From Heteronotia binoei (taxonomy: Eukaryota), in assembly GCF_032191835.1 (NCBI RefSeq), contig NC_083223.1:138322001-138386000 (forward strand): 64,000 nucleotides of DNA, written 5' to 3'. The notes below the pieces were generated by a model. It saw nothing but the letters and a program-made list of their open reading frames with translations, was not told the DNA's origin and searched no databases. Of this stretch, positions 1 to 64,000 are shown piece after piece; the first letter of the stretch is position 1; each line of letters begins with the position of its first letter. The position numbers and the translations under genes were made by a program.

Positions 1-623
1 GTTCCTTATTAACTAAAAGCTGATACATGCTTCATTTCTTACACACCCTATGGAATTTAAGCGGTGCAGTCCACAGAGAACATTCATGTGTAGGACTGAA
101 ACAAGTTCTTTGCATAGTCTATCAGCCCTTCTCCCAGTCATGGGCATTCTGCACACAAAACTTGGGTATTTTAGTAGATCTTTTGAAATTTCTTTGCTTG
201 CCATCTTTAGATAATGGCATATCTTACAGGAACCATGTTACATCATTATTGAGGCTGGAATCTCACAGTGACATACCTTTGATTTATTTTCTTTGTTTAC
301 AATTAATCACAACATAATTCTGTCTTGATCTGATTTACTTTAAAGATCAGGTGTCATTGGGTACTTTCACACAGCAAATGTTTGCAAGTGGATTCTGCTG
401 TTCTGACACAGTAAAAATCCAGTTGCAAAGTGCATTATTTAGTGTGTGTGAATGTATCCATTGTCCTCTATGGTAGTAATTGTAGTCATGTTGAAGTTTC
501 AGAACGAGAAGACTGTTTAATAAAATAGTGCTGTTTTTAGCTGTATAAACACAAGTTTTGCTCTGTTTGAAATGTGATAATTGATATTTGAATCCATTAA
601 AATTTCACAACTAAGCTTTATTA

Positions 624-1097
624 CAGGGGTGTTATGAGGGCCAGAACTGACATAAATGAGACGTTGTTGGGTCGGGCTGGGCCATGTTGGGCTGAGCCAT
701 GTGTGGAAGAGTAGGTAGCAGAGATATAAACTTTCTAAAGGATAGGCAAACACTACTAAAGATTTTTTTAAAAGACTTAAAACATTAGCACTTGTTGGTC
801 TTAAAGGTGCTTTCTTTGTATCTCTGTCATGGAATCCAGGAAACTTGACAAAAGAAGCTCTGACTCTTTCCTTCCTTTCCCTGGGGACCAGGAGGGGGAG
901 GAGCCTCAACCAATGGAGAAAATTGAGGTTTTGCTGTGTAATCTGTGCAATTGAGCAAGCCTTGTAAAGCAAGCTGAGATGCAGAACGAAGCAAGAGAGA
1001 GGGAGATGGAAGTAGACAAGAGCCAGTTGCTCTGGTGCCTGATGGGAGCTCTCTGGGGGCCTGATTCGGCCCATGGGCCGCATGTTTGACACACCTG
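624..1097. mobile_element. Non-autonomous hAT (Charlie/Buster-like) MITE
   Basis: Ends CAGGGGTGT...GTTTGACACACCTG. Perfect 8-bp TSD CTTTATTA at 616-623 and 1098-1105. Internal sequence matches the copy at 39553-40085. Confidence 0.9.
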
Positions 1098-1265
1098 CTT
1101 TATTATTTCTCAGAAAATAATAAAAAAACCCTAAAATATGTAACATTGATTGTCTTTAATTCCACTGCAAGTATGCATTTAAACAAAGATCCGTTCTAGT
1201 TATTGTGCTGTGTTTATACACATAAAATATCTAAAGTTACTACTGTCTATATTCTGTGGAATCAG

Positions 1266-1338
1266 AACAAATCTGGCAAGAGTCACTCTCAGTTGTTATG
1301 AGCATGCAAACTAGAGGCATAATTCATCCAGAGCTTAG
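1266..1338 (+). CDS. Candidate internal exon of an unidentified gene (EQIWQESLSVVMSMQTRGIIHPELR)
   Basis: Bounded by ...ggaatcag| and |gtactt. One open frame (phase 1/2), non-repetitive sequence. No homolog recognised. Confidence 0.3.
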
Positions 1339-2498
1339 GTACTTTTAAGTTTCATTGATTCTTGCATTGAATTGTATGAGCCTGCTTGCCAGAAAGGTGG
1401 GATACAAATTGAATTAAATAAATAAATAAAATGTTTAACTTTGGCTGATGAAGGTTCTCTGCATTCTCTTCATTCCAGCATCTTTTTTTTTTTTAATGTT
1501 AACCTGGCATTTTGCATTTAAAAAGTTATGGGTAGAATGCCTTTTACTTGCAGTGATTAGCTGTGGCATAAGCACCAGAAACCTCCTCCCTGCATTGCTA
1601 AAGAATATCCTCCTTACACATTTTCCTTACACATTTTGTGGGGCTAATTTAAAAGTGATTTCCCTTAGGATGCTGATACTGAAAATGTATTGTTCATTCA
1701 GAAACAAGGCTTTTTTTCTCCCTGTTTGCTTATTTGTTTCTTTGTTTGGTTTAGTAAGTTGATTATTGGTGTGAAAAAGGAATTCTGAACTGGTATAAAG
1801 AACATATTACATGCGTATTTTAAATGCCATATCTACCTTATGATATTCTTTAAAAAAAATAACCTAGATGACTGCCTTCAAGCAAATCACTTTAAACTGA
1901 CTGTAGTAGCTTTTTTAAAACAATCTTTGGGGAGCTTTATCTTACAAAATCCTCTAATAATAAAGCTATATAAGATTATTATTCATACTCTTTAGTGTCC
2001 CACAAGGGAGATATTATGAGCGCTTCTTTTACTGAATGTCCTTTTTTGGAACACAAGAAGCTAAAATTATCACATAATATTTCTGGCAAACAGTTTTCAT
2101 AATTCACGTAAGTGGTTAGCAGGATGTGGGAGTGGTTACAGTTATAGGGAAAAGATTGAAGTAATATCCCTCCCCTCCCCAATAAAATAATCAAAGCACC
2201 ACATCCCTTTGATTGTAAAGTGTTATTTTTATGGACATTTCAAAAACTAAAGGGAGAATCCCTAATGAAATAAATGTTGAGAGGCTCTAGGCTCTTGCGC
2301 CTGAAGAGTTATTTTGTATGAAAAAGCTGTACTAATGCTACACCCAGTTGACATCACCTGGGAGAACAGAGGTTAATGTTTTAAAAATGAGGGGAAATAC
2401 AATTTGTATGTGTGACATTGAAAGTTGATATTAATATTTTAATACCCAAAGTAAAGGCCACTTGGTTCTATTGCACACATATGTTTCACTTTGGCTAG

Positions 2499-2569
2499 AC
2501 CCTTTCCAAATGCAAGTTTTTACATGCCTGGCAAGAGTAATAGAGAACTGCATTAAGCAGGACAATGAG
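2499..2569 (+). CDS. Candidate internal exon of an unidentified gene (DPFQMQVFTCLARVIENCIKQDNE)
   Basis: Acceptor tttcactttggctag| and donor GAG|gtgcag. Single open frame (phase 1/0). No homolog recognised. Confidence 0.3.
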
Positions 2570-3367
2570 GTGCAGTGACTGCTTCTACCCTTCTGCCCTT
2601 CAAACACCTTTTTTTTTGCACTCCCACATGCAGGCTGCCTTCTTTACTGTAAAACAATAAAGAAACAGAACTGTTCTAGATACTTTGTTTACATATTCTT
2701 TGGGCATGTTGTACTTTCCCTCTTTTGTTTGCTTCTATTTCTGTTATTCTGATATCAGAGAATATATATATATATTTAAAAATGCTAATGCTGGGCTTGT
2801 ATTTATATTGGCTTGTAACAATATCAGTTGGAGTATGAGTTGATACCTGTTGGTGTATGGTGGAATTCTTTTTTAGATACTTTGTTTTTGTATTTCACAC
2901 TGTACTAACAAAAGCACTTCCGATGGGAAAAACTATTTACTTGTTATGTTTTTAGCAAGAGGCATTTTGATTAAATATCATAAGCTTCTTTATAATGAGT
3001 CAGATGATTCATCCATTTATCCCAGTTTCATTTACTCTGGTTGGCACTGACTATCTCAGATCTGACCAAGGTTTTTCCCAGCAGTGCTACCTGACATACT
3101 TTCAACTAGAAATGTAAGAGAGGAATGTGGGTGTCCTTTACATGCAAAATATGTACTCTACCTTTGTGTGTTACTATTCAGCATGGAACAGTAAAGGATT
3201 TGAGCCCATGGCACTGTGGATCACACCATCATGATAATATTGGAAGGAATAAATTGTTTTGTTTTGTTTGCACTGTGTCCTGAAATAAGGGAATCTATTG
3301 CTCTGTCTTTACCTTTCACTAATTTTTAACTCCTTTCTTTCCCACTGTTCTATCCAACAATAATAAC

Positions 3368-3475
3368 AGGAAGACTGCAGATTTACATCCCGCCCTTCTC
3401 TCTGAATCAGAGTCTCAGAGCAGCTTACAATCTCCTTTATCTTCTTCACCCACAACAGACATCTTGTGAGATGGT
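3368..3475 (-). mobile_element. Squam3-like SINE, 3' fragment
   Basis: gatttacatcccgcccttctctctgaatcagagtctcagagcagcttacaatctcc matches the tail of the fuller copies at 4793, 25608 and 46063. Confidence 0.75.
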
Positions 3476-4792
3476 TTTAATTTTTTTAAAAGAAAACTAG
3501 TTCTGGGATTCTAATTCCTAAGTCTTGGGTAAACTGGGAAAGCAGGTGCAAAGAGAAGGATATTGCCATTAATATTGCCTCCTTCTATAGAATTATAAGC
3601 ATTTTAAAGAGTCTACTTGTAATTTTTTTAAGCTCTTGGATGTGGCAGCCTTTTTGTGCAATTTAATTGTTAGCAACCCCAAAAGTAGTGATTTGATGCT
3701 CTGTTTCTTAATGGCTGAAATCTTGCTGTCACTTTTTACATCAGTACAACCTGCGCTGTAAGTTATATCAGCTTTTTATGTTTCTGTATATTTCTCCATC
3801 TTGGAAATTTGACCAGCCATTACCAAGGTGGCCATTCAAAAGTAGTTGCTCTTCTTCAGTCAGAGATGCACAGAGTCTTTCTGTTCTTTCAGAATAATGC
3901 CATAAGGCAAACTGACTCAGCTGTAAAGCATTGCACATAATCTTGAGGGGAAAAATTATTCATCAGAATGACAGGTGAATGGCTGGGCATGGAGAAACCT
4001 GCAGCAGGTTTATATTCTTGTTTCATCCTGTTTCATTTAAATCTGATAGTTTTAAAAGTTAGCAGCAAAAAGGTGCTGGAACTAGATAAAACCATACCTA
4101 CTTCTCCATACAGTTCTTTCATAAAATATTGGTGCTTTGAAAGAATGCTGATTTTTCCCCTGAGCAAATTTAGCTGCTGGATTGGTATCCTGTACAATCT
4201 TAGCAACCTGTCTTCCTAAATAAAGTATTGTACTTTTTTGTTTATGGATTGTTACATGAAAAGTATTCAGAAGGGGAATACTAATTGAATATAGTAGCAG
4301 TGTTCTCAGAATTTGATTAATTTATTAAAATAATTTATTTGTGCAATCCAAAAGAAAGAAAAAAGCATCAGCAGTCTTACTGGCACATCAGGGACCTTGT
4401 GCCAGCTAGAAATGGGCAGGGAAGGCCCTGTGAGGCAAGCTGGCCTCATAGAATGAGAGAGGAGGACCTTTCAAGGGTTGTGAGGGCCTGTTTCAACCTG
4501 TCACAGCCCGCGACCAAGGAGGAGATGGTCAGGACTGCTGCTGCTCTCTTGCGTGGTGGAAATGGAGAGAGAGAATGTGCAGGGCGGGGAGAGGTGGGAG
4601 TATCCCAACAAAAGAAGAAGGACCTTGGGTGAACTGTAACCCCTTTGAGTTCTGAGGCTTCTATGGGGTGACAAGGAACAACAACAACAACAACAAAATT
4701 TTATTTGTATCCCGCCCTCCCCGCCGGAGCAGGCCCGCCAGAACCCCCTCCACCTAGGAATGATGAAGAAAACACAGCCCCAGGTGAGTTTT

Positions 4793-5082
4793 GAAGAAGA
4801 AGAAGAAGAAGATGATGATGATATTGGATTTATAACCCACCCTTCACTTGGAGTCTCAGAATGACTTACAATCTCCTTTCCCTTCCTCTACCCACAACAT
4901 ACACCCTGTGAGGTAGATGGGGCTGAGAGCTCTCAGAGAACTGCTCTTGAGCAGAACAGCCCTGAGAGAGTTATGATCAATCTAAGGTCATCCAGCTGGC
5001 TGCATGTGGAGGAGTGGGAAATCAATCTCGGTTCTCCCAGATTAGAGTTCATGCTCTTAATCACTATACCAAACTGGTTCTC
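4793..5082 (-). mobile_element. tRNA-derived, MIR/L2-tailed SINE (Squam3-like), near full length
   Basis: On the - strand: tRNA-like head with degenerate A/B boxes, body, and L2-type tail ending in a (TTC)n/(TCA)n microsatellite. Confidence 0.8.
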
Positions 5083-5728
5083 CTACCCTCTTCACCCCGA
5101 GACAACCCCAAGTGAGCTGAAGTCATTAATCATGGTCTTCCCTGCCAGTATGGTTTTCTGTCCTCACAATGATCACTCAGAGAGATCCTTTACATTCCTT
5201 TTGGGTGAACAGTATTTCTGTGGCATAGATTTCCTCAGTGAATATTTCCTGAGAGCAACATATCCTCTGGGCAGTACAGCTCCATAGCCAGAAAAGTTTG
5301 GGTGGAGGGGCCCAGGAGAAAAAAAAATTGGACGGGAGCACAGGGCTTGGCTGCGTCTTCCCTCCAGCAGCCAGGTTGCCCAGCTCCAGCTCTCTCTCAC
5401 ACTCTCTCTCTGGCTCTTGCTCTTGCACTCTCCCCCGGGGCCAAGCAACCGGGATGGCTCCGCCTCTTCCATTCTGTGGCAGGAGGGAAAGGGAAGTCCC
5501 AGCCAGCCACCCCCTGAGTGGATCAAGAGGAGGAGCTGGGAAGTGGAAGCCGGCAACACAGCCAGGCAGAAAAGCCTCCCACCCTTGGATGGGGGTGGCG
5601 AGGGGGGGAGCGGCCCGGAGGAAACTGACAAGAACACAAGATGCTGGGAAAGACAGGCAGAGGAGCACACGCCTGCATTCACATGGCCCACAAGGGACAC
5701 TTGGTAGAAGAAACCCAATACATTTCAC

Positions 5729-7260
5729 TGGTGACTAAGGTGGGATCCTGGTGAGTGAGGAGCCTCAGCCATCAGCACTTCACCGTGCATTGTTGAACCC
5801 TGCATCCAGCATTGCGCATCACATCACCATCGCCGGACAACATGGCTGCCGTTCCATGACATTTCGATGAGTTTGACACCACCACCGAGGATTGGGAATC
5901 ATGCGCCTCTGGCTTCGTTTTCTTCCTGGAGTCTGCGAACATAATGGATGATGCAAAGAAGTAGGCCACCTTCTTCTGGGTCTGTGTTACCTGCTGGCGC
6001 CAGCCGACCTCAAAGACATGCCATACCAGACCATCTTGAACCGGCTTCAAGAGCACATCGTGCCCAAACCCTCCATCATAGTGGCCCGCCTTTTGCTCTT
6101 CGAAAGGAACCAGGCAGTGGGTAAGTCAATTACGGCATTCGTTACAGCTCTCCAAAGGGCAGCCCGCCACTGCAACTTCAGCAATCTGGAGGAAGTCTTC
6201 TGGGACCAGCTAGCTTGTGGCCCCCGGGATGAAAGAATATAACAAAGCCTCCTCGCCAAGAAGGACCCCACGTTTCAGGTTGCAATGGAAGAGGCCCTCG
6301 CTGCCGAAGCAGCAGACCAGTTCACTGCAGAGGTCCATCTGCTGCCAAGCCCACCAGTTTCCAGGAGGCCCGCCACTACAGCCCACCAAGTGGAATCGGC
6401 CAATGAAGCGGAAGAGGTCCTACAGCTTCCCCGACCTACTCTCTGCACCTCACGCTTCACCACCACGCCACCTCAGGCTGCCATTGCAACTCCCTGTGCC
6501 AGCTGCAGAGAGCTCCATGAGCGGAGGACCTGCTGGTTCCAAGATGCCCAATGCCGGAACTGTGGAAAGGTTGTCCACCTCGCCCAAGTCTGCTGCTCCA
6601 AAGGGACTGGGAGGTAACAAACTGCACACCAAGAGTCAACGCATGAGATGGAGCTCAATGCAGAGGGCATCCATCTGGCTCCCAGCAAAATCAGCGCCAT
6701 GGTCAACAACCCAGAACCCAAATTCAAACAGGAGCTACAAGCATTTTGGGGGCTCCTGAACTTTTATCACTCCTTCCTACCTCTCAAAGCCACGTTCACG
6801 GAATCCCTTCACCATCTCCTCAACAAAAACACTCTGTGGGTCTGGGGTAAGAAGCAAGCCTCTGCATTCCAGGCCGTCAAAGACCTTCTGATCTCCAACA
6901 AGGTCCTGGTGCCCTTCGAAGAATCCTTACTGGTTGTCCTTGCCTGTGACGCATCCCCGTATGGCATCAGAGCAGTCCTCGGCCATCACCTCCCAGACGG
7001 CAGGGAGGTCCAAGTGGCTTATTACTCCCACACTCTGAACATGGCTGAACACAACTACACACACGTGGATCAGCTCCACCGCCGCATTTTCCTTGCCAAG
7101 CCAGATGTTACACTGAACACCGTGAAGCAACCCCAGTCGGTACCACTGCAGGGGTCAGCAGGAGCAAGCGCCCAGCCAGACTACCAAGAGTCAGAGGAAC
7201 CCACACCAGGCAACTGCTCCACAGCCACAGCCTTCCACTAGCACAGCATTGGAAACCCTG
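5729..7260 (+). mobile_element. Ty3/Gypsy LTR-retrotransposon internal remnant with two large deletions
   Basis: PBS-like ctggtgactaaggtgggat at ~5729. Gag with double zinc knuckle CASCRELH...CRNCGKVVHLAQVC. RT-thumb/RNase H ...ELQAFWGLLNFY...LACDASPYGIRAVL...VAYYSHTL...NY. Post-integrase tail HVDQL. Stops and frameshifts present. Confidence 0.85.
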
Positions 7261-7661
7261 ACAAGGGAACCCGACTCTGAGGCCACGCTTGATTTATTTA
7301 TTTATTTATTTATTATTACTTTAAATTTCTATCCTGCCCTCTCTGCAAGCGGACTCAGGGCGGCTGACAGCATTCATTTTTACAGATTAAAAAGCAATAA
7401 AAAAATAGCTACAGTTTTAAATTATTTAATAACATTTCATTTCATGGTGCTGTATCACTACAATATAATATAAGCAGTGATCATATGGTACTGTATAATG
7501 ATGTAGGGTGGCAGCTCTCTCCCAGTTAGATCTCAAAGGCCTGTCAAAACAGTTCTGTCTTACAGGCCCTGCGGAAAGTAGAGAGATCCAGCAGGGCCCT
7601 TATGGCCTCTGGGAGAGTATTTCACCGAGAAGGCCCTAGCTCGCGTCAGCTGCAACCTAGC

Positions 7662-7879
7662 CTTTAAAGCCCTCTATGGTCAGGGGCCTATCTATCTGTG
7701 GGACCGCCTTTCTCCACATGTTTCCCGGAGAGCACTGCATTCAGGGAGAAAAAAAATCTATTGTCCAGGGATAGACAATAGATTTTTTTTTTCTCCCTGA
7801 ATGCAGTGCTCTCCGGGAAACATGTGGAGAAAGGTGGTCCCACAGATAGATAGGCCCCTGACCATAGAGGGCTTTAAAG
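7662..7879. repeat. Near-perfect long inverted repeat (fold-back duplication) inside the L2
   Basis: Arm 7662-7765 is the reverse complement of 7774-7879 apart from one substitution and A8 vs T10. Spacer CAGGGATA (8 bp). Confidence 0.95.
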
Positions 7880-10375
7880 TTCAATACCAACATCTTGAAA
7901 TGGACTCGGAACACAATAGGTAGCCAGTGCAGCTCTCTCAGCACCGGCCGAATGTGCTCCCACCGGGGGAACCCCATTAACAGCCGTGCTGCAGCGCTCT
8001 GCACTAGCTGTAGTTTCTGAGTCAGCACCAAAGGTAGCCCCATGTAGAGAGCATTACAGTGATCTATTCTTGAGGTGACCGTAGCATGGTTCGCCATTGC
8101 TAAGTCGTTGTGCTCCAGGAAAGTGGCCAACTGCCACACCCGCCGAAGAGGAAAAAAGGCGGATCTAGTAGTGGCTGCTACTTGGGCCTCCATTGTAAGA
8201 GAGGACTCAAGGAGCACACCCAAGCTCTTGACCTTAGGGGCTGGTATTAGTGACACCCCGTCAAGAGCCGGCAGAGGGATCTACCCCCCTGGACTACCCC
8301 GGCTCAGGTAGAGAACCTCCATCTTCGTTGGATTCAGCTGTAACCGACTCACCCTGAGCCAAGATGCTACGACTTGAAGAGCCAGGTCTAGATTTTCCAG
8401 GGTACAGTTGGACTGACCACCCATCAATAGATAGAGCTGGGTGTCGTCTGCATATTGGTGACATCCCAGCCCATAACTCCTGACAATCTGGGCAAGGGGG
8501 CACATATAGATGTTGAATAACATCGGGGACAGAACCACACCCTGTGGCACACCACATGTAAGTGGGTGCCTTCGGGACGATTCCTCCCCTATCACCATCC
8601 TTTGTCCCCGATCCTGGAGAAAAGAGGCCAACCACTGTAAGGCAGAGCCCTGAATCCCCACGTCGGCAAGGCAGCTAGTCAGTAGCTGATGGTTAACCGT
8701 ATCAAATGCGACTGACAGATCTAATAACAGCACCGCTGAGCCGCCCCAATCCAGATGTTGCATGAGGTCATTTATGAGGGCGACCAGAACCGTCTCCGTC
8801 CTGTGACCTGGTCGAAAGCCGGACTGGAATGGATCCAGTGCAGAAGTGTCATCCAGGAATCCCTGTAGCTGAGTTGCCACCATCTGCTCTATAACCTTTC
8901 CCAAAAAGGGAAGGTTTGATACCGGCCAATAGTTCGCCAATAGGCCGAATCTGCAGATGGTTTTTTCAAGAGGGGATGGACCACAGCCTCTTTAAGAGGT
9001 GTGGGAAAAATTCCTTCTACCAGGGATCTGTTGACAATACCCTGTAGTGGCTCATGTAACAGCGGCTGGCTAGCTTTTATAAGCCAGGACAGGCACGTGC
9101 CCAACCCACAGGTCGTAGGGTGTATAGCGAAAAGGATCCTACCGACTTCCTCCAGGCTGAGTGGATTGAAAGAATCTAGAATTGGACCAGAAGAGGTGCT
9201 TGGTGCCTCAAGTTCTTCACTGTCTCAATTATGGTGGGGAGGTCACATCGGAGCGACGAGACCTTATCTGCGAAAAAACTTGGAAAAGCCTCACAGCCAG
9301 TTTCCAATTCTCTAATGTTTGGTTTACCTTGCAGTAAAATTGTTAATGATCGAATTATACTAAATAATTGTGCTGGGTGCGAGGTCGCAGATGCAATCTG
9401 GGACGCAAAGTTAGCCTTCTTTGTGGCTCAGACTGCCATCTCATAGGTCCACATAAATGACCTATAAGATGTTCTCGTAGCTTCATCGCTAGTACATCGC
9501 CATTGTCTCGCTAGTCATCTCAGTCACCATTTCATTGATCGCAGCTATGGGGTATACCACGGAGCGGATCGTGAACGAGGATGGAGAGGATGTCGGGGAG
9601 CGATCTCGTCAATGGCTGTAGAAAGCTGACTATTCCAGTTCTTCACCAGCTCATCTAATGAGTCACCAGAGGGCCAGGGATCCCATAAAGTCATTTGAAG
9701 CCATAGAGGGTCCATCTGCCTTTGCAAGCGAGCTAGAACTTGCTCGCTGCCTAAACGGGGTAAGGGTGGTGTATCCACACGGGCCCTCAGAGCATAGTGG
9801 TCAGATCATGGCACTGCCTCGGCAGAAATCTGATCCACTGCAACGACCGTCGCAAAGATCAGGTCTAACGTGTGTCCAGCCCAATGTGTGGGCGCTCTTG
9901 CATATTGGGAGAGTCCTAATGCTGTCATGGAAGGCACTAGGTCCGTCGCCCGAGTGGAAGCCACGTCTTCGGCTTGGACATTGAAGTCACCCAGGACTAT
10001 AAGCCGAGGATGCTCCAATGCCCAGCCTGCTACAGCTCCATCAGGGATGGTAAGAACCGGCCGGTGCATTAGGCGGACGGTACACCAGCCAGATTGCCAA
10101 CCTCTCCCCAACATCCCACATCAGGCCAGCACACTCTATGGCCATGATCCTTGGCGGCGGAAGCGCCCTGAAGGAGGAATCCTCCCGTATGAAAAAGCCA
10201 CCCCTCCCCCCACCCGCTAGTCCGAGCCTGGTGAAGAACGGAGAACCCAGGTGGGGCTATTTGGGAGAGAGCAGCTGTCTCCCCATCCTGCACCCAGGTC
10301 TTTGTCACGCAAGCGAGGTCCATGTCCTGCCTGATTAAAATACCCTGCAGAACTGAGGTGTTATTATTTATACCA

Positions 10376-10573
10376 GTGTCACTGTGTGACTTCCCCAACA
10401 TAATGATGTCACATGGAAGTGACATCATCATGTTGGGGATGTCACGCAGTGACACTAGTATTTTAGGCAAACTCTATGGTTACCAAAGAGTTTTGCCCAA
10501 AATGCCAGAGCATTGCCATGCAGTGTCCCTGATGTGATGATCTGGCTTCTGCACAACGTCATCACATTGGGGA
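10376..10573. repeat. Triple-hairpin cassette interrupting the start of the L2 endonuclease
   Basis: 37-bp arms 10376-10412/10419-10455 (3 mismatches). Second hairpin 10460-10503, third 10526-10540/10559-10573. No counterpart at the equivalent position of the second L2. Confidence 0.8.
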
Positions 10574-11424
10574 TATTGTGCCAGGTTGTGGCAGACCAGT
10601 CCTGTGTCTGTTAGCTGGCCCCGATCCTGCCCAGCTCTTCCTGGTATACTGACCTGAAAGGACTGTTCCACTTTGCTGCCTCCGGGTATTCGCTGCCACC
10701 ACTGTCCCTCTCTGGGCTCTGATTAGGCAGGACAGCCTCCTAACCTCCCTCTGGACTCGCTAAGAACCCTTCTTGGGGCTTCCTAGGGATCTTTGGGGCT
10801 CCCCTGATAAGTTGGCAACCAGCCACTGTGCCACTTCTCTCCACCCTAAGGATTCCTGAACCCACTGTTAGCGTTTCAAGCGGTTGGGGGAACTATGTCC
10901 GCCGATGGCGGCGGTGGCGGTAGAAGCCTAGACGCTAGGGCTCCCGCCTTGGCAGCTAACAAACAACAATAATAAGACTGAAATAATAATAACTAACAAC
11001 TGAGCTGATACAGCTGATACAGCAGTAATGAAGAACAGCAACGGAACACCAACGGAGTGATAAACAAAGAAATCTCACCGGCAAAAAGCGGAGGCAGCAG
11101 CCGGAGACCTGCCTGGCCTGGTGCTGCAACGGAGGTGAGGCGCAACCGCGGCCCGTCGTGAGACGTTGCCCGAGGGAGCGGTTGTGAGTGCAGAGTGAGA
11201 GCCAGCCGAGGACGCCGCGGACGAGCCACGGGCGTCGGCCAGGGGGGCCAGGGAGTAGCAGCAGAGCCCAGTGGAGCGGAGGGGCCGAAGTGAGGCGAGC
11301 GGCAAGTGAGCCCCGGGATGGGGGCTTTGGCGGGCGTTCTTCGGCCCGCCTCCTGCTCCCCCTTCTATCATCTCGCGCCCACTCACCCATCCATCCACCC
11401 CCCTCTGCCTACAAGCGCCGAACA

Positions 11425-14400
11425 ACACGGCAGATTCAACAGCCTGGGTATTCCCAATTAGAGAAGCCCTATACGGGGCTCAGGGGAGCCCAGGTTGTGC
11501 ATTGAGACGGAGAATACCTGAGGCGATGTGGACAGAAGCTTGCTCCTCGGCCGGGCCAACCAAGAGACCAAGAGACTGCAGGAAAGACCTCGCCTCCCCT
11601 CCCAGACTGCCAGGCTATAGATGTCCCGAGCGGCCGAATTAAACCCTGAAGTTGTTGTCGTCACCTGCACTTGCACTTTAACATCAATGGAGATTAACTT
11701 ACAAACGATATACCACTGAAGAACATCTATGGGCAGTGTGCAATAATCTCCCAACAGAATATTTGGACTCACACCCCACTGATGAACGACGGTTAGCTCA
11801 CTAATAGAACCTAGTATTATTATTGTTAATTAATTATTCGATTAATTTATCAATCAATTAGCAACTGAATTAATATATTTATATTTTAAAAAATTAGCTT
11901 ATTAATTAGGATGGGGTGGGAGGGATTATTTATTAGTAAGGTTAAGAATAAACGAATTTATAGGAATTTTTAACTAATTGATTGTAAAGTAGATTGGGAG
12001 GGTTAATTAAATTAATCAATTGATTTACGATATAAATTGTGGGTTTATGAGCCGGGAATCGGAGGGGTTGGTGAGAAGGGGTGGACTAGAACGACGGGTG
12101 GAGACAAATCGGGGGAGTGACACCGGTGAGTTTATCTTGGGCTGGTGCAGATGTTCGGCCAAGGGATCCCAGTGCTCCTGCGGAGGGGAAGATATGACGG
12201 TGGGAATAGACAGAAATATAATGGAAGGAGACAGAGACAAAATGGTGCTCGGCCACCTTCCAGTCTATTTCCCATCCCAACGGTGGCAGGTAGTGGGGCC
12301 AAGAGGAAATGCTCGCCTCTGTCATTGGTGTTATGTAACACCAGGTCCATAAATAATAAGACCGCAATCCTTAAGGAGTTCCTGCTACAGCAGAACGTGG
12401 ACCTGGCTTGCGTGACCGAGACCTGGGTGAGGGATGGGGAGACAGTAGCTCTCTCCCAGATGTCCCCCCTGGGATACTCGGTCTTTCACCAATCATGGAT
12501 TAGCGGGCGGGGGGGAGGGGTAGCGCTACTCATACGGGAGGATTACTCCTTTCGGGCTCTCCCGGACCCAAAGATCGACGGAGTTGAATGCGCCGGTCTG
12601 GCGTGGGATGTTGGAGAGGGGTTGGCAGTTTGACTGGTGTACCGTCCGCCTAACACACCAGCTAACGCCTTACCATCACTATTGGAGGCAGTGGCGGGCT
12701 GGGCGTTGGAGTACCCGAGGCTAATGGTCCTGGGTGACTTCAACGTCCATGCTGACGACACGGCCTCCACTCAGGCGATGGACCTAGTGTCGTCCATGGC
12801 AACACTGGGACTCTCTCAATTTGTCACGACTCCCACGCATCAGGCCGGGCACACATTAGACCTGATCTTTGCGTCCGGGATCGTGGTGAACGATATCGCC
12901 GTAGAAGCGGTTCCATGGTCGGATCACCTAGCCCTTAAGGCCCGTATGGGGGCGCCGCCCCAACCCTGTATGGGCGGAGAACCTATTTTGGCTCGCCCTC
13001 GGGGCCTGATGGACCCAGAACGGTTCCAAACGGCCCTGAGGGATCCCTGGCCCACTGGCAATTCCCTCAATGACCTGGTGGAAATCGGGCAAGGCCAGCT
13101 ATCCAGGGCTATCGATGAAATTGCACCCCGGCGTCCTCTGCGCCCTCGTATGAAGCTGGCTCCATGGTATACCTTGGAGCTGCGCCAGCTGAAACAAGGG
13201 CTCAGACGACGAGAGAGGCAGTGGAGGCATACTCGGGACGAAGCGACGAGAACATCCTACAGAACGTTTATGAAGTCTTATGAGATGGCAGTCAAGGCTG
13301 CAAAGAAAGATTACTTTGCAACCAAGATTGCATCTGCAAATTCGCGCCCAGCACAATTATTGGGGATCTTATAACATTGCCACAAGGCAAACCAAACGTT
13401 AGAGAATTAGAAATAGGCTGTGAGGCATTTGCGAAATACTTTGCAGATAAAATCTCGTTACTCCGCCAAGACCTGCCTACCACGTTGGATACAGTGAGTG
13501 AAATTGGGGCTCCGTGCCTGTCTTCGGGTTCAGTGCTGGATCACTTCGACCCACTCAGCCTGGAGGAAGTCGACAGAATCCTCTCCGCTGCTCGCCCAAC
13601 AACATGTGATCTGGACCCTTGCCCCTCTTGGCTGATTAAATCTTGCCAGAGGGAGCTTAGATGTCCTTTACGGGACATCATAAATAGATCCCTCCTAGAG
13701 GGGCATTTTCCAACACCTCTGAAAGAGGCCTCGGTCCGCCCTCTCTTGAAAAAAGCTACAGCAGACCCGGCCGAATTGGCGAACTATCATCCGGTGTCTA
13801 ATTTACCGTTTTTAGGTAAAATTATTGAGAGGGCTGTGGCGTTGCAGCTACAGAGATTTCTGGATGACGCTTCTATCCTAGACCCATGCCAGTCTGGCTT
13901 CCGGCCGGGCCATGGGACGGAGACGGTGCTGGTCGCCTTGATGGATGACCTCCAGCGGCAACTGGATCGAGGCGGCGTTGCGGTGCTGATGCTGTTAGAC
14001 CTGTCGGCGGCATTTGACACAGTCGACCATCAGCTACTGACGCGCCGCCTCGCCGACATTGGGTTGGGGGGTCGGCCTTACAATGGCTTTCCTCCTTTCT
14101 CCTGGGTCGGGGACAGAGGGTGGCTATCGGGGGTGAGCGGTCCCGGAGGCACACACTGGATTGTGGGGTGCCTCAGGGAGCAGTTCTCTCCCCGATGTTG
14201 TTCAACATCTATATGCGCCCCCTTGCCCAGATTGCCCGGCGGTTTGGGCTGGGTTGCCATCAATATGCAGATGACACCCAGCTCTATCTATTAATGGACG
14301 GCCGGCCCGACTCCGCCCCAGGGAATCTCGACCGGGCTTTACAGGCTGTTGCGACGTGGCTTAGGCTGAGTGGGCTGAAGTTGAAGCCAGCAAAGACAGA

Positions 14401-15365
14401 GGTCCTTTGTGTGGGTCACGGCGCTCTGGGAGGGGGAATAGCTCTCCCGGCCTTCGACGGTGTGCCATTGAAAGCAGCGCACCAGGTAAAGAGCCTGGGT
14501 GTTCTACTGGAGCCTTCATTATCCATTGAGGCCCAGATAGTAGCCACTGCCAAGTCAGCATTCTTCCACCTGAAGCGGGCAAGGCAGTTGGCACCTTTCC
14601 TTGAGCGCCGGGACCTCGCAACGGTGATCCATGCAACGGTCACCTCAAGATTGGACTACTGTAATGCCCTCTACTTGGGGCTACCTTTGTGCCGGACCCG
14701 GAAGCTGCAGCTAGTGCAGAACGTGGCGGCCAGGCTGTTGTTGGGACTCCCGAAATGGGAACATATACGGCTGGGGCTACGTGGACTGCACTGGCTGCCG
14801 ATTATATACCGGGTCCAGTACAAAGTGTTGGTCATTACCTTTAAAGCCTTATATGGCTGAGGACCCGCCTACCTGAGGGACCGTCTTTCCCCCTATGAAC
14901 CCCAGAGAGCACTGAGGTCAGCCGGGAAAAATCTAATGGCTATCCCTGGGCCGAAAGAGATTAAACATCAAAATATCAGAGCACGGGCCTTTTCAACCGC
15001 GGCCCCTGCCCTATGGAACCAACTCCCTGAGGAGGTGCGGGCCCTGCGGAACCTTGACCAGTTCCGCAGGGCCTGCAAGACCACCCTTTTTAAACTTGCT
15101 TACTCAGACTGCTAAAGAAGGCTGTTAAATAAGGATCCACCAATGCAGTTTAAAGACTTAGACCGCTGTGTATAAACTGGCAGAACTAGCGTCAAACACC
15201 ACCAGCACTGTCAGACCAAACTATCTAATTGACTGGTTTTAATATTGTTAAATTTAATGTTTTATATTGTTAAATTTAAAGGTTTTATTTATTACTGTAT
15301 GTTTTTAAGAAATGTTGTTAGCCGCCCTGAGCCTGCCGAGGCGGGGAGGGCGGGATATAAATAAA

Positions 15366-15426
<61 letters not shown>
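11425..15426 (+). mobile_element. Young, near-intact L2-clade LINE (APE + RT)
   Basis: ORFs 12145-14860: LVLCNTRSINNK...ACVTETW...VYRPP...VLGDFN...WSDH, then YHPVSNLPFLGK...LLDLSAAFDTVDH...GVPQGAVLSP...QYADDTQLY. Only a few stops and frameshifts, abundant CpG, 3' UTR and (TTA)n tail. Confidence 0.95.
15367..15426. repeat. (TTA)n microsatellite, L2 tail
   Basis: About 20 perfect TTA units directly after the L2 terminus. Confidence 0.95.
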
Positions 15427-15639
15427 TGTTACAAAGGAACTCCACTTTAAACAAAAGTTTACAACTATTTACAGGTATTTAAAAACTGAACAGAAGACAC
15501 AAATCATAGTAGGGAAAAAACGCTCCTCTCCCTGTTATAAAACTTGCCCCAACTGGATGACATGCAGGGCAGGCATTTTACTTAGACAGTTACAAGCTTG
15601 ACCATACCTTCCTCAGACTGTTTCCATACTAACTGACTG

Positions 15640-16016
15640 ACTGCCAACTCTGGGTTTCCCGCCCAAAATCTCCAATATAAATTGCAGTTCTCACCCAGGA
15701 ACTGGTTTACCCTCCTGCAGCCTTCTGGGAGACCAGCCTGAAAGACTTCCTGTCTCTCTAGGAGATCCCCTCAGAATTGCTGTTTCCAGACAGGAGGAGA
15801 GGGGGAAGGGGGATGAGACTAGGCCGAAGCCTGACTCCAGTTTGACAGACTCTTCCAACCAACTCCCAGACAAACACAGGCCCAAAATGGCATTTCTCCA
15901 CACAGGTCATAGCTGTTGGGGGTGTGGCTCCAAAACACCAACCTGCTGGTTGTTGGTGGGCAGGAGCCTGTGAAATCAGGGGATCCCTGCTCCCGCCTGC
16001 GGGCTGGAAACCCTAA
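15640..16016. mobile_element. Degraded member of the TAGGGTTGCCA-ended MITE family
   Basis: Ends ...caggggatccctgctcccgcctgcgggctggaaacccta, the reverse complement of the 63220 element's left end. Confidence 0.5.
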
Positions 16017-16044
16017 ATGGGCACCCCTAATCCAGCTTCTAAAA

Positions 16045-16345
16045 TGGATGGCCAAACTGCGGTTTGGGAGTCACATGTGACGCTTTCACACATGTGGTGT
16101 GGCTGTTGTAGCCACCACTGCCCTGTGGACTGACTTGGAAAAAGCATTTCTCTCTTAAAATCATTTCTCCAAGTCAAGCCAGCTAGTGACTTGGAGAATG
16201 CATTTAAAGTTAAAGTTGCTTTCTTTGCACCTCCCCTCCTCCCCCCCCCCAACTATCTTCCTCCCTTCCTTCTCTCCCTCCCTGTCTTGCAGCTCTCAAA
16301 TATTTGACACTTATTCTGCGTGGCTCTTACATTTGGCCACCCCTG
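16045..16345. mobile_element. hAT MITE (CAGGGGTGGCCAAA TIR)
   Basis: Right end TTTGGCCACCCCTG, degenerate left end. TSD TTCTAAAA/TTCTAGAA (7/8). Related copy in opposite orientation at 36117. Confidence 0.75.
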
Positions 16346-16869
16346 TTCTAGAAGCTCATAGAAGGCCAGAGCGTAGCTGCTGCTGGTAAGCCAGAGGTGC
16401 CTATTTTTGAAGAAGCCATTTTCAAATAAATGTTTGGATTTAAAAAAGGGGAATGGGGCTGCAGAAGCAGCCTGTGTGTTGATTTGGAAGTATACATTTC
16501 CTTTTCTTCCTTAGAGAAAATAGATAGGAAAATATTTTTTCTGCCGAGGTACAATTTTTTTTGGAAATTTTACACCTCTAGGAAGAGGATGTGGATGAAA
16601 TCCAGTTTGAATAAACGTACTGGCAGTCACATTAACCTTTGACTTTGGTGAATGGGAGCCAACAGTGGGGAAACACCCTGATCAGCAAGTGCCTCTGATC
16701 TCTGCATTTGAGCCATAATGTGCTTGTATTATCACATTATCGAATGTTTGCATTTTAAACTATTCCCATTACTTTAAGCAAAAGTAGGCTCTTATGTGAG
16801 CCCTCAAGAATTTGTTTATGACCACAAGGGTCCTAATCACTGCTCCCTCTAATCTGTGGAATCTAGTGA

Positions 16870-17043
16870 ACAAAAATTCTACTTCATGAGCTATTGGCAT
16901 GAAAGTTGTGAGTGAGCGATTTGGCTACTACATGAATTAGTTTGCTCTGGGGCTGTCCTTCCTGAGCTAAGGCAACAATGTGTGAGCCAGAGTTTAAAAA
17001 ACTGTGAGCTAGCTCACACTAACTCAACTTAGAGGGAACACTG
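16870..17043. mobile_element. hAT-type MITE fragment ending TTAGAGGGAACACTG
   Basis: Terminus typical of CAGTGTTCCCTCTAA-TIR elements. Homologous fragment at ~23490-23589. Confidence 0.6.
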
Positions 17044-17071
17044 GTCCTTATATCTTGCCTGTGAGAGACTT

Positions 17072-17287
17072 CATATGAACATACGAAGCTGCCTTATACT
17101 GAATCAGACCCTTAGTCCATCAAAGTCAGTATTGTCTACTCAGACTGGCAGTGGCTCTCCAGGGTCTCAAGCTGAGGTTTTTCATGCCTACTTGCCTGGA
17201 CCCTTTTTAATTGGAGATGCCGGGGATTGAACCTGGGACCTTCTGCTTACTAAGCAGGTGCTCTACCACTGAGCTACCGTCCCTCCC
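17072..17287 (-). mobile_element. tRNA-derived SINE with CR1-type tail (Squam2-like)
   Basis: Minus strand: ...GGTAGCTCAGTGGTAGAGCACCTGC...GGTTCAATCCCCGGCATCTCCA head, then a body ending ...TATAAGGCAGCTTCGTATGTTCATATG. Confidence 0.8.
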
Positions 17288-18180
17288 TTGACTTCATTAT
17301 ATATGTGGGGGGTGGGGATATTGGATCAAATGGTACAAACACCAATGACAACCTTAGTTTCTTCACTAGAAATTCCCAGTCCTGAGAAACAATTATAAAT
17401 CTTGTATTCATCTAGGTCATTGTGCTAAAATATTTACGAATATGCTTAATTTCAGATTTTCCTGGCAAGCAGAAGTAAATGGAGATTATAAAATGCAGAA
17501 AGTCTTATTTATGTATTTACATGATGTTTGTTTTTAAAAATTATTGAAATCTGTGCAAGCATTTATATTTTAAAACGCTTAAGGCATTTGCTTCAAGCTG
17601 GTTGGAAGCATATGTATACTTGAAAAAATTGGAAGAGGCAAAAGTAAATCTTTAAACTTTTAACTGAAAACTCATCTGTTCATATTTAGTTTGTACAATT
17701 TAAATATTGGCTGCTTTGCATTACTTGCAATTTAACCAGCATTAACAAGTAATTTAACTTGTGATGCCTTTATAGATTGCTATAGTTTTGTCTGCATTTT
17801 TAGCACCAGAATTTCTATGAATGTAAATGTTTCCCCCCTCAGAGGCTTGCACATTAAATATAATTAAGTTGTTTGTTTAAAATATTCAAACTATACAGAC
17901 TTTCAGCATAATTTATGCATTTGTAGCATAAAAATAGTATTCTAAAATAAATAAAATTATAAACATCATTGATGTAAACTCTAAATCTTATTATGTGTGC
18001 ACCTTGCTTTCTGAGTTTGTTTTCATAACTCAACAATATGAATTTTAGTTGATTTTATTCTTCTCATTTATGTAAAACTCAGTTATGTTATGTATTTTCT
18101 AACACTGAGCACAAACCAGTCAAAATGAAGCACTTTGAAATTCCACTCATTTAACTTTGAGTAAGGACACTTGACTGGAA

Positions 18181-19478
18181 CATTTAGAAAGAATGGATGT
18201 GAATACTAAGAGCCAGCATGGGTTTCTCAAGAACAAGTCATGTCAGACTAACCTGATCTCTTTTTTTGAGAAAGTGACTACTTTGCTGGATCAGGGGAAT
18301 GCTGTAGACATCGTTTATCTTGATTTCAGTAAGGCTTTTGATAAGTTTTCACATACTCTCCTTGTTGACAAGTTGGTAAAATGTGGTTTGGATCCTGTTA
18401 CCGTTAGGTGGATCTGTAACTGGTTGACAGATAACACCAAAGAGTGCTTGTGAATGGTTCCTCATCCTCTTGGAGAGGAGTGACAAGTGGAGTGCCTCAA
18501 GGATCTGTCCTGGGGCCTGTTTTGTTCAACATCTTTATAAACAATTTGGATGAAGGAATAGAGGGAATGCTTATTAAATTTGCCGATGATACTAAATTGG
18601 GAGGGGTTGCAAATACAGTGAAAGACAGAAACAGGATACAGGATGACCTTGACAGAATGGAAAACTGGGCTAAAATCAATAAAATGAATTTTAACAGGGA
18701 TAAATGTAAAGTTCTGCGTTTAGGTAGGAAAAATCCCATGCATGATTATAGGATGGGGGAGACTTGTCTTAGCAGTAGTATGTGCGAAAAGGATCTAGGG
18801 GTCTTAGTGGATCATACACTGAACATGAGTCAACAGTGTGATGCGGTGGCTAAATAGGCAAATGCAATTTGGGGCTGTATCAACAGAAGTATAGTGTCCA
18901 GAGCACGTGATGTGATGGTATCGCTTTACTCTGCTCTGGTAAGACCTCACCTAGAGTTTTGTGTTCAGTTTTGGGCACCACATTTTAAGAAGGATATAGA
19001 CAAGCTGGAACGGGTCCAGAAGAAGGCAACAAATATGGTGAGGGGTCTGGAGACCGAATCCTATGAGGAAAGGTTGAAGGAACTGGGGATGTTTAGCCTG
19101 GAGAGGAGGCAGCAGAGAGGTGATATGATCACTGTCTTCAAGTACTTGAAGAGCTGTCATATAGAGGATGGTGTGGAATTGTTTTCTGTGGCCCCAGAAG
19201 GTAGGACCAGAACCAATGGATTGAAATTAATTCAAAAGAGTTTCCAGCTCAACACTAGGAAGAATTTCCTTTCTGTTAGAGTGGTTCCTCAGTGGAACAG
19301 GCTTCCTCAAGAGGTGATGGGCTCTCCTTCCTTGGAGGTTTTTAAACAGAGGCTAGATGGCCATTTGACAGCGATGAAGATCCTGTGAATTTAGAGGGAG
19401 ATATTCGTGAGTTTCCTGTATTGCGCAGGGGGTTGGACTAGATGACCCTGGAGGTCCATTCCAACGCTATGATTCTAT
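18181..19478 (+). mobile_element. CR1 LINE, 5'-truncated (RT and 3' UTR)
   Basis: SQHGFLKNKSCQTNLISFF...YLDFSKAFD...GVPQGSVLGPVLFNIF...KFADDTKL...LVRPHLEFCVQFWAPH. Terminal CTATGATTCTAT. Confidence 0.95.
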
Positions 19479-19528
19479 AATAAGTTTTGTGTTCTGTATG
19501 TTTTGGTTTTCCAATACATAACCTACAC

Positions 19529-19669
19529 TTAAAAACAGAGGCTAGGTGGCCATCTGACAACAATAAAGATCCTGTGAATTTAGGGGGAGGTGTCTGTGAG
19601 TTTCCTGCACTGTGCAGGGGGTTGGACTAGATGACCCTGGAGGTCCCTTCCAACGCTATGGTTCTATGA
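19529..19669 (+). mobile_element. Second CR1 3'-end fragment
   Basis: Repeats 19344-19478 with substitutions and ends CTATGGTTCTATGA. Confidence 0.85.
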
Positions 19670-19865
19670 CTAGATAGTTCCCATTGTTAGTACTGCTAAT
19701 TAATTAGAGGGAACTTTCTATCCTTCCTTTCTGTTATTAACATCATAAATTAATAATAGAATAATGGAGGGCTAAGAATAGGATTATAGCAAATAAACTA
19801 AAGCTTTAGTGTTGCATAGTGTGATATTTTCCCAGTGACAATTCCACACACACACACAAACTATC

Positions 19866-19917
19866 TATAATAATAATAATAATAATAATAACAACAACAA
19901 CAACAACAACAACAACA
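19866..19917. repeat. Compound (TAA)n(CAA)n microsatellite
   Basis: Directly visible. Confidence 0.9.
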
Positions 19918-20241
19918 GGTCATTTTCATTGTGAAAATGGCACAGGAAAAATGGTTAACCCTCCTCCTAGAACTGCAATCTTAATCTTTAATAGTCACAG
20001 CCTGTCTGCTATTAATGGAAATGTAAAGAGATGGGAAATCTGATTAATGATCACCCAATATGTTGCTTAGTTGAGCCTTAAGAAAAGCACTCAGGATGAC
20101 AATTTCCAACAATTTTTGAGATTTTCATAGTATTTTCAGCAGTTGAACAAATGACTCTGCAGTGTAATTTTTTTCATATCGACTGTCTGCCTCTTCATAA
20201 TGATGCTGTCGTCTCTGATTGTTCTTATACTAAATAATATT

Positions 20242-20338
20242 TAGAATCATAGAACTGGAATCATAGAGTTGGAAGGGATCTCCAGGGTCATCTACTCAAT
20301 CCCCCTGAACAATGCAGGAATTTCTCAGATACCTCCCA
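20242..20338 (-). mobile_element. CR1 3'-end fragment, minus strand
   Basis: tagaatcatag...agagttggaagggatctccagggtcatctactcaatcccc is the reverse complement of the CR1 terminus. Confidence 0.8.
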
Positions 20339-20559
20339 CACACACATACATCCTCACTGATTCTTCTTCCATATCTGTAGTTCCTGCGGTAGCCATGTCT
20401 GAGCCTGCAACTGGTGACCAACTTGCCAACCAACAGGGAGGAGGCTGTGGAGTGTTTTCCCACATCCATTCATCTGGCAGAGATTGCAGGATCCAGAGGT
20501 ATGGCATCTGCAGCAGCCATCAGGAGAACTCTATGGCCCAGGGCCTGGCAAGTCAACCT

Positions 20560-22505
20560 CCACACCAACATAATAGTTACAGCCTACCCAGCCTAATTAC
20601 AGCCTATCCATTTCAAGGTGACAAGGCTTTTTGGGGACTCCCTGAACAAAATCCTCATTGAAACCAGAGACAAGAAGAAAGCAATGCCCAGAACACTATG
20701 CTGTACTGACAAGAGACTCTTTGAGACTACTCCCTTCATTCCTAATAAGCCCTACCAAGATTCAGTAAAGAATACAGAAGGCAAAATTGGGGGTCCTAAC
20801 AGACAGTTCACAGGCAGAACTGACAACACATCTTGAGACAATAAGCCATCTAAGGCATGTGTATGATCCAGTTCCAGTGGGGGGGGGGGATGCCTTCTAC
20901 ATTTCCAAGAATGAATCAGCTCTCAGTTAGACAAGTGGTCCCTGAAGATAGTCACGAATGGATATTCCATAGAGTTCAACAGACCTCCAGTGGAATGTTT
21001 TCTTGTATCCACCATACACAATAATCCAGTCAAATGCTGCAGAACACAGTCAGCCATCTAATATCTTCTCTCCATTCAGGCCATCATCAGAAGGAGGCAC
21101 GGAGTTTGCTACATATTCTTCATGGTGCCAGAAAAGAATGGAGATTGGAGGACAATCTTAGACTTTTGAAGTATCTCAACAAATCCACCAGACTTGGACA
21201 TTTTCTTATGGAGACACTGAGATTCATCACAGAGGCATTGCAGCCAGAAGAGTACCGTACTTCAGTAGATCTGATGGAAGTGTAGCTACACATTCCAGTG
21301 TTTCCGGGACACAGAAGATCCCTTCAATTCTGTGTCAGAGTCTTCCACCTGCAGTTCAGGTCCTCTTATTCAGCCTCTCCACAGCACCACATATCTTCAG
21401 AAAAATCTTGATCAATCCTGTTGTAAAGTTAAGGGAGCAAGGAATTTCATATCTACCCTTAATTAGATTACTTAGACAACTCAAGCTCCCCAATTGAGTT
21501 GTGCCTAGATACAGAAACAGTTATCTGGTGCCTCCAGGATTATGGGTTCCTGCTCAATCTTCAGAAAAGTTTTCTGCAGCCAACACAAAGGTTAGAGCAA
21601 CTGGGTGTCTCTTTTTAACTGAGATAAAGACAAAGAAAATTAAGGAGATGTCACAAGCAGTCATAAAATCTTCTGTGATGACATTCACTAAACTGATGGG
21701 TCTACTAGTTTCCAGAATCTATGCTGTACAGTGGGGGCAGTTCCACATCTGACCTCTACAGTAGCTCCTGAGACCTTTCCAATCATAAATAATGAATAAG
21801 AGGAAGACCTGGCAATCAAAGGAGTCCTGAAAGTAAAGACCAGTCTTGTCTTACAAGGTAATATATACTGCACTCCAGTAGTGAAGCAGATCTTCATGGA
21901 CTCCAGTCTATCCAGGTGGGGAGTAATATTACTCAGCAGCACAGGGTCAATGAGTCCATCAGTGAGATGAGACTTTCCATCAGCATCCTGGAACTATGGG
22001 CGACTCATCTAGCCCTACTACACTTCAGCTCACAAGTGTTTGGACAACACGCCTTGATCAGAACAGACAACATATCTGCCAAGACATACCTCAACAAATG
22101 GGGAGGATCCAGCTCTTCAATGTTTCACAAGGAAGCTGTCAAAATCCTGGTGTGAGTGGGGAAGAATCTGGCATTGACCAAAAACCAAGCAGATAAAACG
22201 TCAATGAACACCCAGGCAGATCGGCTTAGCTGGCAGACCATTCAGGAAGTGGAATGGTCCCTGAAGAAGGATTTGTTCCAACCAATCACTGCACACTTCA
22301 GTCTTCCTCAGATGGACATGTTTGTGTCAGTCATCAGGTGACCAGTCATCAGATGAAATACTTCTTTGTCAGATTTTACCATTCCACAGCCAAAGCAACT
22401 GACACCTTGACATGCCAGTGGCCAAGCAGTCTTCTGTTCACTCTTCCATTAATGCTGGTTCTTCTGAAATTGATCAGGAAGGTCAAGGAGCAGAAGGCAG
22501 AAATA
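20560..22505 (+). mobile_element. DIRS1-type (tyrosine-recombinase class) retrotransposon remnant: RT-RNase H-MT region
   Basis: Across frameshifts: W..ILD..YLNK...FLMETLR...SVDLMEV.LHIP.FPGHRR.LQF...STAPHIF, RNase H SILELWATHLAL...LIRTDNISAKTYLNKWGG, and a DLFAS-like QMDMFVS...WP..L...LLKLIRKV. No recombinase visible. Confidence 0.8.
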
Positions 22506-23334
22506 TAGTTTCTGCTCTTATTGTTACTAATTATTCTCCTGGTTATAGTTGAAGAGTATTATTTCTTAGCAGATCATTGATTCCTTTTTGGAGTTACCAG
22601 AACTGGAGAGTTGGGTGACTCCCATCAAGCAAATAGGAAGACTTTGTTCTGGTCTCCCTCATGGGAAGTTGGGAATACGGAAGTTGGCTACGGGTCTGGA
22701 GAAAGCTGGGAAAGAAGAGTCGGGCTTGGAGGTGGATTGTGTTGTGTTGTGTTCTTGGAAGGAGGGGAAGTTCTGGGAGTGAGGCAAAGAGTATTCTGTG
22801 TGTGTGTAGCAAGCATTGTCTCCTTCCTCTATTGGAGTTGTGTTTTTGTTCCAAGTGGGGTCTAGGATTATACCCTGGCATGGTCCCTGCTTGCTTTCCT
22901 TCTCTCCCCCCACATTTCTTTCTAAAGCTGTTTTTTTATTCATGACCCTCCCCTCTCATTCTCTTGCTTCAAGGGTTAATCGAGCCAGCTGGAGGGTCGT
23001 GAGTTTACCTCTGATCCTTCCCACCACCACCCCTGTGGTGGCTGCAGTGGATGTGGCCTGCAAAAATTTTTTATTTAAAGTAACATTTTTTTTAACTTTC
23101 TGAAATTTGATCCTATCCCTTTTCATTCTGGTTTTTAAAAATATTATTTTCATTTCTGTTTGTGATCCTGCAGACATCCTGGAATTTCCCTGCTGCATCG
23201 CTACTGAAATAATGTGGTTTCATCCCCCTACCTCTCTTGCTAGTGGGAGGCTTTCTTTTGGTGACAAAGGGTATTTATTTCCTGTGGTGATTTTCTTTAT
23301 TATAATTTATAATTTAAATTTAAATAATGTATAA

Positions 23335-23478
23335 TTTTTTCATTATAACAATGTAATGATGGAAATAAAGTGCACAATTGTATCATCCTGAAGCCATCCC
23401 TCCCCCCCTCCCGGTGCTTGGAAAAATTATCTTCCCCAAAACCGGTCCCTGGTGCCAAAAAGATTGTAAACCACTGAG
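23335..23478. mobile_element. MER1/Charlie-like hAT MITE 3' half
   Basis: gaaaaattatcttccccaaaaccggtccctggtgccaaaaagattgtaaaccactg resembles Charlie-type termini as recalled. Confidence 0.6.
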
Positions 23479-25149
23479 CTACTGCATAAATTAATTTGCT
23501 CTTGGGCTACTCTTCCTGAGCTAAGAGAAAAATGTGCGAACCAGAAACCACAAATCTGTGAGCTAGTTCTGCTTAGCGGGAACACTGCTGAGCGTATAAA
23601 ATTTAGAGAAATGGATTCAGGACACCACTTCCCAGTCCTTTAAGTTTTCCAGTTGCCCATTAATCTTTGGTTGTAAAACGTCATCCACTCCAAATATTTT
23701 TATTATTTGAACTTGTAGTCATTAGTCTAGGATTGTGAACGTGCGCTGATGTATGTAACCTGCCCCCCCCCCCCCCCATTACACTGTGTGTATTTGTCTG
23801 TTTGGCCAATTTTGTATGGGAACTTCAAACAATCTGAAGATCCTTGAATAGATATGCCACAATGTATTTTGTTCTAGATAACATGGGAAGAATCAAAGCC
23901 TGTCTTCTAACCTCTGTATTTCTCATTACTGGAGTTATAAAGTTTTGGACCTTACAATTAGTTGAGACAGAAATAAAATAAGCTGCATGTTTGGAAATTG
24001 CTCAAAAAGTTCAACAATAAAGTTATAATGTATTAGTATAATACATACAATATTTTGTCTTGGACTGATTAAATTATAGGACTGATCAAATTTAACAGGA
24101 AGAGAAAGTTATGTAGCACATGTATGCATTTTAAAAAATATATTTGTTTCACTAGTGTATTTTCTGCTGATTTTTTTTTGTCAAAAAGAGGCCAAGAAAC
24201 AGAAGGATAGCACAAGAGCTTTGCTTAGTGTTATAGGAGGCTTTTAAAATGGATTCCCATCTGTTAGGCCTGTGTACTGACAAAGCTTGTAACAGCTGGC
24301 TTGGCTCTCTGTTAATCCATCCATTCCATCTACAGATCAGAAGGTGGCCTGTTTCTTCTCAGAGACCTCTGGACCTGGGAGACTAGCCTGAGTCTCACCG
24401 TGTTCCCAGTGGATCTACAAACAAGTATAATTATATGGCGCAAGTGCTAGTAACTTGAGTACATTGGGGATGACAATTGCAAAGTATTATGTGGCACATC
24501 AAACCAGTAATCCCATCCTGGAAGCAGCTAGTTGCACTTTAGTCAGGGCAGTGTTTTTACCAAGAAGATATTGGCTAAGGCTAAGATAAATATCTAATGT
24601 CCGGCAAGGAAATGGAAAACTAATTCTGAAAACATTTTTGTGACTTTTGCATAGAATGTCAGTGGTGCAACATTTATTTTATGTGTTCTAAACCTTCAAA
24701 GCATGTATTTTGGAAAAACGCAAATTATTTCAGCATCTTGCATCCCTTGAATTTGTTCATGATGAAATTTATACCAATCTAATAAAAATGTTTTTTTCCA
24801 GAATCCATGTTCCTTTAAATTTATAATACATGTTATAAGAAATGTTGATGTTTTAAGGAGAATATTATTTTTATATAAATTTCATCTGCCTTAAAGTGGG
24901 CCATAAATAAATAGCTCAATAAATAAATAAATATTAATTTATTTATTTGTCGAACAGCACCTCAGGGCAATTAATCAAGCCTGCTAAAGACAGTAAAATA
25001 ATAGATTGTCATAGATTGTAAAATGTCAGCAGCCTGTGCTCGTAACCTGCATATTAACCATCACTGAGCCTAGGATTCATCAAAGACCTTATATTGCTTG
25101 CAGCATTTGATCAACATATATAAGCTCTATCAAAGTAGAGCTGGTCTTT

Positions 25150-27203
25150 TATCATCATCAGCAGCAGCAGCAGCCTTTATTGGCATAAAAGAAATCAGTA
25201 GTACAGAATAAAAACTTACCAAATTATATAGAATAAAAATTACCCATAAAATACAAAAGGTACAGTTAAAAATTAGAAACATTGTTATCAATTAAAACTA
25301 TGGCTACAAAATTCTTTGGCGTATCATGGTGGCCAAAAAGATGAACTTGGCTACTATTTCAGTGTCTTTCAGGGAGTAACCACTCAGGAGCCTACAGACT
25401 TTTAAGGCATCCGAACAGCCTCCTGATTTCTCCAAAATGGGACACAGTAGTGAGTTACGAAGCTGTGAATATAACAAACAGTGGAACAAAACATGAGGGA
25501 CTGTTTCAACAGATGTATGCGCACAAGGACAGAATCTAAGAGAGTAGGTCGTCTTGTTAAACCTGCCAAGAAGTATGGCAGAGGGCAGAGCATTACATCT
25601 AGCAAAAGAAGATATTGAAGAAGAAGATACTGGATTTATATCCCGCTCTCCACTCTGAAAAGTCTCAGAGCGGCTCACAATCTCCTTTACCTTCCTCCCC
25701 CACAACAGACACCCTGTGAGGTGGGTGGGGCTGGAGAGGGGTCTCACAGCAGCTGCCCTTTCAAGGACAACCTCTGCCAGAGCTATGGCTGACCCAAGGC
25801 CATTCCAGCAGCTGCAAGTGGAGGAGTGGGGAGAAAAGCTCTTTGGTGCTGGGATGTCAACAAAAGGGAAAAGTATGAAGCCATTTTCCCCATGGTGAGA
25901 GGAATCTCAAAGCACACTGGAGAACAAGTTTTATTGGCCAGACTGTATAATACCTGGCATTCTATGTCCAAAAGTCTACTTTTAATTTGGTAAAATGCTG
26001 CCGAAAACGACAGCATGGACAATGATTCCAGGGATAGGCCCAAAGACTTGATTTTCCCTGCAATATACTCAGACCAGATGGACAATTTATATTCAGAGAG
26101 CATATGATGGGACAAGCTCTCAGGTTCAGAGAAATAATGAAGACGGAGCCAGAGGTTGACAGTAGCAAGCCAAGCTCTGGTCGTCAATAGAGACATGCCA
26201 GTTTCCAGGCATATTACTGTGTAGGGAATGCTGTTTGGCCAGCCTAAGACTTTCCGCAGGAATTTTGATTGGATCTGTAAAATGGATTGATCAAAAGCAC
26301 GGATCCAGATTGGGATGCCATAAAGTAATTGTGGAATCACTTTAGTCTTAAAGATCTTTATGGCTGCTGGCACAAATTGATTGCCTCTACCATAAAAAAA
26401 CTGTGTTATGACTGACACGCTAACGTTGGCAATTTTCATAGCATAAGTTATGATGTGCAGACCAAGATGCATTATTCTGGAAATTAATGACTAAATATTT
26501 AAGATGCTTAAGTTGTTCTATCCTTTTCCCCACAACGGACCAGCTAAAGGAACTCCTTCTCTTGGAGAAGGCTACAATTTTAGATTTCTCATAGTTCAGC
26601 TGGAGCTTATTGTTGCGAGGAAAGCTGCACATCGAGACAACTGCCTTAGATCTACTCTAGAACAGGATTAAAGCACAGTATCATCCACATAAAGTAATAA
26701 AGGGACGTGGATTGCTCCAAGTTTAGGGCTGTGACAGTCTGAGTCTGTTAGGTGCATAGCTAGGTCATTAAGAAAGATGTTGAACAAGGAGGGAGCAAAA
26801 ATGCAAGCTTGCTTGATGCCTTTCTCAATGGGAATCTCGGAGGTTAGCTGACCAGCCAGGGAACATTTGATCTGGCAAGTATTAGAAGTGTAAAGTTTTT
26901 TGATAATTAAAAGAAGTCTTTTATCAATATTAAGCTGAGTGAGTTTGGGCCATAGGAGGTTCCTATCTACTGGATCAAAAGCCCCCTTTAAGTCTAAAAA
27001 AGCAGCATTTAATTCCTGTTTAGCCCTTACAGTATATTTGGCTATTAGATGGGATAATTCAGCACAATGGTCCAGGGTGGACTTTCCTTTGCAGAACCCT
27101 ATCTGTTGAGGTCCTAAGATTTTATGTTGTGACATCCACAAAGTGATTTTGTCCAGAAGCTGTTTGACATATAGCTTGCTTATAGCAGAAAGCAAGCTTA
27201 TGA
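25150..27203 (-). mobile_element. LINE with C-terminal zinc finger (RTE-X-like, clade tentative), 5'-truncated
   Basis: RT: QIGFCKGKSTLDH...AFLDLKGAFD...KGIKQACIFAPSLFN...LLYVDDTVL. C-terminal FCPC...ETVPHVLFHC..Y..LR. 3' end AATAAAGG + (CTG)n(ATG)n. Confidence 0.85.
25608..25831 (-). mobile_element. Squam3-like SINE nested in the LINE (head truncated)
   Basis: Same body and tail as the 4793 and 46063 copies. It interrupts the LINE frame. Confidence 0.85.
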
Positions 27204-27466
27204 GTCTGAAGTTATTCGGATTTTGAGCTGGTCTTCTAATTAATTCCTACTGAAAACATTGGGAAAATTAACTGAGACTGTCTCAGTTCCTAGGACTTAT
27301 TCATAACTAACTTTAATGGCATCAGGGCCACTGATTACATTCTAGTTCCTTTCTAAGCTTATTTAAATCTTTCCTGTAAAGTACTCCATAAAGTATGATT
27401 ATATTCTCAATTTGTGTCCTGTTCTTCCTTCATTTTAACCTCCAGTAATTCCTGTGAGATAATTAT

Positions 27467-28418
27467 ATTGGGAGATAGTGTGAGTGCTTTCACATGTAAT
27501 GGTAAACAATGCTGTGAAATTCTCAGGCTCATCTCCCACTATCGAAGTCCATGTTCCTAGTGCAGCAGAATCAGAGATAAGGGAGGTGAAGGGCTAAGTT
27601 TCCACTGGAATGGACAGCTTGAGTGACAGGCTGCTCCTCATTTCTGATTGGCCACCACCAGCTGAGAAAAACTATGTGATCAGCCAAGTGCTGAAGAGAG
27701 TTGAGTTCAGTTCATTCCATTCTAGAGGTTATGTCTGTTGGAACCATTCTGAAGGCAGTCAGTTGGTTTTGGGCAGGGTTTGAAGTCAGTGAGTCTGGCA
27801 CCTTTAAGTAAAGGAAAAAGACCCCTTTGCCTTAACTATAGTGTTCCTATCCCAAGGATGAATCCATTAACAGAATTCAAAGTCTTAAGTGTCAGGCTAA
27901 GCTGAAGTACACTTTACATGGAAACCAGAACTGGGATGGTGATTTGGCAAGAGTGATTGGGTAGTGTGCTGAAATTCCCTTTTAAGCCAAAATGAACAGG
28001 GAGAAGATTAATTCCTGCCCAGTTTCTCTGAGGGTTTGGCATCGAAGAGATCTGATGTGAAGGGAAAATGGCTTTAGACAACACAGGGGGACAGAAATAA
28101 ACTATAGTTTCAAGAGAGTGCGGTGCTCAGAGGCCCACTCCAAGAAAACTACATTGTCATAGAAAACTCTCTGAAGAAACTTTGTTGCTGTAACTAAAAT
28201 ACAAAATGAAACATTTCTCACTATTAAGAGCCTAGAATATATGCAAACAAGCTTCAAGATAAATATTTTGCCTGTTAAAGAAGTGTAGCTTGAAATACCA
28301 ACAAGTTTTACCTCAACTTTTCCACCCCCTGACTACACCTATTATCCCCTGCCTGTTAGATAAATTTTAAGATTTCTGTTAAGATTTTAAGATGGTCTAC
28401 TGTACCATCTCAAGTGCC
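27467..28418 (+). repeat. Source copy of a ~0.93-kb locally duplicated segment
   Basis: Aligns co-linearly with 40113-41038, with scattered substitutions and small indels (e.g. 19 bp ttttgggcagggtttgaag absent in the copy). Confidence 0.95.
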
Positions 28419-28981
28419 ATTTCAATGGGTAAAACAAGAGGGCTCCTTTTCCCCCCATCAATTTCCCGGGCTGGGCTAAAAGCCTAATTATATTATGTGT
28501 AACAGGATGGTACAAACAGACTATCACAAACGTGCTACTTGGGCTGTTTAGTCACAGCAGTGAACAAAACCTTTGGCAGGAAAATCTGCCTTGCAGGGGG
28601 GGAGTGACAGGTTTGTAGCTCATAAATTCATGATTTCAGCATTTACAACAAACCATATCTTGTTAAAATCACAAGATGTAGTTTGTTTCTTGCCTCTAAG
28701 CAAGGAATCCAAATCCATTCAAGCTGGAGAAGTCTTGTTCTCATAACATAATGTTGTTTGTTGATTCATAAAGGTGCAACCATTGACTTGCTGTAGTTCA
28801 GGTATGTGAATTTAGAGCAACAGTAAAGGGAGGGGGATGAGCCACACAAAAATCTATGGGCCCTGGTTACTTAGGGGGTCCATAGAGCAAAGCAAACAAT
28901 GTGGAAGGATTGGTAGGTTATAGGGGAAAAGGTAGAAATTTGAAGTGTGTAGTTTGTTTTTGCTATTATAGGACACACAAC

Positions 28982-29729
28982 TGTCACGACTTCACTTTTA
29001 CTTTGTTTGTAATGCTTCCACTAGGAATTTAATTCCAAACACTTCAGTTAATGTTCCCAAATGAATTTGTGCCCAAGCTCAATTTGTGCCCAAGCTCTGT
29101 TTGGACTATGTGACCCTGAGGATGAGACTCTTATATTTTAAAATCACAGGACTCCAGAATAATATAAAGCAAAATAAAATTTTATTTGTACAATAAGCAT
29201 ATCGGTTTCAAGATGTTTATAGCTTAATTCTTCAATGAATAATAATAACTTCTGACTGATGTGTCACTCTTTAACTTCACACACTCCACACTCTCAAATC
29301 CTTCTTTCTCTTCCTAACTCAACTTTCTGACACCTTCTTTCTCTCACCTTCTTATAGTACTCTAGCAATATTAGGTTTTGACTCTCTAGCCACTAATACA
29401 TCCTCTAAAGTATTCTACTTTTCTTCCCTAGAATCTTAATGCCTTTCACAGCACTAGTACAGGATTCTAATCAGAAGACTGCTTCTCAGACCTTGTAGGC
29501 TGCTGACTGACCATGACTATTAACTGCTGTCACTCTGCTGAGAGTTAACTGCTGACCTCCCTTCCTCTCTCTCCTCCCCATGCTCTCCCCATACACATGC
29601 TTCTTTGCTCCACCCACACTCTCAGTCACCAACAATCAACTCACTCATTCCCCCACTTTCATCCCCCTTTCTCTACTGCAATTTACCAACAATTAAAGGA
29701 ATACACATATCTAAATTCTAATCATTACA
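28982..29729 (-). mobile_element. Possible solo LTR
   Basis: TGT...ACA ends, AATAAA on the - strand near 29180, and a CT-rich composition distinct from the flanks. No convincing TSD. Confidence 0.4.
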
Positions 29730-30229
29730 ATGACATTCACATATGTATTCAAAAATAGGGATTATGTGGAAAGAGTTTAAAAATTGCTTTTGTAGTAGAA
29801 TATGGTAGGTAAAGAGGGTTGTTGGAAAAGGTGATGACAACTACCATTTATAGAGACCAGGTCACGAAAAGGGTCTTAACTGTAGTAATTGTGAATAGGG
29901 AGCATATTGATTTATAAGTTATTCAGGAGAAGCAGCAGAATAACCTGTTTATTCTTTTTAAACAGTGTGTAGCATTATAAACTAATTTCATTTTATTTTT
30001 AACTTCACACTCAGAATTACAAATACTGGTGTACTGAGAAGTGAATGATCTAAAGTTGAAGAAAAGAGAACATGTAGTTCTTGCCTGTCACAACCAGATC
30101 AGAAATAGATTCTGAAGTTTTATATTAATTGATTGACAAAACTCTTGCATTTCATTACTGTTGCTACATAGGTTACTTTTTCAAACTGACAGGCAATACT
30201 GGCGTGGTTGTCATTGCTGCACTGCAAAT

Positions 30230-30870
30230 ATTTACTCTGGTTTCACCACACCTGAAAAAAGGATACTGTAGAGCTTGAATAGGTACAGATAAGAGCAACC
30301 AAAATAATTATGGTGCCACGGCAGCTCCCCTGTGAGGATCAGTTAAAACATTTAGGACTGTTTAGTCTAAGGGAAAAAGGCAAGTAAGGGGAGACATGAT
30401 GTAGAAGTTTATAAAATTATGCATGGCACTGAGAGAGTGGGCAGGGAGAAACTTTTCTTCATCGCCTATAATACTAGAACTCAGAGTCATCCACTGAAGC
30501 TGAAGGTGGGAGGGGAGGGGAGATTCAGGATAGACAAAGGAAAGCATTTCTCCACACAGGATGTAGTTAATTTGTGAAACTTGCTTCCACAAAATTTGGT
30601 CATGGCCCCCAACTTCAAAAGCTTTACAAAGGGAGTGGACAAAATCATGGTGGATTGGGCTATCTATGGCTACTAATCATGATGGATATCTACTCCCTCT
30701 ATACCAGAGGTAGTATGCATCTTTAAATCAGTTGCTGCAGAGCACAGGCAGAATGATGTTTTTGCAGTCTTCTTGATTGTGTGCTTCCAAGTTGTAGTGA
30801 GTGGCTACTGTGTGAACAGAATGCTGGACTAGATGGGTCTTTGGTCTGATCCTGCATGGCTCTTATGTTG
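30230..30870 (+). mobile_element. Old CR1 3' fragment
   Basis: Degenerate WSPHLKKD..ELE.VQ.RATK-like coding sequence and 3' end ...ggactagatggg...atgttgtatgt. Confidence 0.75.
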
Positions 30871-31667
30871 TATGTATGTACAGGGCCTGTAAGATGGAGC
30901 TCTTCTGCCAGGTTTTTAATTAATCCAGTGGGCATCCTTTGAAAGTCATCACTTCCCCCAGCATATCACCATTAGCCATCATCCACATGCTATTTACCAC
31001 CTATGTCTGTAAGTTTGTTTACTGTGCTGCTCCTGTTTCATAATGTCTGTTTTTATGATATTATTTTAACTCTGTTGTTTTATTGTTGTAAACCACCCTG
31101 AGCCCGCTTATGGGATATTACATTTTGTGGGATATTACATATTCATATATTGTAATATTACAGTATTACAGTATTGCATATTCATAGGAATTTGATTTTA
31201 GTGAGCTTCATACCTCCATAAGAATATGAGCCTTGGTCTCCCTTGTCATCATTCAGCACTAATGTTCCACACTGTCTGTTGCTACATGTAGGATCAACGT
31301 CACAGTCTGCTATCACATTTGTGAGAAGTCCATGGTGAATTGTCAGAATGCCATGAGAATGAAACAAACTTGTTTGGAAAATGATTAAAATGTATTTTAT
31401 TTTTGGTAAGGATAGTAAATCAATAACATTGATCTTTGTTATAAAATCTAACTTCATATATGCAGTGCTATTTTAATGAATGTGTACACGAGCGTCTAAT
31501 ACTGAACACAGTTTTAAGGTCTTTTACAATGTTTTAAATATTAAAATAGTATATTTCATGCACCTGTGTCCCTGCTTGCTTACAGTATGTCCAGCAGTGC
31601 CCATACAAATTGTCATCAACACGAATTTCCTTGCCTGTGCCCATTCTGTCATACCCTCCTTCTCAAG

Positions 31668-34600
31668 ACCTTCTGTCTTTAAAGATGAAATTGGAAGAGG
31701 ACCAGCAAATTTGGCAGTGTATTTTGGTGTGCTGCCATGCCAAGGATTTTGAATTTCATGTGCTCAGCAGGGTACAGCACACTCTGGGACATATAATCCC
31801 CAAATATGCTTACTTTGAACAAAATGTACTGTTTAACATATGCACATTGCTTAAACTAAGTAAACTGCTTCTCTCACTTTTTCTGTCACCTTTTTTTTCT
31901 GTGATTTTCTGTGTAGTGCATCAAACAGGATAAATGTGTGCTCAGCCTACATCAGATTGATGGCATCAAAAATGCCTGGCTCTGATTTTCTTACCTGATA
32001 TATGATGAACTGATGATAAAGAGATTATATAGTGGTAATCTTCATGCCAATGAAAACTTCAAAAAAACACACTGTACGTTCTGGCAGTTTCTTGCAATCA
32101 TACCATTACTGTTAAATGAAATACTTCTAAAAATGTCACAAAATGCCTAGTCTGACTTGCCACTCTTCCCCCTCCCCCCCCCCCAATAAAGTTACTGTTT
32201 GAAAACATTCATGTATTGACTGAGCTAAACTACAAAACAAGCACTAGATACCCACCTCCAATGAGACATAAAGTACAATTAAAGCTTTTGTCTGTTCTCT
32301 GTGGCATATTTCCAATCGGCTTTAAGGAAAACTTGGTCTTGCTATGTATTCATGCTTGGGTTGTGAATGTGGGTGACTGATAATCTTAGCCACTAGAAAC
32401 AGCTCCTGTTCTGGGAATGGTCCTCTGTCTTGTTCCTAGAGAACTAGTAGCAGCACTACAGGGCCAAACCAGACCAGAAGCCTCTGCAAACAAAATGTTA
32501 GTAAACCAAAGAAACATGAATATTACTCAATCAAAATGAGTTCACAAACCAACTATAAAACTTGATTACCTGCTCAGGCAATATAAAAGAGTTTTGACCC
32601 CCCCCCCCCCAAAAAAAAAAGTATGGCTGCTGACCTTTCCATTAAATGCTAAGTAATTTGGTGGGCTCTGTTGAATTTCTCACTGTTCTCAACTCTGTTG
32701 ACTCTGGACACAGGAGATATCTGCATGTATTGTGCTTGCCTTGCAGCTCTGAAGCTAATAGTATAATATTGAATCAGACCATGGTAACACCTAACACAGT
32801 ATGTACTATGTTGTAGTGAGTCTCTGTAACAACACTGTCACCAGTATTTTAATTTGTGAAGTCTGATTAGAAGGAATGCAAAATTGCCATTATCCAGCCA
32901 CAGCAGGCAACTAACTGTATCTGAATTTTAAGTGGACAGATGTATTCATGGACAAAGGAATGAAGCAGATCCCCTCCACCCTTTAAATGCAGCCTTATCT
33001 CATTCACCTATGTTACCATGCTACCTTTCAGCAAAGTTAGGTGGGAAAGAACTGGGCATTATTGGTGTGTATGTACAAGAGTTTATTTCTGTTTCCAGGC
33101 CACCTCACACCAGTCTCTGTCTTGCTTCCTGCTTTGTTTCACTGTTTTGCTGGGAAGGAAAGAAAGGAAGGTACAGTTTTTAAAATCAGGGAGGCTGAGC
33201 TCAAAGATGTCTGTAAATTCTTTCTTTCGACTTGCTTTCTACCAAAACAAAACTTGTTTTGCTTTTAAAATTAACTAGTTTCACAAAATGTTATTGTATT
33301 TTACTGACTTTTTATTGTACTTTATTGAATTTTTAACTGCCTTTAAAGAAACTTTAACAAATTTCTTAACAACCTTCTTGTGAGCCTCGCCCCCTGCTGG
33401 CCGCGCGCCGCAGGGGGTCCGTGGCCAGGGGAGGGGAGGCAAAAGGGGCTTTTGTGGCCTCAGAAAATAGAGGGGGGTGGGCATTCCTTCATGCCACTGC
33501 CGCCTCCACAGAGGCAGGCACTCTCACTCTCTTTCTGCATTTGCCTGTAACTTCCCCACACTCTCTCCTCCCTGACGATCAGCGTTAATCCCTTTTTTAT
33601 TCCCCTCACACCTCCGTGCCCCAGCTCTCCACCCCCTTCCAGCCTGGTGTTCCCCCACTGGCCAATGCCTCCTTCCAGCTGAGCTCCCTCCTTCCTGAGT
33701 GGGTCCAGGGTGAGACCGCCCTTCAGGGAAGCTGTAGGGTGGGGCATGCCTGCTCTAGCAGGTGCATTCGATTCAGCGGCCTTCCTAGGTTTGCCCGCTG
33801 CCTCCTGCGCCTCTGGTGGCTCTGGGGTTTCCGGTCCAACCTGGCCCTGCTGCGGCCACGTCGGGCCATTGGGAACGGACGATTGCCTGGGGCCGGCTCC
33901 ACGGTGGGGTCTCGGGCACCCAACAAGCGGCTTCGACCGGCCCCCAAGTTGCCCAGCAGTAGCAGCACAGGTAGGCAGGCTTGGGAGCCCCGGGAGTCGA
34001 GCTGCCAGTGGTCCATCCATGTCACGGCCACTCCCTGTTGCCGGCGCCAGAGCGGGGCGAGGCCAAGCCACCATGGGCCCAGGCAAGGGTGGGGTGGGAC
34101 ACGGCAGCCTGGACACTTCTTTTCCAAATTTCAGCCATCAGCAGCTAAGATCTCTACTAGATGTTGCAACATTCACAGAGAGTATATAGGGCAGGAAGGA
34201 AGATGGGTTGATATGAGTTAAGGATGCTTACCCCATCTTGTGCCTAGTGATTCTGCCTCCATAGCCTTTACAATGATACATACATGAAATCCCTAGTATT
34301 AAAAGAACACACACATCCCTAAATCTAAAATTGTTCATGTTTCCCATGATTCTCCAGCTCATGATGCATTTCTAGTGGTGTAGTCCTGGAGTTAAGGAAG
34401 CAGCCCCATTCCTGGCCTAAAGAATGTATCTTCTCATGAGTGTCTGGGTGTTGAGAGAGTACTGTAATGTAAATACTTTTTTTCTATAAAGCTTCTTGTT
34501 TGACTTAATTTTCTATATGCAGTTGAAGTTTTGCGTGGCGGTTGATGCATGTGATTATTTCATTAGCAATGCAATATTCCCTCCACCCCACTTTTGGGTC

Positions 34601-37600
34601 CTGTTTCTGGCCATCTTCTCAGGCTGTGTTCACACTTCCATAAATGCAAATCTCTTTTTATTTCTTTTTGAGTGAACTTGTATAACTGGTCAAACTAGAT
34701 TAAAATAGAAACATAAGATTACATTTGCTGTTCCTTAACTTTGTAGATGAAATGCAGCCCTAACGATGTCTCTGTCTGGTTCAGGGTAGATTAAAGCATG
34801 TGCTTTCCTGTAGGATAAATTATGCGGAAATCTAATTCACCTTGAAGTGTCCTTTCTGTCAATTCCTTATGTCCCTGTTTTCCCCCTCCCTCCTTTTAAA
34901 GTTGTAGAGAAAAGTTCAAAGCAACAAAATTCTCTTTTCTGGCATGTGGAGTGAATGAGGAATTACAGTAAACTAAGGGGAAACATACTTCTCAAGAGTA
35001 TTAATATAGAGGTTTTCATCAAAGAGATGTGGACAGTGAATGGTTCAGCTGCAAGCTAGTTTAAGGAGCAAATGGACACCACATATATATGTTTGGAAGA
35101 GTACCCTAAAATCAGACCTTTTGAAGTATGTTGGAATTTTATGTTGTTCTTAATTATGCTTATTCAGCTTTCCCTCAGAGTTCTTAAAAAAGAGGGTGAA
35201 TGCTGGCAATGTATAAAAGTGATTAAATTAGCATTCTTTAGATTGTATTTAGATAATGATATTTACAAAACAGCTTTAAATCCTGTTGTCCACATATTAG
35301 AACATAAGAGAAGCCATGTTGGATCAGGCCAATGGCCCATCCAGTCCAACACTCTGTGTCACACAGTGGCCAAAAAACCCAAGTGCCATCAGGAGGTCCA
35401 CCAGTGGGGCCAGGATTAGAATAATCAATAGTGCATATTCTTAAATTCTGACATACAGTCATTCCATCGATTTTATTCAATTAATTTAAACTTTTAAATA
35501 ATGTTTTTTGAAAAGCTTAACATGGTTAACATAAAATCAGTATAGGATAAAACGCCTGCTAAAAATGAAATATTTGCTTATCTTCTGAAACCTTAAGGAG
35601 TATGTGAATATTTGAATGTGTCCTGGAAGTATGATTTGTGTTGGTTACTGAAAATAATTGAATTATCCTGAGCCTACAGAATAGGGTAGTTTAGAAATTC
35701 TAAAACAAATAAATCAGCGAATAACTTACTTGGTAATTGTCATGAGTAGATTGATTGGACCTGGCAATATTTAAAACCTACAAGTTTCTAAATACTTCAT
35801 TGTTTTATTTGTAATGGGTAAAAGTTTTGTAGAGAGTTGTAAGGAAACTGGACTTGACAATCTTGTGTTTGAGAGTCCTCATGCTACTTCTGCCATACTG
35901 GTTCTCAGATCAGCCGAGATATCACATCAGTTACTTTGGTGATTCTCCTAGGTGCCAATGAATATACTTCCACATGATTTGAAAAAGGACTTAAAAAAAA
36001 TTCCCTGCATCTCAGTATGTTGAGTCACTACTAATATTTTCCCCTTCATTTTTATGCAAATGTTTCATTTTTTAATTAATTTATGTTGAAACCCTGAAGA
36101 TCACCAAAGGGTCTGTCAGGGGTGGCCAAACTTGCTTAATGTAAGAGCCACACAGAATAAACATCAGAAGTCAGATNNNNNNNNNNNNNNNNNNNNNNNN
36201 NNNNNNNNNNNNNNNNNNNNNNNNNNNNNNNNNNNNNNNNNNNNNNNNNNNNNNNNNNNNNNNNNNNNNNNNNNNNNNNNNNNNNNNNNNNNNNNNNNNN
36301 NNNNNNNNNNNNNNNNNNNNNNNNNNNNNNNNNNNNNNGGAAAGAAAGCAACTTTAACTTTAAATGCATTCTCTGAGCCGCTGGCTGATTTGGCTTGGAG
36401 AAGTGATTTAAGAGATAAATGCCTTTTCCAAGCCAGCTGATGGGGTGGTGAAGTCTTCAAGATCCACACAATATATGTGGAAGAGCCACATGTGGCTCCC
36501 AAGCCATAGTTTGTCCTGGTCTAAGTAATACTGGTTACCAGAATATTCATAAAATGAACAGGAAGTGAATTCACCTTTAAACAGGGGTCATTTTGTAGAA
36601 AAATAGGTGGTAGAGCTCATCCAGGGATTGTTATGCAGCTGTACAATACTATTCAGTGGACAAGGAGGTGGAACTCACAGGAGGAAGTGGAACTCTCAGA
36701 AAGGTTCAGGAGCTGTGCTCCTGTGAGCTCCCACTGAATCTGAGGCCTGCCTTTAAAGATTAAAACATGCCTTTTTATTAACACCCATATTATATGTAGC
36801 AATAGGAAAAATGTGATCTGTTTTGACTGCAGCCTTTCATGGAGATAGATGTTCTTTTTCTTTTGCCACTCTATTTTACTGTTGAAGCATCTGGCTTAAA
36901 AGAGGTTAGCTGAATGTCTGTGGGGGGGACTTAAAATGGTCTTTGTTGAAATTCTTTGAAAAGTGCTAATAACAGTGGTTTCTGACAATTGCAAAATGGG
37001 ATCTCACCAATTTTAGTAAAATAGTGACACTAGACCAACAGAACTTATTTTTGAAATAGTGTTTCAGTTTGAACTGAGTTGAAGAAACAGTTTTTCACCT
37101 TTTTGTAAATGATAGACAGCTGCTAGATGGGGTAATGATCTGTCTTCTTCTCTGATACCTCATTTTATCAGTCCAAGGCTTTTCACTGAGTCAGATCTAT
37201 TGATTAGCATTAGTCTGCTTTCCAGGAAACTCACTTTGCATTGAATGTCACATGCTAAGTGTGCTAAATGTATGTCAAGAGAAGGCTTGAACCTATTGAA
37301 TACTGCCTGGTAAATTATATGTTTGCTGAGTGTTTAGTAAGTGTAATAGGTCTGCAGACCCAAAATGTTAACTGAGGTCATCTTTCTCTTGAGTGGTGGA
37401 GAGGAAATGATGCATTCATTAGAAGATAAGATAGATCTCAAACTTACCTGTGCATTTTAGATTGCAAACCCATGGCATATCTAATAACGTGCAGTACTAA
37501 TGTGTGGAAATGGAGTCATTTCTATTCTATAATAACCAAGGAGAATAGTAAAAACAGGAATGAACAATAAAGAACTCTTACTTCACTTTCACAAATATGG

Positions 37601-37747
37601 TACCCTGTAAAAATCTGGTCAGAAATACTGGGAAGTTGAGCTCTAAGTGGGTTTTATTTTGTACAGACTTACTTTTGCTTTTCTGCAGTGCTTCATGGGA
37701 TCCAGGTGCAACCCTTAAAATAAACTTGGTCACTTCCAAGACAGAAG
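31668..37747 (+). CDS. Cluster of candidate exons of an unidentified multi-exon gene (31668-31771, 33099-33170, ~34902-34967, ~35825-35938, 36833-36904, 37541-37606, 37689-37747)
   Basis: Each segment is bounded by AG/GT (several with strong polypyrimidine tracts) and has an open frame. Stop-free, phase-consistent chains can be built, but more than one alternative exists. No homolog recognised. Confidence 0.3.
35299..35416 (-). mobile_element. CR1 3'-end fragment
   Basis: agaacataagagaagccatgttggatcaggccaatggcccatccagtcc. Same family as 49680 and 54184. Confidence 0.8.
36117..36516. mobile_element. hAT MITE (CAGGGGTGGCCAAAC) spanning an assembly gap
   Basis: Left TIR intact. The right part is the reverse complement of the 16045-16345 element. 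Confidence 0.75.
36177..36338. other. Assembly gap (162 N)
   Basis: Run of N. Confidence 1.
36582..36749. mobile_element. 168-bp hAT-type MITE
   Basis: Perfect 8-bp TSD CCTTTAAA (36574-36581, 36750-36757). Ends CAGG...CCTG. Confidence 0.85.
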
Positions 37748-38922
37748 GTGAAATGCTGCTTAGTGATTGTATTAATTATACTGATGGAGGCTGGATGGGA
37801 ATTAATTGAAACCTTAGGGAATGGAGAGCTATAGCGGACATTCAGTCAGTCATAGCAACTGGTGGTTGGTTTAGGTTTCTTTTTAATCCTATGTACAATA
37901 AAAGTGATTTAAAAGAAATCTGGTTGATATGGGGAAGAATGGCTTAAACTTAGATCTATAGATCTTAAGAAACATTGAGTTAAATTGAAAGTTCTTTTGG
38001 TTATATTGTGCCCTTCTTCAAACTTGAACAATGAAATCTACAAATACTAGCTCTACATCTCACAGTATTAAATGTTGCAGAGTTTTTTATTATTTTTAAA
38101 ACAGCTGCTTTTATGTTCTTTCTCATTCAAGAATTTGTGGAAACTTGTATTCCCCATTATACGTTCTCCCTCTCTACATTATAGTAGCCTGACCTTTTCT
38201 TACCTTGAAAATTGATACAGTTCAGTATCTAAAAATGTTAGCTGTGTGCCACAAGATCTCTGGTTCAGATCTCACCTCAGTTATGGCAACATTAAGTATC
38301 CTTGGGCAAACTGCTACCTCTCAAGGTCTCCCTTACCACATCCATGCAAGAAATACATTTTCTAGACACCACTATACAAATATATAATGGAAGAATAAAA
38401 ATCGCTTTATATCAGAAATCTAACTGATCACCAAATATATCTATACAACTCCAGTCACCATTCCTAAACACACCAAAGAATTCATTGTCACCAGTCAAGC
38501 TGTACACGACAGCCACATCTGTTCCAACCAAATCATAGATTCTCACCTACAGGATCTACAACAGACCTTTTGGAATTACAATATCCACCTATTGTAGTAA
38601 GGAAACAATACCCACATGCTGTATTAAGGAAACCACATAGCCAGAATGATACCAAGGGATAACATGATACAGGATAGACCCAAGTAAAACAACAACAGAA
38701 CATTGCTGGTGGTCACATATAGCTCTCAACTCAAATTGGTTGAACACATCATTAATAACCTACAACCTTTTCTTCCCCACAGATGGTCTTCTAACCTTAA
38801 ACAGTTTCTCATCTGCTGCAGTGCCCTTCTTAACATGTACATGGATTCTGGGACCAGACCTTGCAACAAACCAAGATGGCAATTCTGTCCCCATATCCAC
38901 TCTGACAACACACTCTCTAGAC

Positions 38923-39296
38923 CAGGGGTCCTCAAACTTTTTAAATAGGAGGCCAGTTCACTGTCCCTCAGACTGTTGGAGGGCTGGACTATAGTAAAAA
39001 CAAAAACTGTCTGTTGTGGCTGCCGTTACTGTACAAGGACATGGGTCGTCAGTTCTCCGTCTTCTGCATCTCTCTCCCTTCCCAACACCACACACCCCGG
39101 CCTGGGAACTCACCTCACCTCGGTATCACCTCACACTCTGTCTCCGCCGCCTCAGCCCAGTGCCGGAAGTGTGCGTTGCTAATGCGAGTTTAGGTCGAAC
39201 ATCACTTCCGGTCTGATTTTGCCATAACCCGGCGGGCCGCATAAACGTTCTCAGCAGGCCGCATCTGGCCCGCGGGCCGTAGTTTGAGGACCCCTG
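38923..39296. mobile_element. hAT-Charlie MITE (OposCharlie1/nhAT-like ends)
   Basis: TIRs CAGGGGTCCTCAAACT / AGTTTGAGGACCCCTG. Perfect TSD CTCTAGAC (38915-38922, 39297-39304). Confidence 0.92.
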
Positions 39297-39552
39297 CTCT
39301 AGACCTACCATCTCAGGTTCATTCATTTGTTCATCGACCAATATTACATGTCATCACATGTTCCAATTCCCTTACATTCTCTACATTGGACAAACAGGTC
39401 AGTTCTTAGGCAAAATAATAAATGGACATAAATCTGACATTAAAAACCACAAGACTCAAAAACCAGTGGGAGAATATTTTACTCCAGGACATTCCATTGC
39501 TGACCTAAGAGTAGCAATCTTCAAACAAAAAAACTTCAAGGAAAGATTACAA

Positions 39553-40085
39553 CAGAGGTGTCGAACTCATTTGTTACGAGGACTGGATCTGACTTAAATT
39601 AGACATTGTCGGGCCGAGCCATGTCGGGCTGGGCCGTGTGTGTACCTATCTCAGATTAGGTAGCAGAAATATAAATTTTATAAAAGGCACACACAAACAC
39701 AAAGATTTAAAACATACTTAAAACATTAGCACCTTTAAACATTAAAGGTGCTTTCTTTGTATCTGGGCAAAGAAAGCTCTGACTCTTTCCTTCCTTCTAC
39801 AGGGGGCCAAGAGGGGGAGGAGCCTCAGCCAATAGAAGAAAGAGAGGCTTGGCTTAGTAGCTCTGCTGTACAATTGAGAGAGCCTGACAAAGCAAGCTCT
39901 CCCTCCCTCTCTCCTCGGCCAGTGGAGAAAATAGACTTTGCTCTGTAGCTCCTGTGTGATGGAGCAAGCCTTGCAAAGCAAGCTATTATGCAGAAGGAAA
40001 CAAGAGAGAGGGAGAAGGAAGCGGATGACAGCCAGTTTGCTTCAGGGCCTGATTCAGCCCCCAGTCCGCATGTTTGACACCCCTA
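39553..40085. mobile_element. hAT MITE, same family as 624-1097
   Basis: CAGAGGTGTCGAAC...GTTTGACACCCCTA. Perfect TSD GATTACAA (39545-39552, 40086-40093). Confidence 0.92.
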
Positions 40086-40116
40086 GATTACAACATGAGA
40101 TTGCTGAAGTTAAATT

Positions 40117-41142
40117 GGAAGATAGTGTGAGTGCTTTCACATGTAATGATAAACAATGCTGTGAAATTCTCAGGCTCATCCCGCACTATCTAAGTCCATG
40201 TTCCTAGTGCAGCAGAATCAGAGATAAAGGAGGTGAAAGGCTAAGTTTCCACTGGAATGGACAGCTTGAGTGACAGGCTGCTCCTCATTTCTGATTGGCC
40301 ACCACCAGCTGAGAAAAACTATGTGATAAGCCAAGTGCTGAAGAGAGTTCAGTTGAGTTCAGTTCATTCCATTCTAGAGGTTATGTCTGTTGGAACCATT
40401 CTGAAGGCAGTCAGTTGGTCAGTGAGTCTGGCACCTTTAAAGTAAAGGAAAAAGACCCCTTTGCCTTAACTATAGTATTCCTATCCCAAGGAGGAATTCA
40501 TTAACAGAATTCAAAGTCTTAAGTGTCAGGCTAAGCTGAAGTACACTTTACATGGAAACCAGAACTGGGATGGTGATTTGGCAAGAGTGATTGGGTAGTG
40601 TGCTGAAATTCCCTTTTAAGCCAAAATGAACAGGGAGAAGATTAATTCCTGCCCAGTTTCTCTGAGGGTTTGGCATCGAAGAGATCTGATGTGAAGGGAA
40701 AATGGCTTTAGACAACACAGGGGGACAGAAATAAACTATAGTTTCAAGAGAGTGTGGTGCTTAGAGGCCCACTCCAAGAAAACTACATTGTCATAGAAAA
40801 CTCTCTGAAGAAACTTTGTTGCTGTAACTAAAATACAAAATGAAACATTTCTCACTATTAAGAGCCTAGAATATATGCAAACAAGCTTCAAGATAAATAT
40901 TTTGCCTGTTAAAGAAGTGTAGCTTGAAATACCAACAAGTTTTACCTCAGCTTTTCCACTCTCTGACTACACCTATTATCCCCTGCCTTTTAGATAAATT
41001 TTAAGATTTCTGTTTGTCTGCTATACCATCTCAAGTGCCTCGGCCAGTGGAGAAAATAGAGACTTTGCTCTGTAGCTCCTGTGTGATTGAGCAAGCCTTG
41101 CAAAGCAAGCTATTATGCAGAAGGAAACAAGAGAGATGGAGA
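40117..41142 (+). repeat. Composite templated insertion: copy of 27.47-28.42 kb plus copy of MITE interior 39915-40016
   Basis: Two direct sequence matches. The insertion is flanked by AAATT at 40112-40116 and 41143-41147, and the Penelope frame resumes after it. Confidence 0.9.
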
Positions 41143-42828
41143 AAATTCATTCACGAGTTCAGACCAATGGGGGGAACCACCCATCAGTCCAGGGTTGAAT
41201 GGGGACACAGGATTCTTTTATTGCCACAAATGCTTATTTTCTGACCAAGCATTTCCTTTCTGCTCTAATCAAGCAGATTACAATATGCATTGTAGCTCTG
41301 CATCCTAAGTCTCTTTTTTTACAATACCCCTCCCACTTTCTGACTGCGACGTAAAGACTCAGATCTCCATTTCTACTTGTATCTGATGAAGGTTGCTTTG
41401 ACTCTTGAAAGCTTATACCCCCAAAATCTTGTTGGTCTCTGTGGTGCTGTTGGACTTGAATCTAGCTGTTCTACTGCAGACCAACATGGCTACACTCTGA
41501 AGCTAACCACATCTGTAGAAGTATTACATGGGTACATGTACAGACCCATGTGTGAACATTTCTTCATACATTTCTTCATATCAACAAATTAATACTTTGC
41601 TAAAATAGAACACAGTCTTACACGCCATATGAAGACTGATTTTAAGATGAGATTAAGCAACTACTGTACAGTCATGTGAAAATAAATTATGCATATATAC
41701 TGCAGAAGCATTGCAGGTGTGCTGCCCCTGATTTTAAGATTCATGTGTTAACAGTATATTTTTGAATGTTTTTAATGCATGCCAAGCTTAGAAGCATTTT
41801 AAAAATAAAGAACAAAGTAACAATGATGAGATACCCTTCCTCTAAGAAGAGACAAACATTGGAAAGAAGAGGCATGATGCTGTACAGAGCTGGAATGCTG
41901 TTTTACTAATAGCAACAGATTTTCAGAGGCAATTGCGCAGCCCACAGAAGTTGTTATTGTTATTTTTTAAAAATGCTTCTCTTTCCAGAGAAAAGTCTAA
42001 ATAACTAACTAGATTAGCAGTGATTAGAAAAATTAAAGCTATAATGATTATGATAGCAAATCATGCCTATAATAAGAAAGCCAGTAATAGTGTAACAAAT
42101 TTGTATATGGTGTTATTTTACAGAAAAATTAACAATTGAATTCCTATTTAAAAAGGAATAATTTAACACTTGCTCTGAAAATTCGTAATGTCTCACTATA
42201 GCAGGCTTTTGGAGGGCCATAATCAAAAGCCTTATTTCGAGCATTTATTTAGTAAAACAAAGTGAAAGGTCTTGTAGAAAACTATGCTACCCATATCTCT
42301 AAGGATAGGATGGCCTGTGCAGGGAGGAAAAATATATATATATATATATATATATATAAGGGTACTCTATTGAAAGAAGAAAACTAAAAGTCAGACACTC
42401 ATACCGGTTTGTCACTTTCAGCTTACAAATAGAAGAAAAAGCAGGTTGTGGAGGCTTGGAATGCACAACTTATGATGCTATTGGTAGCACAAGTAGAAGA
42501 AGGAGATATGGAATGTCTTCCTTGTTCTCTGCTGTCAGCCACTAGCAATAATAATTAACTAGTTTTGTTTAAGGGCAGCTGTGAGCAAGAAGTGGAGGGG
42601 GAAGTCAACATTCTAATTGACTTCGCTCTTGGCTAATAACTTGGAAGGCAAATATACCATTAAAAATGATTGCCTAGGGCCATCTAATGGATGGGCTGCC
42701 CCTGATAGACACTCTTTACCCCCCCCCCCCGCTAGGTGATTCTTCTTAGTTCAAGGAAAACCTTTTCTCCTATATTTGTTATTGTTATTTATTTGTTTAT
42801 AATATTTATAGTTGTCTGTCAGCTGTGA

Positions 42829-43129
42829 AGAAGAGCCCTGTGGCACAGAGTGGTAAAGCTGCAGTACTGCAGTCCTAAGCTCTGCTCATGACCTGAGTTC
42901 AATCCTGGCAGAAGCTGGGTTCAGGTAGCCAGCTCAAGGTTGTCTCAGCCTTCCATCCCTCCGAGGTCGGTAAAATGAGTACCCAGCTTGCTAGAGGGAA
43001 AGTGTAGATGACTGGGGAAGGGTATGGCAAACCACCCTGTAAAAAATCTGCTGTGAAAACGTTGTGAAAGCAACGTCACCACAGAGTCGGAAATGACTGC
43101 TTGCACAAGGGACTACCTTTACCTTTTTA
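42829..43129 (+). mobile_element. Sauria SINE, full length
   Basis: gtggcacagagtggtaaagctgcagtactgcagtc...gccttccatccctccgaggtcggtaaaatgagtacccagc...acctttacctttt. TSD TCAGCTGTGA (42819-42828, 43130-43139). Confidence 0.92.
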
Positions 43130-43149
43130 TCAGCTGTGAGGCATTTGTG

Positions 43150-43790
43150 AGCTATTTTGTGGACAAAATCTTGTTGCTCTGTCAGGACCTCTCTGCTACA
43201 GTTGAAACAGTACGTGAACTCAAAGCCCCTTGGATGTCTTTCAGTTCTGTGTAGGACCGATTCAGTCAACTCTCCCAGGAGGAGGTTGACAAGACCCTGG
43301 TGGCTGTGTAGCCCACTGCCTGCCTCCTTGATCTGTGCTCATCCTGGCTTATTAAAGCCAGTGGAGATGGAATTCAGGCGACATTATCAACTTGTCCCTA
43401 TCATCAGGGCTATTTCCAGGATGCCTCAAGGAGGTGTGACCACTTTTTGGAGAAAAAAAATCTTCTTTAGACTCTACAGTCCTAGTCCAGTATTGTCCAG
43501 TATTGAATCTTCTGTTCCTGGGTAAGGTAGTTGAGAGAGTGGTAGCAGAGCAGCTACAGGTATTCTTGGATGACTCCTCTATCCTGGATCTATTTCAGTC
43601 TGGCTTCTGCCTAGGCCATGGAATAGAGACCATGCTGGTCATTTTCATGGATGACCTCTGGAGGCACTGGATCAAGGTGGGTCACGCTGCTGTGGCTATT
43701 TGATATAATGGCAGCATTTGACCCAGTCAACTATGACCTTCTAACCCACCAGTTTGTTGACATGGGGATATGGGGAACTGCATTTGTCAG
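43150..43790 (+). mobile_element. Old L2 RT fragment
   Basis: Degenerate LFLGKVVERVVAEQL...QSGFCLGHGIETML...AAFD.V. Confidence 0.75.
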
Positions 43791-44489
43791 GTTGTATTTA
43801 ACATGTTAGGCTAGGAATTGTGGAGGCCTAACACAGTTCAAATACACAGTCTTTTCCTACAAGGAAAATGTAATGATAGGAACTACCTTAATGAGTACAT
43901 CTAGTTAATACCTCTCTCCCATAAATAAAATCAAAAGTAATTAAATAGTCTGCTTCTCAGAGACTTCTATAATATGTAATACTTAGAGAGCATCCTGCAT
44001 TCCACAGCTTATGGACAGCCAAATTTACAATCACCATCAACCAGAAGAGCCACATGACTATTGTATGACATGTGTACCATCACCCAACACACAATACAAT
44101 AGTAAGATACAGGGCTTTTTTGAGCAGGAACGCAGTTCCGGCTGGCTTGGCCAGGGCTTCAGCTCAAAAAAAAATCTCCGGCAGAGGGAAGGCACTAGGC
44201 AGCCACACACTCCCAGACTGCACACTCCGTTCTCTCTGCTGCCTCAGCTTCCAAAGGGTTTGTTGGTTGCTGAGAAAGGGGAGTAAGACCACCCCCACCC
44301 CCCACTATGGATAGCTTGCTGTTTTCCTGTATGACTGCCATGGTGATGCTGGTTGCACTTTTTCTCTGTGGCCAGCCTGCAGCTGCCTGGGTGCTGATAT
44401 GAAAATGCAGAGGTGGCAAATAAAGGAGGGGGTTGTTGGAGATAATGGTCCTTTACCTCCATCTATGAGGCCTGTAGTTTAGGGAGGTT

Positions 44490-46040
44490 CACTGGTTGCT
44501 CCAGGATTAGATGGTATTCCACCTGAAGCCTTGAAAGAAAATTTTGGAGCAGTTTTTAGCTGTACTGTTTACGTACATAGATGATTCTGGTCATACTCAA
44601 CTAGACAGTGGAGAACCACAGTAGTAGTCCCAATTTATACAAAGGGTAAAAAACCTGCTCCTACTAGTTGGCTTTAGTGTAGAAAGATCAACTACAGAGT
44701 GCTGTTTGATTTTTTGACATCAAATAGAAAAATACTCAGCCAGAGGTCCTATTTAAAAAACAACGGCTTTTTCTTATTTGTGCCTTATGTGATGATTCCA
44801 ACCTAAGAGTGAGATTGTCCATTGAGACTTCTTACAGAACCTATTAAAACTTTTAAAGGAGTAAGACAGGGCTGTCTCTTAGCCCCTATCTTATTTAATC
44901 TGTATCTGAGTGATGTGGTTTAACATGGCAATTTCTGATTTCCATCCTCCAAAACATGGCTCGTGTCATATATAGACTTTACTGTATGCAGACAACACAG
45001 GCCGTTCTTTTATTGACACTGCTGGGACTCAATAGGGCACTTGATAGTTTTGCCACATATTGTGACAAAGAACATCTTGCCATCAATTATGATAAGCCCC
45101 CCCCTCCAAAAAAAAGGGGGCATGAACAATGAAGGGAAATAAAAATTGAGCAGGTCAATAAATTCATTTACCTTGGGGTAACATTCCAGGAGACTGGATG
45201 TACTGCCACACATTGTAATCTGATAGCAGGGTGCACTGAGAAAACTATGTATGCAGTCTTAAGATTTTTCCATTCTAAGGGAGGTCTTTTATGTACCTAC
45301 TACACTGAAACTCTTTCAGGCTAAAGTAATAGCTCAACTTCTGTATGGCACTCTTATTGGTATTTTGGCCACCAGCTTGAATTTACTTGAAAAGCTACCA
45401 TCTAATGTATTCATGCCATTTTACAGGTCCCTCCAGCTATTTCTAACTCTCTTATCTAGAAATGAGAATTAAGATTGAGGTGAGGATTTTATTGGCATCC
45501 ACTTCCTAATGGCTCAAGATACACATTAATCCAAAAGGACTTCTTCCCCTTGTAACACAAGATTCTTACCAACCAAGTTGGCTTCACATCGTTGAGGGAA
45601 GCCTTGAATGGGTCTTTCAGCTGGCACTCTTTTGTCACAGACCATTTATCAGGCAAAATCTATAACCAAACAAAGGGCAGGGCTTTCTTTTGTAGCAGGA
45701 ACTCTTTTGCATTTTAGGCTATACCCCCCCTGATGTAGCCAATCCTCCAAGAGCTTAGAGTAGACCCTGTAAGAAGAGTCCTGTAAGCTCTTGGAGGATT
45801 GGCTACATCAGGGGGGTGTAGCCTAATATGCAGAGGAGTTCCTCCTACAAAAAAAGCCCTGACAAAGGGTTTGTGACATGGAACACCAGCAAGTCTTAAT
45901 GAAGTCCCCTGGTTTTAGAGCTCCTGAGAAGACAAAATACACCATGCAAATGGCCGAGTACCTTTAGAGTTCCCCCCTCACAGAAGGTCTTTTACACTGC
46001 CCAGATGTGATGCCATGCTGTCTATAATTTTGGAAGGGAG
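44490..46040 (+). mobile_element. Degraded RTE-X-like LINE fragment
   Basis: GLDGIPPEAL, ggagtaagacagggctgtctcttagcccctatcttatttaatctg (GVRQGCLLAP.LFN), YADNT. Similar to the 25150-27203 element. Confidence 0.65.
45678..45861. mobile_element. Fold-back hAT MITE (almost entirely palindromic)
   Basis: About 80-bp imperfect arms starting CAGGGCTTTCTTTTGTAG / CTACAAAAAAAGCCCTG. Perfect TSD ACAAAGGG (45670-45677, 45862-45869). Confidence 0.92.
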
Positions 46041-46062
46041 ATATAAGAAGATTACATACTCT

Positions 46063-46331
46063 GAGGAGGAGGAGGAGAAGAAGAAGAATTGCAGATTTAT
46101 ACCCTGCCCTTCTCTCTGAATCAGAGACTCCTTTATCTTCTCCCCCCACAACAAACACCCTGTTTGGTGGGTGGGGCTGAGAGGGCTCTCACAACAGCTG
46201 CCTGTTCAAGGACAACTTCTGCAATAGCTATGGCTAGCCCAAGACCATTCCAGCAGGTGCAAGTGGAGGAGTGGGGAATCTTCTCCCAGATAAGAGTCCT
46301 TGCACTTAACCACTACACCAAACTGGCTCTC
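46063..46331 (-). mobile_element. Squam3-like SINE
   Basis: Head ...cacttaaccactacaccaaactggctctc, (GAG)n(AAG)n tail. Confidence 0.85.
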
Positions 46332-46509
46332 AGAGGATTTGCCTCTGCCCTCTAGCCAAGATGGAAATAATGGGACATGTCTTTGTCCAATGCCCCTCTA
46401 TAATCAGATTTTAGATAAGATAATCCTTTCCATTGTAGGCAGTGCTATGATAGGAGATGACATGTTTAAATAAATTATTAATAGAAACCTCAGTTATTAC
46501 CAAGGTTTA

Positions 46510-47333
46510 GGTTTGTTGGATTTATATCCTGCCCTCCCCGCCGAAGCAGGCTCAGAGCAGCTCACAACCAGTAAGAGCAGAACAATTGAACAGTTAAACA
46601 ATTAAAGCAATTTAAAAAGTTAAAACAGTTAAGAACAATTAAAACAGTCTGGTGCTAATCATATTTGATATTTTCTCGCTTCAGATGGCGTTCAGTATAT
46701 ATTAGATGTATATCAGTCACACCATATCAGTCCTTCCATGTCAGTTAAAGGCCTGCCAGAATAGAGTTGTCTTACAGACCTTTGCGGAACTGGGCGAGGT
46801 CCCACAAGGCCCTAACTTCTTCCGGCAGTTGATTTGGCGGATTCAGCTTCAATCGACTCAGCCTGCGCCATCCTGCCACAGCTTGCAGCATCAGGTCCAA
46901 ATTTTCTGAGACACAGCCAGATCGGCCGTCCATCAATAGATAGAGCTGGGTGTTATCAGCATATTGATGGCAGCCCAGCCCATACCTCTGGGCAATCTGA
47001 GCATGTAGATGTTAAACAACATTGGGAAGAGCACCGCCCCCTGAGGCACACCACAATTAAGTGAGTGTCTCCGGGACGACTGTCTCTGGATTGCCACCCT
47101 TTGTCCCCGACCATAACGGAAAGAGGAAAGCCATTTGCAACGCCAACTCCTGAATCCCTACGTCGGCAAGACGGTGGGTCAGCAACTGATGGTTGATCGT
47201 ATTGAATGCAGCTGGTAGATCTAATAACATCAGTACTACCGAACCGCCTTGGTCCAGATGCCGCTGGAGGTCATCCACCAGGGTGACCAGTACTGTCTCC
47301 AACCCATGACCTGGGCAGAAACCAGACTGGGAT
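46510..47333 (-). mobile_element. L2 fragment with internal deletion
   Basis: ETVLVTLVDDLQRHLDQGGSVVLMLLDL...; RT joined to the 3' UTR and tail ggatttatatcctgccctccccgccgaagcaggctcagagcagct. Confidence 0.85.
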
Positions 47334-47846
47334 CTAGCTAACAGCTAGCTTCTGTGCTCAGGCAATCAAAGTGTGCAATAAATTTCAGTTCTGCCCTTTT
47401 GAGCCTTGATTCAGGTTCTTCAGGAGGTTTACTATATAGTTCCTGTTTTTTAGATTTTAAGGTTCAAATTTTAAAATGGTTATCTGCGCTGTTACTTATG
47501 TATTTTATATATTTATCTTTCAACAATGTAATTTTATCTTGTTTTTGCTGCCTTTTATTATTACATTTTAACTGGAAATCTTAACTTGTACACTGGTATA
47601 TATGATAATGTTTTGTTTTGTCAGTTGGCTCTTGGTCGTGGACTGTAGTGGCAATTGTTTCAAGGAGAGAACCAATTGCCCACTACAGTGGTCTCATTTT
47701 CCTGGAACATGGGACATGTGCCACATTGAAGAACAGAGCTCAGAAGAGTCACAGATGGAATTTCAAAGAGCATTGTGTGGCTTCCGAGCCAATGAGTGAA
47801 AATCACTATTCTGAACCTATTAACCAGAATGCTGGAGTTTAGGAAG

Positions 47847-48031
47847 NNNNNNNNNNNNNNNNNNNNNNNNNNNNNNNNNNNNNNNNNNNNNNNNNNNNNN
47901 NNNNNNNNNNNNNNNNNNNNNNNNNNNNNNNNNNNNNNNNNNNNNNNNNNNNNNNNNNNNNNNNNNNNNNNNNNNNNNNNNNNNNNNNNNNNNNNNNNNN
48001 NNNNNNNNNNNNNNNNNNNNNNNNNNNNNNN
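47847..48031. other. Assembly gap (185 N)
   Basis: Run of N. Confidence 1.
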
Positions 48032-49679
48032 AAGCGGATTCAAATGCCAGTGGAAGATTAACTGGGTCTCAGGGAAAAACCAAACAAACCAAGCCTGATT
48101 TTTCATTTGTGTTTTGTGGACAAGAGGTTTTAATTGTAATTTTTTTTTTTCAAAAATCACTTCCATGAATGCACAACAAAGAAGTCAGTATAATCTTGGC
48201 TACTTAAATGCTTGTTCTCCTCATGTCACAGGACAAAAAATGCTACAACTATGGGTATGTAGAAAATGCTAAGGAAGGGGAAATAATGTCAATAAGTGTT
48301 CAGACTTAAGACATTTGAAAATTATTTTTTTAAAATAGCTACCTATACATTTTTAAAATTGATTTTATACAATGCAACAAGTGGAAGCAAAGTTGATCCC
48401 CTTTAAAAAAAAACATTTCTCCATTCATACTCATGGAAATTATTCTATGGCAAAAAAAAAGCCTGAATAATTTGTAATACAAAGAAATACTTCACTTAGC
48501 TTTCATGTTATAAGAGAGACACATATAATACAAAATTAAGGACGAATTTATACTGAAGACTACCTTATTATGTTCAACTTTGAATCTGTTGCCCTGTGAA
48601 TAATTGCTTCTGAAAAACATAAAGATCCTCATCAATATGGAATTGACTATATAAATGAATTCTAGATTGAGCATATCATGAAACAACATATGGCACCATA
48701 TTATGTTGTTCAAGCTTTTCCAGATATCTGTACCAGTCTTTTTTCCATCAGTGTTGTGAACAAAGCTACATTTTTTGTTCTTTGAATGAAAAGCCTACCA
48801 GACTTCCTCCTTGTAGTGCAAATGTGCTTATACGGATTAAACATGGCTCACAGAAGTGACATCTGCATTAGTGAATGATACTATTTAAAAAAAAACACAT
48901 ACAACATTTCATCATGAAATCAGCAGTCATTGCACTCTCAGTGGCACCATCCATCAGAGCTATGATTGGAACTCAGAATGACATCCAGCACTACTTTGGT
49001 GTGATGGGGTATAATCAAGAGGCAAAGCAAATTCTTAGAGGCAAACTCTGTGTTACGTATCAGATCCTACCAATGAAAATAATTTCAATATTTCACATTA
49101 TTGCCTCTTTCTGAACATATTTCCATTTATTTCAGTAACATTATAGTTTAATTAAAATTCTTACTTAAGATTTAATTCTGATCTCTCAGTGTTATTAAAA
49201 TACATTTGAAACAGAGAGAATGGCATTGTGAAGTCTATTTGATATGCCTTGCTGAAGCAGGCCTCATGGAGGAAAACTTTTGCCTATAGCAACTGCATGA
49301 TAGGCAGAAATTCAACAGCTTTTTCTGGTGCCAAATCCACTGAAACAATTTGTCCTCTACCAAATACTCTCTGGAATAAAAGCGGCTTAAATGCCTTTCC
49401 ATGTGCAGCAGGTGACCATTTCACTTGTCTCAAGAAAGTGAACCAACCAACACTGCAAAAGAATGGACAGTAACTGAGATTCCTGTTCAAAAGGTATATG
49501 ATACAGAGAGAAAAGAGAAGACAAAATGAGAAAGCTGAAGAAATAAAAGCTTAGCAAAAAAAGGCTTTGGAAAATCCACCCATCAACACAATAACATCCT
49601 TTTGATTTGTATGAAGCCTGAAATAATTAACTGTTACTCCATAGATCATAAATACAGAGCCTTACTCAAAGTAAACTGT

Positions 49680-49760
49680 AAGAACATAAAAGAAGCCATG
49701 TTAGATCAGGCCAGTGGCCCATCCATTCCAACACTCTGTGTCACACAGTGGCCAACCCCC
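49680..49760 (-). mobile_element. CR1 3'-end fragment
   Basis: agaacataaaagaagccatgttagatcaggccagtggcccatcc. Confidence 0.8.
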
Positions 49761-49784
49761 CCCCCCCCAAACTTTAACTATAAC

Positions 49785-50350
49785 CAGGGCCGGCGCGAAG
49801 GGATCTGCTGCTAGAGGCAGACCCCCGTGCCGCGCCCCCCCTCCAGCTTCCTTTTTTGTGTGTGTGCCATGATGACATCACTAAAAGTGACGTCACTAAA
49901 AGTAACATCATCGTAAGGGGGACTAGAGAGCGGCGGGTGGCACACGAGAGTACTGCCGCGCCGCCGCTTTCCCCCTGCACTACACTATTTGGAGGCTTCC
50001 TTGAAAGCCTCCAAAGAGTGTAGTTTTTAAAAGGTAACTGGCTGCTTTCAACCCGAAGGCGGTTGGCCGCCTTTAATAAAACACCACGCTCTCAAGCGCC
50101 CGGTACGTTGTTTCTGCTTGCTGAGGGGCTGGAAGATTTCTCCAACCCCTCAGCAAGCAGAAACGAGGTGACACTTTCAGTCCCAGGAGCTCTCGAGCAC
50201 CCAGGACTGAAAGTTAAGTCCCGCGTTGTTTCTACTTGCTGAGGGGCCAGAAGATTTCTCCAGCCCCTCAGGAAGCAGAAACAAGGCGGCCCCGAAGATC
50301 CAGTGTCCTAGCCAGCTGCCGAATGTTGCCTAATGGACGCACCGGCTCTG
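49785..50350. mobile_element. GC-rich, hairpin-rich hAT-type MITE
   Basis: TIRs CAGGGCCGGCGC / GCACCGGCTCTG. Perfect 8-bp TSD ACTATAAC (49777-49784, 50351-50358). At least four internal hairpins. Confidence 0.9.
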
Positions 50351-51037
50351 ACTATAACTTTACTAAACATTTATACATTCAATTTAATCCAAGATGGACC
50401 CAGGGTGTGGCTTAAAGCAAATATGCTGGATGTATTAAACCATGACAGGGGCCTATAAATCAGTAGTCCTACACGCTGGAGGTCGCAAAGAGTTATGGGA
50501 ATGGGAAGCTATTCTGAAATCACACCCCATGCTCAGAACCTCTTATACCAACATTCTGGGAGCCATCAAGCGTTTGAGCAACTGACTTCTCTCCTTTGGT
50601 TTTCTCTTTCAGCTGACCCTCAACTATTTTCAACATGACATACTCTTTAAACATTTCTAAAAATATTTTTCTACGTATCTGGGAAGTGCTCTGAGTATAT
50701 AGAGAGCCCTACTTTATCTGCGTAATGCCTGATTTTGCAGTATTTATGGGGGCATAGAGTTTGGCTACTTTACTATTCAGTGCGGTGAGATATCAGTATT
50801 ACAGCATCAGCAATATCATCTTTTTATTTCTAACTGTATTTTTACATATGGATGTGAGAACTAAAAAAATGGAGAAATCCAAGGTTTACAAGGATCTCAA
50901 AAGAGATCCCTCCCTATCACAAAATGACGGAGGGCAATAGTGACCACTTGCTGCTCCAAGGAGCCCATAAAATGTCATGAAATAAGGATGATACATCTGT
51001 ACTACCTGCATCCAGGGAAAATTGCTTACAGTGGAGA

Positions 51038-51777
51038 TCAGTAGGCAGGTCGATTGCTGTTTATAAAGTTAATTATAGCAAAAATTATATTGCTATAAAT
51101 TTGAAGGGCCTCGGAAGGGTCTGCAGCTTCGGCCAGTTGCTGATTTAATTCCATTAATTGATTTGTTTGGAGCAACAGGTTAATGCTTTCTCGAACTGTC
51201 TCTGTCCATCTGACTCTTGGAGGGGCAAGCATATCAACAGGACCCAGAGATGAATGGCTAACAGCCTCAAATTTTAGTAAGGTAATTAATGGAAAATGGT
51301 CACTGTCCAAGCTCTCACCCACTAAAAAGTCCACAATAAGTTTTCTCAGACTGGGAGAAACAATAACACAATCGACAACACTACTGCCTAATCTGGAACT
51401 AAATGTGTACTCCCCCAGCAAGTCATGTTGCATAGACCCATTTAATATAGATCTGTTAGAGGGGATACAAAAATTTGCCAGGAATACTCCCGCTTCATTA
51501 ACATGGGGGGGTCCTTAGAGTTCCTTGAAAAAATCAGGAATTCGGGGAGGGAGTCGTGCAGGTCAAGACCCAAGGATTTACATAACGCGTAATTATATTT
51601 ACCTATTCTAGCATTAAAATCACCCATAGTTATAAATTCAGCGGAGGGGTACTCCTGCTCCACGTTCTCAATATACATGCTAAAACTGTTCAATTGTGCT
51701 GAAAGGTCTCCTCTTTTTAGACAAGGGGGTAAATATACATTAACCATTATTAATGTTAGGTCTGATAGTTTAAGCAA
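51038..51777 (-). mobile_element. LINE AP-endonuclease fragment (RTE-X-like)
   Basis: NVYLPP...MGDFNARIG...GEYTF...SVVDCVIVS...SDHFPL. Confidence 0.8.
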
Positions 51778-52269
51778 AAGTGCCTGGGCCAGTGAAGAGC
51801 AAGGCGGCAGAAAGGTAGTTTCTGCTTAAATCTGGTAAGAAATTAAACAACACAGGCCTGCTCTACAGTGGCTCATTTGCCTAAGCTTAATTGCTGGCGT
51901 GGAATAGGACTTATAACCTTCAGTAGGCAGGTGCTGTCTTTGACCAGCCTGTGCTTGAATCTAGATAGCTGAAGTGAAGTTAGCAGTCCCATGGTCAGTG
52001 ATGGATTTGGAAGGGGCAGCCTGTCAAGAAGGCTAAATTATGTATTATTTGTGGTCAGTCACCTAGTAGCCAGGATGGAAAGGAGACTCTGAGGAGGTCA
52101 TCACCATATTCTGACTGAGGTGCAGTGCCACCTTTGCTCACTGGCATCTATTCAGCATCAAGGTGAGGAAACTCTGAAGAGACTGGTATTGTATCCAAAT
52201 AATTCCTAGTACCGTATGTAAAGCCAGCAGCCCCAGAGCTCCTTGCCAACCATTTCAGTACAGTTGTTG

Positions 52270-52590
52270 GGGAAGCACATGAAGCTTCCTTATACATAAT
52301 CAGATCATTGGTCCATCATGGTAAGTATTGTCTACTCAGTCTGGCAGTTACATCCAGGTGGGAAGCCGTGTTGGTCTGAAGCAACATAACAAAGTAGGAG
52401 TCCAGTAGCACCTTTAAGACCAACAAAGTTTTATTCGGAATGTAAGCTTTCATGTGCAAACTGGCAGTAGTTCATAATCTCAGGTGATCATCCTTTACAC
52501 TGTTCCTTGTAGCTGGAGATACTGGGGATTGAATCGGGGACATTCGGTGTGCCAAGCAGATGCTCCATTAGTAAGCCATAGGGTGCTCCC
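52270..52590 (-). mobile_element. Squam2-like SINE interrupted by a Penelope-tail fragment (52349-52460)
   Basis: Homologous to 17072-17287. The insert matches the reverse complement of the 41380-41500 tail and is flanked by CTGGCAGT (52341-52348, 52461-52468). Confidence 0.75.
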
Positions 52591-54024
52591 CTTCCCCAAC
52601 GCTTTCAGGGGATGGGAGTCTGAACAGGATTAGTGTCATGTCCAGAGAACTTTACAGATATTGTGTGGACCTCCTCAGTCCCATCTATTGCTGGTGGTGA
52701 ATCCTTTGTGCTGCCTTCTCCCAAATTTTTGTAAGTCTCTAATTGTAATGTATGTTGCAGAATAACAGTTAAAGTATCATACAGTGACTAGTTTGCAAAC
52801 TAATCTACCTTTCTGTCACTTCAAAAAATAAATTTAATGAAGAATCAAGGAAAACAAAACATGTCTAAAATCTCTTTACAATCCATGACTTCACACTAAT
52901 ACAGTCCACCCTGCCCCTAGTCATAATTTAAAATGTTTTCTGAAACTGTCATTAGAAAATTTGTTCTAGTTTTTGGCAGCTCTGATTATAAAGGACATGG
53001 AGAAGTGATGACGCAAAAGGCAAATATAACTTCAGTAAGGAAAAAGATGTAATGGATAGATGGTTAAGTGTAAGTGCATTAAGTATATCACAGATTGAAA
53101 AGAACTGGTCATGAAGATCAGAAAATAGTTTATTTCCTTTTCTTCAGAAAGTATACTTTATATTTCTTCTTCTCTACATGTGAAATAATAACTCATTCTC
53201 AACCCTATATTTTTTAAAAAAACATAAATGGGAATATAAATACAAGAACAAGACATTTTTCCTGACAATTGTAAAATCCAGAAATAAATATTACATCTCT
53301 GGGCTTCTGTGCAGTTCCACATTTAGGAGTAATCAAGTGTTAATCTGAATGGGGGAAAGCTTCTGTCAGAAGCCAGGGTGTTCAGTACCACACCTAAACA
53401 CATGTGCCACACGGTAAAGCAAGTACTTCCTAATGATGGTTGTTTCCTATAGATAGTAGACGAGAAGGGCGTTTGGAAGATGGAGAAGAAATAAGAAAGT
53501 AGATAACCTAAGGCAAAGAAGAAAGGAAGTGGCATGCTTCACAGGGTAGAACTTTTTAAGTTTCTTAACTATATAGGCCTCATAGAAGTTTAATGAAGGA
53601 AAAACCTACCTTCTGCTAACCCTATTATAAAACATGGAGCAATAAAAATTGCATAATGATTCATTGTTAACATAGTCAAGAACTAAAAAATATTAGTTGT
53701 CTGCCATTCATTAGTTCCATGCTACCCTTATCGATTTCAATGAGATTTGCATAGCAACAGTGCGTTTTTGAATTGCTGCTCCCCTGGACTTTGCTGAATA
53801 TAGTTTTCCAGATATTTTCCCTTTGCTTTCTGAATCAAATAGGACTGGTATACTGTTCCTGTCTCTCCCTAACCCAAGGACACAATGTGGGCAGAAGCAA
53901 TTTTGAGAAGAATTGTTATTCCCAACCACTCATTCACTTACTTATCTCTACTTTCCATCTCATAACCAGTCTTTCATCTTTACTTCTACCTACTCATCTT
54001 TCCTCTGACCTGGATGACCCCAGT

Positions 54025-54183
54025 ATTGCTTAATCTCATCAGATTTTGGAAGCTAAGTTAGTTTGTTCCTGGTTAGTACTTGGGAGACCAGCAAGGAAGT
54101 CCAGGGTTGCTATGTAAAGGCATACAACTGCAAACTACCTCTGTTCATCTCTTGCCTTGAAAGCCCTATGGCATTATCATAAC
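54025..54183 (+). mobile_element. 5S rRNA-derived SINE (SINE3 / 5S-Sauria-like)
   Basis: atctcatcagattttggaagctaag...cctggttagtacttgggagacc matches 5S rRNA box A/IE/box C. It is followed by an RTE-type tail caaactacctctgttcatctcttgccttgaaagccctatgg. Confidence 0.75.
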
Positions 54184-55730
54184 AAGAACATAATAGAAGC
54201 CATGTTGGATCAGGCCAGTGGCCCATCCAGTCCAACACTCTGTGTCACACAGTGGCTAAAAAACAAAAACAAAACCCAGGCACCATCAGGAGGTCCATCA
54301 GTGGGTCCAGGACACTAGAAGCCTGCCCATTGTGGTGCCCCCCCAAGCACCTAGAATACAGAGCATCACTGCCCCCCAGACCAAGAGTTCTAACAATACA
54401 CTGTGGCTAATAACCACTGATGGATCTCTGCTCCATCTGTTTATACAATCCCTCTTGAAGCTGTCTATTCTTGCATCCACGACCACATCTTGTGGCAGTA
54501 AATTCCATGAGTTAATCACCCCTTGGTTTATACAGGGGCATTATGATATTGGCTGATTTGTTTTCTGTTCCCTTTAGGGTTGCCAAGTCCAATTCAAGAA
54601 ATATCTGGGGACTTTGGGGGTGGAGCCAGGAACAAGGGTGTGACAAGCATAATTGAACTCCAAGGGAGTTCCGGTCATCACATTTAAAGGGACAGCACAC
54701 CTTTTTAAATGTCTTTCTTCCATAGGAAATAATAAAGGATAGGGGCACCTTCTTTTGGGGCTCATAGAACTGGACCCCCTGGTCCAATCGTTTTGAAATT
54801 TGTAGGGTATTTTGGGGAGAGGCACTAGATACTATACTGAAAATTTGGTACCTCTACCTCAAAAAATAGCTCCCCCAGAGCCCCTGAAACCTCCAGTTCA
54901 ATTCCCCATTATACATATGAGAAACGATCTCCACATAGGGAATAATGAAGACGTTTCCCTCTCCTCCACACACACACCCCTTCTCACAAATCTGATGTAG
55001 GGGATTGGCCTCTCTACTTACCAGCCAGCTTCTTCACAGCAACACAGACACAGAAAGTTGAAGCCTTTCACCACCTCCGGAGGTGCAAAGGAACATGGTC
55101 CTTTGGGACGGGGCAGGAAGCAGCCTGGGAAAGCTCCGGCTGCTGCGATGGAGCTGGGTGGGAAGGGGAGGGGCAAGGAGAAGCTGCTGTGATCCGAGGT
55201 GAGAAGGGAAGGGAGGAGGAGAAGCATCGGGGATCGGTGGGAAGGGGAGAGGAGAAGCTGCTGGGATCTAGGCTGCGTGGGAAGGGCCGCCATTCCCCCT
55301 CGCTTTCTGGATTTTTGGCGAGCGGGAGGAGCCGCCAAATTGGGAAGCCTAGTTCCCTTCCTAATAATTCCCAGCATGTCATTGGCCTTTTTTATTGCAG
55401 TCGCACACTCTCTTGACATTTTCAGTGAGTTATCTACCACGACCCCGAGATCTCTCTCTTGGGCAGTCTCTGCCAGTTCATACACCATCAGCTTGTATTT
55501 ATAGTTAGGATTTCTGGCCCCAATGCGCATTACTTTGCACTTGGCCACATTGAACCTCATTTGCTATGTTGATGCCCACTCGCCCAGCCTTGACAGATCT
55601 CTCTGGAGTTCCTCACAATCCTCTCTGGTTCTCACCACCCTGAACAATTTAGTGTCATCTGCAAATTCAGCCATTTCACTGCTTACTCCCAAATCCAAAT
55701 CATTAATGAACAAGTTAAAAAGCATCTGAC
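54184..55730 (-). mobile_element. CR1 LINE 3' portion, interrupted by a hAT element
   Basis: MRFNVAKCKVMRIG...ERDLGVVVD...KKANDMLGII, continuing across the insertion. The terminus matches 35299. Confidence 0.88.
54575..55351. mobile_element. hAT-type non-autonomous element, TAGGGTTGCCA family
   Basis: TAGGGTTGCCA...TGGGAAGCCTA. Perfect 8-bp TSD GTTCCCTT (54567-54574, 55352-55359). Confidence 0.9.
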
Positions 55731-55734
55731 CCAT

Positions 55735-55970
55735 AGAGCCAGTTCGGTGTAGTGGTTAAGTGTACAAATTCTTATTTGTTAGAACCGGGTTTGATTCCCC
55801 ACTCCCCACTTACAGCTGCTGGAATGGTTTAGCCATAGCTGCTGGAATGGTTTAGCCATAGCTATCGCAGGAGTTGCCTTTGAAAGGGCAGCTGCTGTGA
55901 GAGCCCTCTTAGCCCCACTCACCTCACAGGGTGAGAAGATATAGGATATTGTAAGCCACTCTGATTCAGG
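55735..55970 (+). mobile_element. Squam3-like SINE with an internal 23-bp tandem duplication
   Basis: A box GGTGTAGTGG, B box GGTTTGATTCC. agctgctggaatggtttagccat occurs twice. Confidence 0.85.
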
Positions 55971-55984
55971 AAGTTCATTCAATT

Positions 55985-57832
55985 TTACCTCAATTCAGTA
56001 CAATTTAAGGGTAAAATTTTAATTATAGCAAATCTGAAATTTATCCAATATGCCTAACAGAAGCACAAAAAGAAAAAATCAAAACACCTTACTCGTACAA
56101 ATGGACAACACACAATCGGCGTTATTTAGGAGTAACAATCCCACTGGACTATACAAATTTATATGCCACAAATTTTCACAGACTTCATTCAGAAATAAAA
56201 TTGCTGCTTAAAAAATGGAATCAAGTACCACTAACTTGACCTGATCGACTAGCTCTTATTAAAAGTTTTATTTTACCCAAATATTTATATTTATTTCACA
56301 CTCTACCTGCTAAAGTTCCCAAATCAGATATAAATAAATGGCAAAAGAGCTAAATGCGTTTCTTTGGGCATATAAGAAAAAGAGAATTCATAAATTCACA
56401 TTATATCAACCAGCTGAACAAGGTGGATTAGATATGCCAGAGTTACAAGAATATGCTGATGCTGCCAATTCACCTTCATTAATTAGAGCTATCACCTCTC
56501 CTTATCTTCAGTGGGTACAAATCATGCATTCTTATCTTCTTTCTTATTCTATTTTGAATCAGTTCTGGAACCCTTCTCTCCTTAAAAGGAGACATTGACA
56601 ATATAACTTTTATTTCTCAACACTTTTTAACACTTGGTTAAAATACAAAAATAGATTAGCTCCGGCAGTCTTGCTAGCATCATCATATATTGATCAAGAT
56701 TGGTTCCCCCCAGGAAAAGAAAAAAAAATTATTTTTCGCTCTTGGCCAAAGACAGGTCTAGCAAAACTAAGTGATTTCTTAAACAGAGGCAAATTTGCAG
56801 ACAAAAATTATCTTGAAAAAAAAGCCAGTATCCAAATTAAATGGTATTCTTATCTCCAACCTGATTAAGGAAGCAGTACATAGACCTCAAACGGAATATG
56901 AAAACTTGTTAATGAAATTGGATGATAACCTATTGGGGATCCTATCAAAGTTATACAAAATTCTTAAAACTCTAGACATCAATAAATATCAAGAGAAATG
57001 GAATTCAGAATACCAGAACAGATTAAAAGAAAAAGATTGGGAAAATATTTGGGCCTCACCAAGCTATAAATGTAAAACCTGTAGCATAAAGTATTAGACA
57101 ATTAAAATAATGATGAGGTAGTACATCCCACCTAATAGGTTACATCATATGAGACAGGATATTTCTCCATTATGTATAAAACAATGTGGACTTCCAGGAA
57201 ATTATATACATAGTTGGTGGAAGTATCGCTACATCAAACAATTTTGGCTGCTAATCGCATAGGAAATTAAGAAAATCACACAGGTCAATCTTCCTTTTTA
57301 TCTGGAAATTTTTTTACTAGGAAATTGAGTAAATCATACAGGCATTAGGCATACAACAGAAATGATTCATATTCTTTTGTCAGAGGCACGCACATCTATT
57401 GCTTTTCATTGGAAAGATAAATCAATATTTAAGATTACAGAATGGCAAAACAGGTTATGGGAATCATTTGTTATGCATAAGATTTCAGTTAATGTGGATA
57501 ATTTGATTTCAGAAAAACAAGAAACAAGATTTATTGCAACATGGTTTCCTATTGTTAACTACCTTAATTCAGAAGAAATTATTCCTAAGAATAAGGCTTA
57601 TGAAATAATGTTATACTTTTGAAGTTATTTAATGCTTGTCTTAGACCTCTACAGCCTAAAATTGACTTTCATCTCAGTAACCTATTGTAAATATTATTTC
57701 TTGAGGGTTTTTTAAAAGTTTAATTGTAATGCAATGTATATATATGATAATCTGTATTAATGCAATATTTTTATTGACACCCGGTATGATGCAAAAGTTT
57801 TCAATAAAGTTTTTTGAAAGTTAAAAAAAAAA
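55985..57832 (+). mobile_element. L1-clade LINE 3' portion
   Basis: LALIKSFILPKYLYLF..LP...FLW...GGLDMP, Cys-rich C..QCG..G.YIH.WW motif, then AATAAA (57803-57808) and poly(A) 57823-57832. Confidence 0.85.
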
Positions 57833-58407
57833 GTCCTCTGGTTTGAAACCGAAATGCTCTCCAACATCATCCCAGTTCTCCCACCAGAAGACTCCACGGC
57901 AGCCCAAACAGGGTCATAAAATGTACTAAATGTGTGCTATAAAATGTAATGCCAGGAACCAGAGATATTAATTTTATAAAGGTGATTTCAGGTGACAATA
58001 TCATGCTTGATGTGATTAGTATGTGATATGTAGAGGGGTAGTAATTGTGGAGATATCAGCATTGGTAATGAAACAGGAAACCTAGGTCTCAATTGACCCG
58101 GGAGTGTTCAGCCCAGAAGGATGCAAAGAAGTCTAACATTAGAAATCACAACATTCCAAAACTGTTGGGTGGAAATTTTAACCTTCAGGACATCCAGGTG
58201 CTGACTTAAGAATAGCAGATCTCTTTTAAAGGAATTTCAAAGAGAGACCGATGAATTGGAACTGATAATGAAGCTCAAGAAAATGCATCCTCCTGAGCTG
58301 AATTGAGACCTAGGTTTTCTTTCTCTTCACTAACACCTGCTATTATCATTTAGCCTCTGAAATCATGGCACTTTCCAAGATATAAGGACAGATAGACTCA
58401 CATTCTA

Positions 58408-58515
58408 ACTGTATCTGAAGAAGTGAACAGTGACTCATGAACGCTGATGCTCTGCCACAATTTTTGTTAGTCATTAAGGTGCCATTGGACTCTTGCTCCA
58501 TTCCACTAAGAAAGA
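58408..58515 (+). mobile_element. Penelope 3'-tail fragment
   Basis: gtatctgaagaagtgaacagtgactcatgaacgc...ttgttagtcattaaggtgccattggactc. Confidence 0.7.
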
Positions 58516-61380
58516 CTGCAAACTGCAGGCCTGTGATCAGCAGGGTTTTTTGGCTTGTAGGGCAATTTTTTTTCTTGAGGCAGCCAAGAGTAAGCTCAAA
58601 ACACTTCTCCCCACAGGCTGCTGGGACGTTGGGTGGAAAGCCAGTTGCTTGCAGGCTGGATATGAGGCCTCAGCTAGCCAGTTCCATCCCATGGGCCATA
58701 TGTTTGATACCCCTGCATGGGGTTGCCATAAGTCAGCTGAGAAATTATGGTTTGAAAACCCCACCAACTGACAAAGCAAAAAAAAAAAAAAATCCACAAA
58801 AATTCTATTACATAGTTTTCCCAACCGTTAACAAAAGATCAAGAAAAGTGGTATAATTTTTTGTTTCAAATAACAGAAAGTTGTATTAAGGTTTGGGGTC
58901 AAAGGTATTTTCTGTACATTTCAGAAAATTATATTTTCAGTGACTATTAAGCTGTCAGAGCTACAACTGTACTGAGGTAGTGTAGATGTACAACAATAGG
59001 ATAAATGTAGGAATCAGACCTGTGACTGCATTAAACAAGTTCTTTATATAAATGGCCCTCATTTTTTGTGTAGTTTTGATGGTTATTTTTCAAAAATGCC
59101 TAAGTTGGAACACTCTGTTGAATAGATACAATTTGCCTGTGAATGATATAGCATTCAGGATTTAAAAAGAAACACAAAACAAAACAAAAATCAAGAGATG
59201 GTAAGGGAATTAGTGCAATCCAAAATAGAGTTACACCCTTTTAAATCCATAAGACGTGACTTTATTTAGAATTGTACTATAAATAATCTCATGTAAATTT
59301 CTTTTTGCACCAGATTCTGTGTTCCCTCTGTTCTCTTCTCAGCAACACCACTGCAGCACATTTCTTTAACAAATTCATATGACAGTGTATGCACACATAA
59401 TTTGCTGGATCAGGACTAAGAGTATAAATTGGATGTACATCTGAATGCAGATGTCTTCTGCCTGTACAGCATTACTTTCAGTTGGATACACTTTGAAAAA
59501 CAAATACCCATTCTGGCACAACTAACCACATGTAGCCATATGGATGGAACTAGAATTAGAATAAAATAAGAATTGGGATTGTCCTATGATTAGCTTTTTT
59601 TATTTCAAGATTAAGTTAAAGTATTGGTTTGTGGACATATATATCAAATTATATATTGAATAATTCTTAGAGTTATTAGTGAAAACTTGGTGTTGTATCC
59701 AGTTATTTTACAAAGTTACTCATTAACTAAATTCTACAGATCATTATGTTTAGAAAGTCACCACTTTTTTAAAAAAGTGGTTTCAAAATAATGACACCCC
59801 CCACCCAGGATATAAAAAGCTGACAGTTGTGCAGTGTTGATGATGTGTTACCTTAGGAGGATATTTATGCATGTTACAAATAATTCTCCAGACGTTGTGT
59901 AGCTCTAGTTCAAAATAAAGTAAATTACAACCTGCAGTGTGTGTGTATTTTTGTATGTATAACCATACCATTTTCTGCATATCAAGTAAATGAACAGCAT
60001 CATTTTTCAAATGTTAATGATTTATACATGAACTAGGAACAAGACCTGTTATGGGGGAAAATACAATGGGCTACCTAGAAAGAGGCTCTGGGCAAGTGCC
60101 CCCCCTTGCTGTCTCCCACCCACCGAAGTGAAGGCATTCACTTCCTCTCTACCCTTGCTTTCTTTCCCCCCACCCCCAACCCTTGTCCTTCACTCACTTC
60201 CCCACCCCTGCTTTCTTCTCCCCCAAACCCAACCTTTGGTATTCACTAACCCCCCACCCTCACTGTTTTCCCACCCACCCTTCAGCTGAAACAGATGTCA
60301 ACTTCCACTCCCACCCCTGCATATGTGTGTATGTGTGTTCCCATATTTTGGTGACTCAAAGGCCTGAAACAGGCCCAGAGTGAAGAGGAAGAAGAATAAT
60401 TATGGGGGGCCAGGGGGACATGATGACAGTCACACAGACATTGAAACTGAGCATTCCTTTTGTTTGCAGTGCATTGTTGCCACCTTTTCCTGTCATATCC
60501 AGCCTTACGACATTTAACATCAGTGTGTGCTTGTGGCATGATCTGTGTTTTTTGGCCTGGCCTGATTGTGTTATGGTATACCATAGAATATGCACGTAAA
60601 GGCGACCATTTTTTGTAGAACTGATCTGAGTTCAGCTCTCCATCTCCTCCCTACTTCCTGCAACCTCTACCTAGGAAAAATACAATCTTTCTCTGCAGTG
60701 TGGACCAAAGCATGAGAGAAGCAACCTCAGCAGGATATAATGACACAGAGTCCACCATGCAAAGCAACCATTTTCTCCAGGGGAGCTGATCTCTGCCATC
60801 TGGAGAGCAATTGTAAATCTGAGTGATCTCCAGCCCTCCCCTGGAGACTGACAACACTTGATCTCCTGGCAAAAATGGCTGGTTTTGAGGGTGGAGTCTA
60901 TGGCATTGTACTTGACTTAGGTCCCATCCCTCCACAAACCCCACCCTCTCCAGGGTCCACCTCTCAAATCTCCAGAAATTTCCCAACCTGGAGTTGGCAA
61001 CGGTATCTCCTTACCAGCCAACTATCAACCTACATTTATCTGAGTTCAGCTTTCTGTCTCTTCCCCCTCTCCTCCCTGCAGGCTCTACCTAGGAAAAGCA
61101 CAGTCTTTCTCCATAGTGTGGGCAGGCTCTACCTAGGAAAAGCAGTCTTTCTCCATAGTGTGGACCAAATCCACTTAAATCATTTTCTTCTCCCCTTTTT
61201 GATCTGCCCAACAACCCTGTGAGGTAGGTTAGGCTGAAAGTCTGTGACTGGTCTGAAATCCCACAGTCAGTTTCCACAGCAAGAACCTAGGTTTGACAGA
61301 CTCAGCTCTGAAGTGGTAACTGGTACGTCACACTTGCTGTCATGGGGGGCTGCAGCTGAACAGTAGCAAGCAGCCAGGCC

Positions 61381-61611
61381 TATGGTAGCCAACCTCCAGG
61401 TGAAGCCTGGAAATCTCCTGTTATCACAACTGAACTCCAGACAACAGATCTGTCTTTCGCTGGAGAAAGTAACTGCTTTGGAGGGTGATCTGAACATGGA
61501 TTTTAGGGCATTATATTCAGCTGAGGGCTCTCCCCTCCCCAAACTCTGGCTTCTGTAGACCCCACCACAAAATCTCCAGGAATTTTCCATCAACCTGGAG
61601 CTGACACCATA
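61381..61611. mobile_element. Old TAGGGTTGCCA-family MITE
   Basis: TATGGTAGCCAACCTCCAGG...CCTGGAGCTGACACCATA. Degenerate TSD GCCAGGCC/GTCAGGAC. A related degraded copy lies at ~60720-61010. Confidence 0.65.
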
Positions 61612-62876
61612 GTCAGGACTGGCCCTAATGAGTTGTCCCTCAAAGGCCAAAATAGTCCTGGAAAGGGCCGCCTCCTCGCAGTGACCTCGCAGATGGGAAG
61701 GAGGAGCAGATTCAGCCAATGGAAGGGAAGTACAATTGAGTGGTGGCTGATCTGCTAGTGGCTGATGTGGTATGTTTCATGGGCCAGTGGAAGAGCCAGA
61801 AACTGTCAGGTCATTAGGCTTTTATATCTATGTTTATCATTCTGTCTATTTATATATTATAAGATTGAAGGAACATGGTACTTGGGCTGGCTGCGTATAT
61901 GTGTTGGTATTCAAACAAGTGTGCCCCATATGTTTATGTATACATTTCTCTAAGCACATATTTGAAACAGAATTTATTATCTTTTTGAGTTTCTTAGAAA
62001 CAGCTTAACAGTATACTCCTACAGAATTAACACCAGTAGAGTTAACACACTAAAGGCCTCGTGTGTTTTGAGTACATTAGTAGGATTTTGTTTTATTGTA
62101 CATGTAATAGAAAAGTGAAGATTATTTCATTTAAAAGGAATATATTTGTTCATTGAATTTATAATCCACTAATCCAGAGAAGTTTGTGGTTGTTTTATAA
62201 CTTTTGCCTAAACATTTGGATTTTCTTTTGCTGGGCGTGTTCAACTGCAGCTTCCTGAAGCCCCCCTGTAGCCACTGGCTGTTAATGGTGGCAGAATGTT
62301 TTCTGGAAAAGAAGGGGAAGGAGACTTCCAACAGTTCTTGATCCTTTGGCCAGTCACTAGGGCCAACTTAACTTTCTCCTTGCTGATGGCCTTCCTGGAA
62401 GGGAAGTAAGAAAAGTTATCCAAAGTGTTTAGCGGTCCCAACCCTCCCACCCTAGCGGGGGCCCCCAGGTTTTCCAGCCTCTTCCCCCGCCCCCCCAAAA
62501 AACGGAAGCGGGGGAAGAAACTGCGCGAAGGAGCGTGGCGAGCCTCCCTTTCTCCGCTTCACCATGGCTGCTCCTCCGAGATGGGCTCAGGCTGGGCCCA
62601 TCTCAGAGGAGCAGCTGGGATGGGGTGGGGAGGGGGTGGTGGAGGGCAGCGGCATCGCCCGCGCCGCCTCTGAAGTGGAGTGGGGGGCGGCCGGGGGGTG
62701 GGGTGGGAGAGAGAGTGTGCCGCTCTAGGCTGCGCTGGGAAGTGCCTCCTCCTCTTCCTACTTGTCAGACGCCTTAGCTGCCCGCCCGCCACCTTCTGGC
62801 GAGACCTCCTGGGGGGGGAGGAAAAGCGAGAGGGCCGCTCCAGGCCGCGCGCGGAAGTGCCTCCCCTTCCTTCTCG

Positions 62877-62890
62877 GTCTCCAGGGCAAC
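62877..62890 (+). promoter_or_regulatory. RFX X-box-like motif GTCTCCAGGGCAAC
   Basis: Close to the RFX consensus GTTGCCATGGCAAC, ~160 bp upstream of the ATG of a ciliogenesis gene. Confidence 0.55.
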
Positions 62891-63051
62891 ACCAAGCAGA
62901 GGCTCACTCGCCCGCCACCCGGCAGCTGCTGGCTTGGCCTCCTGGGGGGTGGGAGCGCGGCTCCCAGGGAGGGCGGGTGGGGGTTGCTCCTTGCCTGCCC
63001 CCCGGGTCCACTTGGGGTGAGGGGGGAGCCGCTGGTGGGCGGGCTGCTGCC

Positions 63052-63142
63052 ATGGCTGGTCCTGCCGCTGCCACCATCTGGATCGGGGACCAGCTCATCT
63101 TGGAGGAAGACTATGATGAGATCTACATCCCCAGCAAGCAAG
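63052..63142 (+). CDS. CEP164: First coding exon of CEP164 (centrosomal protein 164) or a duplicate of it
   Basis: MAGPAAATIWIGDQLILEEDYDEIYIPSKQ+G|gtatcc aligns with human [27 protein letters not shown](E). The phase-1 intron falls directly after Q. Good Kozak context (gccATGG). Confidence 0.88.
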
Positions 63143-63219
63143 GTATCCCCTCCTCACCCTGCCCGGGGGGTGGGGGTCGCCCGAGGGGGGTCTGGGCCCT
63201 CCTCCTCCTCCTCCTGCTG

Positions 63220-63743
63220 TAGGGTTGCCAATCCCCAGGTGGGGGCAGGGGATCCCCTGGTTTGGAGGCCCTCCCCCCACTTCAGGGTCATCAGAAAGCA
63301 GGGGGGAGGGGAATGTCTGCTGGGAACTCTATTATTCCCTATGGAGATTTATTCCCATAGAAAATAATGGAGAATTGATCCGTGGGTATCTGGGGCTCCG
63401 GGGGGGCTGTTTTTTGAGGTAGAGGTACCAAATGTTCAGTACAGCATCTAGTGCCTCTCCCCAAAATACCCCCCAAGTTTCAAAATGATTGGACCAGGGG
63501 GTCCAATTCTATGAGCCCCAAAAGAAGGTGCCCATATCCTTCATTACTTCCTATGGGAGGAAGGAATTGAAAAGGTGTGCCGTCCCTTTAAATGTGAGGG
63601 CCAGAACTCCCTTTGGAGTTCATGATGCTTGTCACAGCCTTGATCTTGGCTCCGCCCCAATGTCTCCTGGCTCCACCCCCAAAGTCTCCTGGCTCCAACC
63701 CCAAAGTCCCCAGATATTTCTTAAATTGGACTTGGCAACCCTA
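63220..63743. mobile_element. TAGGGTTGCCA-family hAT-type element in the CEP164 intron
   Basis: TIRs TAGGGTTGCCAA / TTGGCAACCCTA. Right half is the reverse complement of 54575-54900. No TSD. Confidence 0.85.
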
Positions 63744-64000
63744 AAAGTGTTCCCTTCAGGTTTTTACAGAAATATTTTAGAACTGAAAATATTTAGGAAG
63801 AAAAATTGTGAAAAATAAATTAATGGCTCAGTTCAAGCTGAATACATTTGTTAACAACTGTGGTTTGATGCTACTTTTGTTGCACTGTTGGTAAAGATGT
63901 TTTGAATCCTGAGATCCTGTAAGTTCTGCACTTACAAAGGCATTAGTACCTTGTATATATGTATAGAATATATGTATGGGTGTGTGGGTAAGTTAAAAGA

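What the first reader, a model, noticed from the sequence alone, without database searches (positions are those of the whole stretch)
40112..41147. Composite two-template insertion: 0.92 kb copied from 12.6 kb away plus 0.1 kb of the neighbouring MITE
After ...gctgaagttAAATT the sequence switches to a copy of ~27470-28418 (shared ATT at the join). It then switches at a CC microhomology to a copy of 39915-40016, and returns to Penelope at AAATTcattcacg with no host bases lost. There is no poly(A), TIR or LTR, so this is not standard transposition. Serial microhomology-guided template switches fit FoSTeS/MMBIR or polymerase-theta-type templated insertion, possibly triggered by a hAT transposase nick beside the MITE end. 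Both pieces differ from their sources by substitutions and indels, which argues against a simple assembly duplication. Such events can move intronic or exonic DNA.
Basis: partly seen in the sequence, partly recalled or inferred. Interest (0 to 1): 0.7.

Follow-up and report, generated by a model that had tools for sequence, protein, structure and literature searches.

The report
Two-donor DNA repair patch in transposon
A 1-kb insert in a dead retrotransposon is stitched from two pieces copied from nearby DNA (12.6 kb and about 0.1 kb from the insertion point); it is likely the scar of one error-prone DNA break repair, a known and fairly common kind of mutation, with no sign of function.

Summary
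The structure is real. A 1,031-bp insert splits a dead Penelope element with no host loss. It is a copy of 27470-28418 (2.2% diverged) joined to a copy of 39915-40016 from the adjacent hAT MITE (2.0%). Junction microhomologies are 3, 2 and 1 bp, and 1-5 host bases are duplicated. Both copies and both donors carry their own mutations, which argues against an assembly error; no read spans a junction. This is a two-donor repair-mediated duplication, the class of Pace et al. 2009. The hAT-nick trigger is unsupported: the MITE is older and intact, the break is 27-31 bp outside it, and local duplicates are not enriched at MITEs (3 of 58 versus 12 of 251). A three-donor patch lies 0.61 Mb away, and the scan noted similar patches in other genomes. 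One lead remains: 3 of 4 donor ends sit on predicted hairpins.

The parts
39309..39552 (+). Dead Penelope-like retroelement, GIY-YIG region, left part (recognisable leftwards to at least 38,700)
   Evidence: At least 150 genomic matches at 58-71% aa identity; a paralogue carries RT and GIY-YIG in one 523-aa ORF; the window fragment itself has no Pfam hit
39553..40085 (+). hAT-type MITE with 14-bp TIRs and 8-bp TSD GATTACAA (39545-39552, 40086-40093)
   Evidence: TSD and TIRs read directly; 13,455 first-look candidates, 40 scored, best other copy 86%; the hAT label rests on recalled TIR and TSD features
39913..40016 (+). Donor 2, inside the MITE, bounded by an 11-bp perfect inverted repeat (39903-39913 / 40004-40014)
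   Evidence: Shares 6 of the 7 minority states of piece 2; none of 38 other well-matching copies shares more than 4 of those 6; stem pair probabilities 0.74-0.96
40094..40116 (+). Penelope bases between MITE and insert, ending in AAATT; junction 1 (ATT shared with 27467-27469)
40117..41039 (+). Insert piece 1: copy of 27470-28418; ends in CC shared with donor 2 (junction 2)
   Evidence: 20 substitutions in 919 bases, 4 indels; the only two near-identical places among 40 scored candidates
41040..41143 (+). Insert piece 2: copy of 39915-40016; last A shared with host (junction 3)
   Evidence: 2 substitutions in 102 bases and a 2-bp indel
41143..41400 (+). Second AAATT and continuation of the Penelope element
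   Evidence: In frame and in register with paralogues; paralogues 72-83% identical
27467..28418 (+). Donor 1: about 60-75 bp of single-copy DNA that forms a predicted hairpin (27465-27542), plus most of an old solo-LTR-like element
   Evidence: 27330-27560 found at 2 places only, donor and copy; hairpin z = -3.4, 0 of 200 shuffles
27529..28609 (+). Old ~1.1-kb interspersed repeat with TG...CA ends (solo-LTR-like; class not determined); the copy stops about 190 bp short of its right end
   Evidence: 53 further matches at 68-83% from 40 scored of 301 candidates; shared ends; a 5-bp TSD in 1 of 3 copies with both ends aligned

Best explanation
The insert is two locally copied pieces joined at 1-3 bp microhomologies inside a dead Penelope element, likely the scar of a single germline double-strand break repaired by copying nearby DNA (a two-donor repair-mediated duplication). 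Shown: the two donors, the junctions, no loss of host bases, similar divergence of both pieces, and the order Penelope, then MITE, then insert. Inferred: a staggered break at AAATT; the left 3' end primed at 27467-27469 and copied about 950 nt; the right 3' end primed at 40016 on the resected left arm and copied about 100 nt; the two new ends joined at CC. One strand switching three times in series would give the same product. The copy has since decayed like neutral DNA.
For: Both host ends are kept, with 1-5 bp duplicated. Microhomology at all three junctions (P = 0.024-0.045). Divergence 2.2% (95% CI 1.3-3.3) and 2.0% (0.2-6.9), Fisher P = 1.0. Donors assigned to the local copies. Changes on both sides: of 20 substitutions, 7 arose in the copy, 6 in the donor and 7 are unresolved; the 19-bp deletion is in the copy, the 13-bp insertion in the donor. 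No poly(A), AATAAA or splice dinucleotides at the joins. Local duplicates are common here, 12 of 251 control tiles of 3.6 kb, one of them a three-donor patch. Pace et al. 2009 describe this class, with 20 two-donor chimeras among 1,136 insertions in TEs, each with one donor within 5 kb.
Against: No read or contig spans any junction and no related genome was available to show the empty site. All pieces are colinear and on one strand, so a larger duplication trimmed later gives the same sequence. The microhomology excess is weak. The 0.92-kb piece and 12.6-kb distance exceed the proximal class of Pace et al. (maximum 619 bp, within 5 kb). Differences cluster at the ends of piece 1 (P = 0.001 raw, 0.04 after merging neighbours), so gene conversion or hairpin-linked mutation may distort the age. 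Some donor-copy differences look like polymorphism at the donor, which would make the age an overestimate.
Confidence: 0.72

Rival explanations
1. A larger local duplication came first (a 12.6-kb tandem copy of 27470-40116, or a 12.5-kb copy ending at 40016) and was later cut down by one or two microhomology deletions.
For: The pieces are colinear and in one orientation; both pieces would have the same age, as seen; short microhomologies are also typical of deletions.
Against: In the tandem version the second deletion must end within 1-5 bp of the duplication end without touching host DNA, a coincidence (reasoned, not computed). The one-deletion version is not excluded. Multi-donor patches that are not colinear exist nearby, so one-step stitching does occur in this genome.
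Confidence: 0.14
2. An RNA from this locus was reverse-transcribed by a LINE protein with a template jump and inserted at an endonuclease nick (class 1 templated sequence insertion), or used as a patch in cis.
For: The site reads TT|AAAT, one mismatch from the LINE-1 TTTT/A target, and AAATT could be a 5-bp TSD (features from PMC5110952); both pieces are on one strand; LINE remnants are abundant in the window.
Against: No poly(A), no AATAAA, no GT-AG or CT-AC at the skipped stretches; most of the 5-bp repeat is explained by microhomology; 0 of 39 proximal duplications had poly(A) in Pace et al.; insertion 96 bp from its own template is hard to get by retrotransposition; no gene or strand of transcription was found.
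Confidence: 0.06
3. The break was made by a hAT transposase acting at the MITE end, and repair captured the two pieces.
For: The break is 27-31 bp from the right TIR and one donor is the MITE. Two other MITE copies carry a short local insert inside them and one has an older duplicate of its end (L015, L209, L024).
Against: The MITE is unexcised with a perfect TSD; hAT enzymes cut at the TIR (recalled); no young members among 20 sampled copies apart from one identical tandem pair (nearest 8.9%, median 16%); no enrichment of local duplicates at MITE loci, 3 of 58 versus 12 of 251. Younger hAT families elsewhere in the genome were not searched for.
Confidence: 0.04
4. Assembly or library chimera built from the other haplotype's alleles.
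For: No spanning reads; an RNA-library contig from another sample shows the donor locus is polymorphic at 2 of the differing sites.
Against: Three precise junctions, a duplicated target and an intact host frame; derived changes on both copies of both pieces; a contig from another sample appears to carry the copy's derived states at 40228 and 40238 (inferred from the tables).
Confidence: 0.04

Closest known systems
Repair-mediated duplication with a chimeric two-donor acceptor (Pace, Sen, Batzer, Feschotte 2009, PMC2671141; parts 1-5 of 8 of the text read; supplement not seen)
   Same: Insertion of 50 bp or more interrupting a TE; intact donors on the same chromosome; two donors joined at a 2-3 nt microhomology; one donor within 5 kb; microhomology plus short target duplication; no poly(A).
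   Different: Longer (0.92 kb versus a proximal maximum of 619 bp; distant class up to 3,424 bp); second donor 12.6 kb away on the same chromosome, whereas their 20 chimeras had it within 3.5 kb of the first donor or on another chromosome; donors are repeats, which their pipeline excluded; their species table has no non-avian reptile.
Non-tandem double duplication (Frith and Khan, PMC5829575; passages read)
   Same: [quoted passage not shown]
   Different: Their inserts lie roughly half-way between the sources; here both donors are upstream and one is 96 bp from the site.
FoSTeS/MMBIR interspersed duplications (PMC6258378; passages read)
   Same: Serial microhomology junctions; duplicates inserted next to one another.
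   Different: Those are large clinical copy-number clusters; this is 1 kb, old, and keeps both host ends.
Polymerase theta templated insertions and trans SD-MMEJ (PMC12426944, passages; PMC5728401, abstract and outline)
   Same: Patchwork of flanking segments primed by minimal pairing; piece 2 has the geometry of one end copying the opposite arm.
   Different: Generally under 25 bp and templated within about 30 nt of the break; here 102 and about 950 nt.
Templated sequence insertion polymorphisms, classes 1 and 2 (PMC5110952; parts 1-2 of 4 read)
   Same: Donor intact, microhomology at the junctions (class 2); LINE-1-like target and 5-bp repeat (class 1).
   Different: Their donors are distant, not local; no poly(A) or polyadenylation signal here; polymorphism untested.

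Membership tests
Repair-mediated duplication (Pace 2009), chimeric type | Insertion of 50 bp or more that interrupts a TE whose halves are otherwise contiguous | tested here: met
   Frame and register restored against Penelope paralogues
Repair-mediated duplication (Pace 2009), chimeric type | One identifiable, intact donor for each piece | tested here: met
   both donors belong to repeat families but the local copies are clearly the parents
Repair-mediated duplication (Pace 2009), chimeric type | At least one donor within 5 kb | tested here: met
   Donor 2 ends 96 bp from the site; donor 1 starts 12.6 kb away
Repair-mediated duplication (Pace 2009), chimeric type | Repair signatures at the breakpoints, no poly(A/T) | tested here: met
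   Microhomology 3, 2, 1 bp; 1-5 bp target duplication; no tail
Repair-mediated duplication (Pace 2009), chimeric type | Empty orthologous site in a relative | not testable with these tools
   No related genome held; paralogues used instead, as Pace et al. did for some species
Repair-mediated duplication (Pace 2009), proximal class | Size within the reported proximal range (up to 619 bp) | tested here: not met
   Piece 1 is 0.92 kb; it falls within their distant class (up to 3,424 bp)
Class 1 TSIP / LINE-mediated retroposition | Poly(A) tail and upstream AATAAA | tested here: not met
   Last 44 bases of the insert have neither
Class 1 TSIP / LINE-mediated retroposition | TSD of 5 bp or more at a TTTT/A site | tested here: inconclusive
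   AAATT is repeated and the site is one mismatch from consensus, but 4 of 5 bases are explained by microhomology
Transposed LTR element or LTR pair | Insert bounded by the element's own ends, or two LTRs flanking coding sequence | tested here: not met
   Copy begins about 60 bp outside the element and stops about 190 bp inside it; no Pfam domain in the ORFs scanned between the two copies
hAT transposase-triggered rearrangement | A junction at a TIR or an excision footprint | tested here: not met
   MITE intact with perfect TSD; break 27-31 bp away
hAT transposase-triggered rearrangement | Family active when the insert formed; excess of inserts at MITE loci | tested here: not met
   Nearest non-identical copies 8.9% apart among 20; 3 of 58 versus 12 of 251; both samples are small
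Polymerase theta templated insertion | Short (generally under 25 bp) copies of sequence flanking the break | tested here: not met
   Pieces of 102 and about 950 nt (size norm)
Polymerase theta templated insertion | Genetic dependence on POLQ | not testable with these tools
   Old germline event

The most novel reading that the evidence does not exclude
Hairpins chose the donors: 3 of the 4 donor ends lie on predicted single-strand stems. Donor 2 is the loop and right arm of an 11-bp stem inside the MITE, primed at its 2-nt bulge, and donor 1 starts at the base of a 78-nt hairpin. The MITE would then have shaped the repair not by being cut but by folding into a template trap, and long repair patches in vertebrate germlines would be steered by secondary structure kilobases from the break.
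Probability: 0.15. Interest if true: 0.45.

Novelty: new member of a known kind. Interest (0 to 1): 0.2.

Why it matters
As a single event it matters little: repeat DNA copied into repeat DNA, decaying neutrally, with no gene found nearby. It is a clean and unusually large example of two-donor repair duplication in a vertebrate group not covered by the published survey I read. The side count (12 of 251 tiles of 3.6 kb, about 13 per Mb) suggests such scars are frequent in this genome, although direction and mechanism were not checked for most of them. If the hairpin link held genome-wide, it would show how distant templates are picked during break repair.

Tried and rejected
Reads: only two RNA-library contig sets from one study hold part of the stretch. 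None bridges a junction or the empty site at 90% or 97% likeness; this is no evidence either way. Transposition of the LTR-like element, and donor and copy as a pair of LTRs, were rejected on boundaries and flank. A distant MITE as donor of piece 2 was raised by a tie in bit score and rejected on diagnostic sites. Spliced-RNA origin was rejected on junction dinucleotides. Gene search: 29 ORFs and 139 more, together 150 of 229 non-repeat ORFs of 55 aa or more, gave only TE domains and one sub-threshold chance hit; short exons can be missed. A test of which copy is the acceptor in other local duplicates had no power, as it missed the focal case too. The Penelope fragment had no PDB match. Hairpin generality was not seen in eight other short duplicates: 0 of 16 segments with an inverted repeat of 8 bp or more across their ends, and 1 of 32 ends in a stem arm. 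The donor 2 region as a whole does not fold better than shuffles (z = -1.4). Literature searches for 'repair-mediated duplication' with 'lizard' and for gene conversion at duplicate edges returned 0 papers; that is two searches of an open-access library, not proof of absence. No earlier scan note lay near this place.

Full report
Observation. The window holds one near-identical pair of about 0.95 kb (27463-28418 and 40110-41039) and, directly after it, a 0.1-kb pair (39913-40016 and 41038-41143). Piece 1 differs from its donor by 20 substitutions in 919 bases and four indels; piece 2 by 2 substitutions in 102 bases and one 2-bp indel (one listed mismatch beyond the junction dropped). The junctions share ATT, CC and a single A. 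Host AAATT stands on both sides. After allowing for microhomology, 1 to 5 host bases are duplicated and the net insert is 1,031 bp.

Host and nesting. The host is a dead Penelope-like element: the 65-aa fragment left of the MITE matches at least 150 places in the genome, and one paralogue has RT and GIY-YIG in one ORF. With the MITE and insert left out, the frame is continuous, and 9 of 11 paralogues align without a net gap near the site (read). A 533-bp MITE (39553-40085) with an 8-bp TSD sits in the Penelope; its hAT label is recalled from TIR and TSD type. Divergences give the order: Penelope 20-29% from paralogues, MITE 8.9% or more from sampled copies, insert 2.2% from its donors. The genome is a 2.63-Gb vertebrate assembly; its repeat make-up suggests a reptile, which is recalled and untested.

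What was copied. About 90% of piece 1 is part of an old ~1.1-kb repeat with TG...CA ends: 53 further matches at 68-83% from 40 scored of 301 candidates, shared ends, and a 5-bp TSD in 1 of 3 copies with both ends aligned. I call it solo-LTR-like; its class was not determined. The copy is about 2% from the local element and 18-21% from eight others, carries single-copy flank found only at donor and copy, and stops about 190 bp short of the element end. Piece 2 tied in bit score with a distant MITE, so I checked diagnostic sites: it shares 6 of its 7 minority states with the adjacent MITE, and none of 38 other well-matching copies shares more than 4 of those 6.

Is it real? No DNA reads were offered. 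Two RNA-library contig sets cover no junction. Indirect evidence favours reality. Against eight family copies, 7 substitutions arose in the copy, 6 in the donor and 7 are unresolved; the 19-bp deletion is in the copy, the 13-bp insertion and a 1-bp loss are in the donor (four end-gap rows caused by slice limits dropped). Piece 2 and its donor also each carry their own changes. One contig has donor states at 40439 and 40498 but copy states at 40477 and 40493, so the donor is polymorphic and the 2.2% may overstate the age. Another has donor states at 40149-40191 and apparently copy states at 40228 and 40238; this is inferred from table counts and could be a chimeric contig.

Mechanism. Both pieces have the same divergence (2.2% and 2.0%, Fisher P = 1.0) and the summed microhomology is modestly above chance (P = 0.024-0.045). 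Both host ends survive. The simplest reading is one staggered break whose two 3' ends each copied a donor and then joined at CC. This is the two-template model drawn by Pace et al. 2009, who found 20 such chimeras among 1,136 insertions in human TEs. One strand switching three times gives the same product and cannot be excluded. Because the pieces are colinear, a larger duplication trimmed later is a real rival; the pure tandem version needs a deletion ending within 5 bp of the duplication end. An RNA route is allowed by the LINE-1-like target but lacks poly(A), a polyadenylation signal and splice sites. Pol theta insertions are generally under 25 bp.

The transposase trigger. The MITE is unexcised, the break is 27-31 bp outside it, and among 20 sampled copies the only pair under 8.9% is an identical tandem pair. 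With one filter applied to all, 3 of 58 MITE loci and 12 of 251 control tiles hold a local duplicate with a unique partner (P = 1.0; the focal site was left out of the controls). In favour of some link, two of those three lie inside the MITE itself, and one further locus has an older duplicate across a TIR that the filter removed. Younger hAT families were not sought.

How ordinary. In 1.264 Mb around the window, eight other short duplicates of 55-147 bp with a single partner were picked by eye after removing LTR pairs, terminal repeats and tandem arrays; six more pairs were ambiguous and left out; none of the eight lay within 600 bp of an end of 30 MITE-like places. A three-donor patch of about 250 bp lies 0.61 Mb away with no such MITE in its tile. 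The focal event is the largest such duplicate seen, apart from LTR pairs. Non-tandem double duplications are also catalogued in human long reads, and this scan's unchecked notes list similar patches in other genomes.

A lead. Donor 2 is bounded by an 11-bp perfect inverted repeat, and the priming A lies in a 2-nt bulge of the predicted stem. Such a repeat spans the ends of 0.07-0.2% of 104-bp segments in the window and 3.5% within this MITE. Donor 1 starts at the base of a hairpin with z = -3.4; 3% of random positions lie in such an arm. This was found after the fact with three definitions tried, the far end of donor 1 is not in an arm, and eight other duplicates show no such pattern. Donor-copy differences cluster at the ends of piece 1 (P = 0.001, or 0.04 after merging); four of the first five lie in or at the edge of the hairpin arms, so hairpin-linked mutation and central gene conversion are both possible. 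Structure-guided priming near breaks is known (PMC5728401, abstract).

Function and verdict. Pfam scans of 150 of 229 non-repeat ORFs found no host gene; short exons may be missed. The insert is a real, old, neutral-looking repair scar of a known class, larger than most published proximal cases. Papers seen: PMC2671141 parts 1-5 of 8; PMC5110952 parts 1-2 of 4; passages of PMC5829575, PMC12426944, PMC6258378 and PMC7615360 (background only); abstract and outline of PMC5728401. The supplementary list of chimeras in PMC2671141 was not seen and could hold closer parallels.

Noticed in passing
L149:5606-5853 (G000:C1:137747606-137747853): A three-donor patch of about 250 bp: two inverted pieces and one direct piece copied from 0.15-1.35 kb away, 91-96% identical; no MITE of this family in the tile.
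   Followed up: partly
window 28380-28402: The donor has its own complex change, a 13-bp local repeat insertion plus three substitutions, which creates a short hairpin absent from the copy and the family.
   Followed up: partly
window 27465-27542: A single-copy imperfect hairpin (z = -3.4) overlaps the degraded left end of the LTR-like element.
   Followed up: partly
L015:1437-1499; L209:2040-2089; L024:877-970: Short local duplicates inside two other MITE copies, and an older 94-bp duplicate spanning a MITE end and its flank.
   Followed up: partly
L018 and L019 (G000:C9, about 10.87 Mb): Two identical MITE copies 3,437 bp apart, apparently a recent tandem duplication or an assembly duplicate.
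   Followed up: no
L055:2797-2854 and 3897-3954: A 58-bp perfect local duplicate flanked by a 33-bp direct repeat at the acceptor.
   Followed up: no
window 7289-10461 and 12149-15426: Two LINE remnants in inverted orientation, 72% identical, with RT and endonuclease domains; a fragment with an LTR-type RNase H domain at 6618-7238.
   Followed up: no
window 54573-54946 and 63331-63745: Inverted pair at 85-98% identity about 8.4 kb apart, part of a repeat family.
   Followed up: no
window 33460-34221: GC-richer stretch open in five frames with no Pfam match.
   Followed up: no
L067-L126 and L147-L166: Several young LTR pairs at 94-99% identity in the 1.26 Mb scanned, showing recent LTR retrotransposon activity.
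   Followed up: no
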